Shown here: positions 1 through 64,000 of the stretch, one piece after another
Layout of the letters: each line of letters begins with the position of its first letter
Numbering within the stretch: position 1 is the stretch's first letter
NCBI GenBank assembly: GCA_963675665.1
Contig: OY776510.1
Span: 4,768,001-4,832,000, forward strand
Direction of reading: 5' to 3'
Origin: Spirochaetia bacterium
Lineage (GTDB): Bacteria; Spirochaetota; Spirochaetia; UBA9216
Length of the DNA stretch: 64,000 bases
Notes under the pieces: generated by a model
What the model saw: the letters and a program-made list of their open reading frames with translations, nothing else
Databases searched by the model: none
Told to the model about the DNA's origin: nothing
Program-made: the position numbers and the translations under genes

Positions 1-765
1 GAATGCGGCATCGGATTCAGCAAAAGCGAGTATGTCGCTGTTTACCCCAGAATCAGCCTCGAGTTTTCTTCCCCATGCAGCTTCAGCAGCCGATCTGAAT
101 TCTGCAGTCGAAACAGCGGATGTTGAATCTTCCGGAGTCTTTTTCAGTCGTGATGAAATCACTTCCGCGATCTTTTTATGCAGATGTTCGATATCCGCAG
201 GAGTCTCCCCGGATACAAAAAGACCGTGGTTTTGCAGGAATATCATCTCCGGATATCGCTTTCCGGCTTCGGCGGCAGCTTCGAGATTTTTTTTTATTTC
301 GCCTGCAAGAATATAACCGGGACGGGTAAGAGGAACCCAGAGAGCACTGTCGCCGAACAGTCCGGCCAGCTCAGCCTCTCCGCAGCGGCCGCAGGTCAGT
401 CCGTTAATCAGAGCAGGATGCGTATGGACTACAAGCCTTCCCTTAATCAGTGAATGAAGCAGGGCCTCCACGCTCGGCCGGGCCGTTTGCCCCTCCGTAC
501 GCGCCTTCATCATATCTGCAAGCACCTCTGCTTCACGCTTCTTCTCATCAGCCGGGTACGTTTTCTTCCATATGGAATTCAGGGATTCAAGGTTCATCTC
601 AACAAATCCCTGTTCCTCAATGGTTGAAAGCTTAAAACCTGAGGCCTTTACATACATCAGCCCGTTTTCCTTCATGGATGTATTACCGCCTCCGACAAGC
701 ACCCAATCCGGATCACTTCCGTATTTCCTTGATACTTTTATGAGATCGCTTAAATCAGCGCTCAT
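1..765 (-). CDS. Class II aldolase, rhamnulose-1-phosphate aldolase-like (possibly the N-terminal half of a bifunctional aldolase/SDR, RhaEW/YuxG type); runs off the left edge
   Basis: Not in the ORF track. Hand translation from ATG 765 gives MSADLSDLIKVSRKYGSDPDWVLVGGGNTS...RPSVEALLH...VVHTHP...LQNHGL (class II aldolase Zn-His motifs). AGGAG RBS; starts 3 nt after the rhaA stop. Confidence 0.85.
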   Translation of the reverse strand, partial: MSADLSDLIKVSRKYGSDPDWVLVGGGNTSMKENGLMYVKASGFKLSTIEEQGFVEMNLESLNSIWKKTYPADEKKREAEVLADMMKARTEGQTARPSVEALLHSLIKGRLVVHTHPALINGLTCGRCGEAELAGLFGDSALWVPLTRPGYILAGEIKKNLEAAAEAGKRYPEMIFLQNHGLFVSGETPADIEHLHKKIAEVISSRLKKTPEDSTSAVSTAEFRSAAEAAWGRKLEADSGVNSDILAFAESDAAF

Positions 766-768
766 TTG

Positions 769-2034
769 TCAACTCCTTTTGAAAAGAATATCTTTTTCAT
801 ATTTCTGTACTTCGCTGAAGATTTCCGATTCTGCAGGGACGCCTTCCTGTCTGCAGTAATAATCCCACACGGCACCGAACGGCAGTGATTTAAGACGTTC
901 AAGCAGAGCCATTCTGCCGTAATAATCTCCCGATTCTTCAAAAGCAACCAGTCTGTCCGTCGGCTCCAGCATTGCCAGAAGAAGCCCCTTCATGGTAGCG
1001 CGGGCGCCTGTCGTCCAGGCCCCTATCCGGTTAAGGGTTCCGTCGAAAAAATCAAGACCGATATGAATATCTTCCAGCCTGTTCGACCTGACTATCTCTT
1101 CTGTCAGGAAACGGATGTCATCATTAAGTATTACTACATGGTCGCTGTCCCATCGCATGGGGCGGCTGACATGCAGCAGCAGTTCGCTGTTAAAGAGCAG
1201 GGTTGACGAGATCTTGTCTGCAATAAGTTCGGTCGGATGAAAGTGTCCGAGATCAAGGCAGGGCATTTTACCGCTTTTTAGTGCATAACCCATATAAAAC
1301 TCATGGGAGCCTACAACATAGGCTTCCGAGCCTATTCCGAACAGTTTCGTTTCAACAGCGTCCCTGACATATTCTTCGGGAAGGTCTTCGGCAAAAACCT
1401 CATCCAGGGAGTCTTTCAGAATCCGCCTGTAACCCATTCTGTCTACCGGAATATCCTTCATACCGTCCGGGATCCAGACATTCTCAATTGACGGGCTTCC
1501 CTGGTTCTTTCCGAATTCGGCGGCAATCAGCCTGACTCTTTTTGCATGTTCAATCCAGAAATCGCGGATTCCCCTGTTTTTGCTTGAAAGCGTAAAACCG
1601 TCGTCGGCCTTAGGATGCGAAAAGAATGAGCCGTTGAAATCCATAGGGATCTTATTTGTCTTCGACCATTCCATCCAGCCGGCGAAGTGCTCAGGTTTAA
1701 TTTCATCACGATCTACAGATTTCCCGCCGAACTCGCCGTATATCGCATGCAGGTTCAGCCTGTGACTTCCGGGAATAATCGAATAAACCTTTTCAAGATC
1801 TGCCTGAAGCTCAGCGACATTTCGGGCCTTGCCCGGATGATTACCGGTAACCTGAATTCCGCCTCCGCCGAGAACAGCATCTGGAGTCTCGAATCCTCCG
1901 ACATCGTCTCCCTGCCAGCAGTGCAGCGATAAAGGTACTCTTTTAAGTTTTTCAAGAGCCGCAGCCGGATCCACGCCCAGTTCACCATACTGCTCAACGG
2001 CAATTTCCCATGCTTTCTGTATATTATCAGCCAT
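769..2034 (-). CDS. rhaA: L-rhamnose isomerase
   Basis: 421 aa; SLHCWQGDDVGGFE, KLFGIGSEAYVVGSHEFY, DLGHFHPTE and RWDSDHVV motifs. Confidence 0.96.
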   Translation of the reverse strand: MADNIQKAWEIAVEQYGELGVDPAAALEKLKRVPLSLHCWQGDDVGGFETPDAVLGGGGIQVTGNHPGKARNVAELQADLEKVYSIIPGSHRLNLHAIYGEFGGKSVDRDEIKPEHFAGWMEWSKTNKIPMDFNGSFFSHPKADDGFTLSSKNRGIRDFWIEHAKRVRLIAAEFGKNQGSPSIENVWIPDGMKDIPVDRMGYRRILKDSLDEVFAEDLPEEYVRDAVETKLFGIGSEAYVVGSHEFYMGYALKSGKMPCLDLGHFHPTELIADKISSTLLFNSELLLHVSRPMRWDSDHVVILNDDIRFLTEEIVRSNRLEDIHIGLDFFDGTLNRIGAWTTGARATMKGLLLAMLEPTDRLVAFEESGDYYGRMALLERLKSLPFGAVWDYYCRQEGVPAESEIFSEVQKYEKDILFKRS

Positions 2035-2055
2035 AAATTTCCTCCTGTAAATTTT

Positions 2056-2073
2056 CCTGCCATGGAAGGCAGG
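2056..2073 (-). repeat. Short GC-stem hairpin with NUCCAU loop in the rhaA 5' leader (copy 1 of 3)
   Basis: + strand CCTGCC-ATGGAA-GGCAGG, 21 nt upstream of the rhaA ATG, just downstream of a minus-strand TATACT (2089-2084). Confidence 0.7.
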
Positions 2074-2120
2074 TGATAAATTCAGTATAATCAGAATAAA
2101 CCCGGAATCAAATATCCGCC

Positions 2121-2149
2121 TTGACTAAACAGTCATATTTTAGCACAAT
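2121..2149 (+). promoter_or_regulatory. Sigma-70 promoter of the AraC gene (probably leaderless mRNA)
   Basis: TTGACT-17 bp-CACAAT, 8 nt before ATG 2158; no SD. Confidence 0.55.
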
Positions 2150-2157
2150 TCCGTCAG

Positions 2158-3048
2158 ATGATTGAGCAAATCAAACCTCATCTTACCGATAACGACGTTT
2201 TTCCTGATGCTGATTTCAGGCTTTCAGTATTAAGGCGATCACCCCAGATTCCCTTCCCGAAGCATACTCACGATTTTACGGAACTGGTAATCGTATACGG
2301 CGGAAGCGGTACGCATTTTACGGAAAATGAAGAATACTCTGTTGCAAGCGGTGATGTTTTTATTCTTACAGGAGATCGCGCGCATGGATACCGGAATTTA
2401 AACAATCTTCAGTTAATTAATGTCATTTTCAACAGAAGACTATTACAGTTAAAACCTTTTTCTGGTTTCGACCTTGATTCAATAAGCGGATATCACGCTC
2501 TTTTTACCTGGGAACCAAGACTGCGAACCGAGCATGAATTCAAGAGCAGACTGCGGCTCAGCCACTCCGATCTGAATACAGCATTAAAGATTACGGAAAG
2601 AATCGAAAAGGAACTCGGGGCATGCCGGCCAGGTTACAAGGCCATGGTATTCGCCCGGTTTATTCAACTTTGCGGATTCTTAAGCCGCCGCTATGAAGCC
2701 AGCTCTACACCGGGAATGAAGGAACTGTCCAGAATAAGCGGAGTATTAAGTTATATGGAAAACAACATAACCAGGTCAATTCCGGTATCAGAATTGACCG
2801 AACTTGCCGGGATGTCGGAAAGTACGCTGCTCCGCTTTTTTAACCGAACAACAGGCAGCAGCCCTGTCGAATATCACAACCGCCTCAGAATAGATAATGC
2901 ATGCAGACTCTTAAAAGAAACAGATAAAACTGTTACCGAGATTGCATTCGACCTGGGTTTTTCAGACAGTAATTATCTAAGCAGGATGTTTAAAAAAATA
3001 ATCGGAATTCCTCCGGGGCAATGGAGAAAGAAAAACCAGGATGAATAA
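2158..3048 (+). CDS. AraC-family regulator, RhaS/RhaR-like
   Basis: Cupin N-terminus (HTHDFTELVIV...G.G.H), C-terminal AraC HTH (IAFDLGFSDSNYLSRMFKK); divergent from rhaA. Confidence 0.9.
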   Translation: MIEQIKPHLTDNDVFPDADFRLSVLRRSPQIPFPKHTHDFTELVIVYGGSGTHFTENEEYSVASGDVFILTGDRAHGYRNLNNLQLINVIFNRRLLQLKPFSGFDLDSISGYHALFTWEPRLRTEHEFKSRLRLSHSDLNTALKITERIEKELGACRPGYKAMVFARFIQLCGFLSRRYEASSTPGMKELSRISGVLSYMENNITRSIPVSELTELAGMSESTLLRFFNRTTGSSPVEYHNRLRIDNACRLLKETDKTVTEIAFDLGFSDSNYLSRMFKKIIGIPPGQWRKKNQDE

Positions 3049-3077
3049 TGAAACTGCCGAAAAAACGAGTTAATTAC

Positions 3078-3110
3078 AAAAAAAGCCGCGGTTTTTTCTC
3101 TGCGGCTTTT
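3078..3110. terminator. Bidirectional intrinsic terminator
   Basis: A-tract AAAAGCCGCGG...CTGCGGCTTTT between convergent araC and aor genes. Confidence 0.7.
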
Positions 3111-3139
3111 CCAGGAGGATATATCTGATTAATATTTAA

Positions 3140-5044
3140 TCAATAAATCTCATCTATAACCCAACCGAGATCAAGTTCATGTAACTTTGCGCATCTAGGC
3201 CGTCCTTCTTCATCCCAATTCATCATTTCATAAAGGAGATCTATTGCTTTATTGAATTCAACTTCATCTATCCTTGCATCATCAAGATTTTCTTTTTTTA
3301 GAAATTCATACATTCGTTCAGGAAGCTTATCGTCTTTGCGTCTATAGCCCTCTCTGATATTGAATGCCTTGGCAAGATTTACACGACGCTCACCCAGTTT
3401 CATAACCTCCCAAAGACTGTTCTCCCACCCTGTTACAGCATCCATAATATCAATAAGGTGCTTCATTGTAAAAGATCGGACCGGGGCAAAAGTCAGCACA
3501 CAAAGTGTGAGAGAATCCATAAAACTGAAATGATTTTGAAGGTATACAAAATTTCTGACCTTTTCAGGTCCGATATACTGAGAATTTAAACGCTTGAGAA
3601 TACCGAGAGGTTTTGCCTGTTCAACATATACTTCAGGCGCAAACTCATCAAAGTCGTTATCATGCTCTACCACAACATGATCTCCACCGATAGGCGAACA
3701 TGCATAACCAAGACCAACGCCGGTTTTTACACGTGGGTCATGTAGCGCCAACTCCATTCCCTTCGTATGTATGGCGTATTTATCGCTACCCTTGCCGATA
3801 ATTTCAGAAGCCTTCTTTGTTCCTTCAGCAAGCAGTGCTCCGAACGGTCCTTTCCTGAAAACTATTCTGTCGATTAAATCAAGCACAAGAGCTTCATTAC
3901 CGAATTCCAGTTTTAATCCGTCAGTATCTTCTTCCGTTAAAATTCCGTTTTCAAAACATTCTATTGCAAAAGAAATCGTCATTCCTGTTGAGATTGTATC
4001 AATGCTATATTTATTGCACAGCTCATTTGCCTTGGCTACATATTCAATATTTGTTATGCCAAGATTTGAACCGAATGAGGACAGCGTCTCGTATTCAGGC
4101 CCTCCATAAAATGGGTCTACATTATAAGGTTCACCGGTCTTCACAACACGTTTACATGCTACCTGGCAAGCCCAACACCTTTCGCCTTTTTCCAGTATGG
4201 TTTCAGACATATAAGTACCTGATAACTTTTCTCCATCTTCAATAGAACCGTACTTAAAGTTTTTTGTAGGGAACTCTTCAAGCTCAACCTGATGTGAAAC
4301 ATAATCTGCTGATCCAAAATCATGACCGCTTTTGTTCGCAGGATTGTTCATATAATTGGCCCCAAACCATTTGCCATGCTCAATAATTCTGTCTCTATCA
4401 AAAAACTCCGGCTTATTTGTGCCCCGGCACACTACAGCTTTCAGGTTTTTCGAACCCATTACAGCCCCGGAGCCTCCACGGCCGTTTGCATGCTTACACT
4501 CATTCAGGATACATGCATATCTGACCAAATTCTCACCGCCGGGACCAATAAGCAGCATACGGGATTTCGGCTCACCAATTTCCTCACGAATTATTTTCTG
4601 GGCTTCACCGGTAACCCTTCCCCATACACTTTCGGCGTTTCGGATACTGACTTCTCCATTATTAATATACAAATAAACAGGTTTTTCCGACTTCCCCTTC
4701 ACTACAACTGCGTCAAAACCTGAAAATTTAAGTTCAGGCCCCCAGTATCCGCCTGCTTCCGAATCCAGAAAAGCATTTGTCAGCGGTGATTTTGTCGTAA
4801 CTGCATGTCTTGAGAAACCTGCAAGCGGGGTTCCGGTAAGAATACTTGCTGAAAACACTATTACATTTTCAGCACTAAGCGGATCAATATTCGCTTTCAT
4901 TTCTTTTAATAAGTAATAAGCTCCCAGACATCCCCCACCCATATATGTTCTATAAAAGACTTCATCCGGTTCTTCTATATAATGAGTATGATCTGTCAAA
5001 TTTACATGTAAAATCCTTCCATTATACCCAAACGGCATTTCCAC
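3140..5044 (-). CDS. W/Mo-pterin aldehyde:ferredoxin oxidoreductase family protein (AOR 1)
   Basis: 634 aa; KSPLT, GRGGSGAVMGSKNLKAV, CWACQVAC, GPEYET, IDTIS, GGDH and DSLTLC motifs; ATG 5038 is an alternative start. Confidence 0.92.
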   Translation of the reverse strand: MEMPFGYNGRILHVNLTDHTHYIEEPDEVFYRTYMGGGCLGAYYLLKEMKANIDPLSAENVIVFSASILTGTPLAGFSRHAVTTKSPLTNAFLDSEAGGYWGPELKFSGFDAVVVKGKSEKPVYLYINNGEVSIRNAESVWGRVTGEAQKIIREEIGEPKSRMLLIGPGGENLVRYACILNECKHANGRGGSGAVMGSKNLKAVVCRGTNKPEFFDRDRIIEHGKWFGANYMNNPANKSGHDFGSADYVSHQVELEEFPTKNFKYGSIEDGEKLSGTYMSETILEKGERCWACQVACKRVVKTGEPYNVDPFYGGPEYETLSSFGSNLGITNIEYVAKANELCNKYSIDTISTGMTISFAIECFENGILTEEDTDGLKLEFGNEALVLDLIDRIVFRKGPFGALLAEGTKKASEIIGKGSDKYAIHTKGMELALHDPRVKTGVGLGYACSPIGGDHVVVEHDNDFDEFAPEVYVEQAKPLGILKRLNSQYIGPEKVRNFVYLQNHFSFMDSLTLCVLTFAPVRSFTMKHLIDIMDAVTGWENSLWEVMKLGERRVNLAKAFNIREGYRRKDDKLPERMYEFLKKENLDDARIDEVEFNKAIDLLYEMMNWDEEGRPRCAKLHELDLGWVIDEIY

Positions 5045-5061
5045 TCTCCTTCATTGAAAAA

Positions 5062-5346
5062 TCAGCCTCCTGCAAGAGGGGGCAAAAGTATGAGTTTATC
5101 TCCGTCTTCCAGAATTTCATCAGGAAGAACCCTCTTTCTGTTTTTAATACAAAGCCACATAAACCCATACTTCTCTGAAAAGAGTATGTTCCTAAGCGTA
5201 TGATCATATTTAATGCATAATCCTTCTGCCAAAGCAATAAAATTCGAACCCTTCTCAATTTGAATCACAATTTCATCTTTCCCGATTATCTTTTTTAATT
5301 GTGATCTCAAGACCAAATTAATTGTTATCAAAGACTTTTCCTTCAT
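5062..5346 (-). CDS. MoaD/ThiS-family sulfur carrier
   Basis: 94 aa ending LLPPLAGG (di-Gly); directly upstream of AOR 1. Confidence 0.85.
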   Translation of the reverse strand: MKEKSLITINLVLRSQLKKIIGKDEIVIQIEKGSNFIALAEGLCIKYDHTLRNILFSEKYGFMWLCIKNRKRVLPDEILEDGDKLILLPPLAGG

Positions 5347-5370
5347 TAAAAACAGGATTATACTTATGTA

Positions 5371-5397
5371 TTCCCGGCGACCATAGGCTGCCGGGAA
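5371..5397 (-). terminator. Stem-loop 3' of the SBP gene (terminator or mRNA stabiliser)
   Basis: TTCCCGGC...GCCGGGAA inverted repeat. Confidence 0.5.
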
Positions 5398-5446
5398 ACA
5401 AACTTGTTAAAGCTGTATGGGAGAACATTCTTCCATACGGCTTTTT

Positions 5447-6487
5447 TTAGAAATCAAAGTTGTCAATATTGTTTTTATCGAAAACTGTCGGTGGACCTGT
5501 AATTACTATTCTCTTCCCGCCGATTTCTCTGTCTCCGAGACCGGGAACATTGAATTTTGCTCCTTCTGTTGCATTAATTTCACCTGTTGCAAGAGCTGCT
5601 GAAAGATAAGCTGCCAGGTATCCTTCATCAAACGGGCTCCAGAGGGCAAAAGCCGTTACAGTTCCATTTTTAACGAATCTTCTCATCTGATTCGGCGTAC
5701 CAAGACCGGTAACCTGCAGCTGCGGAGCTCTTCCCGCATTCTCTACGACCTGAGCGGACGCTGCAACACCTACGGTTGTCGGTGAAATTATACCTCTGAG
5801 TTCCGGATACTTTGTAAGAAGAGCTTCAGCTTCTGTAGTACTTTTCTGCGGATCATCATCGCCGTATACTATGTCGACCAGTTTCATCTTTGAATACTTG
5901 GAGTTTTTTAAGGTTTCTTTCATGCCTTCAATCCAGTAATTCTGATCCGGAGCATCCGTTGTTGCACTAACGATTGCAATATCTCCTTCGTAATCGATAA
6001 GAGAACCCATAAGTTCAATCTGGCTTGAACCGGTAACTTCAAAATCCATGGGAAGAACAGCTGCATCTCTGTAGTCTTCGCTTCCGGGAATATCGGAATT
6101 GACAATTATAATCTTTATTCCCTTATCCATAGCCTGTTTGAATACCTGGTTCAGGGCATCCGGACTATTAGGCGAAATGGCAATTACATCGACGCCTCTC
6201 TGGATCTGTGTCTTGATGAAAGGGATCTGAGAAGTTGCTTCGGCGGTAGCCGGTGCAACAGTTGTAAAACTGAATCCAAGCTCTTCCGAAGCTTTTTTAA
6301 ATCCGCCGATAATCGAATCGAAATACGGATTGCCGGTATTCTTCGGAATATAGACAATATCCAGATCTGCAGCAGTCTTTGCTTCTGCACCGGCAGCAGC
6401 CTCTTGCTGTCCGCCTGCATATGCATTGAAAATACATCCAAGACTTGTTAAAAGCACAAGCAGGACAATTAGAGTTTTCTTTTTCAT
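5447..6487 (-). CDS. Rhamnose-type (RhaS/LsrB-like) sugar ABC substrate-binding protein
   Basis: IPKNTGNPYF, TDAPDQNYWI, ISPTTVG and VTGLGTPNQM motifs; signal peptide ending AYAGGQQE. Confidence 0.85.
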   Translation of the reverse strand: MKKKTLIVLLVLLTSLGCIFNAYAGGQQEAAAGAEAKTAADLDIVYIPKNTGNPYFDSIIGGFKKASEELGFSFTTVAPATAEATSQIPFIKTQIQRGVDVIAISPNSPDALNQVFKQAMDKGIKIIIVNSDIPGSEDYRDAAVLPMDFEVTGSSQIELMGSLIDYEGDIAIVSATTDAPDQNYWIEGMKETLKNSKYSKMKLVDIVYGDDDPQKSTTEAEALLTKYPELRGIISPTTVGVAASAQVVENAGRAPQLQVTGLGTPNQMRRFVKNGTVTAFALWSPFDEGYLAAYLSAALATGEINATEGAKFNVPGLGDREIGGKRIVITGPPTVFDKNNIDNFDF

Positions 6488-6538
6488 GAAACTCCTCCTT
6501 AAATAATATTTGCAGCAGGAAACTCCTGCTTAACACCC

Positions 6539-7543
6539 TTATTTTCGCTTACTGTATATGTAATTCGACAATACGATTGCAAAAATCAGTAAGAATCCGA
6601 GTACAGTAAGCTGTTTTTCTATCTTGATATTGGCTACGCTCATACCGGTTTTAAGACATACAAGCACAAAGAAAGCTATAAACGTACCTATAACATTTCC
6701 GCGGCCGCCGTTGATATCCGCTCCACCGAGCAGGGCAATCGTAACCACCTCCAATTCCCCGCCGCTTGCAAGATTATACCGGGCAATTCCAAGCCGGGAC
6801 ATCATCATTATTCCGCCGAAAGCCGATACGACTCCCGACATAATGAAAAGTATCATTTTGATATTTTTCACATTAATTCCCGAATAGATAGCGGCTCTTT
6901 CACTTGTACCGAGAGCATACACCTGCCTGCCGAATACGGATTTATTCAGAATAATCGCCATGATAACAAACAAAATGATAAAGACAATAAGGGGAGCAGG
7001 AATAAATCCGAATAAATATTTCATATCAATTCCTACAAACCAGTCGGGAAAATGACCTATCGAATGATCGCCAAGAAGAACCTGAGCAAGTCCGCGAAAC
7101 AGAGACAGTGTTCCAATTGTAACAATAATAGGAGGCAGCGAAAATTTTGTTATTATAAATCCATTGAAAGCGCCTAGCGCTGCACCGGTAATGAGACCTA
7201 TGATCAGAGTTATGCCGAAAGGCAGCCCTTTTTCATAAAGCGTTGCTGAAAAACAGGCTACAAGCGCCATTGAGGAAGCTACCGACAGATCAATCTGGCC
7301 ACTAATTATCACAAAGGTCAGAATTATAGCAATTATTCCATATTCTATATACATTGAAGAAGAATCAAGCACAAAGAACAGATCTCTGAAATACGGCGAC
7401 AATACCGAACCGAGAATAATGCTGGCCAGCAGCATGAATATTGTTCCGAATTCCGGATGAAGAAAACGGTTATGTTTTTCGACCGAATTGGAAGACTTTA
7501 TCATTGATGTTTTTGTATTGTTAATCTTTTCTGCTGTATTCAT
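6539..7543 (-). CDS. Sugar ABC permease (RhaQ/LsrD-like)
   Basis: Hydrophobic; GQIDLSV, IIVTIGTL, ELEVVTIALLGG. Confidence 0.9.
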   Translation of the reverse strand: MNTAEKINNTKTSMIKSSNSVEKHNRFLHPEFGTIFMLLASIILGSVLSPYFRDLFFVLDSSSMYIEYGIIAIILTFVIISGQIDLSVASSMALVACFSATLYEKGLPFGITLIIGLITGAALGAFNGFIITKFSLPPIIVTIGTLSLFRGLAQVLLGDHSIGHFPDWFVGIDMKYLFGFIPAPLIVFIILFVIMAIILNKSVFGRQVYALGTSERAAIYSGINVKNIKMILFIMSGVVSAFGGIMMMSRLGIARYNLASGGELEVVTIALLGGADINGGRGNVIGTFIAFFVLVCLKTGMSVANIKIEKQLTVLGFLLIFAIVLSNYIYSKRK

Positions 7544-8550
7544 TATTTATTTACTCCTGCAGCTTCTACCCTGTTCTGAACTGTTTTATCTACTACAAGC
7601 GCAATCAAAATGATAATTCCGTACATAGCCTGCTGCCAAAACGCAGATATGCCAAGTACTGCAAGCGCTGTGTTCACAATACCAAGGAGAATACAGCCGA
7701 TAACTACGCCAAGAACAGATCCGGTTCCTCCTGAAACACTGGTTCCTCCGATTACTGTCGCAGCAATTACCGTAAACTCGAACCCGACTCCTGTTATAGC
7801 AGGGTTTACATAACCGAAACGTGAAGCATACATAATTCCTGCAAAACCTGCACAGCCGCCAGCTATTAGATAAATCAGTATAATTACTCTGTTAACATTT
7901 ATACCTCTGAGTTTGGCGGCTTTAAGATTACTTCCTATTGCATAGATTTCTCGTCCATAATGTGAGTACTTCATAAATATATGCGCAACAACCGCAATAA
8001 ATGCAGCAAAGATTATTATCCACGGGATAATCACTATGGACGGTTGCGAAAGCTGAATCAATTTTTCAGGGATATAATTAGGGTCAATCTGCCTTCCGCC
8101 GCTGACAATAAACAGCAGCCCTCTGTAGCCGTTAAGCGTTCCAAGAGTTACTATTATTGCCGGTATTTTCAATTTTGAGATCAGTACGCCATTAAAAAAA
8201 CCGAGGATTGCTCCAACCAGAGTTCCAAGAATAAATGCCGGGAGAACCGGAAAACAAGGATTTTGAATAAAAAGCAGACCGACAGCAATACCTGCAAAAC
8301 CCAGAATAGAACCCAGCGACAAATCGATATTGCCGGTTATAATTACCATCATTTCGCCCATTGCAACAACAATAATAAGCGGAACATAAAGAAGTATACT
8401 TTTAATATTATCATACAGCAGAAAATTCGGTTCAATAACTGCTACCACTACAAAAGCCAGAACTGCAGTTACAAGTACACCCATTTCCCTCATTCTGAAT
8501 ATTTGTCCAATTTTGCTGATTTTCACAGTCTGTGTTTCAATGCTCATCAT
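7543..8550 (-). CDS. Sugar ABC permease (RhaP/LsrC-like)
   Basis: GNIDLSLGS, GREIYAIGSN, EFTVIAATVIGGTS. Confidence 0.9.
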   Translation of the reverse strand: MMSIETQTVKISKIGQIFRMREMGVLVTAVLAFVVVAVIEPNFLLYDNIKSILLYVPLIIVVAMGEMMVIITGNIDLSLGSILGFAGIAVGLLFIQNPCFPVLPAFILGTLVGAILGFFNGVLISKLKIPAIIVTLGTLNGYRGLLFIVSGGRQIDPNYIPEKLIQLSQPSIVIIPWIIIFAAFIAVVAHIFMKYSHYGREIYAIGSNLKAAKLRGINVNRVIILIYLIAGGCAGFAGIMYASRFGYVNPAITGVGFEFTVIAATVIGGTSVSGGTGSVLGVVIGCILLGIVNTALAVLGISAFWQQAMYGIIILIALVVDKTVQNRVEAAGVNK

Positions 8551-10064
8551 ACGACAATATCCTTTTCGATTTTCTTGGTTGCGGCAGTCATTATGGCATT
8601 ATCCGTTATTTCACCGCCTTCAAATACTCCGGTAATCAAACCCTCTTTCATTACAAGAACTTTATCGCTGAGAGATGTTATTTCCGGAAGCTCGGAAGAT
8701 ATCATTACAATAGCCTTACCTTGTGCGGACAGTTCATTAATAATCTTATATACTTCTTCTTTCGCACCGACATCTATTCCTCTCGTCGGTTCATCGAGGA
8801 TCAGTATCTCGGGTTCAGGCAGCAGCCATTTTGCAATTACTACTTTCTGCTGATTGCCGCCGGAGAGCTCCTGCACAGCCTGGTTTCCATCCCTCATCTT
8901 GATATTCAGTTTTTTTCGGTATTCTTCGCACAGTTCTTTTTCTTTTTCCTGATCAACCCATCCATTCTTCGATATTTGCCAGGGAACCGAATAGGTCATA
9001 TTTCGGGCGATACCATACGGCAGAAACAGCCCCTCGTACTGCCGGTCTTCAGGAAGATAACACATCTTCTTCCTTATTGACTCCATCGGATTGTTAATCA
9101 CAACAGATTCCCCCCGAAGCAGGAGTTCACCGGAATCATGGGAATCTATTCCGAAGATAGCCCTTGCCACCTCGCTCCGGCCGGCACCAACCAGACCGGC
9201 GAGTCCTACAATTTCTCCGGCCCGTACTGAAAAACTGATATCGCTGAAAATTCCATGTGATCCGAAATTCTTCACTTCGAGCAGCACATCACCTTTTGCA
9301 GTCTTTTCACGATGAATATGGTCCTTCATTTCACGCCCGATCATCAGTTCGATCAGTTTCTGCTTTGTTACTTCGCTCGTATTATAAGTGCCGATGTAAT
9401 TTCCATCCCTTAGCACACTGATTCTGTCCGATATTTCGAGTACTTCATCAAGCCTGTGGCTGATAAAGACAAACGATTTACCCTGTTTTTTCAGGTTGGT
9501 TACTATTCTGAAAAGATTGTCAACTTCACCCGGCGTTAAAGAAGCAGTCGGTTCATCCATGATAATCAGTTCGGCATTTTGAGACAGGGCACTGATGATT
9601 TCCACCATCTGCTGATCAGCAATCGACATTCCTTTAGTCTTTGCTGCAGGATTTAGTTTGACATCGAGCGAGTCAAGAAGCTGTTGTGATCTGATATATA
9701 TATCTTTCCAATCTATTGAAAATTTATAGTCCTTTCTGGTATGACCCGCAAAAATATTTTCTGCCACATCCAAATCAGGAAAAACCAGCGGTTCCTGATG
9801 TATTAGAGCAATACCGTTTTCTATTGCGTCATGCGGATTTCTGAAATTTACTCTTTCTCCGTTAAGTTCCAGGTGCCCTGTTGTGGGTTGATGCACGCCG
9901 GCAACTATATTCATTAGCGTAGATTTTCCGGCACCGTTTTCTCCAATTACAGCATGCACTTCACCCATACTGATCTTTATATTTACATCTTTAAGAACAC
10001 GCACTCCGCTAAATTCTTTGACAATATCAATAGCCGCTATTAATGGCTTTTGATTTTCCTCCAT
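8547..10064 (-). CDS. Sugar ABC ATP-binding protein (tandem NBD, RbsA/RhaT type)
   Basis: GENGAGKST, LSGGNQQK, DEPTRG; start moved from 10079 to ATG 10064, which follows AAGGAG. Confidence 0.93.
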   Translation of the reverse strand: MEENQKPLIAAIDIVKEFSGVRVLKDVNIKISMGEVHAVIGENGAGKSTLMNIVAGVHQPTTGHLELNGERVNFRNPHDAIENGIALIHQEPLVFPDLDVAENIFAGHTRKDYKFSIDWKDIYIRSQQLLDSLDVKLNPAAKTKGMSIADQQMVEIISALSQNAELIIMDEPTASLTPGEVDNLFRIVTNLKKQGKSFVFISHRLDEVLEISDRISVLRDGNYIGTYNTSEVTKQKLIELMIGREMKDHIHREKTAKGDVLLEVKNFGSHGIFSDISFSVRAGEIVGLAGLVGAGRSEVARAIFGIDSHDSGELLLRGESVVINNPMESIRKKMCYLPEDRQYEGLFLPYGIARNMTYSVPWQISKNGWVDQEKEKELCEEYRKKLNIKMRDGNQAVQELSGGNQQKVVIAKWLLPEPEILILDEPTRGIDVGAKEEVYKIINELSAQGKAIVMISSELPEITSLSDKVLVMKEGLITGVFEGGEITDNAIMTAATKKIEKDIVV

Positions 10065-10081
10065 AAACACTCCTTCCATAT

Positions 10082-10813
10082 TTAAACCATTAAAAGTCCG
10101 CCGTTGACATTTAAAGTTGCACCTGTTATAAAATTCGATTTCTCTGATGAAAGAAATTCAATTGCCTCCGCAACCTCTCTCGGATTAGCAAATCTTTTTA
10201 ATGGTATTAATTCTTTTAGTCTTTCGTTAACATCATTCTCCCAATCATCCGTCATCGGAGTCTGTGTGGGACCAGGCGCTACACAATTTACATTTACATT
10301 ATATTCAGCTGCATATAAGGCAAGTGATTTGGTAAGACCGATTACTCCAGCTTTTGATGTTGAATAATGTATACCCACAGCTTTTCCTCCACCGATTCCT
10401 GCATTTGAAGAAATATTGACTATTTTACCATATTTCTGCATTGTCATAATTTCCAATGCCTTCTGACAACAGAAAAAAACAGCTTTCAGATTAACAGCAA
10501 GCATATAATCCCACTTCTCCGGTGTTATCTGATTAATTCCTTCTAGAGAAGTTATTCCTGCACAATTCAACAAAATATGTAATTTGTGGAATTTTTTTCT
10601 AATATTATCAAATAATCTGTCTACCTGATTACTTTCAGTCAGATCTGTACTGAAGAAATGATAATCAGGATTCTTCTTCGATTGAAAATCAGGATTCTGT
10701 TTAATATCCGCACCGATAACTGTACAGCCGTTTTTAAGCATCAAATCAACAGCAGATTGACCTATACCGCTCTCAGAACCGGTAATAAGTACTATTTTTG
10801 TTTCAGTATTCAC
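10082..10813 (-). CDS. Short-chain dehydrogenase/reductase (FabG-like)
   Basis: TGSESGIG, NCAG, YSTSK, VAPG; GTG start. Confidence 0.9.
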   Translation of the reverse strand: MNTETKIVLITGSESGIGQSAVDLMLKNGCTVIGADIKQNPDFQSKKNPDYHFFSTDLTESNQVDRLFDNIRKKFHKLHILLNCAGITSLEGINQITPEKWDYMLAVNLKAVFFCCQKALEIMTMQKYGKIVNISSNAGIGGGKAVGIHYSTSKAGVIGLTKSLALYAAEYNVNVNCVAPGPTQTPMTDDWENDVNERLKELIPLKRFANPREVAEAIEFLSSEKSNFITGATLNVNGGLLMV

Positions 10814-10827
10814 TATGTGTCCTGCCT

Positions 10828-10857
10828 TGTGGTAACATATACGTATATGTTACCACA
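10828..10857. promoter_or_regulatory. Perfect 30-bp palindrome over the -10/+1 of the SDR-ABC-AOR operon (putative FadR/GntR operator)
   Basis: TGTGGTAACATATAC|GTATATGTTACCACA; minus-strand TTGACA (10874-10869)-16 bp-TAACAT (10852-10847) overlaps it. Confidence 0.65.
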
Positions 10858-10892
10858 CATATCACATTTGTCAATAAGATATTTGCATTTTT

Positions 10893-10934
10893 TGGTCGAC
10901 CAGTTCTTGACTTATGCGGATACCGTAGTATACT
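10893..10934 (+). promoter_or_regulatory. TGGTCGACCA palindrome and sigma-70 promoter of a leaderless FadR gene
   Basis: TGGTCGACCA at 10893-10902; TTGACT-16 bp-TATACT, 6 nt before ATG 10941. Confidence 0.6.
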
Positions 10935-10940
10935 AAACTT

Positions 10941-11645
10941 ATGGAAATAGATAATTTTCAACCGATTGAAGAAAAAGATAAAACCGAAAAGATTGTAGAT
11001 GTGCTTCGAAACCTTATAGTATCGGAAAAATTAAAACCGGGCAGTGAACTTCCGGCAGAAAGAGAGTTTGCCGCTCAACTCAATGTAAGCCGATACAGCC
11101 TCAGGGAAGCTCTCAGGGCAGCCCAGGCTCAGGGGCTTATTGAAATAAGCAGAGGAAAAAGACCAAGAGTAACAAATCCCTCGTCAGAAGCAGCGATTCA
11201 AATACTGGGACTTGCGATTAAAAGGTCCAAAGCCACTTTTTTCGATCTGGTAATAGCGAGAATAAGCCTTGAATGTGAGATAGCAGGTATTGTAGCTGCA
11301 AAAGTAACGAATGATTTACTTGAGAAACTGGAAATCATAACCAAACAGATGGAATACCATAAAGATGATAAAGAATTTTGCGCTGAAAAAGATCTTGAAT
11401 TTCATAATGCCTTGCTGGAAGCAAGCGGTAATCAGGTTTTTAAAATAATGCTCTCGTCCGTTGCTCAACTTTTAATGACATCCAGAATGGCAACTCTTGA
11501 ATTAACCGGGGTCGATCGCGCCCTGGAAGGTCATAAAAATATTATTATCGCTCTAAAAAAGGGCGACAGCACACTGGCAAAAGAAGCGATGCTTAAACAC
11601 CTTGAGATGGCGGAGGATGATATACTTAAACTTGATACTATGTAG
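10941..11645 (+). CDS. GntR/FadR-family regulator (FCD domain)
   Basis: ELPAEREFAAQLNVSRYSLREA wHTH; DLEFH...ASGN. Confidence 0.92.
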   Translation: MEIDNFQPIEEKDKTEKIVDVLRNLIVSEKLKPGSELPAEREFAAQLNVSRYSLREALRAAQAQGLIEISRGKRPRVTNPSSEAAIQILGLAIKRSKATFFDLVIARISLECEIAGIVAAKVTNDLLEKLEIITKQMEYHKDDKEFCAEKDLEFHNALLEASGNQVFKIMLSSVAQLLMTSRMATLELTGVDRALEGHKNIIIALKKGDSTLAKEAMLKHLEMAEDDILKLDTM

Positions 11646-12354
11646 ACGTCTTCCTGATCTTCTCTGCATTGGCCTGGGCCTTCAGTAAATGCTCAAGCAT
11701 GAGTTCTTCAGCAAGTTCCGCCTTTCCGTCCTTTACTGCATTAAATATTCCGATATGATCCTTCAGACTCTTCTCCGGTTGATCTTTAATTATCAGGGTA
11801 GTCTCCTGTGTTTTTATCAGCATGTTTCTTGCAAGCGCAAGCATCTTTTCAAATACCGAGTTACCGGCTGCAGTTGCAAGAGCACTATGAAAGGCGGTAT
11901 CGCCTTCAACGCCCAATCCGCCTGAAGCTATATCGGATCTCATTTTCTCTATACTCAAAGCAATGTTCTTTAAGTCATTATCTGTTCTTCTTTCAGCGGC
12001 AATTTTTGCAATTTCCGTTTCCAGAAGCTTTCTGAACTCAAGCATTTCTATAATAACAGTCTGTTCACTTGCCAGAATTTCAGAAAACGGATTTAGAAGA
12101 GCTTCAATTGACACCTTATTAACAAAAATACCGCCCCCGGTACCGACCTGCGGTTTAAGAAAACCAAGAGCTTCAAGAACCCTCAGGGCTTCACGTATGG
12201 AGGCCCTGCTGACCTGGAACTGCTCTGACAGTTCCCTCTCACTCGGAAGCTGTTCGCCTTCCTTGAAGGTTCCGCCGATAATCATACTCTGGAGCCTCTT
12301 CAGCACCTCTTCAGAGAGACGACTCTTTCTAATAGGTTCTATCCGCGGCTCCAT
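11638..12354 (-). CDS. GntR/FadR-family regulator (PdhR/LutR-like)
   Basis: QLPSERELSEQFQVSRASIREA; DTAFH...AAGN; last gene of the 23383-11638 gene string. Confidence 0.92.
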   Translation of the reverse strand: MEPRIEPIRKSRLSEEVLKRLQSMIIGGTFKEGEQLPSERELSEQFQVSRASIREALRVLEALGFLKPQVGTGGGIFVNKVSIEALLNPFSEILASEQTVIIEMLEFRKLLETEIAKIAAERRTDNDLKNIALSIEKMRSDIASGGLGVEGDTAFHSALATAAGNSVFEKMLALARNMLIKTQETTLIIKDQPEKSLKDHIGIFNAVKDGKAELAEELMLEHLLKAQANAEKIRKTST

Positions 12355-12361
12355 AAATATT

Positions 12362-13816
12362 TTACTCCTTGACTGCTTCTACTGCATCCTCAAATGCCTG
12401 ATTAATCATCTGAAGCGGAACTTTCTCAATATAACCCTCTTTATTCATAGAGTCTACAAGCTTTCTTGAATAGGTTATATCCTCCAATGCCTTGTTAAAA
12501 ACTTCTTCACGGCTCAATTCAACACGCGCCAGGCCTTCTTTAATAGCCTGCATGGCAACATCGGCTGCTTCATACGGAAAAACTCCCGGCTCATCCATGG
12601 TAGCGATTATATTATCGGGTGTAATACCCCTATTCTCGGCATACCTTGCGAGCGATTCGGCTGCGGCAATTGCCATACCGTCGGAAATCTTTCTTGCTCT
12701 AACAAGAAGCGCCCCTTTTAAAATCCCCGGAAATCCGACCGAATTATTAACCTGATTCGGGAAGTCTCCCCTCCCGGTAGCTACAATAAAAGCGCCTGCT
12801 TCTTTAGCCGCATAGGGATAAATCTCCGGAACGGGATTGGCGCAGACGAATACTATAGACTTATCAGCCATCCGGCTGACATCTTCAGGAGATACGGTAT
12901 CCGGCCCCGGCTTTGAAAGCGCAATCAGCACATCGGCCCCTGTCATTGCCTCACTGAAATCGTCTATCTTGTCCGGATTGGTCTGCCGGCACAGTTCCCA
13001 TTTCCGGTAAAATCTTTCATCAGCCTCAATATCCTTTCTGTCTTTGTGAAGGGAACCTTTGGAATCAAACATTATTATCTTTGAAGGGTCAGCCCCCGCC
13101 TTTATTACAATCCGTGCAATTGTGGCATTAGCAGCGCCGGCGCCGAGAAGAACAATCTTTATATCTTCAATCTTCTTTTCCGCCAGTTTGACCGCGTTGA
13201 TCAGCCCCGCCAGAGTGACACAGGCTGTTCCCTGGGCGTCGTCATGCCAGACCGGGATGTCGCATTCTTCACGAAGGGTATCAAGAACCCTGTAACAGTT
13301 AGGTTGGGAAATATCTTCTAGGTTTACAGCGCCGAATGAAGGCTGGGCCATTTTTACAAATTCAATAATTTTATCGGGATCATTCTCGCCTTTTTCATTC
13401 CTGCTGTCGACACAAAGAGCTGTGGCATCCACGCCCCCAAGGTATTTCATAAGAAAGGACTTCCCCTCCATTACACCGAGCCCACCGGGCGGCGTACAAT
13501 TGCCGTCTCCAAGGACCCTTGTTGAATCGCTGACAACCGCTACATAATTCCCTTTATTGGACAAGTCGTACGCGGCTTCATTATCGTCCCTTATGGAAGT
13601 TGATACCCTGGAAACGCCCGGCGTGTACCACACATTAAACCAGTTGAAGCCGAAAACTCCGGCTTTCGGCACCGTCTGCATCTTCCCGCCGTAAAACATA
13701 TGGGCTTTTTCAGCAAGGTTCTTTAAAAAAACTGTTTTGAGCCTTGCGGACTGAGCCTCGCTAAGATTTCTTTTTTTTATTTCCTCTTCAAGATTGTCCA
13801 GTTCAAGATTAATCAT
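12362..13816 (-). CDS. NAD(P)-dependent malic enzyme
   Basis: WYTPGVS, VMEGK, NLEDI, WHDDAQGTA, GAGAA, ANPVPEI, TGRGDFPNQVNN; ATG 13816 after GGAGG preferred over 13837. Confidence 0.93.
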   Translation of the reverse strand: MINLELDNLEEEIKKRNLSEAQSARLKTVFLKNLAEKAHMFYGGKMQTVPKAGVFGFNWFNVWYTPGVSRVSTSIRDDNEAAYDLSNKGNYVAVVSDSTRVLGDGNCTPPGGLGVMEGKSFLMKYLGGVDATALCVDSRNEKGENDPDKIIEFVKMAQPSFGAVNLEDISQPNCYRVLDTLREECDIPVWHDDAQGTACVTLAGLINAVKLAEKKIEDIKIVLLGAGAANATIARIVIKAGADPSKIIMFDSKGSLHKDRKDIEADERFYRKWELCRQTNPDKIDDFSEAMTGADVLIALSKPGPDTVSPEDVSRMADKSIVFVCANPVPEIYPYAAKEAGAFIVATGRGDFPNQVNNSVGFPGILKGALLVRARKISDGMAIAAAESLARYAENRGITPDNIIATMDEPGVFPYEAADVAMQAIKEGLARVELSREEVFNKALEDITYSRKLVDSMNKEGYIEKVPLQMINQAFEDAVEAVKE

Positions 13817-13838
13817 TATCTTCCTCCAATAAAACATT

Positions 13839-13854
13839 CCCGCATGGATGCGGG
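13839..13854 (-). repeat. Short GC-stem hairpin with NUCCAU loop upstream of malic enzyme (copy 2 of 3)
   Basis: + strand CCCGC-ATGGAT-GCGGG, 22 nt upstream of ATG 13816. Confidence 0.6.
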
Positions 13855-13923
13855 CTACGGAGACGAAGTTTGATCAGCAACGCTTATCAAACTTTAAAAA
13901 GATAAAAAGTCATGGAAGACTTT

Positions 13924-15192
13924 TTATCTTTCCTCCTGTTTTTTTTCAAGCGGCAGAACTGATCCGCCGTAGGGCATAATATGAACTCTGGCGTCCGGGC
14001 CTTTCCTTTTCAAGGCTTCATCCAGCGCTTTCTGCGGAGACTCAAACGGCTCCATAAAGATCTTTCTTACATAATCGTCGGGCATTGCCGAAACGAGACA
14101 GATATCCGCCTTTTCGAGAATCAAACCGATTGCCGCGGCTTTATGACCGCCGAGAATGAAATTCCGCTGAATTTCTTCAATCATGTCTTCAGGTTTTTCG
14201 AAATCTTCCATCCATCTTTCAAAAGATTCTCCGCCCAGTCCTTCGGAACATTCCGCGACAAGAATTATTATGCCGCCGTCTTTTACCGCGTGCTTTGAAT
14301 TATCAAGAGCTTTCTGGGCCTGATACAAATTCATATCTTTTGGAAATCCCCCCGGAGAGACTATTACGATGTCGGCTTTTTCATCAAGCGGACAGCTGTA
14401 TATCCTGTCCAGAAAACGGCAGCCCTCCCTGTGCGCCAGTACGGGGTCTCCTCCGAAAGCTCCTATTATGTTCTTGTGTTCATCCAGTACTACATTAATC
14501 AGAAAATCGATTTTAATAAAATCTGCGACTTCTTCAATATCCTCCCTCACAGGATTACCCGTCATATTGCCGGCCCGGGCGCCGTCTTTAACCATATTGC
14601 TGTGGTTTTTCTGGATGGCTGAAAAGGTCGAAACTCCCGGCATTATAGCCTTATACCCGCCGCTGTAACCGGCAAAATAATGATATTCAATATTTCCCAG
14701 ACATATCCGTTTATCCGCCTCGACTACAGTTCTGAAGATATCTACTGGGGTTCCCCGCGATGTTGTTCCCAGCGATACGACATCATCAGGATCACTGTCT
14801 ATGCATTTAATCCTGTCGTATATATCGTTTCCCGCAAGCTTCTTTTTTTCATCTTCGGTGTGCTTTCGATGACTTCCAAGCCCAAACACAACGGTTATGT
14901 CGGAATCGGCAATGCCGACCCGGTTCAATTCATATACAAGCTGAGGCAGGACCTTATAGCTCGGCATAGGTCTTGTTATATCGCTTGTTATGATCACAAC
15001 CTTTTCCCCTTTTTTAAACAGCTTGCTTACCGAGGCGCAACCGATCGGGCTCAGAATTGATCGGGCTATCAGCGTTTCTTCATACAAGTCGTTCTGAATC
15101 TCCGACGCCCTCAGGACAGAGCCGGTATTCAAATCCGGAATATTCAACTCTCTCGATTGTCTTCCGTATTTCAGTTTAATATTCATCCTCAA
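13924..15192 (-). CDS. larA: LarA-family nickel-pincer-dependent 2-hydroxyacid racemase/epimerase
   Basis: SDITRP, LGSHR, HYFAGYSGGYKA, NH and YQAQKA motifs. Confidence 0.88.
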   Translation of the reverse strand: MRMNIKLKYGRQSRELNIPDLNTGSVLRASEIQNDLYEETLIARSILSPIGCASVSKLFKKGEKVVIITSDITRPMPSYKVLPQLVYELNRVGIADSDITVVFGLGSHRKHTEDEKKKLAGNDIYDRIKCIDSDPDDVVSLGTTSRGTPVDIFRTVVEADKRICLGNIEYHYFAGYSGGYKAIMPGVSTFSAIQKNHSNMVKDGARAGNMTGNPVREDIEEVADFIKIDFLINVVLDEHKNIIGAFGGDPVLAHREGCRFLDRIYSCPLDEKADIVIVSPGGFPKDMNLYQAQKALDNSKHAVKDGGIIILVAECSEGLGGESFERWMEDFEKPEDMIEEIQRNFILGGHKAAAIGLILEKADICLVSAMPDDYVRKIFMEPFESPQKALDEALKRKGPDARVHIMPYGGSVLPLEKKQEER

Positions 15193-15195
15193 ACC

Positions 15196-16596
15196 TCATT
15201 TTCTTTCGGGCATTTTATGCACGGAAAGTCCTTCGATATCATGCACACATTCCATTACCGCTTCGGAAACCGTCGGATGCGGATGAATTAATCCGCCCAG
15301 TTCTTCAATAGTCAGCTCAGCACTTATCGCAAGGGCAACCTCCGATATCAGCTCTGTAGCTTTGGGGCCTATCATTTGACACCCTATAACAGCGCCTGTC
15401 CTGTTATCCGAGACGATCTTGATAAAACCGGTATTCTCGCCTGTTATAAAGGCCTTGCTGTTACCGGCAAAAGAATAATGACCGCACTTTACATCTATTC
15501 CTTCAGCAGCAGCTTCCGCCCCGGTTTTCCCCGCGGAGGATATCTCTGGGCGGGTATAAACGCAGGACGGAATTACATCCTGATTTGTATGATTTTTTTC
15601 CCCTGAAATATGCGCGACTGCGATTATTCCCTGTGCCGATGCGGCATGAGCCAGCTGCAGCCCCCCGGAAACATCGCCTATTGCATAAATATTGGGGACG
15701 TTTGTCTGCATGTTGCTGTCGGTTTTAATAACTCCCCGGATTTCAGTTATCCCGGCGGATTCAAGATTCAAACCGTCTGTGCAGGTTTTTCTGCCCGTTG
15801 CTATCATGATCTCATCAGCCTGAATTACTTCTTCGCCTGCCCCGCTGCTGATCAAAGTTTTTATACCGTTCTCCCGCCGGACGCTTATAACCTTTACGCC
15901 GGTCCGGATTGTTATACCGGATTTTTTAAGATGTTTTTCCAGTTCAGCTGCAATATCCCCGTCCATATTGGGAAGCAACTGCGGCTGCATTTCCAGAATT
16001 ATTACATCGACTCCGAGATCATTCAGAATTGTCGCACACTCAACGCCTATTACGCCGCCGCCGATTATTATCATGCTTGCCGGAAGTTCCCTGTTCTCTT
16101 CCAAAAGGGTATCGCTGGTCCAGTATTGTATTGTATCCAGCCCTTCTACCGGAGGAATTGCGGGGACCGAACCCGTTGCAAGTATAATATTTTCGGCGGA
16201 GATTACAACATCTTCACCATTGCCCGTGCATCTGAGCCTGTTACGTCCTTCGAAAACAGCCCTTGCTTTCAGGACTTTCACCCCGTTTGCTTTAAGAAGG
16301 CCTGCTACCCCCGATTTCAGCTGATTAACTACCCGATCTTTATAACCGTAGAGCGCATTCTGATCGACCTTGGGGGCTCCTGCTTTTATCCCGAATTTCT
16401 CTGCCGTCTTTATCACATCAAGTATTTCACATGAATGAAGCATTGCCTTCGTCGGTACGCATCCCCTGTTAAGGCATGTGCCGCCGAGTTCATTTTCTTC
16501 AATCAGAACCGTTTTTATTCCAAAACGGGCGGCCCTTATGGCTGCCACATAGCCGCCCGGGCCTCCGCCTATTACTGCGAGCTTATATTGTTCCAT
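15196..16596 (-). CDS. lpdA: Dihydrolipoamide dehydrogenase (E3)
   Basis: GGGPGGY, GGTCLNRGCVPTK, HPHPTVSE. Confidence 0.95.
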   Translation of the reverse strand: MEQYKLAVIGGGPGGYVAAIRAARFGIKTVLIEENELGGTCLNRGCVPTKAMLHSCEILDVIKTAEKFGIKAGAPKVDQNALYGYKDRVVNQLKSGVAGLLKANGVKVLKARAVFEGRNRLRCTGNGEDVVISAENIILATGSVPAIPPVEGLDTIQYWTSDTLLEENRELPASMIIIGGGVIGVECATILNDLGVDVIILEMQPQLLPNMDGDIAAELEKHLKKSGITIRTGVKVISVRRENGIKTLISSGAGEEVIQADEIMIATGRKTCTDGLNLESAGITEIRGVIKTDSNMQTNVPNIYAIGDVSGGLQLAHAASAQGIIAVAHISGEKNHTNQDVIPSCVYTRPEISSAGKTGAEAAAEGIDVKCGHYSFAGNSKAFITGENTGFIKIVSDNRTGAVIGCQMIGPKATELISEVALAISAELTIEELGGLIHPHPTVSEAVMECVHDIEGLSVHKMPERK

Positions 16597-16606
16597 AACT
16601 AATTCC

Positions 16607-17911
16607 CTAAATAAGTCTGTAAGGGTTCTCCAGAATCGATTTTATCAACATCAGGAATTCCGCCGCCGGCGCCCCGTCTATCACCCTGTGATCATAAGTC
16701 AGCGTAAGGCTGCATACAGGCCTTATCTCCAGCTTGCCGTCAACAGCAACAGGTTTATCCTTTATTGCTCCTACAGCCAGGATTCCGCTTTCGGGTTCAT
16801 TTATAATAGCTGTAAACCTGTCCAGTCCGTACATTCCGAGATTGGAAACAGTAAAAACCGCACCGTTAAGTTCTTCAGGCATCAGTTTTCCGCTCTTTGC
16901 CTTTTCTCCCAGTTCCCGGCTTTCACTATTGATTTCCTCAAGATTCTTATGAACAACGTCCCTCATAACCGGTACAATCAGGCCTTCCTCTAAAGCTACA
17001 GCCATCCCTATATTAATATCCCGGTAACTGAGTATTTCATCACCCTGAAGGCTGCAGTTAAGTGCCGGCATCTGCTCCAGCGCAGCCGCCGCAGTTTTAA
17101 GTATGATATCGTTATATGAAACCTTGATTCCGGCTTCCTTCAACATCGCGCGAAGCCTTACAGCTTCAGTCATTTCAACATCAACATTGTGGGTTGCCTG
17201 CGCGGCCGTATCGAGGCTTGATCGCATCCGCTCCGCAATCACCTTTCTCATCCCCTTCAGCGGTTTCCGGATTATGCTGTCCGCGGACGCATCCTGGCTT
17301 CCCTCAAGGTCGTGGCTGTAAATCTTGCCGCGAGGCCCGCTTCCGCCGACCTTCGATAAATCAACCCCCTGCTGCTGAGCAATTCGTTTTGCAAGCGGCG
17401 TGACTGCAGCTGAAACGGTTTGAGCGGACAGAACATCGCGCTCAATCACAAGCCCGTCCGGTCCGCTGCCGGCGATTCCTTCTATATCCAGGCCCTTTTC
17501 ACCGGCCCTCATTTTCGCGCGGGGGCTCGCAAACTTTCTCTGCGTATCCCTGCCGTCAGCAGTTACTGCAGTAAGATTCGGTACAGCAGCTGAGGCAGCT
17601 TCGTTTACGCCCGAAACCGGGGACTGCTGCTCCGCGCCTTCTTTTTCCGCTATTATCTCAGAGATATCTTCTCCGCTCTCACCGATAACCGCAATGGTTT
17701 CGGTAATCGGTACGACATCGCCCACGGAATTAAATATTTTAAGTATATGCCCGCCGGCGGGAGCGTCTATTTCAATTGTCAGCTTGTCGGTTTCCATCTC
17801 AAAGAGAGGATCGCCTTCATTTACAGAATCACCTTCCTGTTTAAACCACTCCAGTATTGTTCCTTCGGTCATCTGCAAACCCTGTTTGGGCATTATCACC
17901 TTTGTCGCCAT
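16607..17911 (-). CDS. Dihydrolipoamide acyltransferase (E2); one lipoyl domain, two subunit-binding domains
   Basis: METDKL lipoyl site; ASPRAK and TPLAKR domains; DHRVIDG. Confidence 0.93.
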   Translation of the reverse strand: MATKVIMPKQGLQMTEGTILEWFKQEGDSVNEGDPLFEMETDKLTIEIDAPAGGHILKIFNSVGDVVPITETIAVIGESGEDISEIIAEKEGAEQQSPVSGVNEAASAAVPNLTAVTADGRDTQRKFASPRAKMRAGEKGLDIEGIAGSGPDGLVIERDVLSAQTVSAAVTPLAKRIAQQQGVDLSKVGGSGPRGKIYSHDLEGSQDASADSIIRKPLKGMRKVIAERMRSSLDTAAQATHNVDVEMTEAVRLRAMLKEAGIKVSYNDIILKTAAAALEQMPALNCSLQGDEILSYRDINIGMAVALEEGLIVPVMRDVVHKNLEEINSESRELGEKAKSGKLMPEELNGAVFTVSNLGMYGLDRFTAIINEPESGILAVGAIKDKPVAVDGKLEIRPVCSLTLTYDHRVIDGAPAAEFLMLIKSILENPYRLI

Positions 17912-17920
17912 GATATTCTC

Positions 17921-18898
17921 CTACTTGTATAAAACAGTTTTTGCACCTTCGACAATATTGTCAACACCGGGCACAACCGCATCTTCCAGAACCAGGGAAA
18001 ACGGCAGCGTACAGGCTTTTGCCCCCAGTCTTTCAACCGGAGCATCAAGGTATTTAAAGGCCTTCTCTGTAATCTGCGAAGCGATTTCCGCGCCGACGCC
18101 CCCCGTCTTGTGTGCTTCATGGACTATAACTGCTCTGCCCGTTTTTTTAACCGAATCGACAATTGTATCGATATCAAGCGGCAGGACGGTTCTGGGATCA
18201 ATTATCTCCGCGTTAATACCTTCAGAGGCAAGCTTTTCAGCAGCCTCAAGGGCCCTTGAAACCATCAAAGAGGTAGCTATAACGGTTACGTCGGAGCCGG
18301 GCCTTACAACTGAGGCCTTCCCGAAGGGAACGGTAAAATCCGGATCATCAGGTACTTCGCAGCTTGAAGCATAAAGGGCTTTGTGTTCAAAGAACATTAT
18401 CGGGTTATTGTCCCTGATTGCCGTTCTCAAAAGCCCTGCTGCATCAGCCGCATTTGACGGCATGGCGACCTTCAATCCGGGAATATGCACAAAGAAAGCC
18501 TCAAGACTCTGGGAATGCGTTCCTGCATTGCCCCGTCCTATACCCTGCTGGCCCCGGATTACCATCGGGATGGAAGCCTTGCCTCCGTACATATATCTGA
18601 GTTTGGCAGCCTGGTTCAGAATCATGTCCATTGCAACATATGTAAAATCCATATACATAAGTTCAACTATGGGCCTCATTCCGGCAAGGGCCGCGCCTAT
18701 CCCGGCGCCAACAAAACCCGCTTCCGAAATCGGCGTATTTCTGACTCTGCCGCCGAATTCATCCAGCAGTCCTCTTGTGCACCCGAAAATACCGCCCTGC
18801 TCGGCAATATCTTCTCCGATTATAAAAACATCCTTGTCTCTACGCATTTCTTCAGCAATTACATCACGGATCGCAACAGCATATTTTTTAACACTCAT
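17921..18898 (-). CDS. ThDP-dependent dehydrogenase E1 beta (AcoB/PdhB-like)
   Basis: IGEDI, NTPISE, HSQSLE, EHK, IDPRT. Confidence 0.93.
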   Translation of the reverse strand: MSVKKYAVAIRDVIAEEMRRDKDVFIIGEDIAEQGGIFGCTRGLLDEFGGRVRNTPISEAGFVGAGIGAALAGMRPIVELMYMDFTYVAMDMILNQAAKLRYMYGGKASIPMVIRGQQGIGRGNAGTHSQSLEAFFVHIPGLKVAMPSNAADAAGLLRTAIRDNNPIMFFEHKALYASSCEVPDDPDFTVPFGKASVVRPGSDVTVIATSLMVSRALEAAEKLASEGINAEIIDPRTVLPLDIDTIVDSVKKTGRAVIVHEAHKTGGVGAEIASQITEKAFKYLDAPVERLGAKACTLPFSLVLEDAVVPGVDNIVEGAKTVLYK

Positions 18899-18909
18899 TA
18901 TTATCTCCT

Positions 18910-19866
18910 TCAGTCACAGTAAACATTATCCAGAACATGCGTCGGGTCCGGTTCGGGGCTGTTTATTGCAAAATCCTCAGCCTCGGCAATAATCCTGTCC
19001 GCCTCAGCATGCGCCGCATCAATTCCGGCCTGGTCCATGACGCCTTCGTCGAGCATATACTTCTCAAGCCGCTTGATCGGACATTTCCGCTTCCATTCTT
19101 CTACTTCTTCTCTGGTCCTGTAAACTTCAGGATCTCCGGTCCAGTGCCCGTACCACCTGTAAGTCTTGCACTCGATCAGCGACGGGCCTTCGCCTTTCCG
19201 GGCCCTGACAAGGGCCTTTTTGAAAGCCTTGTCGACAGCAAAAATATCATTGCCGTCTACAACGGTTCCGGGAATGTTATACGCCTTTGCCCTTACCGCG
19301 ATATCTTCAACGGAAGTACTGATGCTAACGTGAGTGGATATTCCGAACTGGTTGTTTTCGCATACAAAAATAACCGGAAGTTTCCATACGGAGGCAAGAT
19401 TAAGCCCCTCGTGAAAAACTCCTTCGTTGGAAGCGCCGTCCCCGAAAAATGTGACGGCAACCTGGTCGGTTCCGCGCAGCTGCGCCGCGAGGCCGGCTCC
19501 GGTCGCAATCGGAATACCTGCGCCTACAATTGCATTGGCGCCGAGATTGCCTTTGGTAACATCAGCAATATGCATTGAACCGCCGCGTCCCCCGCAATAG
19601 CCGGTGGCTTTCCCCATCAGTTCGGCAAGAGCCTTGTCCGGTTCAGCGCCCTTGGCTATGCAGTGACCGTGCCCCCTGTGTGTGCTGGTAATATAGTCGT
19701 CATCGCCCAGATTGGAACATACTGTAGTCGGGACGGCTTCCTGACCTATCGTAAGATGCACCGATCCCCTGAGTTTATTCTCTTCGAAAAGCTTCAGAGC
19801 TTTTTCTTCAAATCTTCTTATCACAAGCATGTCGTGATATATTTTAAGCATTCGTTTCTTTTCCAT
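18910..19866 (-). CDS. ThDP-dependent dehydrogenase E1 alpha (AcoA/PdhA-like)
   Basis: GQEA, STHRGHGHCIAKG, GDGA...ENN, TYRWYGH; ATG 19866 after AGGAG preferred over 19887. Confidence 0.93.
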   Translation of the reverse strand: MEKKRMLKIYHDMLVIRRFEEKALKLFEENKLRGSVHLTIGQEAVPTTVCSNLGDDDYITSTHRGHGHCIAKGAEPDKALAELMGKATGYCGGRGGSMHIADVTKGNLGANAIVGAGIPIATGAGLAAQLRGTDQVAVTFFGDGASNEGVFHEGLNLASVWKLPVIFVCENNQFGISTHVSISTSVEDIAVRAKAYNIPGTVVDGNDIFAVDKAFKKALVRARKGEGPSLIECKTYRWYGHWTGDPEVYRTREEVEEWKRKCPIKRLEKYMLDEGVMDQAGIDAAHAEADRIIAEAEDFAINSPEPDPTHVLDNVYCD

Positions 19867-19889
19867 ATGCTTTTCTCCTAATAGCAATT

Positions 19890-19907
19890 CCTGCCATGGA
19901 GGGCAGG
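19890..19907 (-). repeat. Short GC-stem hairpin with NUCCAU loop upstream of E1 alpha (copy 3 of 3)
   Basis: + strand CCTGCC-ATGGAG-GGCAGG, 23 nt upstream of ATG 19866; 17/18 identical to the rhaA copy. Confidence 0.7.
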
Positions 19908-19995
19908 TTCTTAAGGTAGAGTTTTTAAATAAAAATTAAAAACTTCAAAATACAAAAAGTACGAAGTACTTTAGAAGTATTTTTTTGTATTCCTT

Positions 19996-20865
19996 CTATA
20001 TAATTCCGGCTACGATATCTACAAGATCTTCGGTGCCTTCAGCAATCAGCACTCCGGCAGCCTTAAGCGCCGCTTCCTTGTTTTCAGCAGATCCCTCTCC
20101 GTCCGGAGAAACTATCGCGCCGGCGTGCCCCATACTGGTATCCTTGGGCGCATTCTTGCCCGCTATCAATGCCACTACCGGTTTGGTAATATTTTCCTTG
20201 ATATATGCCGCGGCTATTTCTTCTTCGCTTCCGCCTATTTCTCCAATCATGACGATCACTTTTGTTTCTTCATCTTTCTCAAAAAACGGCAGAATATCCA
20301 CAAACATCGAACCGGGGATCATATCTCCGCCTACTCCGATGCAGGTCGACTGCCCGATATTCTTTTTCTTCATCATAAAAACCGTTTCATAACAGTTTGT
20401 CGCGCTGCGAGACATTATTCCCACATTTCCGGGCAGGAAAATTCGGTGGGCCATAAAACCTGCTTTGGCTTTGCCCGGAGAAATTATTCCGAAAGAATTC
20501 GGTCCTATCAATCTGCAGCCTTTTTCCTTTGCAAGATAATGAAGTTTCAGCATCTCATGAACGGGAACTCCCTCGGCAATGGTTATGACCAAAGGTATCC
20601 CCGACAGGATAGCCTCATATGCCGCTTTATACATGAATCTGGGCGGCACAAAGAGGACGGTAGCATTCGCGTCCGTCATTTCCTTTGCCTGCAGAACTGT
20701 ATTGAATACGGGAATTCCGAGGACAGAGGTGCCGCCCTTTCCCGGAGTAACACCGGCTACAACCTTTGTACCGTATTCAAGCATCTGCTCGGTATGGAAA
20801 GAGCCTTCCCGGCCTGTTATTCCCTGAACTATTAGTCTGGTATTTTCATCTATAAAAAAACTCAT
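19996..20865 (-). CDS. ADP-forming acyl-CoA ligase alpha subunit (SucD-like, divergent)
   Basis: VQGITGREG, GVTPGKGG, GEIGG, MGHAGA phospho-His; GPNSFG and SRSATNCYE differ from typical SucD. Confidence 0.88.
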   Translation of the reverse strand: MSFFIDENTRLIVQGITGREGSFHTEQMLEYGTKVVAGVTPGKGGTSVLGIPVFNTVLQAKEMTDANATVLFVPPRFMYKAAYEAILSGIPLVITIAEGVPVHEMLKLHYLAKEKGCRLIGPNSFGIISPGKAKAGFMAHRIFLPGNVGIMSRSATNCYETVFMMKKKNIGQSTCIGVGGDMIPGSMFVDILPFFEKDEETKVIVMIGEIGGSEEEIAAAYIKENITKPVVALIAGKNAPKDTSMGHAGAIVSPDGEGSAENKEAALKAAGVLIAEGTEDLVDIVAGII

Positions 20866-22004
20866 AACCCCATCCCCTGTGCAAGCACTTCGACTCCTTC
20901 CTTCAGACCGTCAGCCATTTTAATCCCGCCGCGGATCGTGTTGATGATTTCAAGACCCTTTTCCCTGTTTGTTCCTTCAAGTCTTGTTACCAGTCTTATT
21001 CCGTTCATATCGGCCATTGCAGCCTTTATTCCGTTTGCGATTTCGTCGCATCTTGTTATACCGCCGAAAATATTTATAAAAATTGTATCCACCCCGGAAG
21101 CCGAAGCTACTATTCTGAGAGCTTCCTTTATTCGTTCCGCAGTGGCCCCGCCGCCGAGATCAAGAGCGGAAGTCACTGTCATGCCGCGCTTGGTTATCAG
21201 ATCTATCGACGACATAATCATCCCGGAACCATTGCTGATTACCGCAATATTGCCTTCATTCCTGACCGGAATATATAAAAAATCAAATTTTCTTGCCTCA
21301 AGAACAAGGGGGTTCTCTTCTATTTCATCCCTGAAATCCTTGATATCACCGTGTTTATAAAGCGAATTGTCATCGATATCAATCTTGCCGTCGAGGGCCA
21401 TGATCCTGTTTTGTTCATCAATTATTAACGGGTTAATCTCTGCAAGCATGCAGTCCATTCCGATAAAAACATCGTACAGTTTCTTTACAACATTACGGAA
21501 TTCATCAGTATAATCACGGTTAAGACCTGATTTATCGATTGCATAATCTATAATAAAATCATCAATAATATCAGAAGGATTTATAAGAACTTTCACAATC
21601 TTTTCCGGATACTTATCAGCAATCTCGTTTATATCAACCCCGCCCTCAGGGCTGAAAATCATAACCGCTTTCTTGTATTTACGATCCAGGGTAAAGCTGA
21701 GATACATTTCCTTCCTGATTTCAACTTTTTCGGTAATAAAAATCCGTTTGACCGGCAGGTTTTTAATCTTCATATCAAGAACGGAGGAGCCTCTTTCAAC
21801 AAGTTCATCGTCATTCCCGGCAAACTGTACTCCTCCAGCCTTGCCGCGCCCGCCGGTCTGCACCTGGGCTTTGATAACTGCAGGGTAATTAACCTTACCC
21901 TGCAGGGCCTTAAGCTCTTCAACCGACGAGGCAACACACCCCTCGCTGCATGGAAGCTCAAAGCGCTTAAACAGTTCATGTGCCTTATATTCAAGCAGTT
22001 TCAT
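20862..22004 (-). CDS. ADP-forming acyl-CoA ligase beta subunit (SucC-like, divergent)
   Basis: KAQVQTGGRGKAGG, EINPL, NIFGGITRCD, RLEGTN; NGSGMIMSSID where SucC has NGAGLAMATMD. Confidence 0.88.
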   Translation of the reverse strand: MKLLEYKAHELFKRFELPCSEGCVASSVEELKALQGKVNYPAVIKAQVQTGGRGKAGGVQFAGNDDELVERGSSVLDMKIKNLPVKRIFITEKVEIRKEMYLSFTLDRKYKKAVMIFSPEGGVDINEIADKYPEKIVKVLINPSDIIDDFIIDYAIDKSGLNRDYTDEFRNVVKKLYDVFIGMDCMLAEINPLIIDEQNRIMALDGKIDIDDNSLYKHGDIKDFRDEIEENPLVLEARKFDFLYIPVRNEGNIAVISNGSGMIMSSIDLITKRGMTVTSALDLGGGATAERIKEALRIVASASGVDTIFINIFGGITRCDEIANGIKAAMADMNGIRLVTRLEGTNREKGLEIINTIRGGIKMADGLKEGVEVLAQGMGL

Positions 22005-22009
22005 CTATA

Positions 22010-23383
22010 TTATTCCTCTTCAGCCCATATCTCTTCATCAGTCGGAATAACTACGTTCGGTTTAATCTTGGCTACCCGGGTTATATTTAGGAGGTGCTTA
22101 TAATAAAAATTCTCGGAAATACTGTTGTTTCCCCATGAACCGCAACCCAGGGTGCTGGTAGCATTCAACCCGTTCAGAAAAGACCCGCCGATATTGATTG
22201 AACACGGCTGATTAACCAGGATTCGGCTTACGGGAGCTTTTTCGGCAAGCCTGACAATGTTTTTATCATTTTCAGAGTGGATAACAACAGTGTGGCCCTT
22301 TCCTTCTACCTCAAGGTTTTCAAGAACTATCTCAACAGCCTCGCCAAAGTCTTTATATTTAAACGGAACTATAACCGGAAACATTTTTTCTTTTCTGAGC
22401 AGGCTGTCCGTGTTTGAGTTTTCTTCAGGAATCACGATAACGACCGTATCCTCCGGCATTTCCACTCCGGCCCGCTCTGCAATGGTCTGAATCGGCTGAC
22501 CTATCAAATCCCTGTTTATAATTCCGTTTGGGAAAAGGGCTGTAACCAGCTTCTCACGTTCATCAGCATCAGTTACTACATAGCCGCCGTTAGCCGCGAG
22601 CTCTTTCAATACATCGTCATAAAGTTCTTCAGGCGCTATCACCGTTTGTTCGCCGGAACAGATGATTCCGTTATCAAAAACACGCCCGGTCACTATCTTC
22701 TCGACGGCATCCTTTAAATTAACACCCCGATCAATAACAGCCTGAACATTCCCCGCGCCTACTCCGAAGGACGGTTTACCGCTTGAATATGCGGCTTTTA
22801 CCATTCCTGCGCCGCCGGTGGCCACAGTCACATCGGTCATCTTCATCAGAAGATTCGAACGTTCAATATTTACATCCTCTACAACCTGAACGATATTTTC
22901 AGGAGCATTAAACTCCTTTAAGATCTTGTTCCATTCGTCCACCAGGAACTTTGTGCAGTTTACAGCCCTGGGATGCGGAGCAATTATTATTGTATTCCGT
23001 CCCTTAAGCGCCGCCATCGCGTTTGCCATAGGAGTGACAATCGGATTTGTACAGGGCTGAATTGCGCCTACGACTCCGATTGGTTTCGCAATCTCTATGA
23101 TTCCAAGCTCTGCATCCTCAGCAATAATCCCCTGTGCCTTTTTACCTTTCAGACTGTGCCACATAATCCTGGCCTTTCCGAGGTGCTTCTTTGTTTTAAA
23201 TTCTACAGTTCCCATCTTTGTTTCATTGTGCGCCATCTCGGCCAGCGGCACAGCATTGTCATAAACATACTTTGCAATCGCCCTGATCATTTTATCTATT
23301 CTTTTCTGATCGAAGGATTCAAATTCCTTAAGCGCGGTTCTTGATTTAACAACAAGCTCTTTAATATATTCTTCGTTTGTCAT
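22010..23383 (-). CDS. CoA-acylating aldehyde dehydrogenase (succinate-semialdehyde dehydrogenase/EutE-like)
   Basis: PCTNP, ATGGAGMVKAAYSSGKP, FDNGIICSGEQ, EKMFP, GHT, TLGCGSWGNN. Confidence 0.88.
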   Translation of the reverse strand: MTNEEYIKELVVKSRTALKEFESFDQKRIDKMIRAIAKYVYDNAVPLAEMAHNETKMGTVEFKTKKHLGKARIMWHSLKGKKAQGIIAEDAELGIIEIAKPIGVVGAIQPCTNPIVTPMANAMAALKGRNTIIIAPHPRAVNCTKFLVDEWNKILKEFNAPENIVQVVEDVNIERSNLLMKMTDVTVATGGAGMVKAAYSSGKPSFGVGAGNVQAVIDRGVNLKDAVEKIVTGRVFDNGIICSGEQTVIAPEELYDDVLKELAANGGYVVTDADEREKLVTALFPNGIINRDLIGQPIQTIAERAGVEMPEDTVVIVIPEENSNTDSLLRKEKMFPVIVPFKYKDFGEAVEIVLENLEVEGKGHTVVIHSENDKNIVRLAEKAPVSRILVNQPCSINIGGSFLNGLNATSTLGCGSWGNNSISENFYYKHLLNITRVAKIKPNVVIPTDEEIWAEEE

Positions 23384-23410
23384 ATGAGTTTCTCCTTATC
23401 ATTTAAACCT

Positions 23411-23493
23411 TTTAATGGTCTGACCTTTAAATTATTGATCCATGTACTGTTTTTGTCAAGCACTGTTTACATTTTAATGGACAGACCTTTTCA
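23411..23493. promoter_or_regulatory. Two FadR-type operators with divergent sigma-70 promoters
   Basis: TTTAATGGTCTGACCTTTAAA (23411-23431) and TTTAATGGACAGACCTTTTCA (23473-23493); minus TTGACA-17-AATAAT; plus TGGACA-17-TATATT. Confidence 0.7.
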
Positions 23494-23513
23494 AAAAAGG
23501 TATATTTCCATTG

Positions 23514-24254
23514 ATGGATCAAAAAATTACACCTATCAAGCGCAAAAGAGTCTCTGAAGAAGTTTTCAGACAATTATTCGACATGATAAACGATCATATT
23601 TACAGCCCGGGAGATCAGCTTCCAAGCGAAAGAGAGCTGGCTGAAAGATTCAAGGTCAGCAGGGCTTCAGTAAGAGAAGCCGTTAAAACCCTTGAAACGA
23701 TGGGTCTTATAGAATCAAGTGTAGGTGTCGGCGGGGGCAATTTTGTAAAGGAAGTGTCTCTGGAAACAATGATCTCTCCTTTCGCATCATTTCTTGATCA
23801 CAAAAAAAATCTTCTTGTGGAAATGATGGAATACAGGCTTGTACTTGAAACTGAAATAGCACGGCTTGCCGCCGAACGCAGAAACGATGAAGATCTAAAA
23901 AAAATTGAGGCCTCGGTGGAAGCAATGCGCAAAGAGGTTGCTGACGGAGGACTTGGCCTTTCAGGCGATAATATGTTTCACGAATATGTTGCCTCAGCAA
24001 CCCATAACCAGGTCTTTGTCCATATGCAGGAACTGGCGAAGACATTGCTTGAAAAGACGCGTGAATCGTCTTTGAGCGTGAAAGGGATTCCCCAACGGGG
24101 AATCGAGCAGCACCGCCGTATCTTCGAAGCCATCAGGGCGGGATCTCCGAAAGCCGCCGCAGAAGCGATGCATGAGCATATAACGGAAGCCATGATCAAT
24201 GTTCAGAAGCACGAGGGAATAAACCAGGGCAGCGATCAGTCTTCCGGCATATAA
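23514..24254 (+). CDS. GntR/FadR-family regulator, paralog of 11638..12354
   Basis: QLPSERELAERFKVSRASVREA; ATG 23514 lies 7 nt after TATATT (ORF track starts at TTG 23511). Confidence 0.92.
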   Translation: MDQKITPIKRKRVSEEVFRQLFDMINDHIYSPGDQLPSERELAERFKVSRASVREAVKTLETMGLIESSVGVGGGNFVKEVSLETMISPFASFLDHKKNLLVEMMEYRLVLETEIARLAAERRNDEDLKKIEASVEAMRKEVADGGLGLSGDNMFHEYVASATHNQVFVHMQELAKTLLEKTRESSLSVKGIPQRGIEQHRRIFEAIRAGSPKAAAEAMHEHITEAMINVQKHEGINQGSDQSSGI

Positions 24255-25285
24255 ATAGCTTTTATACCTTTCTCCGCCTCAAGAAGACCAAATGTCTGTT
24301 CCCAGTCTTCCAGCCTGAAATTGTGCGTAATAATGTTCGACAGCATATCTCCTTTATCCCGAAGAAGACCAAGGGCCTTGTCCCAGGATGTATAGCTTGA
24401 ACTGAAGTTGAACCTTATGTCGAGTACCTTGTGCATTGCAGCGTTCCACGGGAACTGTATATATTCATCGGCGCAGAGTCCTATCGCTGAAACCCTTCCC
24501 TTACGTCGCAATGCCGCAACTCCGTCTCTAATCGCAGGAGGCGCCCCGCTCGTCTCTATCAGAACATCCGCTCCGCGCCCGCCAGTCAGCTCGTTTATCC
24601 TGTCCTGCAGGTTCTCTTTCTGCACATTGACGATATAGTCGGCGCCGAGCCTCCGTGCAGCATCAAAACGGATTATCTCTCCGCTGTTCATTCCTGTCAT
24701 CAGGACACTGCCTGCACCCTGCATTTTGGCAATAAACGTAGCCAGTATCCCCATCGGTCCGGCGCCGGTTACAAGCACAAAGTCCTGCATCTCTATTACC
24801 CCGGCTTCAGACACCTGGTGCACGGCTATGGCAAGGGGTTCGGCAAGCGCTGCAAGTTCGTAGCTGACTCCTTCGGGTATCCGGTGAATAAGCTGAGCAG
24901 GCATTTTAAGGTAATCTGCAAAGGCCCCGTCTATTCCCCAGCCCGGAGAGCGCTTGTCCGCGCACATCTGAACCATTCCCTGCCGGCAGTATTCGCAAAG
25001 CCCGCAGTTCATCGAATGGGGTTCGGACACCACCCTGTCTCCGACGCTTACGTTTTTTACAGCCGCACCCGCTTCGACAACCTCCCCGGAGAACTCATGC
25101 CCGAGAATGACCGGCGGCCAGTATGGAAAATGATCGTGCCGGATATGCAGATCGGTTCCGCATACCCCTGCTGCCTTCACTTTTATAAGAACCCAGTCGG
25201 GCTCGCCCAGTTCCGGCGCAGGCACTTCGCGCACTTCGATATTTCCGGGTCCTTTTGCTGTTTTTACCAACGCTTTCATTGTCAT
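24236..25285 (-). CDS. Zn-dependent (MDR) polyol/sugar dehydrogenase
   Basis: GVCGTD, GHE, CGLCEYC...C, GAGPMG; ATGA overlap with the moaD stop. Confidence 0.9.
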   Translation of the reverse strand: MTMKALVKTAKGPGNIEVREVPAPELGEPDWVLIKVKAAGVCGTDLHIRHDHFPYWPPVILGHEFSGEVVEAGAAVKNVSVGDRVVSEPHSMNCGLCEYCRQGMVQMCADKRSPGWGIDGAFADYLKMPAQLIHRIPEGVSYELAALAEPLAIAVHQVSEAGVIEMQDFVLVTGAGPMGILATFIAKMQGAGSVLMTGMNSGEIIRFDAARRLGADYIVNVQKENLQDRINELTGGRGADVLIETSGAPPAIRDGVAALRRKGRVSAIGLCADEYIQFPWNAAMHKVLDIRFNFSSSYTSWDKALGLLRDKGDMLSNIITHNFRLEDWEQTFGLLEAEKGIKAIYMPED

Positions 25286-25530
25286 CCTCCAAGAACAACA
25301 GGAACAATTTGAAAATGATCATTCTCATTTATATTTCCAAAGTTATCCGGACTGATTGCCATCCCGTTTCTGTAAACATTGTAAAGAATCTTATCTCCCA
25401 TAACATTCTTTATTGCCTGAAACAGGGAATCCAAATCATTACATCCGGATACCGGTATTTCAATAGTTAGATTATCGGTCCCGGAAATCTTCTTAATACT
25501 TCCGATAAACTCCAGATTAATCGAAACCAC
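25282..25530 (-). CDS. MoaD/ThiS-family sulfur carrier
   Basis: 82 aa ending VPVVLGG; directly downstream of AOR 2. Confidence 0.8.
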   Translation of the reverse strand: MVSINLEFIGSIKKISGTDNLTIEIPVSGCNDLDSLFQAIKNVMGDKILYNVYRNGMAISPDNFGNINENDHFQIVPVVLGG

Positions 25531-25534
25531 AGTA

Positions 25535-27475
25535 TCAGCAAGCCTTCAGTTCAGACAAAATCTTTGCTGCCCAGGGGATACCGAGGTAGTGAACGGTTGA
25601 CTCAAGGGGAATACCTTCTTCACTGTCCCAACCCATCATTTCATAATAAGAACTCACTGCTTTTTCAAATTCTTCCCGATCAAGTTTTGAACCGTTGAGG
25701 GGGCCTTCCTGTAATCCCTCAAACATTCTGTCCGGTATATTCAGATCATCTTCTTTGGTCATTCCGTGTTTCAGATTGAAAAGCCTGGCCATTGTTGTCC
25801 CCCTTCGTCCGGCTTCAATTAATTCCATCAGGCTAGTATCCCAGCCGGTTACAGCCTTAACGATCTCGGGGATATGCGTAATTTTCAAAGTCCTTACAGG
25901 CTGAAACGTGAAAATACAGATATCAAGCATGTTGAACAGACTCCAGTAATGCTGAAGATGAGTAAACAGAGCAACTTTTTCAAAACCAAGAGATAAACTC
26001 GGGACAGGATCATACCACCCCAATGAATATAGAGTCTTCAGCATGGAATGCGGATCATCAGCGGTATGACTGTATCCTGTAAGCGCTGAATCAAAAGCCC
26101 CGTCATGTTCATGCTGCAGGTGGTCCGCTCCTGTCGGAGAAACGGCATAGGCAAGTCCCACACCGAACTTGGCCCGGGGTTCTGCAACAGCAAATTCCTG
26201 GCCTTTTACCTGCATAGAATATTTTTCAGCGCCCTTCCCTATAATCTTTCCGGCTTTTTTGCTGCCTTCCGCCAGGATGTTTCCAAAACCGTCTCTGTAT
26301 GCAATTTTTTTAAGCATTGAAAACATGGCTTCAACATTACCGAATTCAAGTTCTATACCGTCAGTGTCTTCTTTGGATATTAAGCCTCTCTCATAACACT
26401 CCATTGCGAAAGCAATTGTAACCCCTGCTGAAACGGTATCAATACCCAGTTGATTGCAGATTTCATGTGCTTTAGGCGCGGCATACATATCGGAGATACC
26501 GCAGATTGAACCGAAAGCTCCAAGGGTCTCGAACTCCGGACCTCCGAGGCGGCCGTTTATTTTATATGGTTTTTCAGCTTCAAAAACCTGCTTGCAACGC
26601 AGCGGACAGGCATAACAACCTTCCGTTTTCTTCTTCAGTGCCGCATGCAGTTCGTCGGCATCATACTCAAGTTTTTCAAAATACCCTTTCCGGTAATTAT
26701 ATGTGGGAAGTGTTCCAGCCGCCTGAGAACCAAAATAGTAGTCACTTGTTCCATGTTGATGTTGATTTTTGTTATCGTTATTATTCTGAAAATTCTCAGT
26801 GAAATACCTGAAAATTTCTTTCAGTTTATCCTGATTGAAAAACTCCTGCCTTCCGGTTCCACGAACGACCACAGCCTTAATATTTTTTGAACCCATTACA
26901 GCGCCCATTCCGGTCCGACCGTGGTAATGAGAAAGGTCATGCGCAATACCGGCAAATTTTACGAGATTCTCACCGGCAGGCCCAATAATAAGTGTTTTCA
27001 GTTTTGCTTCGCCTGTTTCTTCAATCAGCATGTCATTTGTTTCAAGCACTGTTTGCCCCCATAAATGAGAAGCATCTTTCAGTTCGATTCTGTCGTCTTT
27101 GATAAAAAGGTAAACAGGTTTTTCAGCCCGGCCTTCAAGAATTATTCCGTCGTAACCCGCACTTTTTAATTCAGGGCCCCAGAATCCTCCTGATTCTGAT
27201 TCTCCGTAAAACCCCGTAAGTGGAGATTTGGCACCGACTGAATGCCGTCCTGCACCGGGAATTTTTGCCCCTGTAATAACGCTTGCAGTGAAAATCAGTT
27301 TATTCTCCGGAGATAGAGGATCGATACCGGCTTCGAGCTCATTTAAGAGGTAATAACCTATTACACCTCTTCCCCCGAGATATCTGCGGAAAAAGTTTTC
27401 TCCCGGTTCATCAAAAGTAATGCATCCGTTTGAAAGATTGATTCTTATGATCTTATTATGAAAACCGTAGGTCAT
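25535..27475 (-). CDS. W/Mo-pterin aldehyde:ferredoxin oxidoreductase family protein (AOR 2)
   Basis: 646 aa; KSPLTG, GRTGMGAVMGSKN, CYACPLRC, GPEFET, GIDTVS, GADH, NMLDIC. Confidence 0.92.
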   Translation of the reverse strand: MTYGFHNKIIRINLSNGCITFDEPGENFFRRYLGGRGVIGYYLLNELEAGIDPLSPENKLIFTASVITGAKIPGAGRHSVGAKSPLTGFYGESESGGFWGPELKSAGYDGIILEGRAEKPVYLFIKDDRIELKDASHLWGQTVLETNDMLIEETGEAKLKTLIIGPAGENLVKFAGIAHDLSHYHGRTGMGAVMGSKNIKAVVVRGTGRQEFFNQDKLKEIFRYFTENFQNNNDNKNQHQHGTSDYYFGSQAAGTLPTYNYRKGYFEKLEYDADELHAALKKKTEGCYACPLRCKQVFEAEKPYKINGRLGGPEFETLGAFGSICGISDMYAAPKAHEICNQLGIDTVSAGVTIAFAMECYERGLISKEDTDGIELEFGNVEAMFSMLKKIAYRDGFGNILAEGSKKAGKIIGKGAEKYSMQVKGQEFAVAEPRAKFGVGLAYAVSPTGADHLQHEHDGAFDSALTGYSHTADDPHSMLKTLYSLGWYDPVPSLSLGFEKVALFTHLQHYWSLFNMLDICIFTFQPVRTLKITHIPEIVKAVTGWDTSLMELIEAGRRGTTMARLFNLKHGMTKEDDLNIPDRMFEGLQEGPLNGSKLDREEFEKAVSSYYEMMGWDSEEGIPLESTVHYLGIPWAAKILSELKAC

Positions 27476-27487
27476 TTCATTCTCCTG

Positions 27488-28552
27488 CTATAAGGTCAAT
27501 GCTTTTTTAAGCTCGACAGTTTCCGACAGGCCGTCAGCAACACCTATTTTATACGAAACCGAATAGGTCTCCCCCGCCTCAAGGTATTTCAGCCTGCCGT
27601 TTTCTCTTGCTTCCATACGCCCCTCGGGAATACAGTTTCCGGGTTCAAAAGCAGCGACATAATCCTGGCAACCCATCATTTTCCATTCGTTAAAAAATGG
27701 GAGTTCTTCAGGTGAGTAAACAAGATAGGCGCCGAAGTTCAGACTTTCATTGATAACAGCCGAATACACTTTATGTCCCTTTTCAGGCATCTCATGCAGA
27801 AAGCATTCATATTCATAACCCGGCTGAGGAGATTCCATTCTTTCGTATTCTCCGTTGCCATTGATTGCACTGTCCGTCCACGGCTTTACTTCAACAGCGC
27901 GTGTATAATAACCGGAATTCTCGCTAACTACCGGGAAACCGAAATTGACATGATAGAGAAGCATAAACGGCATTTTTTCAAATCCTGCATTTACAAATTT
28001 GTCAAAAATCTCAATTTCACTGCTGCCTGCCCTGCATTTGATTTCACGTTCCATCACCAGGTTCTCAGCATAAAGACAGGATTCCCTAACTTTTCCTTTG
28101 ACTGTATATACCGGCAGTCCTTCTTCCAGATGTTCTTCATAAAAAAAAGATTCTGCCGGAGTGTGGGATATTCGGCCGTGAATACCTAAAACATCATCAC
28201 CGTCTGTTCCCGAAGCTCCTGCCTGGGTCAAACCGCATGTAGTAAGAAGACCGCCAGAAAAAGAACGGAGAAATCCGTTTATACTGTTTTCATAATGTCC
28301 GGGGGCTACTATTCCGTTCTTGGACAACCATGCAACAGGACGGCCCCGGTATTCAGCTGTTGCTATATCCAGACTTCTGTCGGGCAGAACTGTGAAATTC
28401 AATCCGGTGCCGTTCTTAATCAGAAGCGCTCTGGAACCCCGCGCCTTTCCCTGAATATATTCAACCTCGGTTATTCCTCCGAACTGATCCGGCGAACCGA
28501 AATATTTTCTTATATCCTCATCCGTAAGATTCTTTCCGTATAAGCTCTTCAT
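27488..28552 (-). CDS. Aldose 1-epimerase-like protein (DUF4432-like)
   Basis: VLPDRSLDI, FSGGLLTTCGL, GIHGRISH, LYHVNFGFP, FEPGN. Confidence 0.8.
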   Translation of the reverse strand: MKSLYGKNLTDEDIRKYFGSPDQFGGITEVEYIQGKARGSRALLIKNGTGLNFTVLPDRSLDIATAEYRGRPVAWLSKNGIVAPGHYENSINGFLRSFSGGLLTTCGLTQAGASGTDGDDVLGIHGRISHTPAESFFYEEHLEEGLPVYTVKGKVRESCLYAENLVMEREIKCRAGSSEIEIFDKFVNAGFEKMPFMLLYHVNFGFPVVSENSGYYTRAVEVKPWTDSAINGNGEYERMESPQPGYEYECFLHEMPEKGHKVYSAVINESLNFGAYLVYSPEELPFFNEWKMMGCQDYVAAFEPGNCIPEGRMEARENGRLKYLEAGETYSVSYKIGVADGLSETVELKKALTL

Positions 28553-28554
28553 CC

Positions 28555-29529
28555 CTACTCCAACACATTCTTCAGTCTTATCTTTCTTGTCAGCATATCA
28601 ACACTTACGACCCCTACAAGAATCAGTCCTGATGCAAAAAGCTGCCAGTAGGTCGATACACTGCTGAGAATAAGAATATTATCAATTAATCCGACAAGAA
28701 GCGTTCCCATAAGCGCGCCTATTACCGTGCCTTCACCTCCGCTTAAGGAGGCCCCCCCGATGATGCAGGCGGCAATCGATTTAAGTTCAACACCCGTTCC
28801 GGCTGTAGCCATCATCGACATCATCCTGGACGTAAGAACAACCCCCGCCAGGGCCGCCAGAACTCCTGTCAGAATATATGTACAGATTCTTACAAACTTT
28901 ACATTAATCCCGGAGAGTTTAGCAGCTTCAATATTTCCCCCGACAAAATAGACCAGTCTTCCCCAGCTGAATTTTCGCATAAATTGATCAATAACTAATA
29001 CGATGGCAAGCATCAGCATGATAGGTACGGGGAACCCAAGTATCCGACCTGCTCCGAGAAAAGCAAAACTGTCGGGAAGACCATAGATAGGCATTCCCTG
29101 GGTAATTGCCAGGGCCAGGCCTCTTACCATACTCATTGTTCCAAGTGTCGCTATAAAAGGATTTATTTCCACCTGGGTAATCAATACACCGTTAATGAAT
29201 CCGATAAATGCCCCTACTATCAACGCTATTAAGATTGAAACTGAAACCGGGACTCCACTCTCCATCAGTTTTGAAAGAACAACCCCGCAGAGAGCGAGTG
29301 TTGAACCCACAGAGAGATCGAACCCGTTTCCCGCCATCACAATCATCATTCCAACTGAAATAATACCTATGCTCAGTATTCCGTATCCTATCGCCTCAAT
29401 ATTGGTAATCGAAAAGAAATATTGATTTGTAATTGAAAAGACAATAAATAAAATCAGATTTATTAAAAAGATTAATAACGCACGGGATTTAAATATTTTG
29501 GAAAAGTAATTTTTATTTATTGAGACCAT
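28555..29529 (-). CDS. Sugar ABC permease (RbsC-like), set 2
   Basis: GFDLSVGS, PFIATLG, ELKSIAACIIGG. Confidence 0.92.
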   Translation of the reverse strand: MVSINKNYFSKIFKSRALLIFLINLILFIVFSITNQYFFSITNIEAIGYGILSIGIISVGMMIVMAGNGFDLSVGSTLALCGVVLSKLMESGVPVSVSILIALIVGAFIGFINGVLITQVEINPFIATLGTMSMVRGLALAITQGMPIYGLPDSFAFLGAGRILGFPVPIMLMLAIVLVIDQFMRKFSWGRLVYFVGGNIEAAKLSGINVKFVRICTYILTGVLAALAGVVLTSRMMSMMATAGTGVELKSIAACIIGGASLSGGEGTVIGALMGTLLVGLIDNILILSSVSTYWQLFASGLILVGVVSVDMLTRKIRLKNVLE

Positions 29530-31048
29530 TTCTTTTCTCCCTGGATTTAAAATCTACTATACTTGCCATAATGCTTTCCTGAGTAACGCTATCGTCATTA
29601 TCAATCAACTGAACTGTCTTTCCGTTATCCATAACAAGGATTCTGTCGCTCATGCCTAAAACTTCCGTCATTTCGGATGATATCAGAATAATGCTTTTAC
29701 CCTGATCCGCAATATTTTGCAGATGCTGATGTATAGCCTTTTTTGCGCCTATATCTATTCCCCTGGTGGGTTCATCAACTATTAAAATATCCGGTTCAAT
29801 TGAAACTGTCTTTGCCAGAAGAATTTTCTGCTGATTTCCGCCGCTCAATGTTCCTACAAGAATTCTGCCGTTACTGGCTTTAATATCAAAGAGTTTCACA
29901 AACTCATCCACTTTTCGTTTTAAAAGATCATTCTTTACTATTCTGTTTCTGCTGTATCTGTTTACATCTATAGACAGCATATTTTCTTCAATAGAAAAAC
30001 TTAAAAAAAGGCCCAGCTTTTTTCGGTCTTCCGTCAGATATCCGATACCCAACTCCATAGCCTTTTTGGGGTTTTTTATTTTAACTTCCTTTCCATTAAG
30101 AAGAATCCTTCCTGCAGAATGAGGAAGCGCTCCGAAAATTGCAAGAGCAAGCTCTGTTCTTCCTGCGCCTATCAATCCTGAAATTCCCAGTATCTCTCCC
30201 TTTCGTAATTTAAAATTTATATTTGAAAAACATTCTCTGTTGGAAAAGTTCTCCAGCTCAAGAACTGCTTCATCTTTTATCTGTATCTTTTTTTCAGGAA
30301 ACATTGTTCCGAGCTCTCTGCCGACCATCAAACCTGCAATTTTATCTTCCCGCATCTCTTCCTTCTGCAGTTTATCTATGAATTCACCGTCTCTCAGAAT
30401 GACGACCTGATCACAGAGTTCGACTATTTCACTGATTTCATGAGAAATATAGAGTATTGAGATGCCTTCATTTTTTAATTGTCCCAGTAATTTGAATAAT
30501 TTTTGAACAACCGGAATACTGAGAGGCCCGGTCGGTTCGTCTAAAATCATCAATTTGGGATTATAAGCAATAGCCCGAAGAATTTCGATCTGTTCACGTT
30601 CGGCAAGAGATAAATCTCCGACAACTGCAGCCGGATCCAGATTAAGTTCGAAAAGTTCAAGTAATTTAGCCGCTTCTCTGGTCTGCTTTTCAAAGTCTAT
30701 TTTATGCAGAGTCATTCGCCTGTTTTTATTCTTAAGATCCTTTACAAAAAGGTTTTCCCGAACGGACAGATTCTCACAAAGACTCAGTTCCTGATGTACT
30801 ACGGAAATTCCTTTATTAAGGGCATCATTGGGCGAACTGAATTTCTGCTCCACGCCGTTTAATATAATTTCACCCTCATCGATATCTATTGCTCCCCCGA
30901 TTGTCTTGATCAGGGTACTTTTACCAGCACCGTTCTCTCCAACAATACCGATAATCTCTCCTTTGTTTACTGAAAAAGAAACTCCTTTAAGCGCTTTTAC
31001 TCCGGGAAAGGTTTTTTTTATATTTTTCAGTGTCAATAATGATTCCAC
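29513..31048 (-). CDS. Sugar ABC ATP-binding protein, set 2
   Basis: GENGAGKST, LSGGNQQK, DEPTRG; GTG 31048 after AAGGAG preferred because the ORF-track ATG 31084 lies in a hairpin loop. Confidence 0.92.
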   Translation of the reverse strand: MESLLTLKNIKKTFPGVKALKGVSFSVNKGEIIGIVGENGAGKSTLIKTIGGAIDIDEGEIILNGVEQKFSSPNDALNKGISVVHQELSLCENLSVRENLFVKDLKNKNRRMTLHKIDFEKQTREAAKLLELFELNLDPAAVVGDLSLAEREQIEILRAIAYNPKLMILDEPTGPLSIPVVQKLFKLLGQLKNEGISILYISHEISEIVELCDQVVILRDGEFIDKLQKEEMREDKIAGLMVGRELGTMFPEKKIQIKDEAVLELENFSNRECFSNINFKLRKGEILGISGLIGAGRTELALAIFGALPHSAGRILLNGKEVKIKNPKKAMELGIGYLTEDRKKLGLFLSFSIEENMLSIDVNRYSRNRIVKNDLLKRKVDEFVKLFDIKASNGRILVGTLSGGNQQKILLAKTVSIEPDILIVDEPTRGIDIGAKKAIHQHLQNIADQGKSIILISSEMTEVLGMSDRILVMDNGKTVQLIDNDDSVTQESIMASIVDFKSREKRNGLNK

Positions 31049-31067
31049 CGACAATCTCCTTAAATCG

Positions 31068-31098
31068 GGAGAGGAAACTGACATTCGGTTTCCTCTCC
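31068..31098 (-). terminator. Stem-loop 3' of SBP 2 (stabiliser or attenuator)
   Basis: GGAGAGGAAAC-N9-GTTTCCTCTCC. Confidence 0.55.
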
Positions 31099-31108
31099 TT
31101 TCCGGTTA

Positions 31109-32137
31109 TTACTTTTCTTCGAAATTCCTGTAGTTGGTTTTATCAATTATCATAATTCCGGTATCAGTAAAATTGGGCAATGTATTGACTCCGTTTTTCT
31201 GTACAGCATCAACATCCCAGCCCTTTACAAGCTCAAGAGTATCGTGGTTATAATCATACAGCATTTTTAAACCGTAATATGACATGGCAAATGTCCTCTG
31301 GACCATTGTAGAATGAATAACCCCTTCTTCAATCAGCTTCAGCGTTTGAGGCATGGGATCAAAACCTACAAGAGTTATCTTTCCTGTTTTATTGAGGTTC
31401 TTTACGGCTGCACCCATTCCTATAGGGCTTACTCCGTCGGTGCCGAATATACCGGAAATATCGGGATTTGCGATGATCATTTCTGAATTGACCTTCGTTG
31501 CAATTTCAGTATCAGCCTTGTCGTCTACAACAGCCACAACCTCCATCCCGGGATATTTGCTGTCAATCCGGTCAATAAAACCGCGGGCTCTAGCTTCGCA
31601 GGCTTCAAAACCTACAAGATTAGAGATGCCGACTTTGCCTTTTCCGTTTAATAATTCAGCCATCAAATCTGCAGCTTTCTGGCCGGCAGCATAACCATCA
31701 GTGCCGATATAGGAAAGCCGTTTACTGTCTGGCGAATCAGTATCGACAGCTATAACCGGGATGCCGGCGGCTATTGCTTTATTTATTACGGGAACAAATG
31801 CCGGCCCGTTGAGCGGACCAACCAAAAATCCGGCCGGGTTCTTTGATATTTCCTGTTCCATTATTGCAATCTGCTGTTCAACCGAATCGCCCATAACACC
31901 GGTAAAAAATGTCTGAACACCGAGTTCGGCTGCCGCTGCTTCAAATCCGGCTTTATGGACCTGCCAGTATTGTATTCCGATATGCGGAGCAATAAGAACA
32001 TACCGTTCATCGGAAACCTTCTTCTCGACGGCTTTATTATCAACCTGCTGCTGAGCTGCAGGTTCATCCTTCGTGCAGCCTGAAAAAATTAATGCAATAG
32101 TCATTAAAATCAATAAGCTTAAAAATATTTTCTTCAT
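31109..32137 (-). CDS. Sugar ABC substrate-binding lipoprotein, set 2
   Basis: Lipobox IFSGC; periplasmic binding protein type 1 (YIGTDGY, VGFD); ATG 32137 after AGGAG. Confidence 0.88.
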   Translation of the reverse strand: MKKIFLSLLILMTIALIFSGCTKDEPAAQQQVDNKAVEKKVSDERYVLIAPHIGIQYWQVHKAGFEAAAAELGVQTFFTGVMGDSVEQQIAIMEQEISKNPAGFLVGPLNGPAFVPVINKAIAAGIPVIAVDTDSPDSKRLSYIGTDGYAAGQKAADLMAELLNGKGKVGISNLVGFEACEARARGFIDRIDSKYPGMEVVAVVDDKADTEIATKVNSEMIIANPDISGIFGTDGVSPIGMGAAVKNLNKTGKITLVGFDPMPQTLKLIEEGVIHSTMVQRTFAMSYYGLKMLYDYNHDTLELVKGWDVDAVQKNGVNTLPNFTDTGIMIIDKTNYRNFEEK

Positions 32138-32199
32138 AATAAAATTCTCCTGTTTCAATTGCTGGAGTAAAAAATCTCCCTGAATTATAACCCTTGAAA

Positions 32200-33180
32200 T
32201 TAATCCCAGGGAAGTTTTGTTCCTCTGATTTCTTCAATATTCTCCATTGTGGTGACGGAGCCTGAAGAATCAAGAATTATCATATTATCCACGCTTCCGC
32301 CGTTAATCAGAGTCAGCAGACTCTGCACTCCTACATAACCCATATCGTAAAAACTGTATCCTACCAACATCTGGGTCATACCGGACTCCAGAAAATCAAG
32401 CATCGGATAAAAATTGTCGATACTTACCACCAGATTTCCGGCATCAACAAAATCTTTAACGGTACCCAGGGATTCAGGCGGAGCAAAAAACGGCCAGCCG
32501 CCGATAAAAAACCATCCGTCAAGATTCGGATTCGCATTGGTAAAATCATCAATTACCTGTACTGCTTTATTTATGTCGTCTTCACAGGTCTGTATGGATA
32601 CAATTTCAACATTGGAACCTTTTATTCCGTCTTTAAACCCTCGTATTCTTTCTTCAAGATTGAAGGCTCCGAGAATACCGGTAAGAAGAGCTGTTTCAAC
32701 CTTTCCCGGTTTTTCTGAAGCAAGCTCCGAATATAACTTTCCTCCGAGCTTGCCAACATCATAGTTATCGATTCCTACATAAAATGCTCTGTCGCTGTCC
32801 GGCGCATCTGAATCAAAAGTCGCCACATAGATGCCGTCAGCCATTGCCTTTGCAATGACATCATTCAGAGCCGACGGGTCATTACAGCTAATCAGCATTC
32901 CGTCAACACCCTTTTGAATAAGCCCCTCAAGCACCTGGACCTGCTCTGCTGCATCACTTTTAAAACCTGCAGTCCAGATCAGCTCTATACCGAGCTCTTC
33001 AGCGGCTTTTTCAGCGCCTGCCTTGGTATCAAGGAACACAGGATTATCCATTGCCTTGGGGACAACCGCGATGGTTACCTTGCCGTTTTCAGCGCCTTTT
33101 CCTGCAGCATCCTGCTGACCGCCGGCAAAAAGAACGCCAGCCGCTATCAGCATCAGCCCGATTAGTAAGATTTTTTTCAT
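32200..33180 (-). CDS. Sugar ABC substrate-binding protein, set 1
   Basis: LFAGGQQD N-terminus; VPKAMDNPVF, TFDSD, YVGIDNY; ATG 33180 after AGGAGG. Confidence 0.88.
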   Translation of the reverse strand: MKKILLIGLMLIAAGVLFAGGQQDAAGKGAENGKVTIAVVPKAMDNPVFLDTKAGAEKAAEELGIELIWTAGFKSDAAEQVQVLEGLIQKGVDGMLISCNDPSALNDVIAKAMADGIYVATFDSDAPDSDRAFYVGIDNYDVGKLGGKLYSELASEKPGKVETALLTGILGAFNLEERIRGFKDGIKGSNVEIVSIQTCEDDINKAVQVIDDFTNANPNLDGWFFIGGWPFFAPPESLGTVKDFVDAGNLVVSIDNFYPMLDFLESGMTQMLVGYSFYDMGYVGVQSLLTLINGGSVDNMIILDSSGSVTTMENIEEIRGTKLPWD

Positions 33181-33230
33181 AATCTCTCCTCCTGAAAATA
33201 TTTGTTCCATAAATAATTATGGTTAACCCC

Positions 33231-34199
33231 TTATTTTGTTTTACGCTTGCTTGCCTGATCTCCGGCAATTGCGATTAAGATGACAATCCCGATTACGGTC
33301 TGTTGCCAGTACGGGGATACGTTAAGCAATATCAGTCCGTTTCTCAGCACCCCCATGATTGCCGCCCCGAGCATCGCCCCTACCACGGTTCCCTTTCCGC
33401 CCGACAGGCTTGCCCCGCCTATAATTACCGCAGCTATGACATCGAGTTCATAGCCTGTTCCTGATGTAGACTGGGCAACACCCAGCCTCGAAGTTGTAAT
33501 AATTCCCGACATTGCGGACAGAAACCCGCACAGAGAATAGATGACCACCTTAATTTTATTTACCTCTATACCGGAAATCTCAGCCGCCTCTTCATTGCCT
33601 CCTACAGCAAAAACCCGTCTCCCGAAAACAGTGCGTTCCAGAAGAAAAGAGAAGATAACAACAATCAACACCATATAAACAACCGGAAGCGGGATAATCC
33701 AGAGATAACCCTGGCCGATCGTATTGAAGCCGGACGGCGTCCGTATCGGATATCCGGTTGTAAGGGCATAAGCAAGGCCCCTTGCAACACTAAGCATACC
33801 AAGTGTCGCTATAAATGGCGGAATCCTGAGCAGTGTGATAAGAAATCCGTTCGCCATACCGAAAGCTGTTCCGGCGGCAAGCCCGATAAGAATCGAAACC
33901 GCGGGATTGAATCCTATTTTCTGGATAAAGAAAGCTGTCAGCAGACCGGTAAACCCGAATATTGAGCCGACAGATAAATCCACTCCGGCACTTATGATTA
34001 CAAAACACTGACCGACCGCAATGATCGCAATATACGAAAAAGCCCTCATGACCGAAAAGAGATTCTTCTGTGTCAGGAAATTGTCTGTAGCCAACGTCAG
34101 AAACAGCGACAACAGAACCAGTATCATCAATACGCTGAAATTCTTCATTTTCCCAAGATTTTTCAACTTAATCTTTTTATTTAATAATTCTTCAACCAT
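33231..34199 (-). CDS. Sugar ABC permease (RbsC-like), set 1
   Basis: GVDLSVGS, PPFIATLG, YELDVIAAVIIGG. Confidence 0.92.
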   Translation of the reverse strand: MVEELLNKKIKLKNLGKMKNFSVLMILVLLSLFLTLATDNFLTQKNLFSVMRAFSYIAIIAVGQCFVIISAGVDLSVGSIFGFTGLLTAFFIQKIGFNPAVSILIGLAAGTAFGMANGFLITLLRIPPFIATLGMLSVARGLAYALTTGYPIRTPSGFNTIGQGYLWIIPLPVVYMVLIVVIFSFLLERTVFGRRVFAVGGNEEAAEISGIEVNKIKVVIYSLCGFLSAMSGIITTSRLGVAQSTSGTGYELDVIAAVIIGGASLSGGKGTVVGAMLGAAIMGVLRNGLILLNVSPYWQQTVIGIVILIAIAGDQASKRKTK

Positions 34200-34228
34200 T
34201 CATGAACTCCATTATTTATTTAAAATTA

Positions 34229-35725
34229 TCAGCAGGAACCGGAAGAAAGCGCGGTACTCATAATCATCTCCTGAGTTGCTTCAGAACCTTCAAGAGTACC
34301 CTTCCAGACTCCTTCGTGCATCACCACAATACGGTCCGACATTGACAGAATTTCAACCAGTTCCGAACTAATCATGATGATCGAAACTCCCTGTTTAGAC
34401 AGCTCATTGATAATATGATAAATTTCCTTTTTGGCTCCGACATCAATGCCGCGGGTAGGTTCATCAAGAATCAATATTTTAGGATTTGTCGACAGCCATT
34501 TTGCCAGCACGACCTTCTGCTGATTTCCGCCGCTGAGACTTGAAACCTCCGAATCTTCGTCCGGAGTCTTCAACTTCAGTTTTTCAATAAAATTAATTGA
34601 AATTTCTTTTTCCGCTTTACGATTAATTATTCCGCAGCTGCTTATTCTATTGAGATTTGCCATCGAAATGTTTTCCCTGACGGACAGGTCAAGAATCAGC
34701 CCCTGTTTCTTTCGGTCTTCCGGAACAAATCCGATGTTGTGAGCTATAGCCTTTGAAGGATGTTTTATTCTGACTTCACCACCTTCAAGGAAGATTCTGC
34801 CTCCGGTAATTTTATCCAGCCCGAAGAGAGCCCTCATCACCTCAGATCTGCCCGCGCCGACAAGGCCGGCAAAACCAAGAACTTCACCCTTTCGAAGGGA
34901 AAAACTTACATTCCTGACTCCATTATCCGTACTGAGATTTTCAACCCTCAGAACCTCCTTGCCTGCAGGATTCCTCGTTTTCTCAAACATAGTCTCAAGT
35001 TTTCGCCCGACCATCAGGGTAATTATTTCCTCTTCACTTGTCTGGTCCAGCCTGAGGGTATCAATATGCTTTCCGTCCCGAAGAATTTGAACACGATCGC
35101 AAAGACTGAAGATTTCTTCCATTTTATGCGAGACATAAACAATTGCTACACCGTCTCTTTTAAGTTCTTCTATAATTGCAAAAAGAATTTCAGCTTCAGC
35201 ATCCGTTAGACTTGATGTAGGTTCATCCATTATGATAATTTCGGACTCAAACGAAAGAGCTTTTGCAATCTCAACCATCTGTTTTTGCGAAACAGAAAGT
35301 TCATCGATCAGGGTATCCGGTTTAATTTTCAACCCGACTTTTTCAAGCAGAACAGAGGCGGCTTCCCGCATTCCGGTTTCATTTATTATTCCTGCTGCCG
35401 ACGTTATTTCTCTTCCTATAAAGATATTATCTGCAATACTCATGTTCGGAAGAAGATTAAGCTCCTGATGAATAATGCTTATTCCCAGTTCTTCCGCCTG
35501 TTTCGGATGCTGAATATCTATTTTTTCTCCGTTGTACTCCACATACCCGCTGTCTTTATGGATTATTCCGCCGATTATTTTAATCAATGTTGATTTTCCG
35601 GCGCCGTTTTCACCAATAAGTCCCAGTACCTCACCTTTTTTCAGTGAGAAATCCACATTTCCCAGGGCCTGTACCCCTGGAAATGATTTTGAAATATTCT
35701 TCATCATATAGAATTCAGACATCAT
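34229..35725 (-). CDS. Sugar ABC ATP-binding protein (RbsA-like), set 1
   Basis: GENGAGKST, LSGGNQQK; start moved to ATG 35725/35722 because the ORF-track start (35776) lies upstream of the sigma-54 promoter. Confidence 0.92.
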   Translation of the reverse strand: MMSEFYMMKNISKSFPGVQALGNVDFSLKKGEVLGLIGENGAGKSTLIKIIGGIIHKDSGYVEYNGEKIDIQHPKQAEELGISIIHQELNLLPNMSIADNIFIGREITSAAGIINETGMREAASVLLEKVGLKIKPDTLIDELSVSQKQMVEIAKALSFESEIIIMDEPTSSLTDAEAEILFAIIEELKRDGVAIVYVSHKMEEIFSLCDRVQILRDGKHIDTLRLDQTSEEEIITLMVGRKLETMFEKTRNPAGKEVLRVENLSTDNGVRNVSFSLRKGEVLGFAGLVGAGRSEVMRALFGLDKITGGRIFLEGGEVRIKHPSKAIAHNIGFVPEDRKKQGLILDLSVRENISMANLNRISSCGIINRKAEKEISINFIEKLKLKTPDEDSEVSSLSGGNQQKVVLAKWLSTNPKILILDEPTRGIDVGAKKEIYHIINELSKQGVSIIMISSELVEILSMSDRIVVMHEGVWKGTLEGSEATQEMIMSTALSSGSC

Positions 35726-35743
35726 ATACCTCATGCCACTAAA

Positions 35744-35760
35744 CGCAAGAAAGATGCCAA
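35744..35760 (-). promoter_or_regulatory. Sigma-54 (-24/-12) promoter of the double-ABC/AOR operon
   Basis: Minus strand TTGGCATCTTTCTTGCG (GG-N10-GC), facing a divergent NtrC-family gene. Confidence 0.8.
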
Positions 35761-35830
35761 AAAACTGTGAATTCAAATATTTTATAATTGCTTATGATAT
35801 ATGGAAATAAATTGAACAGAAAAAAAACTG

Positions 35831-35869
35831 TTGACAAACCCTTGCACATTATGTATAGTTATTGCACAT
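35831..35869 (+). promoter_or_regulatory. Sigma-70 promoter of the response regulator, overlapped by two TTGCACAT boxes (putative enhancer)
   Basis: TTGACA-17-TATAGT; TTGCACAT at 35842-35849 and 35862-35869, about 110-130 bp from the sigma-54 start. Confidence 0.6.
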
Positions 35870-35882
35870 ATTGAGGTTTACT

Positions 35883-37208
35883 ATGTGTGCAGAAATATTG
35901 ATTGTCGACGATAATATAAATGTATCGAAAAGTCTAAGTGATAATTTTGAGCATTTCGGATTTAAGTGTGATACAACCGAAAACGGACTTGATGCTATTA
36001 ATGCGGTACTTTCATATAATTACAGGCTTGTTCTTCTTGACCTTAAACTGGGTTCAGAAAACGGTATAGAAATTCTTAAAAAAATAAAATCGATAAACGA
36101 AATTCTGCCTGTAATTCTTATAACCGGTTTCGGAACTATAGACACAGCCATCGAAGCAATGAAAGGCGGAGCATATGACTATATAGAAAAACCCATCAAC
36201 TTCGACAAGTTGCTGGGAATTTCGAAAAATGCAATAGAAATATATAACCTTAAAATTGAAAACAGAAAATTAACATCTCAGCTGGAAAATTCCCAACTCT
36301 CAACAAAATCAACAAAAATGATGCAGGTTATTGAGAATGCAATCATCCTGGCAAAATCTCCGCTTCCGATTCTTCTTCTGGGCGAAAGCGGTTCAGGAAA
36401 GGATGTTTTTGCCGAACTGATACATAATAACTCGGATCGTAAAGCCCTCCAGATGGAAAAAATAAATTCTGCGGCATTTCCTGAAACCCTGCTGGATAAC
36501 GAACTTTTCGGACATGAAAAAGATGCATATACAGGAGCAAACAGTCTCTTTAAAGGAGTTTTTGAGCGGGCTCATAACAGCACACTTTTTCTCGATGAAA
36601 TAGGAGACATGCCACTGTCAATTCAGGCAAAAATTCTTCGGGCCATCCAGAATCAGGAAATAAGGAGACTCGGGGGGTCTGTAAATATAAAGATAAATAC
36701 AAGATTTATAGCCGCAACCAATAAAAATATAGATGAATTGATGGAAAAAAATCTTTTCAGAGAGGACTTATTTTACAGACTTAATTCCGGTATTCTTAAA
36801 ATCCCGCCGCTGCGAGAGCATACTGAAGATATCCCCGCACTGTGTAAATGTTTTATAACGGAACATTGCAAACAGACTAACTCGGATCCGAGAATAGTAT
36901 CTGAAAATGTATATGACCGGTTTATGAATTACAGCTGGCCCGGCAATATCCGGGAACTTAAAAGCACAATAGTGTACGCGCTTACCATATCGAGAAATAA
37001 TAAAATTGAACTGGACGATCTTCCTGAATACATCACAAGCAGAAATAAGAAAATAATCTCATCAGCCGCTCCGGCAAATAACTCTGAAAAGCAGCAGATT
37101 ATTGAAGCTCTTCAAAAGGCAAAATATAATAAAACGAAAGCAGCAGAACTTCTGAACATAAGCCGGCGGACTTTATATAACAAGATGGATTCCTATGGCA
37201 TCGATTAA
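35883..37208 (+). CDS. Sigma-54-dependent response regulator (REC-AAA+-Fis HTH)
   Basis: ILIVDD, LLDLKL, GESGSGKD, DAYTGA, FLDEIG, FREDLFYRL, NKTKAAELLNISRRTLY; ATG 35883 after GAGG. Confidence 0.93.
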   Translation: MCAEILIVDDNINVSKSLSDNFEHFGFKCDTTENGLDAINAVLSYNYRLVLLDLKLGSENGIEILKKIKSINEILPVILITGFGTIDTAIEAMKGGAYDYIEKPINFDKLLGISKNAIEIYNLKIENRKLTSQLENSQLSTKSTKMMQVIENAIILAKSPLPILLLGESGSGKDVFAELIHNNSDRKALQMEKINSAAFPETLLDNELFGHEKDAYTGANSLFKGVFERAHNSTLFLDEIGDMPLSIQAKILRAIQNQEIRRLGGSVNIKINTRFIAATNKNIDELMEKNLFREDLFYRLNSGILKIPPLREHTEDIPALCKCFITEHCKQTNSDPRIVSENVYDRFMNYSWPGNIRELKSTIVYALTISRNNKIELDDLPEYITSRNKKIISSAAPANNSEKQQIIEALQKAKYNKTKAAELLNISRRTLYNKMDSYGID

Positions 37209-39018
37209 TGCTTTGCTCACACTTAATGACATTTCTCTCTACAATGAAAATTTCGAAATTTTAAGCAAAATCAATCTCTCGCTCTTCCCGTCTGAAATTC
37301 ATTGTATTCTAGGAAAATACGGCAGCGGAAAATCAGAGCTGGCAAGAGTTCTGCGGGGCAGATTACGACCCGGAAAAGGTTTTATAGAAATTGATAATAA
37401 AAAATTCTCCTGGCTGAAGATAAAAGATTCCATAAAACTGGGGATTGCAGTTTTTCAACATGAAGATCTTTTCCAGGAAAATATAAAAGCCAAGGAATAT
37501 CTGTATGATAAATATTATTCCCATAATCTTACAATTCTCTCGGTTAAAAAAATAGACTCCTATTATTCACAGGTTGCAGAGAAATATTCTCTTACCTTCA
37601 GCGGCAACTGTGAACTCGGAGAGCTTACCATCTCGGAAAAATACTATCTCGGAATAGTAAGAATACTTGAGAAAAATCCAAAGATAATAGTTCTTGATGA
37701 AATTCTGGATAAACTGGACAAACGGTTTTTAATACCGGTAATGGAGTTACTTGAAGAAAAAAAAAGGCAGGGCTCAAACATCCTGATAATAACCAATAAT
37801 ATTGATGAGGTCTATAATATTGCAGAGCGGGTTTCAATCATTAAAAACGGAAGAATAATTTATACAGATTTTGTAAAGGAAATCGAAAAGATAAATCTTA
37901 TCAAACTTGCTTATGCTGAAATATCGCAAACCTATCCGGAAGATGAAGAAGATTTTTATCATCTTCTTAAATATAACGAAGCGATTCTCCTGGAACTGCC
38001 TTTAAATCTTATTATTATTGACAAAAACATGAAAGTAAAAATAGCCAATAGGAATGCCTGCGAGTTCTACAGACTTAAGAATACGCACATGGAATCAGTG
38101 ATGCTGGAAGATCTCTTTAAAGGGAATCAGCACGTCTTCAAGGTCTTAAAAAAGGCATTTCAGCAAAGAGAAGCAAAGGTTATATACAATTCTGTTCTTT
38201 CCTTCAATAATTCAAAACTGATAACCAATATAAAAACCTACCCTGTATTCGACGGTCCGGATTTCATTGGTTTTATAATTGCCCTTGAAGACGTAACTGT
38301 ACAGGAGAATATCCGCAAACAGCTTTACATGTCTGAGAACCTGTCTTCCATCGGACTCTTATCTGCAGGCGTTGCACATGAAATTAACAATCCCCTTGAA
38401 ATAATCTCAAACTGCACAAGTTATCTAAAGTACAATATAGACGATCCGGTACTTAATGATAAAATCAGAACCATTGAAGGGGAAATAGAGTCGATATCCA
38501 GTATTATAAGTAATTTAGTCGGCATAAGTCATAACAAGAGAGAGAAATTGGAACATTTTAATCTATTCAAGCTCATCGACACGCTCCAAACCTTATTATC
38601 GAAAAGTCTGTCGACAAAAAGGATAACGCTTCATCTGAGAAAGAGTAGTACCGAGATAGGTGTTTTTGCAGACATTACAGAGATAAAACAAATATTCCTA
38701 AACCTGATCAAGAACAGTATTGAATCAATAGGCTCAGACGGTAATATCTATATAGATCTTTTAAAAATCGACAGTAATAATATTCAAATATCCATAACCG
38801 ATGACGGAAACGGCATAGACGAGAATATGGTCAACAACCTTTTTCTTCCGTTTTATTCAACCAAATATGATGTTGGCAAGAATCAGGGACTTGGTCTGTA
38901 TATCATCTATGGAATAATAAAAAAGTATAACGGCGAAATAGAAGTTAAAAACCTGGATAAAGGCTGCTGTTTTACAATAAGAATGCCTATATTATTTGAT
39001 CTGAATAAAAATCTCTAA
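37195..39018 (+). CDS. Soluble histidine kinase with an N-terminal degenerate ABC-ATPase domain and a PAS-like domain
   Basis: aa 1-~240 resemble the N-half of RbsA (GKYGSGKS, IIVLDE); then PAS-like (IIDKNMKVKIAN...EDVT), H-box AHEINNPL, NLIKNS, DDGNGI, GLGL; no transmembrane stretch. Confidence 0.85.
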   Translation: MASINALLTLNDISLYNENFEILSKINLSLFPSEIHCILGKYGSGKSELARVLRGRLRPGKGFIEIDNKKFSWLKIKDSIKLGIAVFQHEDLFQENIKAKEYLYDKYYSHNLTILSVKKIDSYYSQVAEKYSLTFSGNCELGELTISEKYYLGIVRILEKNPKIIVLDEILDKLDKRFLIPVMELLEEKKRQGSNILIITNNIDEVYNIAERVSIIKNGRIIYTDFVKEIEKINLIKLAYAEISQTYPEDEEDFYHLLKYNEAILLELPLNLIIIDKNMKVKIANRNACEFYRLKNTHMESVMLEDLFKGNQHVFKVLKKAFQQREAKVIYNSVLSFNNSKLITNIKTYPVFDGPDFIGFIIALEDVTVQENIRKQLYMSENLSSIGLLSAGVAHEINNPLEIISNCTSYLKYNIDDPVLNDKIRTIEGEIESISSIISNLVGISHNKREKLEHFNLFKLIDTLQTLLSKSLSTKRITLHLRKSSTEIGVFADITEIKQIFLNLIKNSIESIGSDGNIYIDLLKIDSNNIQISITDDGNGIDENMVNNLFLPFYSTKYDVGKNQGLGLYIIYGIIKKYNGEIEVKNLDKGCCFTIRMPILFDLNKNL

Positions 39019-39103
39019 ACATAAATAAAACGGTCCCTGTAGACAAAATATTAATTATCTGCCCCCTTGATCACAATGCAACATCTATGGATATTAAATA
39101 TTA

Positions 39104-39967
39104 ATGACAAACAAACTTGCTGCATCCAGGCTAAAACCGATCCTGCTTGTTCTTACTGCTACACTTCTCTTCAGCATAGGGGCACCGATAGGGAAAATTA
39201 CATCAAGCTCGCCGTTTGTACTTACCTTTTTCAGATGTCTTACCGGACTTATTGTTTTCGCCATAGTACATATTATCAAAGGCCGCGGTCCGCTGTTTAT
39301 AGTCAAATCTGAATTTATAATCGGTGGAGCTCTCTATGCTTCAACTTCAATTTGCTTCTATATAGCATTGAATTACACAACAGCGGCAAACGTTACGGTA
39401 CTGGGAAATACATCTCCCTTCTTTCTGGCTATTTTGGGATTCCTGTTCCTTCATGAAAAACCTTTAAACCGGGACTGGATTATTTTGCTGTTAATAATGT
39501 CCGGAATTTTCCTGTGTTTCAAGAGCGGGTTATCATTCAAGGGAGCAAGAGGCGATCTTCTGTCGCTGCTGGCCGGATTTCTTTTTTCAATTTTAGTTGT
39601 AATATTAAAGAAATGTGATTCGGAAAATACCATGCAACCTCTTATCTGGGGAAGCCTGATTGCATCCATAGCAACTCTACCTGCACTATTCAGTCCGGGA
39701 GCTATCATCCTGAAGAATATTCCTTTTTTTATAATTCTCGGTATCTTTCAGATGGCTATACCGTTTTTTCTTTATGCGAAAGGGCAACAAAGTATGGGAG
39801 CTATGGAAGCATCACTTTTCAAACTTCTTGAACCGGTCGCAGCTACAATCTGGACCGCTTTACTTGTAGGCGAGATTCCGACACTTTATTCAATAATCGG
39901 CGGAGTCCTGGTGATTGCCGCTCTTTTTTGCAAAACCTTTCTTGAGTATCGCAACAGCTTAAAATAA
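39104..39967 (+). CDS. DMT/EamA-family transporter
   Basis: About 10 hydrophobic segments; FFR, TSPFF...LHEK, LLEPV. Confidence 0.85.
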   Translation: MTNKLAASRLKPILLVLTATLLFSIGAPIGKITSSSPFVLTFFRCLTGLIVFAIVHIIKGRGPLFIVKSEFIIGGALYASTSICFYIALNYTTAANVTVLGNTSPFFLAILGFLFLHEKPLNRDWIILLLIMSGIFLCFKSGLSFKGARGDLLSLLAGFLFSILVVILKKCDSENTMQPLIWGSLIASIATLPALFSPGAIILKNIPFFIILGIFQMAIPFFLYAKGQQSMGAMEASLFKLLEPVAATIWTALLVGEIPTLYSIIGGVLVIAALFCKTFLEYRNSLK

Positions 39968-39970
39968 AAT

Positions 39971-40034
39971 TTGACAGCACAATTATCCTGTGTTACTATG
40001 TTTTCTATCAGAAACTTGGTTTCTAATTAGAAAC
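39971..40034 (+). promoter_or_regulatory. Sigma-70 promoter of TRAP-kduID with an IclR/KdgR-like operator
   Basis: TTGACA-17-TACTAT; GTTTTCTATCAGAAAC (40000-40015) and perfect palindrome GTTTCTAATTAGAAAC (40019-40034); their junction reads GAAAC-TTG-GTTTC. Confidence 0.65.
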
Positions 40035-40048
40035 AATGGAGGAAAAAA

Positions 40049-41065
40049 ATGAAAAGGATAATTGCATGCCTGATAGCAGTAATTCTGCTTGCAGGAGTCG
40101 CGTTTGCTGAAGGACAGCAGGAGAAAGCGGGCGGGGATGAGGCCCAGAAAACCTATGTATTCAAATATGCTCATACCCAGTCACCAAACCATCCGAGAAG
40201 TAAATCGATGGACTTCTTCAAAGAACAGCTTGAGAAAGCAAGTAACGGAAGAATCAAGGTTGAACTTTATTTTAATGGTGTTCTGGGGACAGAAGCTGAA
40301 GTTCTTGACATGGTAAAACTCGGCGACATACAGGGAAGCCGCGGGGGCCTGTTTGAAAGAGCAAACAAAAAGTTCCTGATTTATACTCTTCCCTTTATGT
40401 TTAATAATACCGATCAGGTTCAGGAAGTAATGTTCGGCCCGATTGGACAGGAGATTAACAAGGGTGCACTTGCCAACGGTATATATATTCCTGCTACCGG
40501 TGTTGCCGGCGGATTCAGAAATATCACCAATAACGTTCGTCCGATTAATACCGTAGCCGATCTCAAGGGACTTAAAATGAGGACGCCGCCGATTGATATG
40601 ACAATTAAAACATTTAAAGCTCTGGGCGCAAATCCTCAGCAGGTTGCATATACAGAAACCTACATGGCTCTTAAAACAGGCGTTGTAGACGGACAGGAAA
40701 ACCCGTTCTCCAACACTGTTGATATGAAATTCTACGAAGCACAGAAATATCTATCTCTTGTAAACTGGCAAATTCATCCGGATCCTTTCTATGTAAACCC
40801 CGACTGGTATAACTCGCTTTCTGACGACCTGAAAGCAATTTTCGACTCAGTTGCTGAATCGACCATAAAATATTCCAACGAAAAATGGCTCGGGAGTGAA
40901 AAGGATTATTTCTATACTCTCAAGGAAAATCTTGAAGTAAACGAAGTAAGCGCTGCAAATCATGCAGGATTCGTAAAAGCCGCCGAACCGGTTTGGCAAG
41001 GTTATGTTGACGACGGGTTCTTCACATGGGATGAGATAAACGCAATACTCGACTCTGTTAAATAG
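40049..41065 (+). CDS. dctP: TRAP transporter substrate-binding protein
   Basis: GFRNIT, DLKGLKMR, GVVDGQENP. Confidence 0.92.
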   Translation: MKRIIACLIAVILLAGVAFAEGQQEKAGGDEAQKTYVFKYAHTQSPNHPRSKSMDFFKEQLEKASNGRIKVELYFNGVLGTEAEVLDMVKLGDIQGSRGGLFERANKKFLIYTLPFMFNNTDQVQEVMFGPIGQEINKGALANGIYIPATGVAGGFRNITNNVRPINTVADLKGLKMRTPPIDMTIKTFKALGANPQQVAYTETYMALKTGVVDGQENPFSNTVDMKFYEAQKYLSLVNWQIHPDPFYVNPDWYNSLSDDLKAIFDSVAESTIKYSNEKWLGSEKDYFYTLKENLEVNEVSAANHAGFVKAAEPVWQGYVDDGFFTWDEINAILDSVK

Positions 41066-41083
41066 GATTATATTCGATAAAAC

Positions 41084-41106
41084 ACCGGGGCCTGTTAAGC
41101 CCCGGT
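41084..41106 (+). terminator. Stem-loop after dctP
   Basis: ACCGGGGC-N7-GCCCCGGT. Confidence 0.55.
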
Positions 41107-41134
41107 AATCTTTTAGAGGGAGAATTCCAATACT

Positions 41135-41638
41135 ATGGAAGAAAAAAACTCTTCTGCTGTATCAAGAGTTGAAACTGTACTGAACAGGATTCTTAATTCA
41201 CTTATAACAGTTGTGTTCTTCGTTATCGTCGTTTTAACAATTTTACTGGTCATTCTGAGATATGTATTTAATACGGGGATTATAGGCGGCAACGAACTTA
41301 TGGAATACCTGTTTGTCTATACAACAGCTATAGGTGCCGCAATAGCAATAGGAAAAAATGAACATATACGCATCAACTTTTTCATGGAAAGCAGAGGCCC
41401 GGTATTGAAAAAAGTATCGGATCTGTTCGGGATTGCATGTATAGCCCTGATAAATATTGTTTTTATGTATCTGAGCTATAGATGGATATCCAGGGTCGGC
41501 GGAAATGAATCTCCGGTACTGAGAGTACCAATGAGAATAATTCAGGTCAGCGTACCGGCCGGATGTATTCTTTCGGTAATTTACTGCGGATTTAATACAT
41601 ATAAAATCATCACAAATAAGGGAGATGGAATTAAATAA
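41135..41638 (+). CDS. dctQ: TRAP small permease
   Basis: 4 TM; VILRY, EL..YLF, HIRI. Confidence 0.9.
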   Translation: MEEKNSSAVSRVETVLNRILNSLITVVFFVIVVLTILLVILRYVFNTGIIGGNELMEYLFVYTTAIGAAIAIGKNEHIRINFFMESRGPVLKKVSDLFGIACIALINIVFMYLSYRWISRVGGNESPVLRVPMRIIQVSVPAGCILSVIYCGFNTYKIITNKGDGIK

Positions 41639-42912
41639 TGGCAATTTTATTAATCAGTCTTGCAGCACTATTAATTCTGGGTGTTCCCATAGCATATTCG
41701 CTTGGAGTCTCCGGTTTTCTGTATTTCGTAATTCAGCAGCCTGATTTGATATCGGTTCTTCCCCAAAGGTTTTTTGCCGGCATGCAGTCATATTCAATGA
41801 TTGCGCTGCCGCTTTTCTGCCTGATGGGCTCGCTTATGAACGCAAGCGGCATAACGACCAGGCTGATTGATTTCTGCATGCTTATAATAGGCCGCCTGCG
41901 GGGCGGTCTGGGTATGGTTAATGTCTTTGCCAGCATGATATTCGGCGGAATCTCGGGGTCATCGGTTTCAGACACTGCATCGGTAGGCGCCATTCTGATA
42001 CCCGAAATGAACAAAAAAGGATATTCACTTGAGTATGCAAGCGGCATAACTGTTGCTTCATCAACAATGGGAATGATTATCCCGCCCAGCGTTCCAATGG
42101 TCATCTACGCAATGGCGGCTGAAGAGTCAGTGGGAAAACTTTTCCTCGGAAGCGCCATACCCGGCTTTATGATCGGCCTGATAATGCTCGGAATCACTTT
42201 CGGAATAAGCTATACAAAAAAACATCCGCGGGAAGAGCGAAATCTCAACAGAAAAGAAAAACTGATAACCATACAGCGTTCAATTCTGTCAATAATAATG
42301 CCCCTCTTTGTTATAGGATCAGTTGTCCTTGGGATAGCAACTGCAACAGAATCAGCCGGTATCGGCGTTCTGTACGCATTTATTATAGGAACATTCGTTT
42401 TTAAAACACTGAAACTTAAAGATCTGCCGCCGCTGATCAAGGAAGCGGCTATTACCTCTGCCAAAGTAATGATAATCATTGCCATGTCGAAACTGTACAT
42501 CTGGATCCTGGCCATTGAAAGGGTCCCTGATGCTCTCGCTCTTTTTGTCTCGGGTCTGGAGCTTCCGCCTTTTATGATCCTTATAATCATTGATATTATT
42601 ATACTGCTGGCCGGCACTTTTCTTGATGTAAGCCCTGCAATCCTGCTGTTAACACCGATATTCCTTCCCATTGCCCAGCTTCTGGGTGTGGAGGCAGTAC
42701 AATTCGGAGTAATTCTGATATCCGGTCTTGCTGTAGGCCTTGTTACTCCTCCGGTAGGGATGTGTCTTAATGTAGCATCATCAATTTCAGGGCTTGAAAT
42801 CGGAACAATCTTCAAATCTGCAGTACCTTTTTTAACGGCTAATCTGGTGACGTTGCTCGCCATAACTTTTATACCGCAACTAACACTATTGTTGCCATCA
42901 CTTTTTATGTAA
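41638..42912 (+). CDS. dctM: TRAP large permease
   Basis: GISGSSVSD, IIPPS, ATATES, TPPVG. Confidence 0.93.
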   Translation: MAILLISLAALLILGVPIAYSLGVSGFLYFVIQQPDLISVLPQRFFAGMQSYSMIALPLFCLMGSLMNASGITTRLIDFCMLIIGRLRGGLGMVNVFASMIFGGISGSSVSDTASVGAILIPEMNKKGYSLEYASGITVASSTMGMIIPPSVPMVIYAMAAEESVGKLFLGSAIPGFMIGLIMLGITFGISYTKKHPREERNLNRKEKLITIQRSILSIIMPLFVIGSVVLGIATATESAGIGVLYAFIIGTFVFKTLKLKDLPPLIKEAAITSAKVMIIIAMSKLYIWILAIERVPDALALFVSGLELPPFMILIIIDIIILLAGTFLDVSPAILLLTPIFLPIAQLLGVEAVQFGVILISGLAVGLVTPPVGMCLNVASSISGLEIGTIFKSAVPFLTANLVTLLAITFIPQLTLLLPSLFM

Positions 42913-42929
42913 CTTGAAGGAGTTTTATA

Positions 42930-43760
42930 ATGGATATCAGATATCCCGTTCATCCCGATCACGGAAAAAAAATGGATACATCCGAACTAAGGAAAGAGTT
43001 TCTTATTCAGAATCTTTTTGAGAAGGACAAGGCTAAACTTACATACAGTCATGTCGACAGAATTATAACCGCGGGCATTTGTCCGGCTTTAAAACCATTA
43101 TCGCTTGACGGCGGCTCAGAACTTGCAAGTGAATATTTCTTTGAACGCCGTGAAGGCGGCGTTATAAATATCGGGGGGAATGGGGCCCTTGTACTTGACG
43201 GTAAAACCTATGAAATGGAACAGAATGACGGGTTTTACATCGGCATGGAAGCAAAGGAAATATCTTTCTCCAGTAAATCAGCAGACGATCCTGCGAAATT
43301 CTATTTGCTGTCGGGACCGGCACACAAGGCCTATCCGTCCAAATGGATCCCGCTCGCAGAAACAAAGGAAGTACACCTGGGTTCGCTTGAAGAATCCAAC
43401 GAGCGGACAATTCACCAGTATGTACATCCGGCAGTTGTCGAAAGCTGCCAGCTTTGTATGGGAATGACAATCCTTGAACCCAACTGCATCTGGAATACCA
43501 TGCCGGTACATACCCATGAAAGAAGAATGGAAGTGTATATGTACTTTAATATGGAAGAAGACACTGTTGTGTTTCACCTGATGGGAACTCCGGATGAAAC
43601 CCGCCATGTTGTTATGAGAAACGAAGAAGCAATAATATCTCCAAGCTGGTCAATCCATTCAGGTGCCGGGACCAAAAACTACACGTTCATCTGGGGAATG
43701 GTAGGAGAAAACCAGACCTTTACTGATATGGATCATGTTAATATGAAGGACTTAAAATAA
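42930..43760 (+). CDS. kduI: 5-keto-4-deoxyuronate isomerase
   Basis: YSHVDR, RREGGVINIGG, WNTMPVHTHERRMEVY, SPSWSIHSG. Confidence 0.96.
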   Translation: MDIRYPVHPDHGKKMDTSELRKEFLIQNLFEKDKAKLTYSHVDRIITAGICPALKPLSLDGGSELASEYFFERREGGVINIGGNGALVLDGKTYEMEQNDGFYIGMEAKEISFSSKSADDPAKFYLLSGPAHKAYPSKWIPLAETKEVHLGSLEESNERTIHQYVHPAVVESCQLCMGMTILEPNCIWNTMPVHTHERRMEVYMYFNMEEDTVVFHLMGTPDETRHVVMRNEEAIISPSWSIHSGAGTKNYTFIWGMVGENQTFTDMDHVNMKDLK

Positions 43761-43770
43761 GGAGTAAAAA

Positions 43771-44532
43771 ATGATACTGGATGATTTTAAATTGAAAGAC
43801 AAGGTTGCTGTTGTAACAGGCTGTTCAACAGGGCTTGGTCAGGGAATATGCCTTGGTATGGCTGAAGCAGGAGCAAAGGTAGTCGGCGTTGATTACGTAG
43901 ATGCTCCGGAAACTGAAGATATGATCAAAAAAAACGGCGGGCAGTTTCTCGGCATAAAGGCCAACCTGCTTACTACCGAACCTGTTCAGCCAATTATAGA
44001 TCAGGCAATTGCGGAATTCGGCTCACTTAATATTCTTGTAAACAATGCAGGAATAATAAGACGTGAAGATTCCATAAATTTCACGGAAAAAGACTGGGAT
44101 GATGTAATGAATATAAATATCAAAACAGTATTTTTCTTTTGCCAGGCTGCGGCCAAAGTTTTTATGAAACAGGGCTCCGGCGGGAAAATAATCAATATTG
44201 CTTCGATGCTGTCTTTTCAGGGCGGAATCAGGGTTCCTTCATACACCGCGAGTAAAAGCGCTGTTATGGGACTTACCAGGCTGCTTGCCTGCGAATGGGC
44301 GAAGGATAATATTAATGTAAATGCAATTGCTCCCGGTTACATGAATACAAACAACACCGAGCAGCTCAGAAAGGATCCGAAACGATCAGCAGAAATCCTT
44401 AACCGTATTCCGGCCGACAGATGGGGATTACCAAAAGATGTTGCCGGCCCTGCTGTATTTCTTGCGTCTTCAGCGTCAGATTATATAAATGGTTACACCA
44501 TAGCAGTAGACGGTGGATGGTTGGCAAGATAG
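43771..44532 (+). CDS. kduD: 2-keto-3-deoxy-D-gluconate 5-dehydrogenase
   Basis: GCSTGLGQG, NNAGIIRR, SFQGGIRVPSYTASKS, VDGGWLAR. Confidence 0.96.
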   Translation: MILDDFKLKDKVAVVTGCSTGLGQGICLGMAEAGAKVVGVDYVDAPETEDMIKKNGGQFLGIKANLLTTEPVQPIIDQAIAEFGSLNILVNNAGIIRREDSINFTEKDWDDVMNINIKTVFFFCQAAAKVFMKQGSGGKIINIASMLSFQGGIRVPSYTASKSAVMGLTRLLACEWAKDNINVNAIAPGYMNTNNTEQLRKDPKRSAEILNRIPADRWGLPKDVAGPAVFLASSASDYINGYTIAVDGGWLAR

Positions 44533-44548
44533 TGAATTGAAAACAATT

Positions 44549-44580
44549 GCCCGGAGCCCCAACTCCGGGCTTTCAATTTT
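44549..44580 (+). terminator. Intrinsic terminator after kduD
   Basis: GCCCGGAG-N6-CTCCGGGC followed by TTTCAATTTT. Confidence 0.7.
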
Positions 44581-44629
44581 ATAATTAAATGATATAATTT
44601 TCAGGATTTTATAAAATACGGAGAGTTAA

Positions 44630-45391
44630 ATGGCTTCATCTTACACAATACCCGTGCTTGAAAAGACTTTCGCCGTCATTAGATGTATCTCAAATCACGA
44701 TGACGGGTTAACATTGAGTGATATTGTAAAAAAGCTGGAAGCGCCCAAATCGACAGTTTTTAAAATCCTGCATACTCTGGAAAAAGAATTAATTGTAGAA
44801 AAGAAGAACGATCGTTATTTTCTGGGCAGCATGCTCATCCACTACGGGCTGCATACACTTTCACAACGTGATTTGAAAGCTGTTGCAAACCCTTTTTTAT
44901 ACTCTTTGATGGAAGAAACCGGAGAAACCGCACATCTTGCAGTTCCGGTAGGCATGCAAAGCATGATTCTTGACGTAGTTCTCACCACCCATCCCATAAG
45001 ATTCTCCTCCCCGGTAGGAAGCCTTTTCCCGCTGTACTGTACATCACACGGAAAAACAGTTCTGGCATTTACTGAAGACTTTACCGTCGATGAATATCTT
45101 GAGAACAACAGCCTGCTTGTACGCACCGATAAAACAATCACTGATCCGGATGACTTGCGAACAGAAATTGACAAAATTAGAGCACAGGGCTATTCCATGG
45201 ACGAAATAGAATTCGCCGATGACATTCGGTGCTGCGCCGCACCGGTCAGAGACAATAAAGGTAAAATGATAGGAGCTGTCGGAATTACATCGACTGTAAT
45301 AACTTTCAGCGAAGACAGAATTGACGAGATCGCAAAATCCGTTAAAGCAACAGCCAAAAAAATATCAACTGAAATGGGGTACAGGGGATGA
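44630..45391 (+). CDS. IclR-family regulator (KdgR-like by context)
   Basis: PKSTVFKIL HTH, TGETAHL, PLYCTSHGK, CCAAPV. Confidence 0.9.
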   Translation: MASSYTIPVLEKTFAVIRCISNHDDGLTLSDIVKKLEAPKSTVFKILHTLEKELIVEKKNDRYFLGSMLIHYGLHTLSQRDLKAVANPFLYSLMEETGETAHLAVPVGMQSMILDVVLTTHPIRFSSPVGSLFPLYCTSHGKTVLAFTEDFTVDEYLENNSLLVRTDKTITDPDDLRTEIDKIRAQGYSMDEIEFADDIRCCAAPVRDNKGKMIGAVGITSTVITFSEDRIDEIAKSVKATAKKISTEMGYRG

Positions 45392-45603
45392 ACATTAAAG
45401 CTTTAAAAGTAATCAATATTCTGCTGCTTATAGATTTTCTTGTTATTGGAGTTACGGCGATACTGAATAATATGATACAGGCAACCGGGTTATATTTTAT
45501 ATTTCATGCTGTTCCCGGTTTCCTGTTTCTGGTACTTGCAGTCTGCCATTTAGTTCTAAACAGAAAATGGCTAAAAACCAATTACTTCTCTAGAAAGAAA
45601 TAA
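45388..45603 (+). CDS. Small 2-TM membrane protein, DUF4405-like
   Basis: Two hydrophobic helices; H..PG.LF...CHLVLN.KW pattern; ATGA overlap with iclR. Confidence 0.6.
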   Translation: MNIKALKVINILLLIDFLVIGVTAILNNMIQATGLYFIFHAVPGFLFLVLAVCHLVLNRKWLKTNYFSRKK

Positions 45604-46051
45604 CGGTACTGTCGCGGTACCGGTGCATGGATGTGAAATTATCCCGTGCTCCGTATGCAACTATTACAGGAAGTTTACTTGCCCCGGATCCTGTAAAATC
45701 CGATTTTAAAACTGTAAACTTAACAGTCGTAACTCCGTCCGTTTCTTCTACTTCATAAACAACAGGTCTCTGGATATCTGTTTTCTGATGACCATGCCCC
45801 TTACCAAGATGTTCTTCAAAAAAAGCTTCTCCGTCTTTATTATATCCTATAAATATTGCGGATCCGTCCATTCTTGAACTTCCGAGTCCAACAGCTATCC
45901 AGCCCTTTGTCTCTGCCTTCAGGCTGATAGTCAGCTCATCGCCGTCCAAACCCCATTCAAGGCTGGCTTTTTTAAGTTCAATCAGGTTCTCTGCTGTGAC
46001 AAAACCGGTAATAATGAAAAGCAACAATGATACAATCAACAATTTCTTCAT
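45590..46051 (-). CDS. Exported DOMON-domain protein
   Basis: Signal peptide; GWIAVGLG...M motif and C-terminal MH (candidate Met/His heme ligands). Confidence 0.75.
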   Translation of the reverse strand: MKKLLIVSLLLFIITGFVTAENLIELKKASLEWGLDGDELTISLKAETKGWIAVGLGSSRMDGSAIFIGYNKDGEAFFEEHLGKGHGHQKTDIQRPVVYEVEETDGVTTVKFTVLKSDFTGSGASKLPVIVAYGARDNFTSMHRYRDSTVISF

Positions 46052-46165
46052 AATAAACTCCTTATATAGAAAATATTATTAAATTTATAACCGGTCAATA
46101 TCTTTCTTTTCGTGATTGGTTGATCTTCCAATAATCTCCGGAAGACCGAAATGTTTTCGATATAT

Positions 46166-46816
46166 TTATTTAAAATAATAACTGTTCAGATGTATGGATA
46201 CCAATTTTTCAGCCTGCTCAACATTATGCTGATTGACGGCTTCGATGATATCCAAATGGAGGCTGACGCTGGATTTAATAGACTCGGGGGAGAGATCTTC
46301 GATATTCCGTAACAGCTGCACTTTCAGGTCAAGTTTTTCTACAAAATCCTGCAGATATTCATTTCCGGAATATTCCGCCATCTTGCGGTGGAATTTACTG
46401 TCGGCTTCAAAACACAGGGCGACTTCATTTTTTTCAGCATATTCAATAGTTTTTTCAGCTATCTCTCTAAGCTCATGATACTGTTCTTCCGTTATTTTTT
46501 CTGACAGCAGTCTGACGGAAAGCGTATCAAGCTGGATTCTAAGCAATCCTATATCAGTTCTGTCTTCCGGGCGGATTCGGACTACCTCCGCATATTTTCT
46601 TGGATAAATAGTTACCAGGCCGTTCTTTTGAAGTTCACGCAAGGCTTCACGAATAGGAGTTCTGCTGACCCCGAACACATTGCCGATAGCTTCTTCAGGT
46701 ATTCTCTGTCCGCCTTTCAGCTCCTGGGTTATAATCAACCGCTTGATATGGGAATATACCTGTGCTGAAAGATTGCTCTTTTCTATATTTTTTTTTACTT
46801 CCTTCAGATCTGCCAT
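46166..46816 (-). CDS. GntR-family (FCD) regulator
   Basis: GVSRTPIREA, DSKFH...SGN; own promoter TTTACA-17-TATACT 9 nt before the ATG. Confidence 0.92.
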   Translation of the reverse strand: MADLKEVKKNIEKSNLSAQVYSHIKRLIITQELKGGQRIPEEAIGNVFGVSRTPIREALRELQKNGLVTIYPRKYAEVVRIRPEDRTDIGLLRIQLDTLSVRLLSEKITEEQYHELREIAEKTIEYAEKNEVALCFEADSKFHRKMAEYSGNEYLQDFVEKLDLKVQLLRNIEDLSPESIKSSVSLHLDIIEAVNQHNVEQAEKLVSIHLNSYYFK

Positions 46817-46860
46817 ACTGGTTCCAGTATATTGTAACCCGATACTGTTGTAAACTACTT

Positions 46861-46900
46861 AAAAATTCCTGCCTGCCCATCCAGGCAGACAGGAATTTTA
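46861..46900. terminator. Intrinsic terminator ending the GRE operon
   Basis: AAAATTCCTG.CTGCC-N6-GGCAG.CAGGAATTTT; U-tract on the minus strand. Confidence 0.75.
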
Positions 46901-46904
46901 TTAT

Positions 46905-47696
46905 TCAATCCATAAATTTCGGTTGATTGGTATGGGCAGTAAGCGCCCCGTCAACAGCAATATTGGTTCCGCTTACAAAGCCTGCCAGGTCGGAGGCCAG
47001 AAAAAGGACAACTTTGGCGACATCTTCAGGTTCGGCAATTCGTCCCATCGGATACTGTGCTCTGAATATTGAATCACATTTCTCTTCTCCTATGGAAGCA
47101 GCACATGCATCATACATTGCAGTTCTCATTGAACCGGGACAAACTGCATTTACTCTAATATTATCTTTTGCATGATCCAGCGCCATTGCCCTTGTCATGT
47201 TCGTAACAGCACCCTTGGAGGTATTATATGCTACGCAGGCGTAATCTCCAAACAAACCGGATACTGATGAAGTATTTATAATTGAGCCGCCGCCCCGTTT
47301 TCTCATCTGCGGAATAAAAGCCCGCGAAGTAAAAAAGAAACCTCTGACATTAACTGCATTCACAATATCCCATTCGGCTGTTGTAGTATTTTCAGCTTCA
47401 GCTCCTTTCAGAATGCCTGCATTATTGAACAGAACATCACACCCGCCAAATTCCGTCTCAACATAATCAGCAACTGAATTGACTTCGTCTTCTTTCGAAA
47501 TATCTGATTTAATGAAAATAATTTTACCGCTGCTTTCTGATTTAAGTTTCTCTGAAAGAGCTTTTCCGGCACTCTCATTGAGACCGGTAAAAATAACATT
47601 TGAACCTTCACGGGCAAATAAGTTTACAGATGCTGCCCCCAGACCGGATTCACCGCCTATAACAACAACATTCTTTCCCTTCAATCCTGATTCCAT
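46905..47696 (-). CDS. Short-chain dehydrogenase/reductase
   Basis: GGESGLG, NNAG, YNTSK, VCPG. Confidence 0.92.
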   Translation of the reverse strand: MESGLKGKNVVVIGGESGLGAASVNLFAREGSNVIFTGLNESAGKALSEKLKSESSGKIIFIKSDISKEDEVNSVADYVETEFGGCDVLFNNAGILKGAEAENTTTAEWDIVNAVNVRGFFFTSRAFIPQMRKRGGGSIINTSSVSGLFGDYACVAYNTSKGAVTNMTRAMALDHAKDNIRVNAVCPGSMRTAMYDACAASIGEEKCDSIFRAQYPMGRIAEPEDVAKVVLFLASDLAGFVSGTNIAVDGALTAHTNQPKFMD

Positions 47697-47710
47697 CTGT
47701 CTCTCCTTTT

Positions 47711-48643
47711 TTATTTTCGTTTTAGAAGTTCAAACGCCTTGACTTTCACATTGGCGGCTGTCAGCCCGTAAGCTTCCTGAAGCCATGCAACATCTCCGAC
47801 CTGGCCGAACAGATCGTTTATACCCACACGGGCCATTGGAGTGGGCAAGTTTTCACCAAGAACCTCTGCAACCGCAGAACCGAGACCGTTAATCACCTGG
47901 TGGTTCTCACAGGTTACTATCGCTCCCGTTTTTTCGGCATATTCTATAATCAGTTCAGCATCTATCGGTTTGATCGTATGCATATCGATCACTGCAGCCG
48001 ACACCCCTTCTTTCTCAAGCTCGGCTGCCGCTTTTACCGCCTCCGGGACCATCACGCAGCCGCTTGCTATTATGGTAAGATCACTTCCATCCTTTATAAC
48101 TTTCCCTTTACCCAGCCTAAAAACCTCACCGTCGCTGTAAACTGCCGGGCTTGCCTTCCGGTTCAGCCGCATATAGGTGCATCCTTTATGGTCTTTTGCC
48201 TGAGGAACAAGCGCAGCAAGAGATGCTCCGTCGCAGGGTTCATATACAACCAGCCCGGGGATATTTCTCATAAGGCCAATATCCTCAAAAGGCATATGTG
48301 TTCCGCCGTTAAGCGCCGCAAGAATACCGGGATCGGAACCAACAAGGTTTACATTCTGCTGCGCGTAGTTACCGGACAGGAAAAACTGGTCGTATGCCCG
48401 GCGCGCGGCAAAACATGCAAAAGTTGAGGCAAAAGGAATCTTTCCCGTCGCAGATAATCCCGAGGCTATACCTACCATATTGGCTTCAGCTACTCCGCAG
48501 TTTACTATTCTGTCCGGATAGGCCTCCTTGAACGGTGTAGTTCCGGTTGCCCTCATAAGGTCCGCTTCCAGAAGGACTATTCGTTCATCTTCCTTTGCAA
48601 GCTCAATAAGTGTTTCGGTAAATACCGCTCTCATTTCTTTCAT
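47711..48643 (-). CDS. Transketolase C-terminal subunit (split transketolase)
   Basis: GVAEANMVG, GGTHM, TIKPID, ENH..INGLGS. Confidence 0.93.
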   Translation of the reverse strand: MKEMRAVFTETLIELAKEDERIVLLEADLMRATGTTPFKEAYPDRIVNCGVAEANMVGIASGLSATGKIPFASTFACFAARRAYDQFFLSGNYAQQNVNLVGSDPGILAALNGGTHMPFEDIGLMRNIPGLVVYEPCDGASLAALVPQAKDHKGCTYMRLNRKASPAVYSDGEVFRLGKGKVIKDGSDLTIIASGCVMVPEAVKAAAELEKEGVSAAVIDMHTIKPIDAELIIEYAEKTGAIVTCENHQVINGLGSAVAEVLGENLPTPMARVGINDLFGQVGDVAWLQEAYGLTAANVKVKAFELLKRK

Positions 48644-49482
48644 TATACCGTCTCCTTCTCAAGCACAGCTACGGCATCCTCTGCTTCTTTCAAATCGAAC
48701 TTCATGTTGTGGCTTGCTACCTGCCCTTCTCCCGGAGCAAAACCTTTCGCTTTTACCGTATCAAGAATTATCATCGACGGCCTCTGAGACTCAGCCTGTG
48801 CATTCTGCACTGCCCAATCCAGTTCCCTGAAATCATGGCCGCTTACCCGCTGTACATACCAGCCGAAGGACAGCCATTTTGATGTAATATCCGAAATGTC
48901 CATTACCTCGTGCATATAACCGTCAAGTTCCATCTTGTTGTAGTCGGTAAAAGCAATAAGATTGCCGAGTTTAAACTGGGCGCCGGCCATTGCAGCTTCC
49001 CAGATTTGACCTTCATTACTTTCGCCGTCGCCTATTATCGTATAAATTGTGTTGTGATATCCGTTCATCCGATCACCTAGCGCCATGCCGATCGAACATG
49101 AAAATCCCTGCCCTAAAGACCCGGTCGTCATATCAATTCCGGGCGTCAGGTTCATGTCGCAATGGCTCGGCAGCCTGGAACCGCCCTTATTCAGCGTTTC
49201 AAGCCAGGATTCGGGGAAATATCCCTTGTCGGCAAGAATGCTGTACAACGAGGGGCCGGCATGACCTTTCGACAGTACAAGCTTGTCCCTGTCAGGTCTT
49301 TTCGGATTGTTCACATCGATGTTCATATGCCTATAGTACAGCAGAGTCAGCGTATCCACTATCGACATCGCTCCCCCTATGTGCCCTACACCGAGGTTTC
49401 CCATTGATAAAATCGTCATTTTTCGTATCTGTTTTGCTTTGGTTTTCAGCTCCGATACATCTTTTTCCGTCAGCATTTCCAT
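48643..49482 (-). CDS. Transketolase N-terminal subunit (split transketolase)
   Basis: GHIGGAMS, LSKGH, TGSLGQG, GDGE..EG..WEA...DYN ThDP motif. Confidence 0.93.
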   Translation of the reverse strand: MEMLTEKDVSELKTKAKQIRKMTILSMGNLGVGHIGGAMSIVDTLTLLYYRHMNIDVNNPKRPDRDKLVLSKGHAGPSLYSILADKGYFPESWLETLNKGGSRLPSHCDMNLTPGIDMTTGSLGQGFSCSIGMALGDRMNGYHNTIYTIIGDGESNEGQIWEAAMAGAQFKLGNLIAFTDYNKMELDGYMHEVMDISDITSKWLSFGWYVQRVSGHDFRELDWAVQNAQAESQRPSMIILDTVKAKGFAPGEGQVASHNMKFDLKEAEDAVAVLEKETV

Positions 49483-49488
49483 AACTCA

Positions 49489-50481
49489 CTACTTCCTGTA
49501 CAGAAACCAGCCGTCATTCTCATTTCCGCCGGTTTCTTCCTTATATGTTTTGGTTCCCGAGCCTCCAACGTTAACTGTAAAGCCCCGGGTTTCTGCAAGC
49601 GAAACGCAAAACGCAAGCTGCGCAGCATTTTCTTCTTTCCTGTCCTTCAGCCGATACTCATAATCAAGCATTTCATACTTTGACGAGCCTATCTGATGAA
49701 ACGGCATCAGGTGTATTTCTTTTACTCTGTCCAAACTTTCACAGATATCAAGTATTCCGCTGAATTCAGTCTTGTCATCATTAACTCCCGGTATCAGGGG
49801 TATTCGGGGAATTATCTCTATGTTATGTCTCGAAGCTTTCTTTAAATTTGAATAAATCAGTCTTTTATCCGTTCCAATCCATTTGCGGTGCAAATCGTTA
49901 TTGGCAAGCTTGATGTCATAAAGCAAAAGATCGGTAACGGGTAAAATCTTCTCAAAACTTTCCCACGGCACATGTCCGCAGGTTTCAACAGCTGTACCGA
50001 ACCCTTTCTTCCTAATCACACTGAATACGTCAAAGACAAAATCAGGGTATAGCAGCGGTTCGCCGCCGCTGAACGTAATGCCTCCGCCGGTATTTCTGTA
50101 GACGACTTCATCCTTAAGCACTGTTTCACAGACCGCCTCGGGGCTGTAAAGGCTTCCGGACATCTTGCGGGCGCCGAAATAACAGACATCTGTACATGCT
50201 CCGCAGTCTGTACAGACTGATCGATCTGTAACGGCAATTCCGTTTTTCATTTCTATTGCATTCGCAGGGCAAACTGAAACACAAGCTCCGCAGCCGGTGC
50301 AGAGTGCATTATTCATCATCAGAACAGCAGTATGCCTGAAGGTTTCGGGGTTCTGGCACCAGCTGCACCGCAACGGACATCCTAGAAAAAATACTGTGGT
50401 TCTTATCCCGGGGCCGTCGTGAACCGAGAACCTTTGAATGTTTGATATATAGACTGAATCAGACACAGCCGCCCTTATCAA
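49489..50481 (-). CDS. Glycyl-radical enzyme activase (radical SAM with ferredoxin insert)
   Basis: HDGPGIRT, GCPLRCSWCQNPE, CTGCGACVSVCP and CTDCGACTDVC, SGGEP; GTG 50466 is an alternative start. Confidence 0.95.
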   Translation of the reverse strand: MIRAAVSDSVYISNIQRFSVHDGPGIRTTVFFLGCPLRCSWCQNPETFRHTAVLMMNNALCTGCGACVSVCPANAIEMKNGIAVTDRSVCTDCGACTDVCYFGARKMSGSLYSPEAVCETVLKDEVVYRNTGGGITFSGGEPLLYPDFVFDVFSVIRKKGFGTAVETCGHVPWESFEKILPVTDLLLYDIKLANNDLHRKWIGTDKRLIYSNLKKASRHNIEIIPRIPLIPGVNDDKTEFSGILDICESLDRVKEIHLMPFHQIGSSKYEMLDYEYRLKDRKEENAAQLAFCVSLAETRGFTVNVGGSGTKTYKEETGGNENDGWFLYRK

Positions 50482-52810
50482 ACCTTTTGATTATATTATC
50501 CTGCTGTACCGGCGACATTGCTATAAAGTAGGCTGAAAGTCCGCCCATCCTCACACGAAGGTCCCTGTGCATTTCGGGATTTTCTTTCGCATCTTTCAAA
50601 TCTTCAACGTTTGTACTTGTTACCGTAAGTATCTGCCCCCCGAGATCGCAGAAAGACTTTATAAGTCCGTTCAGCCTGTCGATGCCGGCCTCGCCTTCAA
50701 ATTCATTCGAATTGATTGCAAGATCAAGCGGACAACCGCTGTAATATTTCAACAGAATCGGTTTCGTAATACTTTTAATGACTGCTGTAGGCCCTTCAAT
50801 ATCAGCTCCAGGATTGGGAGAATAGTTCGGAGCAAGCTGGGCCCCGTTTGTTCTGCCGTCTGCGGAAGCGGCAATACCCCGTCCAAGTACGGCATAATTC
50901 TCAAATGTTCCGATACCGACCGGAAACTTCATTGTATCCTGCTTTTTATTCCAGCGGGCCACACTGTCTTCAAAATCCTTCATAACCCGGATTCCAAGAG
51001 TATCAACAAAATCAATATCATTACCGAATTTTGGAACTTCATTAATAACCCGGGCCCTCAGACGTTCAAACCCTTTCCAGTTGTTCCGTATGGCTTCTAT
51101 AAGCTCTTTAAGGCTGACCGACTTGTCTTCAAAAACCAGCTTCTTTATTACAGCAAGCGAATCTACCGTATTCGACAGGCCTGTGATAAGAATCTGATGA
51201 AAGATGAACCTTGCCCCGTCCTGGCTGAGGTCTTTTCCTTTGTCAATACAGTCGTCAACAATTGACGACATGAGAGGATCGGGTGCTATCATATATGAAA
51301 GACCGAAATTCTCAAGTCTGCGATGACATTGAAAATCTATTCTTGCATCTACCTGCTTTTTATAAGCCGCATAGAATTCTTCAAAATTTTCGAGTTTTTC
51401 CGGATCCCCTGTATCAAGTCCTTCCGCAGCATCTCTGAGCAGACTTTTCCCTCTGAAAAGCACCCATTCAAGGCACTGCAGATTCATAACATGAGCATAA
51501 CTGAAATAACTCTTTCCGGGGATGAGAGTTTCCCAGCACCCGTCGTTTGTATAATGCCTTGCATCTTCAACCGGAACCCCGATATCAACAAATCCGGGCA
51601 CTATGAAATCATCGTTATAAATCATCGGCTCGCCCTGTCCGTAACGCAGGACTTCTGCTATCTTGCGCCTGAATGATTCAGGGCAGTTTTTATGAACTCG
51701 GGCGCCCATTGTAGGCATTAAAAGCTTCATATCATGCATAATGTCAAGAATGAGATAAGAAAGCTCGTTGGTTACATCATTTCCGTCGGAATCAGTACCT
51801 CCGACTATACAATTCATCAGCCAGTCGTTGCCGGACTGCCCGTAATTAAAGTTTGCTTCAGAATCATCGTCCTCATCGTCCTGCCAGGTTAGCCCCCGCT
51901 GGTCGTAACCTCCGGTAATTGTTTTTGCCGCTGCTTCATCCGGCACATTTCCCTGTGAGAACAGCCCGAAAGTATAATGATTTTCGGCTTTACGGGTATC
52001 GGTTATTATCCTTTCGTTACATTTGACGAGAAAACTTCCGATTATATCAATCGCCTTTTCTTCGGTTATCCGGCCTTCTTCAAGATCCCTTTTAAAATAC
52101 GGATAAAGATACTGGTCGGCCCTTCCGAGCGGAACATATTCACCTCCGCTATTTACAAGGCAATAAGTGAACCAGTATGCCTGGGCTGCTTCCTGCAGAG
52201 TTTCTGATGGATTCTCAGGCACCTTTCGACAGATTGCAGCCATTTCAAGAAGCTCAGCCTTTCTAACAGGGTCTTCTTCTTCACGCGCCAAAGTTTCGGC
52301 GGCGGCCGCATGGCGATTAGCGAAAGCTACAAGCCCGTCAAGAGCAACCAGCATTGCACGGTATTCAGTCAGAGCTTCTTCGTTCGGTTCTGCAGCAGCC
52401 TTCCGGACTTCAGCAGCAGCGTTAATTTTTGCGCGCACGCTGACGACACCGTCATTAATAATTTCCCACCATTTAGGAGGATGATGTCCCCATACTGAAG
52501 CTTCATTCAGCATATACCTCGAGGCCTGAAAACCTTCCTCTTCGGTATAATAGATAGGCATTATCGTACCCCATCCGACTGAATTCTGATTGGGATTGCC
52601 GCAAATAAGCTCATCATCCTTAATAATTGCCGGAAGATGCTCGCCCATATATTTCTGGGCCATTGCCTTGCGGACTACAAGAGGTTCTTTTTCAAGCTCA
52701 CTGTTTCCATCCAGAATGTTCACATCCAGAAAATGCCAGGTGCCGGGATCATGATACTCGACATCAAACAGCCTTTTCTGAATTTTTTTTAGCCGTGAAG
52801 TAAGATCCAT
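50459..52810 (-). CDS. Glycyl radical enzyme (PFL superfamily) of unknown activity
   Basis: 783 aa; GRADQYLYPY, Cys loop DGCWE, PKFGND, ASADGR, Gly loop LRVRMGGLSAYF; coupled to the activase. Confidence 0.93.
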   Translation of the reverse strand: MDLTSRLKKIQKRLFDVEYHDPGTWHFLDVNILDGNSELEKEPLVVRKAMAQKYMGEHLPAIIKDDELICGNPNQNSVGWGTIMPIYYTEEEGFQASRYMLNEASVWGHHPPKWWEIINDGVVSVRAKINAAAEVRKAAAEPNEEALTEYRAMLVALDGLVAFANRHAAAAETLAREEEDPVRKAELLEMAAICRKVPENPSETLQEAAQAYWFTYCLVNSGGEYVPLGRADQYLYPYFKRDLEEGRITEEKAIDIIGSFLVKCNERIITDTRKAENHYTFGLFSQGNVPDEAAAKTITGGYDQRGLTWQDDEDDDSEANFNYGQSGNDWLMNCIVGGTDSDGNDVTNELSYLILDIMHDMKLLMPTMGARVHKNCPESFRRKIAEVLRYGQGEPMIYNDDFIVPGFVDIGVPVEDARHYTNDGCWETLIPGKSYFSYAHVMNLQCLEWVLFRGKSLLRDAAEGLDTGDPEKLENFEEFYAAYKKQVDARIDFQCHRRLENFGLSYMIAPDPLMSSIVDDCIDKGKDLSQDGARFIFHQILITGLSNTVDSLAVIKKLVFEDKSVSLKELIEAIRNNWKGFERLRARVINEVPKFGNDIDFVDTLGIRVMKDFEDSVARWNKKQDTMKFPVGIGTFENYAVLGRGIAASADGRTNGAQLAPNYSPNPGADIEGPTAVIKSITKPILLKYYSGCPLDLAINSNEFEGEAGIDRLNGLIKSFCDLGGQILTVTSTNVEDLKDAKENPEMHRDLRVRMGGLSAYFIAMSPVQQDNIIKRFDKGGCV

Positions 52811-52831
52811 TGTTACCTCCTTGGAATTCAG

Positions 52832-53803
52832 CTATTTAATCGATAAATGCCGGCTTGACCGATCGACAGTCAGATAAACCGCAAGAATCACTATAAAGCC
52901 GAAAACAACCTGCTGCCAAAAAGTATCGACACCTACAACCTGCATACCGTTATTGATTATGGTAACAACTGCCACGCCTATAATGGTTCCAAGCACACCG
53001 CCCTTTCCGCCTGACAACGCTGTGCCTCCCAAAGCAACAGCGGCAACAGCCATCAGAGTGAACGGTTCACCTACTGTCGGGATCCCGCTTTTGAGTTTGG
53101 CTGAAAGAAGGATTCCCATACCCGCACTTCCGATACCGCATACAGTAAAAACCATCATTTTTGTAAAGTTAATCCTGACGCCCGCCATTCTTGCACCGCG
53201 CTCATTTGCCCCGATTGCATAGATGTATTTACCCAGCTTTGAGTAATTCAGCAGAATGTAACATATTGCAACAATGCTCAGAGCAACAATCAGCACAAGC
53301 GGGAAGAATCCGAATTTAATTTTCGACCAGTTTATAAAATTCCAGAGTTTCAGGTTTATCTGGACCGGTGCGCCGTGCGAGATAACATAGGCAACCGACT
53401 GCCAGACAGACATCGCGCCGAGAGTTGCGATAAACGACGGAATCTTTACCCTTGTATACACTATTCCGTTGATAAGCCCTGCGACAACTCCGAAGGCTAA
53501 TGCCCATAGATATGCCATTGCACCCCAGTGCGGCAGCGTAATTGCGAAAATGACGGAGGCACATGATGCTATGGAACCGATAGAAAGATCTATAGACCCG
53601 ATGAGCAGTACCATGGTTACACCGCAACCCATTACCAGCAGCGGCCCCATATCAGTAAGCAAATTCTTGATATTGAATAAACTTAAAAAGTTTTTATTAA
53701 TAATGGTGAATACTGCAACCAGAATAATTATCGCAAACAACGAAATATAATCCATGAAATTTTTACGTATTGCACCCTCTTTCTGAAACGCCTTTATCAT
53801 CAA
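52832..53803 (-). CDS. Sugar ABC permease
   Basis: GSIDLSIGS, IPSFIATLG, AVALGGTALSGG. Confidence 0.92.
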   Translation of the reverse strand: MMIKAFQKEGAIRKNFMDYISLFAIIILVAVFTIINKNFLSLFNIKNLLTDMGPLLVMGCGVTMVLLIGSIDLSIGSIASCASVIFAITLPHWGAMAYLWALAFGVVAGLINGIVYTRVKIPSFIATLGAMSVWQSVAYVISHGAPVQINLKLWNFINWSKIKFGFFPLVLIVALSIVAICYILLNYSKLGKYIYAIGANERGARMAGVRINFTKMMVFTVCGIGSAGMGILLSAKLKSGIPTVGEPFTLMAVAAVALGGTALSGGKGGVLGTIIGVAVVTIINNGMQVVGVDTFWQQVVFGFIVILAVYLTVDRSSRHLSIK

Positions 53804-53811
53804 CAGGCCTC

Positions 53812-55338
53812 CTACATCATGTGCTTGATGATATCAAGCTGCTCAGGTTTATTATTCTTTGAGGCATCGATTTCCTGAGTAATCACACCATCTTTCATGA
53901 CAATTATTCTATTGCTCAGCCCGATTGATTCATCAAGCGTATCTCCAAGCAGAATAACTGACAGCCCCCTGTTCGCCATTTCTCTTATCAGTTCGTAAAT
54001 TTCCTCTTTTGCACCTACATCAACACCACGCGTCGGGTGATTAAGGATCAGAACCTTGCTGTCGGAGGCCAGCATTCTCGCAAATACAATCTTCTGTGCA
54101 TTTCCGCCCGAAAGCGAACTGACTTCTTCATTATAATCAGTACATTTAACATTAAGGGTATCTATCCAATGCTGTGAAATTTCCTGCTGTTTCTTTTTGG
54201 AAATAAGCAGTCCGCTCTTCGCTGCGTCAAGGTTTGCAATTGTAATATTTTCAAGGATGCTGAGAAGTCCGAGAATCCCCTCTTCTCTCCGCTCTTTCGG
54301 TACCGAAAGTATCCCTTTCTTCAGCGCATCATGCGGTTCGGAAAATTTTACATCCTTTCCTTCAAATTTTATTCTTCCTCTCGACGGAGCAATGTCTCCT
54401 GAAAGTATTGAACATACATCCTCTTTTCCGGATCCTACAACACCACAGAAACCCAGAATTTCGCCTTTATGCAGTTTAAATGAAACGTCCTTGAATCTTC
54501 CTGTAAGCCCGATATTATCGACTTCCAGAACAACATCTTCCTGAGGATCCGACTGATCGGCGATCTTAAAGTACTCACCGGTACTGGAGCGTCCTACCAT
54601 CAGCTCATACAGCTTGTTCTCCGTCACATCATCTCTTTCAAGCTCGCCTACCCTGTAACCGTCCTTGAATACATAAACACGGTCCGATATCTCCATAATT
54701 TCATCAAGACGATGAGAAACAAATATTATTGAGTGCCCCTCATTCTTCAGTTTTCTGATCTCGGTAAAAAGCGTCTGGATTTCAGCATCACTCAATACAG
54801 AAGTCGGTTCATCAAGCAGAATGAGTGAATTTTCCTCACTGCTGGCCCTTGCCGCATTCAGAACCTTTGATATTTCAACCATCTGCCTGCGGGCAAAGTT
54901 AAGGTCCTTAATCTTGGTTTCGGGTTTGATATTAGTGATACCTACATCGCCGAGAACCTTGGAGGCTTTCTGATACATTGCCCTCCAGTTTACAAATCCG
55001 CCTTTCAGAAACTTTTTTTCTTCACCAAAGAAGATATTCTGCCCGACAGTAAGGTTGGATACAAGCGACTGTTCCTGAAAAACCATACCCACGCCCATTT
55101 TATTACCTTCACGAGGTTTTTTTGGAGCGTATTTACGACCGCGCATCTCCATTGAACCGTTTGAAGGCGGCTGAACACCAATAAGGATTTTAAGAAGCGT
55201 AGATTTACCGGCGCCGTTCTCTCCGACAAGCCCCACGATCTCTCCCTTTTTAATGTCCATCGATACACCCTGAAGCGCTTTGGTACCGGGGAAAAATTTC
55301 GAAACATTATTTACTTTAAATAGTACATTATCCGACAT
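53812..55338 (-). CDS. Sugar ABC ATP-binding protein
   Basis: GENGAGKST, LSGGNAQK, second Walker B variant LILNHPTRG. Confidence 0.92.
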   Translation of the reverse strand: MSDNVLFKVNNVSKFFPGTKALQGVSMDIKKGEIVGLVGENGAGKSTLLKILIGVQPPSNGSMEMRGRKYAPKKPREGNKMGVGMVFQEQSLVSNLTVGQNIFFGEEKKFLKGGFVNWRAMYQKASKVLGDVGITNIKPETKIKDLNFARRQMVEISKVLNAARASSEENSLILLDEPTSVLSDAEIQTLFTEIRKLKNEGHSIIFVSHRLDEIMEISDRVYVFKDGYRVGELERDDVTENKLYELMVGRSSTGEYFKIADQSDPQEDVVLEVDNIGLTGRFKDVSFKLHKGEILGFCGVVGSGKEDVCSILSGDIAPSRGRIKFEGKDVKFSEPHDALKKGILSVPKERREEGILGLLSILENITIANLDAAKSGLLISKKKQQEISQHWIDTLNVKCTDYNEEVSSLSGGNAQKIVFARMLASDSKVLILNHPTRGVDVGAKEEIYELIREMANRGLSVILLGDTLDESIGLSNRIIVMKDGVITQEIDASKNNKPEQLDIIKHMM

Positions 55339-55347
55339 ATCTTCCCC

Positions 55348-56358
55348 CTATTTCATTATTGTTCCGCGACCCCGGGTTACGGAGAGAGAAACAGCGATTA
55401 TAATTATTATCCCCTGAATAGCCGCCTGAAAATACGGATCAACTCCCATCAGGACCAGTCCGTTCTGCAGTACCGTTACTATCAGGGCACCAAGCAGCGT
55501 ATTCATTACACCGCCTTTACCGCCCGACAAGGCCGTTCCGCCAACAACAATTGCAGTCATAACCGGAAAAAGGTTTCCTTTGCCGACCAGAACCGTTCCG
55601 CGGCCCAGTCTTGCGGAACCTATGATTCCGCCGAGACCTATGCACAACCCTGACCATGTAAAAGCAAGAATTTTAACTCTGTCTACATTTATACCAGCCT
55701 GACGCGGAATCGATTCATCATCACCAATGGCATAAACATAGCGTCCGAAAGGAGTGTATTCCTGTAAAATATATGCAATTATAAATACCACAAATGCTAT
55801 CCATGTCAGAATGGGAATTCCGAGAAATTTATTCAACGCAATCCCTCTGAACATACTATCCTGAATTGTAGCAGGTATTCCGCTGTAAGTAATAAGCGCA
55901 ATGCCGGCCGCAACACTGGACATGCCGAATGACACCATAAAGGAAGGGATTTTTGCCTTCACCTGGATAAAACCTGTAACAAATCCGGCGGCTGCTCCTA
56001 TCAGGACAGTTATCACTATTCCCATCAACCCAAGATCCATTGCAGTTTTTGTATTTGCTACAAGAAGACTGACGACAGCCGCTGTCAGCCCCATGACCCC
56101 GTCTACCGATAAATCAATACTTCCCATCAGAACAACAAAAGTAACCCCAAGCGAAACTATCAGCGGTACTGAAAGCTGAGCCAGTATTGTTATAAAATTT
56201 GTACCGGATATAAAATCTTTATTTAAAATACCAAAAATACCGATTATTACGAGCAGTACAATAATCGGTGCTATCTGGGTAACTCTGTTACGCTGATTTT
56301 CGCGTTTTACCCTTGCCGCAAACTCTTCAGCTATCGACAAATCAGTAGCATTACTCAT
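55348..56358 (-). CDS. Sugar ABC permease
   Basis: GSIDLSV, IPSFM, AIVVGGTALSGG. Confidence 0.92.
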   Translation of the reverse strand: MSNATDLSIAEEFAARVKRENQRNRVTQIAPIIVLLVIIGIFGILNKDFISGTNFITILAQLSVPLIVSLGVTFVVLMGSIDLSVDGVMGLTAAVVSLLVANTKTAMDLGLMGIVITVLIGAAAGFVTGFIQVKAKIPSFMVSFGMSSVAAGIALITYSGIPATIQDSMFRGIALNKFLGIPILTWIAFVVFIIAYILQEYTPFGRYVYAIGDDESIPRQAGINVDRVKILAFTWSGLCIGLGGIIGSARLGRGTVLVGKGNLFPVMTAIVVGGTALSGGKGGVMNTLLGALIVTVLQNGLVLMGVDPYFQAAIQGIIIIIAVSLSVTRGRGTIMK

Positions 56359-56383
56359 TTTTTAGAACCTCCATAAAAACTGT

Positions 56384-56413
56384 TGAACAGGCCCCGTTTC
56401 CGGGACCTGTTCA
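56384..56413 (-). terminator. Stem-loop 3' of the SBP gene (stabiliser or attenuator)
   Basis: TGAACAGG.CCCG-TTTC-CGGG.CCTGTTCA. Confidence 0.55.
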
Positions 56414-56419
56414 GAGATG

Positions 56420-57481
56420 CTATTCCATAGCCTTGTAAATGATTGACCAGTAATCTTCAAAGTCGAATGTTGGCCGACCTTCGATATAACCGGCTACATA
56501 ATCGTCAATATTTTCGGTGCTGACCAGCAGACCTGCAGTATTGAACATCATCTGTTCTTCAGTCATCTTTGTTGTATCAATGTAACCCTTGTATGCAGCA
56601 TAAGGAAGTGCAAGACCGAATCCGCCCTGAAGCCATGGATTAACAGAAACTGTTGCAACCATATCGCCGTTCTGGATGGCTGTAATTGCGTCAGCAATAC
56701 CGTCAACTCCGGCTACAGCTACTTTACCATTGAGCCCTTTTGCTCTAAGCGCTTCTACAACTGCAAGAGCCATACTGTCGTTCGCAACCCAGATACCGTC
56801 GATATCGCCGTAGGTTGAAAGCCATGTTTCAGTAATTTCAAGAGCTTTTGCGGGGTTCCAGTCGCCGGCCTGATCATCAATCAGTTCTACACCGGGGTAT
56901 TCGCTGAGAGCTTTCTGAAGGCCTTTAAATCTGTTTATTGCAGCAGAGTTTGCAAGCATTCCCTGGATAGCAAGAATCTTGCCCTTGCCGGGAGTTTTAA
57001 AGCTGTCGAACATAGCTACAGCAATGTCATGACCCGATTTCTGATCATCCGGAGACATGTGAAATACATAGTGTGGATAGTCTCTCGGGTGCAGGCCTTC
57101 TGCGGTGCTCCATACTGTCATCCAGTAAACACCTGCTTCTTCACATATTTCTGCAATTGCTGCAGCGTTAGGTGCATTATTCGGGTCTACATAGAGGATG
57201 GTATCTTTTCCACCTCTTGCAATTGCAGCTTTGATGTTGTTAAGCTCTTTTTCGTCGCTACCATCGCTGACAAGAAGCTGGACATCAATTGTATCCTCGT
57301 CTACTGAATCAGCAAACATCTTGGCGCCCTCTTCAACAGAGAGGTAATACGGATTAGACAGACTTCGGATTGATACTCCGGCAAGTACGGTCTTCGGTCC
57401 TGTCTCCTGCTGCCCTCCGGCAAATACAGGTGCTGCCAGTACTGCGAGTACGATTAATGCAGCAATTACCATCTTTTTCAT
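56420..57481 (-). CDS. Sugar ABC substrate-binding protein
   Basis: VFAGGQQE N-terminus; IRSLSNPYY, ANDSMALA, GVDG. Confidence 0.9.
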   Translation of the reverse strand: MKKMVIAALIVLAVLAAPVFAGGQQETGPKTVLAGVSIRSLSNPYYLSVEEGAKMFADSVDEDTIDVQLLVSDGSDEKELNNIKAAIARGGKDTILYVDPNNAPNAAAIAEICEEAGVYWMTVWSTAEGLHPRDYPHYVFHMSPDDQKSGHDIAVAMFDSFKTPGKGKILAIQGMLANSAAINRFKGLQKALSEYPGVELIDDQAGDWNPAKALEITETWLSTYGDIDGIWVANDSMALAVVEALRAKGLNGKVAVAGVDGIADAITAIQNGDMVATVSVNPWLQGGFGLALPYAAYKGYIDTTKMTEEQMMFNTAGLLVSTENIDDYVAGYIEGRPTFDFEDYWSIIYKAME

Positions 57482-57493
57482 AAATTCCTCCGA

Positions 57494-58516
57494 TTAAGAT
57501 ATTTGTATAACAGGCTTTATAAGCCTGGTATCACCATTGACAAGTTCTGAAAAAACTTGAGGGCATTCATCAAGAGTATGAATGCTTACTACACCTTCAG
57601 TATTAATATGTCCGCCCGAAAGAAGGTTTATTGCTCCTTCAAAATCAACAGGTTCATAAACCCTTGTTCCCCTGATAGTCAGTTCTGCAAAATTCGCTCT
57701 GCGAAGATCAACATTCGTCTCCCCTTTTGCAATGCCTACCTGAACAACCGTTCCGCGAACCCTGGTATTGTCTATTGCAGACTGGTACCCGGTATTTGAC
57801 CCTGAAACTTCAAAAGAAAGATCCGGGCCGTTGCCGTTAAAAAAATCCTTAACTGCAGCAGGGAAATCAGTATCAACAGGAGAGACAACATTAATCCCGT
57901 GCTTTTTTAACAACTCCAGGCGGGCTTCGTTTATCTCCGATACCAGCAGCCTGTTAACACCGGAGGATTTAAGAACTTCAGACAACAGAATCCCGATGGG
58001 ACCGCCGCCGATAATAAAAACATTATCGCCGGGCTTGTACCCGGAAAATCTGATATCATGCAGAGCTACTGCACAGGGTTCAACAATACCGCCGAGCAGC
58101 CGCGGCATTTCTTCCGGCAGCATGTGAAGTTTTTGCTCATTCACGACTGCATACTCGGTAAAACCGCCATGAGTATCTACGCCAAGCAGCCTGAGACTGC
58201 TGCATACATGAGGAAACCCGTTACGACAGGCATAACATTTTCCGCAGGACAGAAGTGCATCAGCGGCTACAAAATCCCCTTTCGAGAACCTCGTCACATC
58301 TTCGCCGGCTTCTTCTATTACTCCGCAGAATTCATGTCCGAGGACCATCGGCGGAACTGAACGGTTTTCGTCAAACTTACCCTTGTAGATAGCAAGATCG
58401 GTTCCGCAAATACCGGAAGAAACTATTTTCAGAAGAACTTCGTCTTTTTTGTATTCTGGTACCGGGATTTCACCAATCGTCATTTCTCCGGCTCCGGTCC
58501 ATATGGCAGCTTTCAT
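57494..58516 (-). CDS. Zn-dependent (MDR) polyol/sugar-acid dehydrogenase
   Basis: GICGTD, GHE, CGKCYAC...C, GGGPIG. Confidence 0.9.
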   Translation of the reverse strand: MKAAIWTGAGEMTIGEIPVPEYKKDEVLLKIVSSGICGTDLAIYKGKFDENRSVPPMVLGHEFCGVIEEAGEDVTRFSKGDFVAADALLSCGKCYACRNGFPHVCSSLRLLGVDTHGGFTEYAVVNEQKLHMLPEEMPRLLGGIVEPCAVALHDIRFSGYKPGDNVFIIGGGPIGILLSEVLKSSGVNRLLVSEINEARLELLKKHGINVVSPVDTDFPAAVKDFFNGNGPDLSFEVSGSNTGYQSAIDNTRVRGTVVQVGIAKGETNVDLRRANFAELTIRGTRVYEPVDFEGAINLLSGGHINTEGVVSIHTLDECPQVFSELVNGDTRLIKPVIQIS

Positions 58517-58571
58517 TAAATCCTCATATATTCAAAATAAATTGAAATATTTCTTGTATTATATTTATTAT

Positions 58572-58687
58572 ATTGTATACTTTATAACTGAGTTGTCAAG
58601 CTTTTTTGACATTAATTTATTTAGTGAGCAATTGTGTGTAATTTTTATACAGCCTTGACAGAAATACTGTATATTTTATATAAAATA
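58572..58687. promoter_or_regulatory. Divergent promoter region of the GRE operon and gntR
   Basis: Minus TTGACA (58599-58594)-16-TACAAT; plus TTGACA (58655-58660); palindrome TATTTTATATAAAATA (58672-58687); TGTATAYTTT boxes. Confidence 0.5.
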
Positions 58688-58720
58688 ACAGGATATCCGA
58701 ATTAGTAATGGAGATATATT

Positions 58721-59386
58721 ATGGATAGTCATGCGATCTTTTCCGAAAACATTCAAACCCGAACTCTTCCTGATCAGATCTATGACTACATTAAAAGCAT
58801 GATAATGAATCTCGAGCTAAAGCCCGGCGATAAAATTCCTGAAGATAAAATAGCTGAAAACCTGGGAGTCAGCAGAACGCCTATTCGAGAGGCTATCCGA
58901 AAACTTCAGCAGTACGGTATTGTTGAAGTAGTTCCCAGACGATTTGCAAAAGTAGTTGAAATAGATATGAGGGCAAAACATAATCTTGGAGAAATAAGGA
59001 TCGCCATAGATAAAATATCAGTAAGACGCCTGGCCGAAATTGCAACCGAAGAGCATTGCGATGCTCTGAGAATGATTGCGGATAATTGCGTCAATCTGGC
59101 TGAAACCGGTAACAGGGTTGAGCTTTTCGAATGCGATTCGGATCTTCATATTGCAATAGCAGTTATGTCGGGGAACCCATATCTTGAAGATATAGTCAGA
59201 AGCCTCAATGCCAAAGTACAACTTCTTTTGGCCAATTCATATCATGGTATTAAATATTCAAGAAACGAACAGTTTTCACATTATAAAATAATAGAAAGCA
59301 TCAGGGCTCACGATGTTGAAAATGCTGTGGAACTTGCCGAAAAACACCTGAGAAAATTCTACTTCGCAGATGATCCAATGCTATAA
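58721..59386 (+). CDS. GntR-family (FCD) regulator
   Basis: GVSRTPIREA, DSDLH...SGN. Confidence 0.92.
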   Translation: MDSHAIFSENIQTRTLPDQIYDYIKSMIMNLELKPGDKIPEDKIAENLGVSRTPIREAIRKLQQYGIVEVVPRRFAKVVEIDMRAKHNLGEIRIAIDKISVRRLAEIATEEHCDALRMIADNCVNLAETGNRVELFECDSDLHIAIAVMSGNPYLEDIVRSLNAKVQLLLANSYHGIKYSRNEQFSHYKIIESIRAHDVENAVELAEKHLRKFYFADDPML

Positions 59387-59393
59387 TAACTGC

Positions 59394-60380
59394 ATGAATA
59401 ATATTACCGACAGAGTTATGAAAGCCATGCTCACTATGCAACGCTTTCCGTGGGAACAGGGCGCAGCTTCCCAGGCTGCACTTGAAATCGGAGATATTAC
59501 CACAGCGAAGCTGCTGGCACGCGACGCCGTCTTAAGGCAGTCACGTGACGGGCGCCTTGGCACAGCGTTCTACCGTGATGACATTGCTATTTTCGGCGAC
59601 GATATAACTGTGACTGATTCTTCAGCAAACGGTGAAGCCGTACAGTTTTTTGCCGATAAAGACGGCGATAAAGTTTTCCGTTCTGCCGCCGAACTGCAAC
59701 TCAGCTGGCTGACTGAACGTGCGCCAAAAACAAAATGCGGCGTACTCTGCCATGTAACAAATAATAAACAGGTTTGGGTAGATTCAATCTTTATGGCGCT
59801 GCCGTTTATGGTGCTTATGGGTGCATTCCGCGAGGCTGAACAGCAGCTTGATGGATTCTACCGTATTCTTAACGATTCCGAAACCGGGCTGCTGTCGCAC
59901 ATCTGGGATGAAGCAACCGGCGACTTCGCCTGCAGGGATTTCTGGGGGGTCGGAAACGGATGGGCCGCCGCCGGAATGGCCAAGATCATCCGATTTCTGC
60001 CGGATTCCGAAGCTTCATTCAGAGAGAAAACTATTGAACGAACAACCGGTCTTATCGACTCCGTACTGAGATATAAAAATAGCCAAAATCTCTTTAATAA
60101 CGTTATAGACCGGCCTGACAGTTTTATAGAAGTCAATCTGGCGCAGATGATATGCTACACAATATTCTCAGGAGTATCCGGGGACTGGCTTGATGCAGCC
60201 TATGCCGATGAAGCGCTGAAAATCAGAACTGCCGTGCTTGCCAACGTTGACGAGCTTGGACTTGTTCATAATATCTGCGGGTCACCGACATTTGCCGAAC
60301 CCGGAACCGCTGTTGAAGGTCAGGCGTTTTTCATCCTGATGGAAGCTGCTTACAGGAAGTATAAGCAGCACAATATATGA
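59394..60380 (+). CDS. GH105/GH88-like unsaturated uronyl hydrolase family protein
   Basis: WEQG, WVDSIFMALPF, GLLSHIW, FWGVGNGWAAAG; ATG 59394 lies 6 nt after TGcTATAAT (ORF track starts at 59370); no signal peptide. Confidence 0.8.
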   Translation: MNNITDRVMKAMLTMQRFPWEQGAASQAALEIGDITTAKLLARDAVLRQSRDGRLGTAFYRDDIAIFGDDITVTDSSANGEAVQFFADKDGDKVFRSAAELQLSWLTERAPKTKCGVLCHVTNNKQVWVDSIFMALPFMVLMGAFREAEQQLDGFYRILNDSETGLLSHIWDEATGDFACRDFWGVGNGWAAAGMAKIIRFLPDSEASFREKTIERTTGLIDSVLRYKNSQNLFNNVIDRPDSFIEVNLAQMICYTIFSGVSGDWLDAAYADEALKIRTAVLANVDELGLVHNICGSPTFAEPGTAVEGQAFFILMEAAYRKYKQHNI

Positions 60381-60414
60381 GAACCAGGTCAAAGAACGTA
60401 ATTCACCGGGGTTA

Positions 60415-61899
60415 TCAATCCCTGAAAAGATCGTAATAGGGATCACCGACATACATAATATGGTTCTTGACTTTAAGATATTCCAGTAATCCTTCCATTC
60501 CGTCTTCACGGCCAATCCCGCTGTTGCGATTTCCCCCGAAAGGAGATTCTATATTTGACATCGCGCTGGTATTCATCCAGACAGTTCCCGCATCCAGCTT
60601 CCCGGCCGTCCAAAAAAGTTTTCTGGGGTTCTCACTGAAGATAGCGGCACCAAGGCCGAAGCGGGTTGCATTTGCCAGCTCTACAGCTTCTTCCAGATCA
60701 CTGTATTTTGTTACAGCAAGAACGGGGCCGAAAACCTCTTCATGAAAAATAGTCATTTCGGGCGTGACTTCATCAATTATTGTAGGAACATAATAAAACC
60801 CTTTATTGTACGGCGGCTCAGTCAGCATATAACCTCCACAGCGAAGTCTCGCCCCCTGAGCTAAAGCCTGTTTAACATGAGCATCAACTGAATCCTGCTG
60901 ACTTTTATCAATCAGGGATCCCATCTGCGTATTATCATCAAGCGAATCGCCCAACCTTATCGCCCCCACTTTTTCTTTCAGCGCGTCCATAAATCTGTCG
61001 TAGATCTTTTCTGACAGCAACAGCCGGCTTGACGAACAGCAGACTTCCCCCTGATTCATACAGAAACCGAGAGTTACACCGCTCAATGCGCCTTCAAAAT
61101 CGCAGTCAGGCTCAACAATAGCGGGGCTCTTTCCCCCCAACTCGAGGACAAGTTTCTTAATCATACGGGCTTTTGATGAGGCTTCCATTAGTCTCCGTCC
61201 AACAGCTTCACTTCCGGTTAAAGCAACGATGTTAACATTATCACTTGCAAGCAGCGCCTCGCCTACAACAGATCCCGGACCTGCGACTGCATTATATACA
61301 CCGGCGGGAACACCTGCTTCAATAAAAATCTCTCCGAGGATCTGGGCTGTTACAGGCGTTTTTACAGAAGCTTTACAGACAACTGTATTACCGGCAGCAA
61401 GCGCCGGAGCAATTGAGCGGGTAAGCAAATGAAGAGGAAAATTCCACGGAGATATGCAAGCCGTTACCCCGTAGGGTTCATAAGTTACATAATCGAATTT
61501 TTCCTTTCCGGGTATATGAATTACCTGACCGCGCAGCATTTTAATTGCATCAGCATGAAACCGGAAAGCACGGGATGATAACGGGATATCTATTATACGG
61601 CATTCCCTGACAGGCTTTCCGGTATCCATAGCTTCCCAACGACTCATTTCCTCCGCTCGTTCGTCTATAAGATCTGCAACACGATGCAGAAAGGATGAAC
61701 GTTCATCAATCTCCAATTCCGACCACACCCCGCTTTTAAAAGCGTTTTGGGCCGCCGATGCCGCCCTCTCCGCATCTTCTGCTGTAGCCTTTGCAAGTTC
61801 TGCAATTGGTTCGCCATTACAAGGATTGATCGAAAAGAAGGTTTCACCCTTTGCCGCATCCTGCCATTGATTATTAATCAACAGTTTAAATTTTCTCAC
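60415..61899 (-). CDS. NAD(P)-dependent aldehyde dehydrogenase (non-acylating)
   Basis: PWNFP, TGS..VG, LELGGKSP, NQGEVC, EEVFGP; GTG 61899 after AAGGAG preferred over 61950. Confidence 0.92.
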   Translation of the reverse strand: MRKFKLLINNQWQDAAKGETFFSINPCNGEPIAELAKATAEDAERAASAAQNAFKSGVWSELEIDERSSFLHRVADLIDERAEEMSRWEAMDTGKPVRECRIIDIPLSSRAFRFHADAIKMLRGQVIHIPGKEKFDYVTYEPYGVTACISPWNFPLHLLTRSIAPALAAGNTVVCKASVKTPVTAQILGEIFIEAGVPAGVYNAVAGPGSVVGEALLASDNVNIVALTGSEAVGRRLMEASSKARMIKKLVLELGGKSPAIVEPDCDFEGALSGVTLGFCMNQGEVCCSSSRLLLSEKIYDRFMDALKEKVGAIRLGDSLDDNTQMGSLIDKSQQDSVDAHVKQALAQGARLRCGGYMLTEPPYNKGFYYVPTIIDEVTPEMTIFHEEVFGPVLAVTKYSDLEEAVELANATRFGLGAAIFSENPRKLFWTAGKLDAGTVWMNTSAMSNIESPFGGNRNSGIGREDGMEGLLEYLKVKNHIMYVGDPYYDLFRD

Positions 61900-61983
61900 T
61901 TTACAACTCCTTTCGGCAGCTATAAAAGTCCTTCCTGAAACCACCACCAATATAACGCCATTTGAAAATATAGTTCAATAACT

Positions 61984-62012
61984 TTGACAAGTATATCATT
62001 TAATTGTATACT
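61984..62012 (+). promoter_or_regulatory. Sigma-70 promoter of the second kduI
   Basis: TTGACA-17-TATACT. Confidence 0.65.
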
Positions 62013-62038
62013 TTGTAAAATATATTTCAGGAGACAAC

Positions 62039-62869
62039 ATGGAAATTCGGCACCCGATACATCCCGAACACGGGAAAATCCTTAACACATCATCACTCAG
62101 AAAAGAATTTTTAATAGATGATCTTTTCGAAAAAGATAAACTCAAACTTGTATACAGTCATATTGACCGGATAATTATCGGAGGGCTGAACCCGGTACAT
62201 AATCCACTTCGCCTTGAAGGCGGAAAAGAGACAGCAAGTGAATTCTTTTTCGAAAGGCGCGAAGGCGGCGTAATTAATATCGGAGGAAACGGCAGAATAA
62301 CCCTTGACGGCGAAACCTATACACTCGGAAACCTCGACGGTCTTTATATCAGTCGCGGAACAAAAGATATTATCTTCTCAAGTGAAAACCCGGCAGCTCC
62401 GGCAAAATTTTATTTTCTCTCCGGTCCCGCCCACAAAACATATCCGTCCCGAATCATTACGCTTGATGAAGCCGCCAGGGTTGAACGGGGTACTGAACAA
62501 TCATGCAATAAACGAATAATATATCAATTTATACATCCGGATGTACTTGATACATGCCAACTGTCAATGGGCCTTGTACGTTTTCAGGGAAATTCTGTCT
62601 GGAACACAATGCCCGCGCACACACATGAACGTCGGATGGAAGTATATTTCTATTTTGATATGGCAAATGATACGGTTGTATTTCACCTGATGGGAGAACC
62701 GACCGAAACCCGTCATATCGTAATGCGAAACGAGCAGGCGGTAATTTCTCCAAGCTGGTCAATCCATTCCGGAGTCGGTACCAACAATTACTCATTTATC
62801 TGGGGCATGGTCGGCGAAAACCAGGTTTTCGATGATATGGACTGGATTGACATGAAGAAGATTCTGTAA
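62039..62869 (+). CDS. kduI: 5-keto-4-deoxyuronate isomerase (second copy)
   Basis: Same length (276 aa) and motifs as 42930..43760. Confidence 0.95.
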   Translation: MEIRHPIHPEHGKILNTSSLRKEFLIDDLFEKDKLKLVYSHIDRIIIGGLNPVHNPLRLEGGKETASEFFFERREGGVINIGGNGRITLDGETYTLGNLDGLYISRGTKDIIFSSENPAAPAKFYFLSGPAHKTYPSRIITLDEAARVERGTEQSCNKRIIYQFIHPDVLDTCQLSMGLVRFQGNSVWNTMPAHTHERRMEVYFYFDMANDTVVFHLMGEPTETRHIVMRNEQAVISPSWSIHSGVGTNNYSFIWGMVGENQVFDDMDWIDMKKIL

Positions 62870-62953
62870 ATATAAAACAAAAAGAAAAATTCTTGTAATT
62901 ATTTTTAAATATTGTATATTTTAGTACAAGATTAGTTATCCTGCGAGGCAACA

Positions 62954-63604
62954 ATGAATAATTTTGATTTTATAAAATATTCTATTCAAACTAAAACACT
63001 GCCCGATCAGGTATTTGATTATATCAAGAATATGATAATGAAGCTGGAACTTAAACCTGGCGAAAAGATCCCCGAAGACAGGATTGCAGAAACACTGGGC
63101 GTCAGCAGAACTCCCATTCGGGAAGCAATTCTCAAACTGGAGCAATACGGTATTGTCGAGGTAGCGCCAAGGCGATTTGCCCGGGTTGTTAAAATTACTA
63201 CTGAGGCAAAACACAATCTCGGGGAGATTCGTATTGCAATCGATTCAATATCCGTTAAACGGCTTGCAAAAATTGCTACAGAAGAACAGTGTGAAGTATT
63301 AAGAAAAATCGCTGACGAATGTATAGCCCTTTCCGAAAGCGGGAACATGGTTGAACTCTTCGAGCGCGATTCGGATTTCCATCTAACCATGGCTAGAATG
63401 TCGGGGAATCCCTACCTTGAAGAAATAGTAAAGAGTCTGACCTTAAAGGTTCAGCTTATGCTGGCAAATTCAACCGAGAGCATCAGATATTCAAGAACAG
63501 ACAAGTCCTCACATTACCGTATTATAGAAAGTATCGGCGCTCATGAACCGGAAAAGGCTGTTAAGCAGGCTGTAGATCATCTTTCAAACTTTTATTTTAA
63601 TTAA
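62954..63604 (+). CDS. GntR-family (FCD) regulator, close paralog of 58721..59386
   Basis: Collinear along its length; TLPDQ..DYIK.MIM.LELKPG.KIPED.IAE.LGVSRTPIREAI. Confidence 0.92.
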   Translation: MNNFDFIKYSIQTKTLPDQVFDYIKNMIMKLELKPGEKIPEDRIAETLGVSRTPIREAILKLEQYGIVEVAPRRFARVVKITTEAKHNLGEIRIAIDSISVKRLAKIATEEQCEVLRKIADECIALSESGNMVELFERDSDFHLTMARMSGNPYLEEIVKSLTLKVQLMLANSTESIRYSRTDKSSHYRIIESIGAHEPEKAVKQAVDHLSNFYFN

Positions 63605-63613
63605 AAACAGAGG

Positions 63614-63641
63614 ACCCCTGAAAACCGCAGTTTTCAGGGGT
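63614..63641. terminator. Stem-loop between convergent genes
   Basis: ACCCCTGAAAAC-CGCA-GTTTTCAGGGGT. Confidence 0.7.
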
Positions 63642-63684
63642 GGTTTAAATCGGATGAAATTTATAAAAACATCAGCTTCCGCTG

Positions 63685-64000
63685 CTATTGTGAAACAGAT
63701 GTCCATGCTGATTCTATTTGGGCTCTAAAAAAACGCAAAGCTTCACCGGCGGCTTTCTCCGGATTCTGCCACGGTTTTCTCCATAATGCCAGAGCACCGG
63801 TGATATCGTCATTCTGAATTTCATTGGAGAAAGACTCCCAGGTAAACCCGCCGTTATAGCCTGCTCTGGCAAGGGCTTTAAAATACCCTGTGAAATCAAA
63901 TGTGCCGCTTCCGGGACATCCCCGATTACTTTCTCCGACATGAGCATACCCTAAAACATCTTTTGTTGAGTCTATGGAACCGGCAATATCTTTTTCTTCA
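63685..64000 (-). CDS. Ketose 3-epimerase (D-psicose/D-tagatose/L-ribulose 3-epimerase family), C-terminal fragment
   Basis: Not in the ORF track. Hand translation: EEKDIAGSI...YAHVGESNRGCPGSG.FDF..YFKAL...YNG..TWESFS...LALWR, stop TAG at 63685. Confidence 0.8.
   Translation of the reverse strand, partial: EEKDIAGSIDSTKDVLGYAHVGESNRGCPGSGTFDFTGYFKALARAGYNGGFTWESFSNEIQNDDITGALALWRKPWQNPEKAAGEALRFFRAQIESAWTSVSQ

Follow-up and report, generated by a model that had tools for sequence, protein, structure and literature searches.

The window, that is, the whole stretch of 64,000 nucleotides of spirochaete DNA that was analysed, carries on its minus strand a run of nine co-oriented enzyme genes at positions 12362–23383. 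The list of open reading frames confirms these coordinates, and the Pfam and NCBIfam families of the nine products agree with those named in an earlier note, which had described the run as bracketed by two paralogous FadR genes. Neighbouring genes are separated by gaps, or joined by overlaps, of no more than 11 nt, with the exception of 108 nt between the SucD and E1α genes and 86 nt between the genes of the racemase and the malic enzyme. The bracketing is equally real, as GntR/FCD (FadR-type) regulators with Pfam GntR and FCD domains are encoded at 11638–12354 (minus strand) and at 23511–24254 (plus strand, divergent from the run), and are 47.6% identical over 210 amino acids. Because the former gene lies on the same strand and only 7 nt after the malic enzyme gene, it is counted as a member of the transcription unit, so that the nine genes form a tight operon with a GntR/FCD gene as its last one, facing a paralogous GntR/FCD gene.

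The gene at 22010–23383 (minus strand) encodes, judging from its PDB and NCBIfam scores, a CoA-acylating aldehyde dehydrogenase (ALDH) of the SucD (succinate-semialdehyde) type, for which a role as malate-semialdehyde dehydrogenase is proposed. Its top PDB match is 8CEI, the SucD of C. kluyveri (CkSucD; 474.2 bits, AdhE giving 313.8), and it remains under the cut-offs of SauS (408.7 vs. 600) and EutE. The alignment with CkSucD is full-length and nearly gapless, Cys242, His364, Lys66, Lys70 and Ser243 being aligned without gaps; among the aligned ALDH family members, Lys70 is present in 29/29 and Ser243 in 27/29. In CkSucD, Lys70 and Ser243 bind the distal carboxylate, whereas PduP-type enzymes have hydrophobic residues at these two positions (PMC10249356). 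The operon ALDH retains the pair and its pocket residues are those of a true SucD; its aldehyde substrate would therefore carry a carboxylate about four carbons away. An ALDH paralogue in the genome adjoins a class-III aminotransferase gene, as in GABA use.

An ADP-forming acid-CoA ligase is encoded next by a SucC-like β subunit gene (20862–22004, minus strand; NF001913, 384.9 vs. cut-off 370) and a SucD-like α subunit gene (19996–20865, minus strand; TIGR01019, 374.5 vs. cut-off 353.2), the start of the latter overlapping the former by 4 nt. The β subunit reaches 267.7 on the MtkA model (cut-off 604), and the α subunit, a CoA-binding, phosphohistidine-type protein, contains a GHAGA motif at position 246. 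This is the sole SucCD-like ligase of the genome. In a tree including 12 canonical SucC and 3 MtkA proteins for comparison, a branch with 100/100 support sets 20 of 20 sampled ALDH-linked SucC-like proteins apart from both of these groups; by this phylogeny, a long branch lies between canonical SucC and the clade of the operon ligase.

The four following genes, all on the minus strand, encode a lipoamide-dependent complex. E1α (18910–19887; Pfam E1_dh, 304 bits) is a ThDP-dependent protein of the acetoin/pyruvate-dehydrogenase type with a GDG..NN ThDP motif. It scores 374.2 on TIGR03182, about 20 bits under the pyruvate dehydrogenase (PDH) cut-off of 393.85, and has human PDH E1α as its top PDB match (216 bits); its closest annotated homologues (51–55%) belong to Aco-type sets in sugar-uptake contexts. 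E1β (17921–18898) has the Transket_pyr and Transketolase_C domains and falls in subfamily PRK09212 (380.8 vs. 321). The E2 dihydrolipoyl acyltransferase (16607–17911), with lipoyl, E3-binding and catalytic domains and the motifs ETDK (lipoyl-lysine) and DHRVIDG, stays under all equivalog cut-offs, at 337.8 on the acetyltransferase and 289.4 on the succinyltransferase model. E3 (15196–16596) is a dihydrolipoyl dehydrogenase (TIGR01350, 504.6 vs. 408.8). The genome encodes PFOR and, adjoining citrate synthase, an E1α paralogue that passes the PDH equivalog with 436.6; on these sequence assignments, the operon complex is not the house PDH.

The last two enzymes of the run are a predicted nickel-pincer-dependent malate racemase of the LarAH6/Mar2 type (13924–15192, minus strand; NF052593, 565.5 vs. 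cut-off 500) and a malic enzyme of the ~490-residue type (12362–13837, minus strand), which has both Pfam malic domains and matches the “Malic enzyme” entry 3NV9 with 685.9 bits over residues 9–487. The racemase matches Mar2 (PDB 6D6Z) with 437 bits and conserves in the alignment the two catalytic His, the cofactor Lys and His and the GHK motif, and its 356.4 on the lactate-racemase model is under the cut-off of 460. The earlier note had looked to larB, larC and larE elsewhere in the genome as a check; none of the three was detected in this genome, which has six LarA homologues, and racemase activity is therefore uncertain.

Conservation was followed in 27 related loci in which the ALDH shares 53% identity or more and the downstream sequence extends for 1500 nt or more, a set that includes metagenome loci and in which many members are kin and not independent. 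A SucC-like gene directly follows the ALDH gene in 25/27 and an E1 gene is present in 18/27, or in 15 of the 17 loci with at least 3500 nt downstream. The order ALDH-SucCD-E1-E2-E3 is thus recurrent among related loci and not due to chance; joint conservation had been named beforehand as a refutation test, and the gene set does recur together. The malate end is exchangeable, since the racemase and malic enzyme are replaced in L016 by two genes of the tartrate/D-malate-dehydrogenase family (441 and 484 bits vs. 470), L014 has one gene of that family and L047 has a different type of malic enzyme without racemase. L015, L031 and L105 retain E1/E2/E3, and the roughly 3 kb past E3 contain no malate gene; L063, L078 and L093 lack SucCD and malic enzyme, and E1 comes after the ALDH gene. 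E1 is thus coupled to ALDH and not to malic enzyme. An SDR and an FSA-type aldolase occupy the position of E1/E2/E3 in L033, and L009 has ALDH-SucCD-racemase without the complex. The family of the racemase, its Mar2-like active site, the malic enzyme and the replacement modules suggest that malate would be the product of the ALDH-ligase chain.

The earlier statement that no transporter accompanies the genes is correct inside 12362–23383 but does not hold functionally, because the run is immediately flanked on either side by a sugar ABC system. One is at 28555–35776, the other is a RhaS-like CUT2 importer (5447–10079, minus strand; ATPase 8547–10079, permeases 7543–8550 and 6539–7543, binding protein 5447–6487). 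Rhamnose-binding proteins are the top PDB matches of its binding protein (257 and 244 bits), which scores 321.5 on the RhaS model, under the cut-off of 342.25, and shares 44% identity with the protein encoded in the rhamnose locus, a true RhaS with a score of 429.7. At the head of the RhaS-like ABC operon lies an SDR dehydrogenase gene (10082–10813, minus strand; Pfam adh_short), a candidate for the upper pathway. An SDR and the same type of ABC system adjoin the ALDH cluster in two other lineages (L047 and L050), and the SDR and the importer are probably tied functionally to the operon. The same may apply to a Zn-dependent, threonine-3-dehydrogenase-like alcohol dehydrogenase (24236–25285; minus strand; 268 and 259 bits on Tdh models, under cut-off) as a candidate ketol-forming enzyme, homologues of which are encoded directly upstream of ALDH in L018, L082 and L099, divergently from it in L033 and two genes (lactonase, SDR) upstream in L017. 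In every lineage seen the cluster is flanked by secondary-alcohol dehydrogenases and by sugar or acid importers; upstream sets differ (RhaS-like ABC and SDR here; IolG, TIM barrel and M24 in the largest group), no single named ketol fits them all, and no dehydratase to create the CH2 of malate adjoins the window's cluster. The window as a whole is a sugar-acid island, with RhaA, two KduI, KduD and a GH88/105-family gene. Beside the cluster lies a rhamnose locus (RhaA, RhaD-like, RhaS, RhaM) with its own LarA homologue and AOR; RhaA is also adjacent in L086. A split transketolase and a glycyl-radical enzyme that passes no sulfonate-enzyme cut-off are encoded 25 kb away.

The data establish the families of the proteins, a conserved gene order, a ligase clade of its own and the exchange of one module that removes malate for another. 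Beyond this, we infer all substrates, the direction in which the pathway runs, the cleavage of a ketol and the D form of the malate. The operon is proposed, tentatively and with slightly less than even confidence, to form the lower half of a non-phosphorylative pathway that breaks down a keto acid derived from sugar, with energy conserved by substrate-level phosphorylation. A nearby dehydrogenase (the SDR or the Tdh-like Zn-dependent enzyme here, IolG in other lineages) would make a ketol R-CO-CH(OH)-CH2-CH(OH)-COOH or a regio-isomer, which E1αβ/E2/E3 would cleave as acetoin dehydrogenase does acetoin, the carbonyl side giving acetyl- or glycolyl-CoA and NADH and the carbinol side a four-carbon aldehyde-acid, malate semialdehyde. 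The SucD-type ALDH would convert malate semialdehyde to malyl-CoA, the SucCD-like ligase malyl-CoA to D-malate and ATP, the nickel racemase D-malate to L-malate, and the malic enzyme L-malate to pyruvate, CO2 and NAD(P)H. The chain of acylating ALDH, ADP-forming ligase, racemase and malic enzyme with a C4 hydroxy-dicarboxylate as substrate, as the earlier note had sketched it, is supported by the CkSucD-like pocket, by the LarAH6 score, by the module replacement and by the conservation of the cluster. This route was not found in the literature searched; if it is true, nickel malate racemases gain a role, and the four-carbon aldehyde-acid piece of an imported keto acid would be oxidised to D-malate with ATP formation and then to pyruvate.

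The same lower pathway could operate with E1/E2/E3 as a dedicated PDH (pyruvate to acetyl-CoA) and an aldehyde supplied by an enzyme encoded elsewhere, the first option of the earlier note and one that we consider possible, though rather unlikely. E1α is indeed closest to PDH models and E2 scores highest on acetyltransferase models, and since ALDH-SucCD-racemase occurs without the complex in L009, the lower part can do without the complex, which resembles an addition and could equally be an extra PDH. The genome, however, already has PFOR and the PDH-equivalog E1α by citrate synthase, the complex stays beside ALDH in L015, L031, L105, L063 and L093, where neither a malic enzyme nor a racemase gene is within reach, and it is an aldolase, not a PDH, that takes its place in L033; the evidence leans towards ketol cleavage supplying the semialdehyde. 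It is improbable that the complex is instead a 2-oxoacid dehydrogenase forming malyl-CoA from 4-hydroxy-2-oxoglutarate or a related keto-deoxy sugar acid, with the ALDH feeding the same CoA ester. On chemical grounds such a decarboxylation would have the regiochemistry of succinyl-CoA formation, E2 scores on succinyltransferase models too, and DHDPS-family and D-2-hydroxyacid dehydrogenase genes occur with the cluster in L082, L063 and L080, but E1 is of the PDH/Aco αβ type, the window's cluster has no gene for making 4-hydroxy-2-oxoglutarate and the ALDH-E1 loci without SucCD are left unexplained.

Other readings change the substrate of the ALDH-ligase pair. With CkSucD as top structural match, an identical carboxylate-binding pair, both ligase subunits above the succinate-CoA ligase cut-offs of NCBI, no other SucCD in the genome and an ALDH paralogue beside an aminotransferase, the two enzymes might be an acylating succinate-semialdehyde dehydrogenase and a succinyl-CoA synthetase yielding succinate and ATP, the racemase and malic enzyme serving a separate malate step. 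This is unlikely, as the ligase clade is split from canonical SucC, nothing encoded nearby would plausibly supply succinate semialdehyde from a sugar, and three different malate-decarboxylating modules at one operon position across lineages are hard to explain unless malate is the product. SqwD/SqwKL is another instance of the pairing of an ALDH with a SucCD-like ligase. Sulfoacetate is known to be formed by way of such pairs (PMC10413351), and the 408.7 bits on the SauS model, as well as the distant split transketolase and glycyl-radical enzyme, would suit a sulfonate version, in which sulfolactaldehyde or sulfoacetaldehyde gives a CoA ester and then sulfolactate or sulfoacetate and ATP, sulfolactate, being isosteric with malate, is the substrate of the racemase, and sulfopyruvate that of E1/E2/E3. 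This version has very little probability: the ALDH falls short of the SauS cut-off, the racemase is above the cut-off of the malate-racemase equivalog, the glycyl-radical enzyme is below those of sulfonate enzymes, and the malic-enzyme and tartrate-dehydrogenase families decarboxylate a β-carboxyl group that sulfolactate does not have. Least probable is the alternative raised in the earlier note, that lactaldehyde from rhamnose is converted through lactoyl-CoA to lactate and ATP with LarA as lactate racemase. The adjacent rhamnose locus, and RhaA in L086, speak for it, but it fits neither the racemase, given its scores on the malate and lactate models, nor the Lys70/Ser243 pocket, as against the hydrophobic residues that PMC10249356 gives for PduP-type enzymes; moreover, the rhamnose locus has a LarA homologue and AOR of its own, and the malic enzyme and its replacements would be unexplained.

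As for regulation, the proposed route would be controlled by the GntR/FCD repressors, and a gene homologous to the one closing the operon also follows the malic enzyme gene in L008, L010 and L013. In the putative control region (23384–23510), the sequence TTGACA-17-AATAAT (minus strand, 23459–23431; 11/12 matches) is the most promoter-like of the stretch scanned. The region also has two operator-like boxes, AATGGNNNGACCTT, at 23414–23427 and 23476–23489, which account for 2 of only 4 matches genome-wide (5.15 Mb). A third GntR/FCD regulator, assigned by Pfam, is encoded at 10941–11645 (plus strand), divergent from the SDR-ABC operon, and its intergenic region has TGGTCGACCA and a perfect palindrome of 28 bp, unique in the genome.

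The nine enzyme genes follow one another in the same orientation at 12362-23383 (minus strand), with spacers of at most 11 nt except for 108 nt upstream of E1α and 86 nt upstream of the malic enzyme gene, and a GntR/FCD regulator gene (11638-12354, minus strand) follows 7 nt after the malic enzyme gene as a tenth member. A paralogous GntR/FCD gene (23511-24254), whose product is 47.6% identical over 210 aa, is divergent from the operon, so that the arrangement described in the earlier note, nine co-oriented enzyme genes between two paralogous regulators, is borne out; a third gene of this family (10941-11645) faces the neighbouring operon. The same note had seen no transporter, which is correct inside the cluster coordinates but not beyond them, where sugar ABC systems are encoded to either side. 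The 127 bp between the operon and the divergent regulator gene contain a promoter-like site, TTGACA-17-AATAAT (11/12 matches, the best of the stretch scanned), and two AATGGNNNGACCTT boxes, which are two of only four matches in the genome (G000, a single contig of 5.15 Mb without any N, in which the window is C1:4768001-4832000) and look like FadR-type operators, as predicted from their sequence. Within the window these boxes occur at the ALDH promoter only; the promoter of the neighbouring SDR-ABC operon carries different palindromes, and a window scan found no operator common to the two promoters. Between the SDR-ABC operon and the divergent GntR/FCD gene there is also a 28-bp perfect palindrome (10829-10856), unique in the genome and adjoined by a TGGTCGACCA box.

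The first gene of the operon encodes a CoA-acylating aldehyde dehydrogenase (ALDH, 22010-23383) whose best solved relative is SucD of C. kluyveri (CkSucD, PDB 8CEI, 474 bits), AdhE-type enzymes reaching 314 bits. Since the alignment with CkSucD is gapless to residue 394, one numbering serves for both proteins, and the catalytic residues Cys242 and His364 are present in the ALDH together with Lys70 and Ser243; the loop after residue 394 is different and contains a one-residue insertion. In CkSucD, Lys70 and Ser243 bind the distal carboxylate of the acyl group, at positions where PduP has hydrophobic residues (PMC10249356). Among 29 aligned family members, Lys70 is found in all and Ser243 in 27. 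The equivalog cut-offs for SauS, EutE and AdhE are not reached (SauS model NF047625, 408.7 bits vs 600). CkSucD goes with enzymes of 4-hydroxybutyrate metabolism, whereas the ALDH goes with a ligase, a racemase and a malic enzyme and would run oxidatively; a hydroxylated analogue of succinate semialdehyde may be its substrate, as these operon partners suggest.

The two following genes (20862-22004 and 19996-20865, minus strand) encode a SucCD-type ADP-forming ligase by the NCBI SucCD cut-offs, which both subunits pass narrowly (NCBIfam models; beta subunit 384.9 vs 370 and 381.1 vs 375.55, alpha subunit 374.5 vs 353.2). The alpha subunit has the phosphohistidine loop motif GHAGA at residue 246. 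With these scores, a CkSucD-like partner and the status of sole SucCD pair in G000, the ligase and the ALDH could be succinate enzymes; the ligase belongs to SucCD by score, but its position in a maximum-likelihood tree is apart from the canonical TCA-cycle SucC. A long branch with 100/100 support separates all 20 of the ALDH-linked SucC-like proteins, in a tree that is unrooted and for which this group was chosen by gene neighbourhood, from 12 canonical SucC (E. coli, S. aureus, Sphingomonas and nine spirochaetes) and three plasmid-borne MtkA, which form a clade of their own. The ligase is placed outside the MtkA clade and scores 267.7 bits on the MtkA model NF010647 (cut-off 604). In a 401-genome sample of the phylum the SucC matches were canonical only, at 33-42% identity, and a look-up of the ligase in the ESM Atlas returned only generic SucC clusters. 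Within the order to which the window belongs, the ligase occurs in 2/11 genomes, G000 and the related G408. The G+C content of the operon region (window 12001-20000) is 0.47-0.50, against 0.39 just downstream (10001-12000) and values down to 0.37 in AT-rich parts of the window; the higher value, together with the rarity of the ligase in the order, is compatible with lateral acquisition.

At the distal end of the operon, the gene at 13924-15192 (minus strand) encodes a nickel-pincer malate racemase of the LarAH6 type (NF052593, 565.5 bits vs 500), which matches Mar2 of Thermoanaerobacterium thermosaccharolyticum (PDB 6D6Z) with 437 bits and resembles it both in reaching the LarAH6 equivalog and in having the two catalytic His, the cofactor Lys and His and the GHK motif intact, as these are defined in PMC7583248 and PMC11770544. 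According to the same papers, malate racemases are the largest LarA group and their function in vivo is left open, and a malic enzyme lies near only 15% of the group-6 genes (PMC7583248). In contrast to Mar2, whose in vivo role that paper likewise leaves open, the present racemase sits in a defined catabolic operon, and it does so in a genome without detectable larBCE. The earlier note had asked whether these cofactor genes exist elsewhere in the genome, and the answer is negative by both profiles and tblastn in this gapless contig: six LarA homologues are present (L001-L006), LarC gave no matches with TIGR00299 and PF01969, and the best matches for LarE (35.7 bits) and LarB (39.3 bits) are well under their cut-offs of 150 and 175. 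The genus-mate G409 carries larC, larE and larB consecutively, all above the cut-offs, and none of the three finds a match in G000 when used as a tblastn query; G408 likewise has no larB, larC or larE matches, in an assembly that is only 81% complete. This result weakens the claim that the racemase is active, since it would need a nickel-pincer cofactor not made by the known LarB/LarC/LarE route, and raises the question of cofactor sharing or of another biosynthetic route. The last enzyme of the operon (12362-13837, minus strand) is a malic enzyme that matches PDB 3NV9 with 685.9 bits over residues 9-487; it had been considered a divergent type for its low Pfam scores (malic, 62 bits; Malic_M, 83.8 bits), an idea dropped on the strength of the 686-bit match.

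The conservation of this gene set was followed in 12 loci from a scan of species-representative genomes, all of them Spirochaetota MAGs, like the relatives of G000, and in 80 further loci from a metagenome scan with an ALDH alignment, which carry no taxonomic assignment and range in G+C from 0.33 to 0.64 among the eleven inspected. Genes were counted by tblastn in the 62 of these 92 loci whose sequence continues for at least 1500 nt past the ALDH; the counts include many close kin and are thus not independent. Where the ALDH is at least 53% identical to that of the window (27 of the 62 loci), a SucC-like gene comes next in 25 and E1 is found in 18, the latter rising to 15 of the 17 loci with at least 3500 nt downstream (exceptions L033 and L100), and the cluster expected in the earlier note to be conserved proves to be so, with the reservation on kin just made. 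With more distant ALDH, SucC is found in 1/35 and E1 in 3/35.

The genes that follow the complex are more variable. A racemase, a malic enzyme and a regulator are found in L008, L010 and L013, a racemase followed by the contig end in L035, and a racemase alone in L018 and L086. In L016 the complex is followed by two genes of the tartrate/D-malate dehydrogenase family (441 and 484 bits vs a cut-off of 470), in L014 by one such gene, and in L047 by a malic enzyme of a different, shorter type without a racemase, while L015, L031 and L105 have nothing related within about 3 kb. Other loci lack a central part: L009 is ALDH-SucCD-racemase with no complex between, L063, L078 and L093 pass directly from ALDH to E1 without SucCD, and in L033 an SDR, an FSA-type aldolase (140 bits, under the cut-off of 246) and a regulator come after ALDH-SucCD. 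A homologue of the tartrate/D-malate dehydrogenases in G000 itself (L027) was rejected as such, being 3-isopropylmalate dehydrogenase (483.7 vs 393).

Three unrelated kinds of malate-decarboxylating enzyme thus occupy the same operon position, and D-malate dehydrogenase is a member of the tartrate/D-malate dehydrogenase family. A racemase, or an enzyme of that family, is needed only if the malate is D, and L047, without a racemase, would make L-malate. The distal-carboxylate pocket of the ALDH, the dicarboxylyl-CoA ligase family of its partner and the exchange of malate decarboxylases together point to a C4 aldehyde-acid as substrate and to malate as the acid released. The lower half of the route put forward in the earlier note, from a C4 aldehyde-acid to malate with gain of ATP and, by racemisation, on to pyruvate, is on these sequence grounds probably right. 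A neighbouring possibility is that 5-keto-aldonates give tartrate semialdehyde and then tartrate, and Mar enzymes do epimerise tartrate as well (PMC11770544); it ranks below malate because two types of malic enzyme have been recruited.

The part played by the E1αβ/E2/E3 complex (15196-19887, minus strand; the E2 with lipoyl, E3-binding and catalytic domains by family scans) can be read in two ways. As a terminal pyruvate dehydrogenase it would oxidise the pyruvate leaving the malic enzyme. Its E1α scores 374.2 on the PDH E1α model TIGR03182, under the cut-off of 393.85. G000 has five further E1/E2/E3-type sets, L019 (1.288 Mb), L020 (2.216 Mb), L021 (4.185 Mb), L022 (3.379 Mb) and L023 (2.14 Mb), and the E1α of the set beside citrate synthase at 3.379 Mb passes this equivalog with 436.6, that set being likely the PDH of the organism; three other E1α paralogues score 333-357 and the fused E1αβ of the fifth set 161.3, none passing. 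A PFOR (1722 bits) is also present. The closest annotated E1α homologues in a plasmid collection, at 51-55%, bear the generic, non-PDH PGAP name 'TPP-dependent dehydrogenase E1'; their sets include one in Aminobacter whose E2 is annotated 'acetoin dehydrogenase' and others in Agrobacterium and Brevibacillus beside sugar ABC or PTS genes, SorC-type regulators and a PfkB kinase, and sugar contexts are seen for two of the five other sets of G000. Family scans of the operon E1 and its paralogues gave no model specific for Aco-type E1 among the matches, and an Aco-like architecture with its companions, an acylating ALDH and a secondary-alcohol dehydrogenase, is present around the operon complex. 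Moreover, E1 is kept beside the ALDH in loci where the malate enzymes are absent, and an aldolase takes its place in L033. These observations, with those on paralogues and homologues, favour, by a small margin, a role in C-C bond cleavage over the pyruvate dehydrogenase reading, which is rather unlikely; that the complex cleaves a C-C bond to make the aldehyde used by the ALDH is, from sequence comparison, a serious possibility, if one held with some reserve.

Among the other sets of G000, one is broken up between genes by IS110 copies and encloses a LIV-type ABC importer, one lies in a sugar context with lactonase, SDR and ROK genes, one is accompanied by enoyl-CoA hydratase, acyl-CoA dehydrogenase and ETF and carries a lipoyl domain on its E3 but none on its E2, and the fused-E1αβ set is accompanied by DeoR, SDR and FGGY kinase genes.

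In anaerobic acetoin and 2,3-butanediol use, the acetoin dehydrogenase system AcoA/AcoB/AcoC/AcoL is followed by an acylating acetaldehyde dehydrogenase. The operon resembles it in combining E1αβ, a lipoyl E2 and E3 with a secondary-alcohol dehydrogenase and a CoA-acylating ALDH, and in the proposed chemistry, by which a ketol would give an acyl-CoA and an aldehyde, and the aldehyde a second acyl-CoA. Unlike the Aco system, it would act on a carboxylated, hydroxylated ketol instead of acetoin, its ALDH is of the carboxylate-binding SucD type and not an acetaldehyde enzyme, and it adds a SucCD-like ligase, a malate racemase and a malic enzyme in a context of sugar and sugar-acid import. SqwD/SqwKL is the same kind of acylating-dehydrogenase and ligase pair as SauS/SauCD, and both pairs offer a second likeness, in that an aldehyde with a distal anionic group is converted to a CoA ester from which a SucCD-type ligase forms ATP; their partners are transketolase or sulfonate enzymes, whereas here they are malate enzymes and a lipoamide complex. 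SauS/SauCD consists of an acylating sulfoacetaldehyde dehydrogenase and an ADP-forming sulfoacetate-CoA ligase (PMC10413351). MtkAB of serine-cycle methylotrophs, also a SucCD homologue, interconverts malate and malyl-CoA with ATP/ADP, but spends ATP to activate L-malate, while the present ligase would free malate and gain ATP. As a PDH, a SauS or an MtkAB, the respective protein falls short of the model cut-off in each case.

The L-carnitine pathway of Acinetobacter baumannii also oxidises a C4 hydroxy-aldehyde-acid to malate; it reportedly does so by a non-acylating dehydrogenase, with no ATP gain and with supply by an oxygenase, whereas the oxidation here would involve a CoA ester and a ligase. 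Both malic semialdehyde dehydrogenase and D-malate figure in the lower part of that pathway ('D-malate' 32 times in PMC11353897). Open-access papers and preprints yielded no published description of the cluster or of an acylating malate-semialdehyde dehydrogenase, and malate semialdehyde figured there in two settings only, the catabolism of carnitine and engineered pathways for 2,4-dihydroxybutyrate. The logic of the operon combines two known patterns, acetoin-type cleavage with an acylating ALDH and, as for sulfoacetate, an acylating ALDH with an ADP-forming ligase. It is tentatively proposed, at a level well below that of the lower half taken by itself, that an Aco-like complex has been taken over for the cleavage of keto-deoxy sugar acids into an acyl-CoA and malate semialdehyde, which would pass through malyl-CoA to D-malate with a yield of ATP; depending on the lineage, these sugar acids may come from 6-deoxyhexoses, unsaturated uronates or inositols.

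Gene neighbourhoods suggest several sources for such a ketol. In the window, an SDR gene heads the operon of a RhaS-like importer, whose binding protein has rhamnose-binding proteins as best PDB matches (257 and 244 bits), stays under the cut-off of the RhaS model (321.5 vs 342.25) and shares 44% identity with the true RhaS encoded in the adjoining rhamnose locus. L047 has an importer of this type and an SDR beside the cluster, and L050 has both together with an IolO-like TIM barrel (254 bits vs 300). A threonine-dehydrogenase-like Zn-ADH is encoded just past the divergent regulator in the window; homologous genes immediately precede the ALDH in L018, L082 and L099 and are found in its vicinity in L033 and L017. 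The ALDH of the largest spirochaete group comes after genes for a CUT2 importer, IolG (400 vs a cut-off of 355), a TIM-barrel protein and an M24-family protein (L010, L011, L015, L016, L030, L031, L034, L035 and L105; in part in L013, L014, L032, L038 and L040); G000 has no homologues of that TIM-barrel or M24 protein. IolG and these two proteins form a conserved triad between importer and ALDH (L010:5245-8440), in which the TIM barrel is xylose-isomerase-like and the M24 'pita-bread' protein 415 aa long. PDB searches with the M24 protein, which has no close solved relative, with the L010-type binding protein and with the SDR were uninformative. Otherwise the window is a sugar-acid island with RhaA, a RhaD-like gene, a TRAP system and a GH88/105-family hydrolase, and holds two KduI and one KduD above the cut-offs. 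On chemical reasoning, candidate ketols are 2-deoxy-5-keto-D-gluconate, whose C1-C4 piece would give D-malate by Fischer projection, a 3-deoxy-5-keto-hexonate from 2-keto reduction of the KduI product, and the 6-deoxy analogue of the latter, from 2-keto-3-deoxy-L-rhamnonate, which would give acetyl-CoA; 5-keto-aldonates would by the same reasoning yield tartrate instead.

If the proposal is true, this pathway for sugar acids would be new and non-phosphorylative, each molecule giving two or three substrate-level phosphorylations, and fermenting spirochaetes would gain extra ATP from plant-wall sugars. The enzymes known would then include a natural acylating malate-semialdehyde dehydrogenase and a SucCD homologue that forms ATP as it releases malate; acetoin-type ThDP/lipoamide cleavage would extend to sugar acids, and the nickel-dependent malate racemases would have a physiological role, which would explain why they are the largest LarA group. 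The proposal would also aid the annotation of 'PDH-like' complexes in sugar-uptake loci, such as the five other G000 sets and those on Rhizobiales and Brevibacillus replicons.

Several further features of the region may be recorded. The rhamnose locus (window 1-5044 and the preceding stretch L026, G000 4752001-4768000) contains RhaA, a RhaD-like aldolase, an AraC regulator and a tungsten-type aldehyde:ferredoxin oxidoreductase (AOR), together with a true RhaS ABC system, RhaM and a two-component system; a LarA homologue lies directly beside its aldolase gene and scores 372 bits on the malate-racemase model, under the cut-off. A TRAP transporter with KduI, KduD and an IclR regulator (40049-45391) and a GH88/105-family hydrolase with a non-acylating ALDH, the second KduI and GntR/FCD regulators (59370-62869) together make the classical unsaturated-uronate route. 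The stretch 46905-58516 encodes, besides an SDR, a Tdh-like Zn-ADH and a sugar ABC importer, a transketolase divided into N and C halves, and a glycyl-radical enzyme and its activase. The glycyl-radical enzyme scores 381-393 bits on the models for hydroxyproline dehydratase, sulfopropanediol dehydratase and choline lyase, whose cut-offs of 1000-1100 it does not pass. Upstream of the second sugar ABC region, and next to a sigma-54 response regulator (35862-37208), there is a 607-aa protein with an N-terminal ABC-ATPase and a C-terminal histidine-kinase ATPase domain (37195-39018). When G000 was searched by tblastn with a single AOR and a single Zn-ADH from the window (at least half of the query covered), 16 AOR-like and 27 Zn-ADH-like places were counted, and both paralogue families are unusually large.

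What the first reader, a model, noticed from the sequence alone, without database searches (positions are those of the whole stretch)
37195..39018. Histidine kinase whose input domain is a degenerate sugar-ABC ATPase: possible sensing through the transporter
Seen: the first ~240 aa look like the first half of an RbsA/MglA ATPase. Walker A (GKYGSGKS) and Walker B (IIVLDE) are kept, but the signature region reads LTISEK, DEPT becomes DEIL and the H-loop His becomes Asn (IITNN). This is fused in frame to PAS-like, HisKA and HATPase domains, with no membrane helix. It is co-encoded with an NtrC-like regulator facing a sugar ABC operon. Known: kinases that sense via transporters (BceS/BceAB, PhoR/PstB-PhoU, DctB or LytS types with SBPs) use separate polypeptides. 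Inference: the pseudo-NBD docks on a permease coupling helix, so SBP-permease conformational changes switch the kinase. I do not know of this architecture being characterised.
Basis: partly seen in the sequence, partly recalled or inferred. Interest (0 to 1): 0.88.

Follow-up and report, generated by a model that had tools for sequence, protein, structure and literature searches.

The report
Sensor kinase with transporter-ATPase input domain
A soluble bacterial sensor kinase carries, in place of a normal sensor, a partly disabled copy of the ATP-binding domain of a sugar ABC importer; it belongs to a large family for which I found no published study, and it probably senses sugar by plugging into the importer it controls.

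Summary
ORF 37195..39018 (+) encodes a 607-aa protein with no membrane helix. It consists of a CUT2 NBD1-like ABC domain, a linker, a PAS-like fold, then HisKA and HATPase_c. Walker A and Walker B are kept. The signature, the 'PT' after Walker B, the H-loop His and the Q-loop position are changed.

It is neither a chimera nor a singleton:
- All 120 best relatives listed share the architecture.
- The genome holds 8 paralogues.
- All 8 follow an NtrC-type regulator, and 7 of 8 abut a CUT2 sugar ABC operon.
- In other genomes and metagenomes, 37 of 38 loci with full context have CUT2 genes within three genes.
- A sigma-54-like promoter heads the facing operon here, and rpoN is present.

The mechanism remains inferred. 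Permease docking is supported by synteny, by family-wide retention of the Q-loop segment alongside a remodelled NBD-dimer face, by lone permease genes beside some relatives, and by a weak complex prediction (0.49, best control 0.00). Against it:
- Nearly every neighbouring transporter has its own full ATPase.
- The kinase's NBD shows no special likeness to its neighbour's.
- Two loci lack a transporter.

This scan has already found the same family on other DNA, with the same reading. Eight literature searches found no description of it.

The parts
37195..39018 (+). NBD-PAS-histidine kinase gene (607 aa, soluble)
   Evidence: ORF and translation; Pfam and NCBIfam; AlphaFold2 model with mean pLDDT 83.2; no TM segment
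37195..37914 (+). Residues 1-240: CUT2 NBD1-like ABC domain. Walker A 37312-37335, signature-region LTISEK 37624-37641, Walker B 37684-37701, H-loop region IITNN 37786-37800.
   Evidence: ABC_tran E 1.6e-14; aligns to the first halves of YtfR, AlsA, AraG and RbsA; pLDDT mostly above 90; Foldseek TM up to 0.86 to LptB-type NBDs; motif census
37915..37977 (+). Residues 241-261: linker, low confidence in the model. It is flanked by strongly conserved family-specific segments (IEKINLIKLAY upstream, FYHLLKYNEAIL downstream). It is homologous in position to the NBD1-NBD2 linker of CUT2 ATPases, where 'MVGR' is replaced by 'AYTQ'-type residues.
   Evidence: pLDDT below 50 at 243-261; conservation; alignment with 9 neighbouring ATPases and with 70 genome ATPases
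37978..38292 (+). Residues 262-366: PAS-like fold ending in a conserved ED(V/I)T strand that leads into the DHp helix
   Evidence: AlphaFold2 secondary structure; Foldseek top hits are the LOV-HK chimeras, YF1 (4gcz) and ThkA; Pfam PAS_4/PAS_9 in relatives; no Pfam PAS hit in this protein itself
38296..38988 (+). Residues 368-598: DHp (HisKA, phospho-acceptor His395 at 38377-38379) and catalytic ATP-binding domain, with N, G1, F and G2 boxes intact
   Evidence: Pfam; invariant H395, N503, N507, D536, G538, G540, F553, G565, G567 in 149 family members
35862..37208 (+). NtrC-type response regulator (REC + sigma-54 AAA+ + HTH_8). The likely true start is the ATG near 35883. Its sigma-54 contact loop reads DAYTGA.
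   Evidence: Pfam; sequence; GAFTGA-loop variants in paralogues and relatives
35831..35859 (+). Sigma-70-like promoter (TTGACA-17-TATAGT, 11 of 12) upstream of the regulator-kinase operon
   Evidence: Consensus scan. This is a consensus match only; 44 sites were found in the region against 33.4 expected.
35745..35759 (-). Sigma-54-type -24/-12 element TGGCATCTTTCTTGC heading the facing ABC operon. The predicted transcript start is near 35733, just upstream of GAGG and ATG at 35725/35722.
   Evidence: Equivalent sites scoring at least 9 of 11 lie on the operon strand at paralogue loci HK2 (11/11), HK4, HK5 (10/11) and HK8. Genome-wide there are 320 such sites (0.062 per kb). rpoN is present.
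35842..35891 (.). Candidate activator-binding sites: TTGCACAT twice, 20 nt apart (35842-35849, 35862-35869), plus inverted ATGTGTGCA (35883-35891). They lie about 85-130 nt upstream of the -24 element.
   Evidence: Repeat search. Their function is inferred from position only.
25535..35776 (-). Facing gene string with gaps of 41 nt or less. It comprises a two-NBD ATPase (34229-35776), permease (33231-34199), SBP (32200-33210), SBP (31109-32158), a second two-NBD ATPase (29513-31084), permease (28555-29529), DUF4432 (27488-28552) and aldehyde:ferredoxin oxidoreductase (25535-27475). It is probably one sigma-54-driven operon.
   Evidence: ORFs; Pfam; no terminator-like site between genes

Best explanation
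The gene encodes the sensor kinase of a sigma-54-dependent two-component system that switches on the facing CUT2 sugar-importer/catabolic operon.

Shown: it is a soluble kinase with a competent HisKA/HATPase core. Its N-terminal input is a domain derived from NBD1 of a CUT2 (RbsA/MglA-type) ABC ATPase and is followed by a PAS-like transducer. It is co-transcribed with an NtrC-type activator, and the facing operon carries a -24/-12 promoter.

Inferred: the kinase homodimer presents two NBD1-like domains to the cytoplasmic coupling sites of a CUT2 permease dimer. It sits either in place of the transport ATPase on a sub-population of permeases or on a dedicated permease. Binding of sugar-loaded binding protein to the permease changes how the two NBDs are held. 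ATP, bound through the retained Walker A/B and hydrolysed slowly or not at all in this copy, acts as glue. The movement passes through the conserved NBD C-terminal linker into the N-terminal helix of the PAS fold and down the coiled coil to the DHp. This sets kinase against phosphatase activity towards the regulator.
For: Identity and regulon:
- Pfam and NCBIfam identify the domains.
- Kinase catalytic boxes are invariant in 149 relatives.
- rpoN is present.
- A sigma-54-like site lies at 35745-35759 on the operon strand, with equivalents scoring at least 9/11 at 4 further paralogue loci. The genome background is 0.062 per kb.

Family:
- The best 120 relatives listed all carry PF00005 + PF02518 at 90-100% coverage.
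- 492 representatives at 50% clustering score E<=1e-30.

Linkage to transporters:
- In this genome, 8 of 8 paralogues follow an NtrC-type regulator.
- 7 of 8 abut a CUT2 operon, although only 70 such ATPase genes exist in 5.15 Mb.
- In other genomes, 12 of 13 loci with three genes visible on both sides have a CUT2 ATPase or permease within three genes. In metagenome contigs the figure is 25 of 25.

Catalysis is not the conserved function:
- Among the 8 paralogues the H-loop His survives in 3.
- The Q-loop Gln is missing in 2.
- The Walker A Lys is Arg in 1.
- All 8 keep Walker B DE.

Pattern of constraint, compared with the 70 canonical NBD1s of this genome:
- The family keeps Walker A, Q-loop Gln (0.92), the following L..V.EN.F segment (0.60-0.87), Walker B and the H-loop.
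- It has replaced the NBD-NBD interface features family-wide: signature Gln 0.01, Pro-Thr after Walker B 0.01 and 0.00, Glu178 0.00.
- The post-Q-loop segment is the TMD-contact region in solved importers such as MalK (recalled, not tested here).

Lone CUT2 permease genes with no ABC ATPase in the same string lie next to the kinase in L151, L154, L178 and L179 (Pfam) and in L180.

Complex prediction of permease 33231..34199 with kinase residues 1-245:
- Verdict: weak support. Score 0.49 (runs 0.45, 0.61, 0.49), best of 3 controls 0.00.
- That mark was reached by 116 of 157 solved complexes and 2 of 215 mismatched pairs.
- At 0.60 or under, only 18 of those 157 solved complexes reached it, as did both mismatches that passed.
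- The runs agree in at least 90% of contacts, and the partner's pLDDT is at least 81.
- No CUT2 permease is solved by sequence match (0 hits). General likeness to solved ABC transporters may still contribute.

The model places a conserved helix (253-267) at the start of the PAS fold. The PAS-kinase half resembles LOV-histidine kinases.
Against: - Nearly all neighbouring transporters encode their own complete two-NBD ATPase: all 7 here, 21 of 25 metagenome loci and 12 of 13 genome loci. The permease's docking sites therefore already have an owner, and the model needs competition or a separate permease pool.
- The kinase NBDs show no special similarity to NBD1 of their own neighbour. The neighbour ranks 8-48 of 70, so there is no sign of shared docking determinants.
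- Paralogue HK5 sits beside two alcohol dehydrogenases and a glycyl-radical enzyme. Locus L142 sits beside a LacI-type regulator and arabinose catabolic genes. Neither has a transporter beside it.
- Co-divergence tests did not single out the NBD. With 7 loci the PAS tracked the transporter better than the NBD did. With 17 loci all domains tracked it (r 0.3-0.6). After controlling for the kinase core, both NBD-SBP (r 0.34) and PAS-permease (r 0.28) remained.
- In this particular protein the post-Q-loop segment is diverged (ENIKAKEYLY against the family's FTVAENLF).
- The cell encodes 94 CUT2 permease ORFs, so a docking sensor faces a cross-talk problem.
- The complex prediction is only weak.
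Confidence: 0.5

Rival explanations
1. The PAS fold is the real sensor. It binds the imported sugar or a first metabolite in the cytoplasm. The NBD is an accessory module that contributes ATP-dependent dimerisation or gating, or merely tethers the kinase near its transporter.
For: - PAS is one of the most variable parts among the 7 paralogue loci tested. Mean normalised similarity is 0.22, against 0.25 for the NBD and 0.32 for the kinase core. In that set it tracked permease, SBP and ATPase similarity better than the NBD did (r 0.78, 0.64, 0.67).
- With 17 loci a PAS-permease partial correlation remains (r 0.28, p 0.002).
- This reading explains loci with no adjacent transporter (HK5, L142).
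- It also explains why transporters keep their own ATPase.
Against: - It gives no reason for a transporter-derived NBD to be kept for so long, with its Q-loop segment conserved and its dimer face remodelled.
- The NBD is the better-conserved of the two input domains in the 17-locus set (0.31 against 0.24) and also retains residual correlation with the SBP (r 0.34).
- The 7-locus result did not hold up with more loci.
- The PAS keeps the transducer-type conserved strands found across the whole family. No ligand-binding motif was identified.
Confidence: 0.25
2. The NBD is a free-standing nucleotide sensor. ATP or ADP occupancy drives NBD dimerisation and gates the kinase according to energy state, without contact to any transporter.
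For: - Walker A GxxGxGK[ST] is present in 148 of 149 family members, Walker B Asp in 148, Glu in 136 and H-loop His in 133.
- The domain folds as a complete NBD.
Against: - The signature motif needed for an ATP sandwich dimer is degenerate in all 149; none has GG.
- Paralogues in this genome have lost the Walker A Lys (HK6), the Q-loop Gln (HK4, HK6) or the H-loop His (5 of 8).
- Eight energy sensors, each wired to a different sugar operon, make little sense.
- The model does not explain the near-obligate synteny with CUT2 operons.
Confidence: 0.08
3. The NBD contacts the transporter's ATPase subunit rather than the permease. It would read or inhibit its cycle, in the manner of MalK-MalT cross-talk.
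For: A full ATPase is almost always encoded next door. The NBD-NBD interface of the kinase domain is the part that has changed most family-wide. That could reflect a new partner.
Against: - CUT2 ATPases carry both NBDs in one chain, which leaves no vacant partner site. This is an inference from the architecture.
- Lone permeases without an ATPase occur beside some kinases.
- There is no special similarity or co-ranking with the neighbouring ATPase.
Confidence: 0.07

Closest known systems
Bce-type modules (BceS/BceR with the BceAB ABC transporter, Firmicutes)
   Same: A histidine kinase has no ligand-binding domain of its own and reads an ABC transporter. It then induces that transporter's operon (PMC3023708 and bioRxiv 10.1101/2020.02.28.969956; abstracts seen in the search listing).
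   Different: BceS is a membrane kinase that contacts the FtsX-type permease BceB through its transmembrane helices, and the two are separate polypeptides. Here the kinase is soluble. The proposed contact is a covalently fused NBD. The transporter is a binding-protein-dependent CUT2 sugar importer, and the output is a sigma-54 activator.
CUT2 ABC ATPases (RbsA, MglA, AraG, XylG, YtfR, AlsA)
   Same: Residues 5-250 align to their first NBD, including the inter-NBD linker position. All 8 paralogues hit the NBD1 half best.
   Different: Only one NBD is present. Scores are far below the equivalog cut-offs (107 against 850 for YtfR). The signature Gln, Pro-Thr after Walker B, the D-loop region and 'MVGR' are replaced family-wide. 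In this copy the H-loop His and the Q-loop position are also changed.
Transporter-domain sensor kinases of the CrbS/CbrA type (SLC5 domain fused to a histidine kinase)
   Same: A transporter-derived domain is covalently fused to a histidine kinase as its input (PMC5715377; abstract seen in the search listing).
   Different: There the fused part is the membrane-embedded symporter domain itself. Here it is the soluble motor domain of an ABC system, which would need a separate membrane partner.
CUT2-type binding proteins that signal to kinases in the periplasm (ChvE-VirA, LuxP-LuxQ, TorT-TorS), and MalK-MalT or PstB/PhoU-PhoR cross-talk
   Same: Components of binding-protein-dependent ABC systems are reused to carry sugar or solute information to a transcription system. 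This is recalled from established knowledge; I read no paper on it here.
   Different: In those systems either the binding protein contacts a periplasmic kinase domain, or an intact transport ATPase sequesters a regulator. None has an NBD built into the kinase.
PAS-HisKA kinases of the AtoS/NtrB type and LOV-HK YF1
   Same: The C-terminal 350 residues align to AtoS (E 7.6e-58). The model superposes on the LOV-HK chimeras and on YF1 (4gcz) and ThkA. The partner is an NtrC-type regulator.
   Different: The AtoS score is 196 against a cut-off of 646, so it is not an AtoS equivalog. There are no membrane or HAMP parts. An NBD precedes the PAS.

Membership tests
ABC transporter nucleotide-binding domain (Pfam ABC_tran) | Profile score above the curated cut-off | tested here: met
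   55.1 bits against 25, E 1.6e-14, residues 23-169
ABC transporter nucleotide-binding domain (Pfam ABC_tran) | Walker A GxxGxGK[ST] and Walker B hhhhDE | tested here: met
   GKYGSGKS at 40-47 and IIVLDE at 164-169
ABC transporter nucleotide-binding domain (Pfam ABC_tran) | Signature motif (LSGGQ-type, or the LS..Q.. form of CUT2 NBD1) | tested here: not met
   The protein reads LTISEK. The family consensus is L-x-L-S-[DE]-[RQK] with no GG in 149 of 149. The CUT2 NBD1 Gln (0.86 in 70 ATPases) is kept in 0.01.
ABC transporter nucleotide-binding domain (Pfam ABC_tran) | Q-loop Gln and H-loop His | tested here: not met
   In this protein the family's Gln column holds His (with Gln one residue earlier) and the H-loop His is Asn. 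The wider family keeps Gln in 137 of 149 and His in 133 of 149.
CUT2 two-NBD sugar ABC ATPase (RbsA/MglA/YtfR equivalogs) | Two fused NBDs of about 500 aa, scoring above the equivalog cut-off | tested here: not met
   Only the NBD1 half is present. Best score is 107.1 against a cut-off of 850.
HisKA-type sensor histidine kinase | H-box His in a DHp domain, plus N, G1, F and G2 boxes in HATPase_c | tested here: met
   HisKA 29.0 against 26.9; HATPase_c 71 against 26.4. H395, N503, N507, D536, G538, G540, F553, G565 and G567 are invariant in 149 sequences.
PAS domain | PAS alpha/beta fold between the input and the DHp | tested here: inconclusive
   No Pfam PAS hit in this protein at E<=1. PAS_4/PAS_9 are annotated in many relatives and in paralogue HK2. 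The AlphaFold2 model shows the fold at 262-366, and the Foldseek top hits are PAS/LOV kinases.
NtrB/NtrC-type sigma-54 two-component system | Regulator with REC + sigma-54 AAA+ + HTH_8; a sigma-54 gene; a -24/-12 promoter at the target | tested here: met
   Pfam for the regulator; rpoN E 3.8e-57; TGGCAT-N5-TTGC at 35745-35759 on the operon strand. The GAFTGA loop reads DAYTGA, a variant whose effect I cannot judge.
Bce-type transporter-sensing module | Intramembrane-sensing kinase with two TM helices, and a BceAB (FtsX-type) transporter | tested here: not met
   There is no TM segment. The neighbouring permeases are BPD_transp_2 and come with periplasmic binding proteins. The resemblance is functional only.
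The NBD-PAS-HK family itself (unnamed) | NBD1-like domain, conserved linker (DKINLIK.AYTQ ... EFYQLLKYNEAIL), PAS, HisKA, HATPase_c, about 600 aa; NtrC-type regulator upstream | tested here: met
   34-79% identity over 90-100% of the length to the best 120 relatives. The linker residues are conserved. A regulator lies upstream in 8 of 8 paralogues, 18 of 18 genome loci and 69 of 71 metagenome loci where the upstream gene is visible.

The most novel reading that the evidence does not exclude
A sugar ABC importer has been turned into a transmembrane receptor. The kinase homodimer takes the place of the motor ATPase on a CUT2 permease dimer. The binding-protein/permease pair then acts as the extracellular sensor, and a non-hydrolysing, ATP-glued pair of NBDs converts the transporter's conformational cycle directly into kinase output. 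This would be a new class of two-component input domain, one that reads a membrane partner from the cytoplasmic side.
Probability: 0.45. Interest if true: 0.85.

Novelty: new variant of a known kind. Interest (0 to 1): 0.74.

Why it matters
Sensing through transporters is an accepted idea, but the known cases use separate proteins and the contact is hard to define. In this family the proposed contact element is built into the kinase. It is also a domain whose docking geometry on permeases is well understood, which makes the mechanism directly testable through interaction assays, nucleotide binding, domain swaps between paralogues and structure determination.

The family is large: 492 representatives at 50% clustering score E<=1e-30. 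By submitters' names it occurs in Spirochaetota, KSB3/Moduliflexus and a Spartobacteria bin. I found no study of it. This genome offers a natural experiment, with eight paralogues showing graded loss of catalytic residues, each wired to its own operon. If the docking model holds, it adds a new input-domain class to two-component signalling. It would also give synthetic biology a modular way to couple any CUT2 binding protein to gene expression.

Tried and rejected
1. First locus scan. The scan of genome contigs with the full-length alignment was swamped by generic kinases, because the probe included the H-box. Only 6 of the 80 loci held family members. A later scan of metagenome contigs with an N-terminal probe worked, after a first alignment proved too diverse for the tool.

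2. My first greedy ORF caller hid real genes behind antisense ORFs. It produced apparent 'orphan binding-protein genes' after the kinase (L001, L009) and an apparent transporter-less locus (L002). Giving priority to profile-positive ORFs removed these artefacts, and I dropped the orphan-SBP argument. My local SBP profile also matches LacI-type regulators (L142). The final counts therefore use ATPase or permease only.

3. Shared docking determinants. The adjacent ATPase ranks only 8-48 of 70 for likeness to each kinase NBD, so this gave no support.

4. Mirror-tree tests did not separate NBD-based from PAS-based specificity. They are also confounded by shared history and multiple testing.

5. 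Lead from earlier scan notes, that Chloroflexota relatives sit in operons with a permease and a binding protein but no ATPase. With this protein as query I found no match at E<=1e-38 in the 201 Chloroflexota genomes searched. The lead is therefore unverified here, not refuted.

6. Assembly chimera or singleton: rejected.

7. Membrane kinase: rejected.

8. Literature. Eight full-text searches and a term search inside the 2005 signal-transduction census (PMC1183210) found no description of the fusion. Subscription-only journals are not covered by that library.

Full report
WHAT IS THERE

ORF 37195..39018 (+) is intact and encodes 607 residues. Pfam finds three domains above their curated cut-offs:
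- ABC_tran, residues 23-169, E 1.6e-14, 55.1 bits against 25.
- HisKA, residues 388-441.
- HATPase_c, residues 493-598.

NCBIfam places residues 5-250 on the first half of two-NBD CUT2 sugar ATPases. The best match is YtfR (E 7.5e-31, profile positions 1-233 of 492), followed by AlsA, AraG, XylG and RbsA. It places residues 254-599 on AtoS-type kinases. All these scores lie far below the equivalog cut-offs.

No 19-residue window is hydrophobic enough for a membrane helix; the maximum Kyte-Doolittle mean is 1.35.

An AlphaFold2 model built on 149 relatives has mean pLDDT 83.2. It shows:
- a confident NBD (1-240);
- a low-confidence linker (243-261);
- a helix (253-267) leading into a PAS-like fold (262-366);
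- a long DHp hairpin and a catalytic domain.

By Foldseek the C-terminal half resembles LOV/PAS histidine kinases (chimeric LOV-HKs, YF1 4gcz, ThkA). The N-terminal domain resembles isolated NBDs such as LptB, with TM up to 0.86.

SURROUNDINGS

An NtrC-type regulator (REC, sigma-54 AAA+, HTH_8) ends 14 nt inside the kinase ORF. Facing it on the other strand is an uninterrupted string of genes with gaps of 41 nt or less:
- two-NBD ATPase, permease, binding protein;
- a second binding protein, a second two-NBD ATPase, a second permease;
- DUF4432 and an aldehyde:ferredoxin oxidoreductase.

The 100-nt divergent region holds three kinds of element:
- A sigma-70-like promoter faces the regulator (TTGACA-17-TATAGT).
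- On the operon strand lies a -24/-12 element, TGGCATCTTTCTTGC, at 35745-35759. It sits just upstream of GAGG and ATG.
- Two TTGCACAT copies 20 nt apart, plus an inverted copy, lie 85-130 nt upstream of the -24 element. This is where activator sites are expected. Their function is inferred from position only.

The genome encodes sigma-54. Within the window alone the promoter pattern is no more frequent than chance: 2 matches against 3.26 expected. Its weight comes from its position and from the paralogues described below.

NOT A CHIMERA, NOT A SINGLETON

The word-indexed search returned 2294 relatives at E<=1e-3 among the 7999 candidates scored. The best 120 listed all carry PF00005 and PF02518. 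They are 562-663 residues long and match over 90-100% of the query at 34-79% identity. Submitters' names point to Spirochaetaceae, Treponema, Sphaerochaetaceae, Marispirochaeta, candidate division KSB3/Moduliflexus and a Spartobacteria bin.

The exhaustive search of 50%-identity representatives found 492 with E<=1e-30, and most of the best 150 are full-length. In a sample of 251 genomes of the window's own phylum, full-length matches occurred in 12 genomes. Only five candidates per genome were scored, so copy numbers are lower bounds.

EIGHT PARALOGUES IN ONE GENOME

The window's genome is a single contig of 5,150,563 bp. It holds eight full-length copies at 29-36% identity to this one. It also holds 70 two-NBD CUT2 ATPase ORFs and 94 CUT2 permease ORFs. 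Pfam annotation of the neighbourhoods shows three things:
- All eight kinases directly follow an NtrC-type regulator.
- Seven of the eight pairs directly abut a CUT2 operon (binding protein, two-NBD ATPase, permease). Six are divergent and one lies upstream on the same strand.
- The exception, HK5, faces two zinc alcohol dehydrogenases and a glycyl-radical enzyme.

Sigma-54-type sites scoring at least 9 of 11 lie on the operon strand in the corresponding intergenic region at HK1, HK2 (11 of 11), HK4, HK5 (10 of 11) and HK8. HK3 has a site at 8 of 11, and HK6 has none at 8 or above. The genome contains 320 sites scoring at least 9, or 0.062 per kb, and 4.48 kb were scanned.

OTHER GENOMES AND METAGENOMES

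I annotated two sets of loci using local profiles built from Pfam-verified sequences. The sets were 19 kinase genes in loci from other genomes and 78 in metagenome contigs. The metagenome contigs were found with a probe restricted to the NBD and linker.

| Measure | Genome loci | Metagenome loci |
|---|---|---|
| NtrC-type regulator on the same strand, where the upstream gene is visible | 18 of 18 | 69 of 71 |
| CUT2 ATPase or permease within three genes, where three genes are visible on both sides | 12 of 13 | 25 of 25 |
| Of those full-context loci, a two-NBD-size ATPase adjacent | 12 of 13 | 21 of 25 |

The exception, L142, sits beside a LacI-type regulator and L-arabinose catabolic genes. 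These loci are not independent. Some metagenome contigs plainly come from the same organisms as genome loci; for example, L184 and L003 share contig length and gene order.

Five loci carry a lone CUT2 permease gene next to the kinase, with no ABC ATPase in that gene string. They are L151, L154, L178, L179 and L180. For the first four, Pfam shows the flanking genes to be an AraA-like isomerase, an MFS transporter or ORFs without a family.

STATE OF THE NBD

Across 149 family members:

| Feature | Count of 149 |
|---|---|
| Walker A GxxGxGK[ST] | 148 |
| Q-loop Gln | 137 |
| Walker B Asp | 148 |
| Catalytic Glu | 136 |
| H-loop His | 133 |
| GG in the signature (which reads L-x-L-S-[DE]-[RQK]) | 0 |

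The window's protein belongs to a small divergent subclade, 6 of 149 with GKYGSGKS. In this subclade the H-loop His is Asn, and the family's Gln column holds His.

Within this genome the eight paralogues show graded decay:
- The H-loop His survives in three.
- The Q-loop Gln is lost in two.
- The Walker A Lys is Arg in one.
- Walker B Asp-Glu is kept in all eight.
- The Pro-Thr that follows it in transport ATPases is lost in all eight.

Catalysis, and in one copy perhaps even nucleotide binding, is therefore not what selection preserves.

I also compared the family with the 70 canonical NBD1s of the same genome. The family retains:
- Walker A;
- the Q-loop Gln (0.92);
- the following L..V.EN.F segment (0.60-0.87);
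- Walker B and the H-loop.

It has replaced, family-wide:
- the signature-region Gln (0.86 in ATPases, 0.01 here);
- Pro170 and Thr171 (0.96 and 0.89, down to 0.01 and 0.00);
- Glu178 (0.94 down to 0.00);
- the inter-NBD linker 'MVGR', now 'AYTQ'.

So the face that meets the partner NBD has been rebuilt. The segment that contacts the permease's coupling helix in solved importers is kept. That contact is my recollection of the MalK work and was not tested here.

MECHANISM

What is shown:
- The protein is a soluble, catalytically competent kinase with an NBD1-derived input.
- It is paired with a sigma-54 activator.
- It lies beside, and almost certainly controls, a CUT2 sugar importer/catabolic operon.

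What is inferred is how it senses. My preferred reading (0.5) is as follows. The kinase dimer docks its two NBDs on a CUT2 permease dimer. Most adjacent operons encode one permease gene, hence a homodimer. Ligand-dependent movements of the binding-protein/permease pair change how the NBDs are held. The change then travels through the conserved linker into the PAS N-terminal helix and the DHp.

The one complex prediction allowed paired permease 33231..34199 with kinase residues 1-245:
- It gave weak support. The score was 0.49 (runs 0.45, 0.61, 0.49) and the best of 3 controls was 0.00.
- That mark was reached by 116 of 157 solved complexes and 2 of 215 mismatched pairs.
- At 0.60 or under, only 18 of those 157 solved complexes reached it, as did both mismatches that passed.
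- The runs agree in at least 90% of contacts, and the partner's pLDDT is at least 81.
- No contacts were released.

No CUT2 permease has a solved relative by sequence (0 hits). Even so, general likeness to solved ABC transporters may contribute to the score.

EVIDENCE AGAINST DOCKING

- The neighbouring transporters keep their own ATPase.
- The kinase NBDs are no closer to their neighbour's NBD1 than to the other 69; the neighbour ranks 8-48 of 70.
- HK5 and L142 lack an adjacent transporter.
- This copy's own post-Q-loop segment is diverged.
- The cell has 94 candidate permeases to discriminate among.

Co-divergence tests did not settle NBD against PAS:
- With seven loci, PAS tracked the transporter best.
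- With 17 loci, all domains and the regulator tracked it (r 0.3-0.6).
- After removing the kinase-core signal, both NBD-SBP (r 0.34) and PAS-permease (r 0.28) persisted, while the regulator did not.

This says only that the input half of the kinase co-diverges with the transporter more than the output half does.

The main rival (0.25) is that the PAS binds the imported sugar and the NBD is an accessory. A free nucleotide sensor (0.08) fits poorly with the decay of the ATP-site residues and with eight copies each wired to a different operon. Contact with the ATPase subunit (0.07) was not tested.

COMPARISON WITH WHAT IS KNOWN

In logic the system is closest to Bce-type modules, in which a kinase without a sensor of its own reads an ABC transporter. 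It fails their defining features, because the kinase has no membrane helices and the transporter is not FtsX-type. It also recalls CrbS-type kinases, where a transporter domain is fused to the kinase, except that there the fused part is the membrane domain. For these I saw only the abstracts in the search listing. ChvE-VirA, LuxP-LuxQ, TorT-TorS, MalK-MalT and PhoU-PhoR are recalled comparisons.

Eight full-text searches found no paper on an NBD-kinase fusion. A term search in the 2005 census of signalling proteins found nothing either. Subscription-only literature was not searchable.

EARLIER NOTES OF THIS SCAN

The same family, with the same reading, has been reported from several other genomes. 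I re-tested the architecture, the synteny and the sigma-54 link independently here, and they hold.

Two notes describe Chloroflexota relatives whose operons have a permease and a binding protein but no ATPase. That prompted my search for ATPase-less arrangements, which found the lone permeases listed above. With this protein as query I found no match at E<=1e-38 in the 201 Chloroflexota genomes searched, so the lead itself stays unverified.

VERDICT

This is a real, conserved and apparently unstudied kinase family with a transporter-derived input domain. The regulatory wiring is well supported. The sensing mechanism is a good but unproven hypothesis. I class it as a new variant of a known kind (sensing through transporters) and score interest at 0.74.

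Noticed in passing
whole genome G000 (window = C1:4768001-4832000): There is an extreme expansion of CUT2 sugar ABC systems: 70 two-NBD ATPase ORFs and 94 BPD_transp_2 permease ORFs in 5.15 Mb. Only 8 are linked to an NBD-kinase.
   Followed up: partly
G000:C1:4312120-4319993 (locus L092): Paralogue HK5 and its regulator face a sigma-54-like site (10 of 11) followed by two zinc alcohol dehydrogenases and a PFL-like glycyl-radical enzyme, with no ABC transporter nearby. Its NBD keeps the most canonical ATP-site motifs but has a 12-residue deletion between Walker A and the Q-loop.
   Followed up: partly
window 35862-37208 and paralogue regulators: The sigma-54 contact loop of the regulators is often GAYTGA or GSYTGA rather than GAFTGA. 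In the window's regulator it reads DAYTGA, and several relatives have GAFTDA.
   Followed up: partly
window 25535-28552 (-): A DUF4432 protein and a tungsten-type aldehyde:ferredoxin oxidoreductase close the same gene string as the two sugar transporters. This suggests an unusual sugar or aldehyde catabolic route. DUF4432-like and URO-D-like genes recur beside other family loci.
   Followed up: no
window 39104-44532 (+): Downstream of the kinase lie an EamA transporter, a TRAP transporter (DctP, DctQ, DctM), a KduI/IolB-family protein and a short-chain dehydrogenase. The set looks like hexuronate or inositol catabolism.
   Followed up: no
L151:4951-7526 and L154:10323-14539: A lone CUT2 permease gene ends a catabolic gene string (AraA-like isomerase; in L151 also SDR, RpiB-like, FGGY kinase and ADH). 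It converges on the 3' end of the kinase gene, with no ATPase or binding-protein gene in that string.
   Followed up: partly
G000:C1:1947649-1950742 (locus L091): Selenocysteine machinery (SelA, SelB) lies a few genes from paralogue HK4.
   Followed up: no
L009:4962-11812: Two regulator-kinase pairs of this family sit back to back on one contig of a Spirochaetota bin, each flanked by its own CUT2 operon.
   Followed up: partly

Follow-up and report, generated by a model that had tools for sequence, protein, structure and literature searches.

A glycyl radical enzyme operon with a split transketolase in a Spirochaetia bacterium and a candidate kinase-free route for polyol breakdown

Gene content and layout of the operon

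The window, a 64,000-nucleotide stretch of DNA from a Spirochaetia bacterium, carries ten closely packed minus-strand genes at 46905-58516, with intergenic gaps of −23 to 61 bases (Table 1). The operon described in the earlier note was reproduced in its open reading frames and coordinates and, by Pfam and NCBIfam annotation, in its domains. Kinase, aldolase and BMC shell domains were likewise absent from the operon and from the 27.5–64 kb part of the window, as had been claimed for kinase, aldolase and microcompartment genes, and the only BMC shell genes of the genome were located at 370.8–373.1 kb, ∼4.4 Mb from the operon.

Table 1. Features of the operon and its surroundings, in window coordinates
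Feature	Position	Strand	Evidence
GntR/FCD regulator just 3' of the operon	46166..46816	-	Pfam GntR, FCD
Terminator-like hairpin, 16 bases past the SDR stop	46868..46889	-	8-pair stem, 5 GC pairs, T-rich tail; consensus match only
SDR oxidoreductase, 263 aa	46905-47696	-	Pfam adh_short_C2 4e-61
TK-C (pyrimidine-binding and C-terminal domains), 310 aa	47711-48643	-	Pfam Transket_pyr, Transketolase_C
TK-N (ThDP-binding subunit), 279 aa	48643-49482	-	Pfam Transketolase_N 3.6e-45; 6YAK E 1.3e-70
Activase, radical SAM enzyme carrying a ferredoxin-like insert, 330 aa as called	49489-50481	-	Pfam Radical_SAM, Fer4
Glycyl radical enzyme (GRE), 783 aa	50459-52810	-	Pfam PFL-like, Gly_radical
ABC permease (CUT2/ribose type)	52832-53803	-	Pfam BPD_transp_2; ribose and arabinose permease models top but below cut-offs
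ABC ATPase, two nucleotide-binding domains	53812-55338	-	Pfam ABC_tran x2; AraG, XylG, RbsA models top but below cut-offs
ABC permease (CUT2/ribose type)	55348-56358	-	Pfam BPD_transp_2
Strong stem-loop between SBP gene and first permease gene	56384..56413	-	13 pairs, 8 GC, T-rich tail
Solute-binding protein (SBP), 353 aa	56420-57481	-	Pfam Peripla_BP_4
MDR Zn-dependent (polyol-type) dehydrogenase, 340 aa	57494-58516	-	Pfam ADH_N, ADH_zinc_N
Promoter-like site just 5' of the MDR gene	58572..58599	-	TTGACA-16-TACAAT, 11/12; consensus match only
Divergent GntR/FCD regulator	58721..59386	+	Pfam GntR, FCD
NAD(P)-aldehyde dehydrogenase (ALDH), 511 aa, separate transcription unit	60415-61950	-	Pfam Aldedh 1e-159

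The claim of one promoter and one terminator stood in that candidate sites were found at both ends, the promoter-like site being the joint best in the scanned 17 kb (tied with 61984-62012 on the plus strand), but these are consensus matches only: the scan gave 36 promoter-like sites where 29.4 were expected and 21 terminator-like sites where 15.3 were expected. The stem-loop that follows the SBP gene is possibly a partial terminator or an RNA stabiliser that would keep SBP mRNA in excess.

Uronate- and pectin-related genes (GH88, KduI and KduD) flank the operon. The two flanking GntR/FCD regulators have copies in the related loci that we compared (labelled L): copies of the 3' regulator with 51–54% identity adjoin the MDR and transketolase (TK) genes in L003 and L004, with weaker copies (31–37%) in L007, L008, L014, L045, L046 and L077, and copies of the divergent regulator with 27–35% identity adjoin the GRE in L010, L012, L013, L054 and L056. 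One or both probably belong to the system. The ALDH gene had been absent from the earlier note's list. Since copies with 50–74% identity adjoin the GRE-activase pair in L001, L013, L014, L047 and L062, sequence comparison identifies this predicted enzyme as part of the GRE system.

The glycyl radical enzyme and its partner enzymes

The GRE scored below every NCBIfam cut-off, including that of the subfamily TIGR01774 (440.8 against 678.2), and its scores of 312–393 bits against the HpsG, HpfG, CutC, HypD and PflD models were far under the cut-offs of 1000–1109 bits. Its fold matched those of propanediol and glycerol dehydratases and CutC, the best Foldseek matches being 5I2G, CutC and 1R8W (TM 0.75, 22–26% identity). 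With all equivalog cut-offs missed and this low identity to solved GREs, the enzyme lies outside the characterised families, as initially supposed. Its assignment to the Cys-x-Glu eliminases that work with a ferredoxin-insert activase was also borne out, by a GCWE Cys loop (Cys425 and Glu427) in the GRE and by the Fer4 domain and TIGR02494 score (329.3 bits, cut-off 174.35) of the activase, whose reading frame, from its TTG start, shares 23 bases with the end of the GRE gene. Together with a WGHHPP motif and the family-invariant Gly757 in the glycine loop RVRMGGLSAYF, these motifs indicate a catalytically intact GRE. The enzyme belongs to an uncharacterised sugar-linked clade.

In the AlphaFold model, pLDDT fell below 50 at residues 103-109, 221-224, 423-440 and 625-643, which are the active-site loops. 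The family-invariant polar residues of these loops are His, Ser and Glu, and at the positions that bind the sulfonate in IslA (Arg189 and Gln193) the GRE has Gly108 and a residue that varies, a combination that fits a neutral polyol as substrate. The adjacent His109 aligns with a His kept in ordinary PFL2-type paralogues.

All four catalytic His residues of TK-N were aligned and kept in the alignment with 6YAK. TK-C matched 6YAJ, the split TK of C. hydrogenoformans (E 6e-83), but it carries the signature DP...LN where the canonical TK has His...Glu-Asp. Unusual substrates do not follow from this signature, since in two of five same-phylum genomes checked the query used brought up no TK-like gene other than the operon-type TK. 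The genome studied here also encodes a separate canonical split TK of the His...Glu-Asp type for housekeeping.

The SDR exceeded the cut-off of the glucose 1-dehydrogenase subfamily NF005559 (233 against 215 bits) and stayed below that of the meso-2,3-butanediol dehydrogenase model (261.5 against 270 bits). For the MDR, the closest NCBIfam models were threonine 3-dehydrogenase, scyllo-inosose 3-dehydrogenase and L-idonate 5-dehydrogenase, all below cut-off, and the PDB matches were threonine, butanediol and sorbitol dehydrogenases. The best solved relative of the SBP was 2RJO (E 1.4e-65), followed by ribose-binding and CUT2 binding proteins, and SBP copies with 48–63% identity were found in L001, L007 and L013.

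Neighbourhoods of the GRE orthologues

GRE orthologues with 56–86% identity were found in several phyla, with shuffled gene order around them, and neighbours were counted in the 19 orthologue loci having at least 12 kb of flank (long loci). A split TK was present in 13 of these, an MDR in 14, often in the run TKN-TKC-MDR, an ALDH or aldehyde:ferredoxin oxidoreductase (AFOR) in 15, and an Fe-ADH in 9. The link of the GRE to a split TK, a Zn-dehydrogenase and an aldehyde oxidiser is therefore conserved across phyla. The TK is common without being universal, and an SDR is present in 4 of the 19. In at least 14 of the loci without deoxyribose-phosphate aldolase (DERA), the ALDH or AFOR gene lies no more than two genes from the GRE-activase pair, as expected if the aldehyde oxidiser takes the GRE product.

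Three of the long loci (L016, L050 and L053) encode DERA and a ROK kinase. Three other long loci had neither TK nor DERA. The two were never found together, the pattern that alternative answers to the same problem would give. The DERA copies scored above the TIGR00126 equivalog cut-off (272 and 175 against 117 bits), and the DERA-linked GREs are nested within the TK-linked clade with five active-site-loop motifs identical to those of the TK-linked GREs. ABC, DERA and ROK genes also accompany a second GRE subfamily (L070, 44% identity). No dehydrogenase was found in L016, L050 and L053, so that the simplest reading there has the imported compound as the GRE substrate and a 2-deoxy-aldose as the product. 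FCD-type GntR regulators, a family that usually senses carboxylates, occur in TK-type loci (cluster 10, 11 orthologue loci), and a ROK-type repressor takes their place in DERA-type loci.

Candidate pathway and competing explanations

The operon and the nearby ALDH probably serve to break down an imported neutral polyol, either a pentitol or a hexitol, anaerobically and without a kinase. Because the same GRE is paired with DERA and a ROK kinase in the sister loci, we favour radical dehydration as the first step with a 2-deoxy-aldehyde as product, which is among the options of the earlier note. As a whole, we hold the following scheme tentatively, at somewhat below even confidence: the GRE would dehydrate an imported alditol to a 2-deoxy-aldose, which would then be oxidised, made into a ketol and split by TK or, in the sister loci, phosphorylated and split by DERA.

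In this scheme, the alditol would enter by the ABC system, and the activated GRE would abstract a hydrogen at C1 of a terminal glycol and eliminate the 2-OH, in the manner of glycerol and propanediol dehydratases. The ALDH, or AFOR in other genomes, would oxidise the 2-deoxy-aldose to a 2-deoxy-aldonate, which the FCD-type GntR regulators may sense. The Zn-dehydrogenase would oxidise the penultimate carbinol at the opposite end to a HOCH2-CO-CHOH- ketol, and TK would move its C2 unit onto glyceraldehyde 3-phosphate to give xylulose 5-phosphate. What remains would be a short oxo-acid, malonate semialdehyde if the substrate is C5 or 3-hydroxy-4-oxobutanoate if it is C6, to be reduced or oxidised by SDR, ALDH or Fe-ADH enzymes. 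The four catalytic His residues of TK-N and the recurring TKN-TKC-MDR run fit a dehydrogenase that makes the ketol donor. In a neutral variant, the 2-deoxy-aldose would pass through a 2-deoxy-alditol and a deoxy-ketose to TK, with the aldehyde oxidised last; the present data fit both variants alike. If true, an oxygen-sensitive radical enzyme and its partners would break down sugar alcohols without ATP spent on a kinase, by a route not yet described, and we found no description of such a GRE/TK system in the literature.

In the L008 operon, a true 4-hydroxybutyryl-CoA dehydratase and a 4-hydroxybutyrate CoA-transferase are included, and since 4-hydroxybutyrate needs two deoxygenations, the simple scheme requires the GRE to act twice there. 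The absence of TK within reach in three long loci (L001, L013 and L056) also runs against the alditol-first scheme.

Alternatively, the GRE might act last: MDR/SDR would oxidise a polyol to a ketose, TK would move C2 to glyceraldehyde 3-phosphate, the leftover glyceraldehyde, glycolaldehyde or lactaldehyde would be reduced to glycerol, ethylene glycol or 1,2-propanediol, and the GRE, as a divergent small-diol dehydratase, would dehydrate this diol to an aldehyde that is oxidised by ALDH/AFOR or reduced by Fe-ADH. We consider this order rather unlikely, although several loci speak for it. A paralogous cluster 39 kb away (L033) contains an MDR with 67% identity and TK subunits with 83% and 79% identity and the same signature residues, but no GRE or ALDH; in their place are a glycerol dehydrogenase (442.8 bits, cut-off 336) and a glycerol kinase (693 bits, cut-off 590), which suggests neutral ketoses as substrates of the MDR/TK pair and a C3 fragment as what remains, and favours a GRE acting on the leftover. 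GldA-type genes in L006 and L014 and an aquaglyceroporin (MIP channel) in L009 also point to small diols, against the alditol-first scheme. Same-type TKs of this genome with only an ABC importer and AFOR (L035 and L036) show that an aldehyde left over by TK is handled directly, propanediol and glycerol dehydratases are the top structural matches of the GRE, and ALDH, AFOR and Fe-ADH near a dehydratase make up a classical disproportionation set. Nevertheless, this order fails on the DERA-ROK loci, which have neither dehydrogenase nor TK and share the clade and active-site loops, and it leaves the TK-less loci unexplained. Small-diol GREs known so far are only 25–26% identical to the GRE in structure-based comparison, the wider GRE clade (28–52% identity) always occurs with sugar importers and sugar-type oxidoreductases, and the operon of the window has no 1,3-propanediol-type Fe-ADH.

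It is improbable that the genes form two neighbouring but separate modules, GRE, activase and ALDH on one side and MDR and TK on the other (or TK as a pentose-phosphate enzyme supplied for growth on sugars), with no GRE product or precursor passing through TK. The operon-type TK is far commoner than the GRE (7523 proteins at E ≤ 1e-40, the signature being present in 120 of 120 among the matches listed), no other TK-like gene came up in two of the five same-phylum genomes, as noted above, in one case with RpiB beside it, RpiB, PFK and FSA genes adjoin some loci, three of the 19 long GRE loci lack TK, and L033 has the MDR-TK module but no GRE. Against separation, 13 of the 16 long loci without DERA have TK with the GRE, in rearranged order and across Spirochaetota, Bacillota and a deltaproteobacterial MAG, the TK genes lie between activase and SDR in one tight operon, housekeeping is already covered by the canonical split TK, and TK and DERA exclude each other.

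Cleavage of another bond by the GRE, namely a sulfonate C-S bond (in a sulfo-transketolase pathway, IslA-/HpfG-like), a C-N bond or, as in YbiW and PflD, the ring C-O bond in an anhydro-alditol, appears very unlikely. TK-dependent sulfoquinovose degradation with GREs acting on sulfonate products was the only GRE-TK link that we found in print. In L010 and L012 the TK-N and TK-C genes have an FSA gene between them, and FSA genes neighbour ybiW and pflD in E. coli. Furthermore, 3,4-dihydroxybutyrate would correspond, as a carboxylate, to dihydroxypropanesulfonate, and dehydration of it to succinate semialdehyde would fit the 4-hydroxybutyrate genes of L008. However, the model scores and the replaced IslA positions given above argue against these reactions, the annotated part of the window contains no sulfite reductase, sulfite exporter or sulfoquinovosidase, the importer is of the neutral-sugar CUT2 type, and YbiW and PflD rank low among the structural matches (22–25% identity). 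The sulfo-sugar substrate proposed earlier thus found no support.

A variant D-apiose transketolase pathway with the GRE replacing the kinase branch is scarcely probable. In the known pathway, apiose is converted to apulose via two oxidoreductases and then handled by AptAB, and the E. coli SE15 apiose cluster (PMC13001218) resembles the operon in composition, with a CUT2 ABC importer, a split TK and a pair of SDR oxidoreductases. The pectin-related flank would also suit apiose, but other genomes do not keep it beside the GRE. TK-N shares just 35% identity with AptA and TK-C 32% with AptB, and AptB has Asn...Pro-Leu where the operon TK has Asp...Leu-Asn, while the more AptB-like TK of this genome, with the signature LNPG...SLGPTH, sits in L119 beside an FGGY kinase.

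Operon organisation and enzyme family

All ten minus-strand open reading frames that the earlier note had drawn from the sequence were recovered at the same coordinates, with identities backed by Pfam and NCBIfam. Neighbouring genes ranged from a 23-base overlap to a spacing of 61 bases. A sigma-70-like match upstream of the Zn-dehydrogenase (MDR) gene was the joint best in the 17 kb scanned, a terminator-like hairpin was found 3' of the SDR gene, and a strong hairpin (13 pairs, T-rich tail) separates the binding-protein and first permease genes, all three being consensus matches only. The internal hairpin may act as a partial terminator or as a stabiliser favouring the binding-protein mRNA. 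An Rfam search of the window from 44 to 64 kb returned no riboswitch and no other RNA family. Among the 11 sequencing runs matched to this stretch, none was listed as an RNA run. The reported lack of a kinase, an aldolase or a microcompartment shell gene held for the operon and for the window from 27.5 to 64 kb, and the sole set of shell genes in the genome is located 4.4 Mb from the operon. The closest solved relative of the binding protein was 2RJO, titled only as a Tat-signal protein.

Coordinates of the operon, its surroundings and other clusters discussed in the text (window, the sequence analysed; genome, the genome of this bacterium)
Feature	Sequence	Position	Strand	Assigned by
Zn-dependent medium-chain dehydrogenase (MDR), first transcribed	window	57494-58516	-	Pfam/NCBIfam
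CUT2 (ribose-type) ABC importer, binding protein	window	56420-57481	-	Pfam/NCBIfam
Internal hairpin	window	56384-56413	-	consensus match
CUT2 importer, permease	window	55348-56358	-	Pfam/NCBIfam
CUT2 importer, double ATPase	window	53812-55338	-	Pfam/NCBIfam
CUT2 importer, second permease	window	52832-53803	-	Pfam/NCBIfam
Glycyl radical enzyme (GRE)	window	50459-52810	-	Pfam/NCBIfam
Radical SAM activase with ferredoxin-like insert	window	49489-50481	-	Pfam/NCBIfam
TK-N, transketolase N-terminal half	window	48643-49482	-	Pfam/NCBIfam
TK-C, transketolase C-terminal half	window	47711-48643	-	Pfam/NCBIfam
SDR, last transcribed	window	46905-47696	-	Pfam/NCBIfam
ALDH	window	60415-61950		
Uronate/pectin genes	window	40049-45391, 59370-60380, 62039-62869		
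DOMON-domain protein	window	45590-46051	-	
ABC-ATPase-like/histidine-kinase protein	window	37195-39018	+	
ABC-ATPase-like/histidine-kinase protein	locus L034	4121-5950	-	
GRE-less MDR/TK cluster (L033), outside the window	genome	4846000-4864000		
AptB-like TK cluster (L119)	genome	2536000-2554000		
Importer/TK/AFOR cluster (L035)	genome	4360000-4378000		
Importer/TK/AFOR cluster (L036)	genome	1996000-2014000		
Nearest GRE paralogue (L037)	genome	162000-182000		

The GRE has 783 residues and matched PF02901 (PFL-like, 1.4e-139) and PF01228 (glycine radical, 2.7e-15). Both features on which its class had been proposed were present, namely the Cys-x-Glu loop, found as GCWE, and a ferredoxin-insert activase, encoded by the adjacent gene and scoring 329.3 bits against the TIGR02494 cut-off of 174.35. 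Out of 36 orthologue loci, many of them truncated at this very place, 26 have an activase gene beside that of the GRE.

The view that the GRE belongs to no characterised family was borne out, in that all curated NCBIfam cut-offs were missed. Equivalog models for HypD, CutC, HpsG, HpfG, PflD-type enzymes and the indoleacetate/hydroxyphenylacetate decarboxylases gave 188–393 bits against cut-offs of 1000–1150, with HypD (393 bits) and HpsG (392 bits) the best. The PFL2/glycerol dehydratase subfamily model TIGR01774, which aligned well over the C-terminal 450 residues only, was also missed (440.8 versus 678.2 bits); five other GREs of this genome, of ordinary type, cleared it. An AlphaFold model (mean pLDDT 76.5, pTM 0.81), in which the active-site loops were poor (pLDDT <50), matched over 40 solved GREs in Foldseek with little difference between them (TM 0.70–0.75, 22–26% identity), the top matches being propanediol dehydratase, CutC and glycerol dehydratase.

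The motifs WGHHPP (107–112), NSGGE, NDGCWE, GIGTFENY and RMGGLSAYF were all kept in 18 family members at 60–84% identity, where ordinary GRE paralogues carry GH, GCVE and RVAGYS at the corresponding sites. C425 and E427 of the GCWE loop were invariant in the family alignment, as were R754, G756 and G757 among the 18 members. The glycine loop RVRMGGLSAYF aligned with RVAGYSAYF of HypD, CutC and PflD, and the residue following the radical glycine, usually aromatic, is Leu in the window GRE. Judged by its Cys-x-Glu loop, the GRE is predicted to be of the 1,2-eliminase type.

Outside the operon, a GntR gene and a GH88 gene separate it from an ALDH gene, which we counted within the system because copies 50–74% identical to it directly adjoin the GRE and activase genes in five other loci (L001, L013, L014, L047 and L062). 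Uronate/pectin genes (a TRAP transporter, two KduI/IolB-family genes, KduD, an IclR/KdgR-like regulator and GH88) surround the operon; KduD scored above its NCBIfam cut-off, and these neighbours were not kept beside the GRE in other genomes. A DOMON-domain protein of 153 aa with no NCBIfam match is encoded between the IclR and GntR genes. Two proteins of 607–609 aa, one in the window and one in another locus (L034), combine an ABC-ATPase-like N-terminal domain with a histidine-kinase ATPase C-terminal domain, which is an odd sensor architecture; both adjoin a sigma-54 response regulator near sugar or GRE clusters.

Gene neighbourhoods of the enzyme clade

GRE homologues at 56–86% identity were numerous. 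A scan of species genomes gave 16 GRE loci, the taxa being Spirochaetota, Clostridia, Christensenella, Enterococcus and Streptococcaceae genomes and a deltaproteobacterial MAG, and a metagenome scan gave 329 GRE-related stretches, with 79 loci kept. By record titles, the cultured carriers included Clostridium tyrobutyricum, C. algifaecis DSM 28783 and Faecalicatena faecalis. The open reading frames of the loci were clustered, the clusters were named by Pfam and NCBIfam searches with representatives, and the presence of partners was determined by tblastn. With orthologues defined by at least 54% identity, 38 loci carried one, 19 of them with at least 12 kb of flank.

Conservation of the neighbourhood, a check set beforehand, was seen in most of these 19 long loci: split transketolase (TK) was present in 13, MDR in 14 and an ABC ATPase in 11, the importers of the remaining loci being of MFS or sodium:solute type. 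ALDH or a tungsten-type AFOR was found in 15 and an Fe-alcohol dehydrogenase in nine. Deoxyribose-phosphate aldolase (DERA) with an ROK kinase was found in three long loci, never together with the split TK (0/19), and three others (L001, L013 and L056) had neither. Gene order varied between the lineages, so the association of the GRE with its partners is not the simple inheritance of one operon. FCD-type GntR regulators, which we take to be carboxylate-sensing, were present at 11 orthologue loci.

The three DERA loci (L016 from Faecalicatena faecalis, L050 and L053) share one conserved unit in the order GATase1-like gene, DERA, binding protein, ATPase, permease, GRE, activase, ROK repressor and ROK kinase, within which no dehydrogenase or transketolase was found. 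Their DERA scored 272 bits against the deoxyribose-phosphate aldolase equivalog cut-off of 117. In a maximum-likelihood tree of 81 GREs, the DERA-linked GREs nested within the TK-linked clade, nearest to the Enterococcus/Streptococcaceae group, and their five active-site-loop motifs were identical in kind to those of the window GRE. A further GRE subfamily at 44% identity (L070) was again joined to an ABC importer, DERA (175 bits) and an ROK kinase.

Because an aldolase for 2-deoxy-aldose phosphates and a sugar kinase adjoin a dehydratase-type GRE in the DERA loci, the GRE there would make a 2-deoxy-aldose from an imported alditol. These loci are most simply explained by the sequence GRE, kinase, DERA: the GRE would turn a terminal glycol of the alditol into a 2-deoxy-aldose, the kinase would phosphorylate it, and cleavage by DERA would yield acetaldehyde plus a phosphorylated triose or tetrose. 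If the GRE acts alike in the TK-type loci, the set of partners found with it is compatible with a kinase-free alternative, in which ALDH or AFOR would oxidise the aldehyde to a 2-deoxy-aldonate, the polyol-type Zn-dehydrogenase would create a HOCH2-CO-CHOH- end, and the transketolase would transfer C2 to glyceraldehyde 3-phosphate, leaving malonate semialdehyde from a C5 substrate or 3-hydroxy-4-oxobutanoate from a C6 substrate. This scheme agrees with the closeness of ALDH or AFOR to the GRE, with the regulators of FCD type and with the DERA loci having neither ALDH nor MDR. The data equally permit a neutral variant, in which reduction to a 2-deoxy-alditol would be followed by oxidation to a deoxy-ketose and its splitting, the leftover aldehyde being oxidised last.

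At rather less than even confidence, we tentatively propose that the entire WGHHPP/GCWE clade of GREs consists of alditol dehydratases making free 2-deoxy-aldoses and founding at least two undescribed anaerobic pathways. If so, 2-deoxy sugars would be formed without ribonucleotide reductase. The pathway of the window would be kinase-free, a 2-deoxy-aldonate being converted to a ketol that a specialised transketolase splits, and that of sister loci such as the one in Faecalicatena would use a kinase and deoxyribose-phosphate aldolase; both would let fermenters consume over-reduced polyols in redox balance. Dehydration of sugar alcohols by the GRE would also explain how strict anaerobes ferment polyols, dietary sweeteners included, without a redox problem. 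Transketolase in place of kinase plus aldolase would represent a new logic of carbon-carbon cleavage, and biocatalysis would be able to make 2-deoxy sugars from inexpensive alditols.

Transketolase type and the position of the radical step

The TK domains PF00456, PF02779 and PF02780 are divided between the two genes, whose closest solved relative was the split TK of Carboxydothermus hydrogenoformans (E 6e-83 for TK-C and 1.3e-70 for TK-N), followed by human TK. Residues were numbered according to 4KXU, which reproduces H37, H77 and H110. All four catalytic N-domain histidines of human TK (H37, H77, H110 and H258) aligned with His in TK-N. Among the phosphate and hydroxyl binders of the human substrate channel (R318, S345, H416, D424 and R474), the phosphate-binding R318 and R474 were kept in TK-C as R5 and R162, and S345 corresponds to Ala in the window and to Ser in most orthologues. 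The channel His and Glu-Asp (H416, E423 and D424) were changed to Asp104, Leu111 and Asn112. The C. hydrogenoformans enzyme (6YAJ/6YAK) has the two-gene architecture, the four catalytic His and both phosphate-binding Arg in common with the window TK, but keeps the His and Glu-Asp, as does the presumed housekeeping split TK of this genome. Scores on NF004559 (262 bits for TK-C and 243 bits for TK-N, cut-off 488) fell short, as is expected when half-length proteins are scored on a full-length model.

The resulting signature, DP...[YFL]N, was found in 12 of the 13 TK-C genes beside GRE orthologues (exception, L006), in the three other cluster-borne TKs of this genome and in all 120 of the top-listed database homologues. 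It is suggestive of altered substrate handling. Its use as proof of unphosphorylated substrates was weakened by the finding that a DP...N-type TK is the sole TK-like match to a canonical TK-C query in two of the five same-phylum genomes checked (G024 and G210), in one of which it lies beside RpiB; enzymes of this type could nevertheless function as transketolases with sugar-phosphate substrates.

A paralogous cluster that lacks a GRE (L033), 39 kb from the operon, contains copies of MDR, TK-N and TK-C that are 67%, 83% and 79% identical to those of the window, the TK-C signature being shared. Its genes comprise glycerol dehydrogenase and glycerol kinase (each scoring above its NCBIfam cut-off), Fe-ADH, MDR, TK-N, TK-C, an ABM protein, two CUT2 ABC sets, RpiR and SDR, and neither a GRE nor an ALDH was found among them. 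This cluster looks like a TK-dependent polyol or ketose route ending in glycerol, which suggests that the substrates of the MDR/TK module are neutral ketoses and that the C3 fragment left over is turned into glycerol. In that case the window GRE could be a divergent dehydratase of glycerol or a small diol that acts last. Further pointers to this, besides the near-identical GRE-free module with its glycerol enzymes, are the GldA-type genes of L006 and L014 and the aquaglyceroporin of L009. A GRE acting last fails, however, to account for the DERA loci or the three TK-less loci.

The reading in which the GRE dehydrates the imported alditol first has its own difficulty. In one locus (L008), 4-hydroxybutyryl-CoA dehydratase (1U8V, E 3e-228) and 4-hydroxybutyrate CoA-transferase (3EH7, E 2e-153) are encoded between the activase and TK genes, and L001, L052 and L080 have one or the other. 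Since the conversion of a fully hydroxylated C6 polyol to 4-hydroxybutyrate takes two dehydrations, the scheme is either incomplete or requires the GRE to act twice, with a second substrate such as 1,2,4-butanetriol or 3,4-dihydroxybutyrate. A thiolase and 3-hydroxyacyl-CoA dehydrogenase adjoining some loci were rejected as specific evidence of a C4 intermediate because in L056 the pair sits in a standard butyryl-CoA operon that also holds crotonase and acyl-CoA dehydrogenase.

Relation to known systems and other clusters

In its predicted working the system comes closest to the B12-independent diol dehydratases, yet without their partners and in a sugar context. The glycerol dehydratase of C. 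butyricum (1R8W) and the 1,2-propanediol dehydratase of R. inulinivorans (5I2G) have in common with the window GRE the fold (TM 0.74–0.75), the Cys-x-Glu loop, the glycine loop, a ferredoxin-insert activase and the chemistry proposed here, in which a carbinol hydrogen is abstracted, the neighbouring hydroxyl lost and an aldehyde formed. They are only 25–26% identical to the window GRE, which falls under the TIGR01774 cut-off and differs in its loops (GCWE for GCVE, RMGGLS for RVAGYS, plus WGHHPP and GIGTFENY). Unlike those systems, the operon has neither microcompartment genes nor a 1,3-propanediol dehydrogenase, and the GRE is accompanied by a sugar importer, TK or DERA, and ALDH.

YbiW and PflD (8ID7, 8ID0 and 8YJO), which act on 1,5-anhydroglucitol-6-phosphate and 1,5-anhydromannitol-6-phosphate, provide a precedent for GRE chemistry on sugar-derived, polyol-like substrates, but are 22–25% identical to the window GRE. 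Their substrates are phosphorylated and PTS-linked, whereas the operon has an ABC importer and no kinase.

The sulfo-TK pathway spares a kinase and uses glyceraldehyde 3-phosphate as acceptor, both as proposed for the window. In the literature searched, this route of sulfoquinovose degradation was the only published link found between a split TK for an unphosphorylated sugar and GREs, in this case IslA and HpsG/HpfG acting on the sulfonate products. The window GRE is far under the HpsG/HpfG cut-offs, the presumed sulfonate-binding Arg and Gln positions of IslA align with Gly108 and a variable residue in the GRE family, and no sulfite-related gene was found in the window from 27.5 to 64 kb.

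The D-apiose cluster of E. coli SE15 (ECSF_RS02670-02715) encodes AptA/AptB and an apulose kinase, and resembles the operon in its CUT2 ABC importer, two oxidoreductases and split TK (PMC13001218). The apiose cluster includes an FGGY kinase, whereas the operon has no kinase, and it carries neither a GRE nor an ALDH. Identity of the window TK with AptAB was ruled out by the low similarity (35% for TK-N and 32% for TK-C), the differing substrate-channel signature and the presence of a closer AptB-like gene elsewhere in this genome. That gene (in L119), with the signature LNPG...SLGPTH close to E. coli AptB, adjoins an FGGY kinase, a DeoR regulator and a fucose-isomerase-like gene, and is a candidate for an apiose-type or related kinase-dependent TK pathway.

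A literature search limited to openly accessible sources found no description of such a GRE with transketolase, polyols, inositol, deoxyribose or 4-hydroxybutyrate, and we rate the GRE clade and the predicted pathway architecture as new. In guts and anoxic habitats, GREs rank with the most abundant families of functionally unassigned enzymes, and to our knowledge each newly assigned clade has so far meant a new anaerobic pathway (choline, hydroxyproline, isethionate and anhydro-alditols). The present clade is widespread and consistently associated with sugar importers, and the operon offers a compact, testable system.

This genome has an unusual load of such enzymes: there are about nine GREs, of which NCBIfam identifies a single one as a true pyruvate formate-lyase, and the split TK pairs, of at least four signature types, number ten or eleven. 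Two minimal clusters (L035 and L036) consist of an ABC importer, a split TK of the DP...N type (57–60% identical to the window TK) and AFOR, with SDR and GntR in addition in L036; they suggest a recurring design of import, TK splitting and oxidation of the leftover aldehyde. The nearest GRE paralogue (L037), 42% identical and belonging to the WxH/GCWE clade, is accompanied by an activase, a HAD phosphatase, AFOR, a LysR regulator and a CUT2 ABC importer. Finally, six loci (L095-L098, L107 and L109), some on human-gut metagenome contigs, contain a GRE subfamily at 40–42% identity in a fixed context of metallo-beta-lactamase-fold protein, activase, GRE, amidohydrolase, AtuA, AtuA-ferredoxin-like protein and ALDH, which is another uncharacterised pathway within the same GRE clade.
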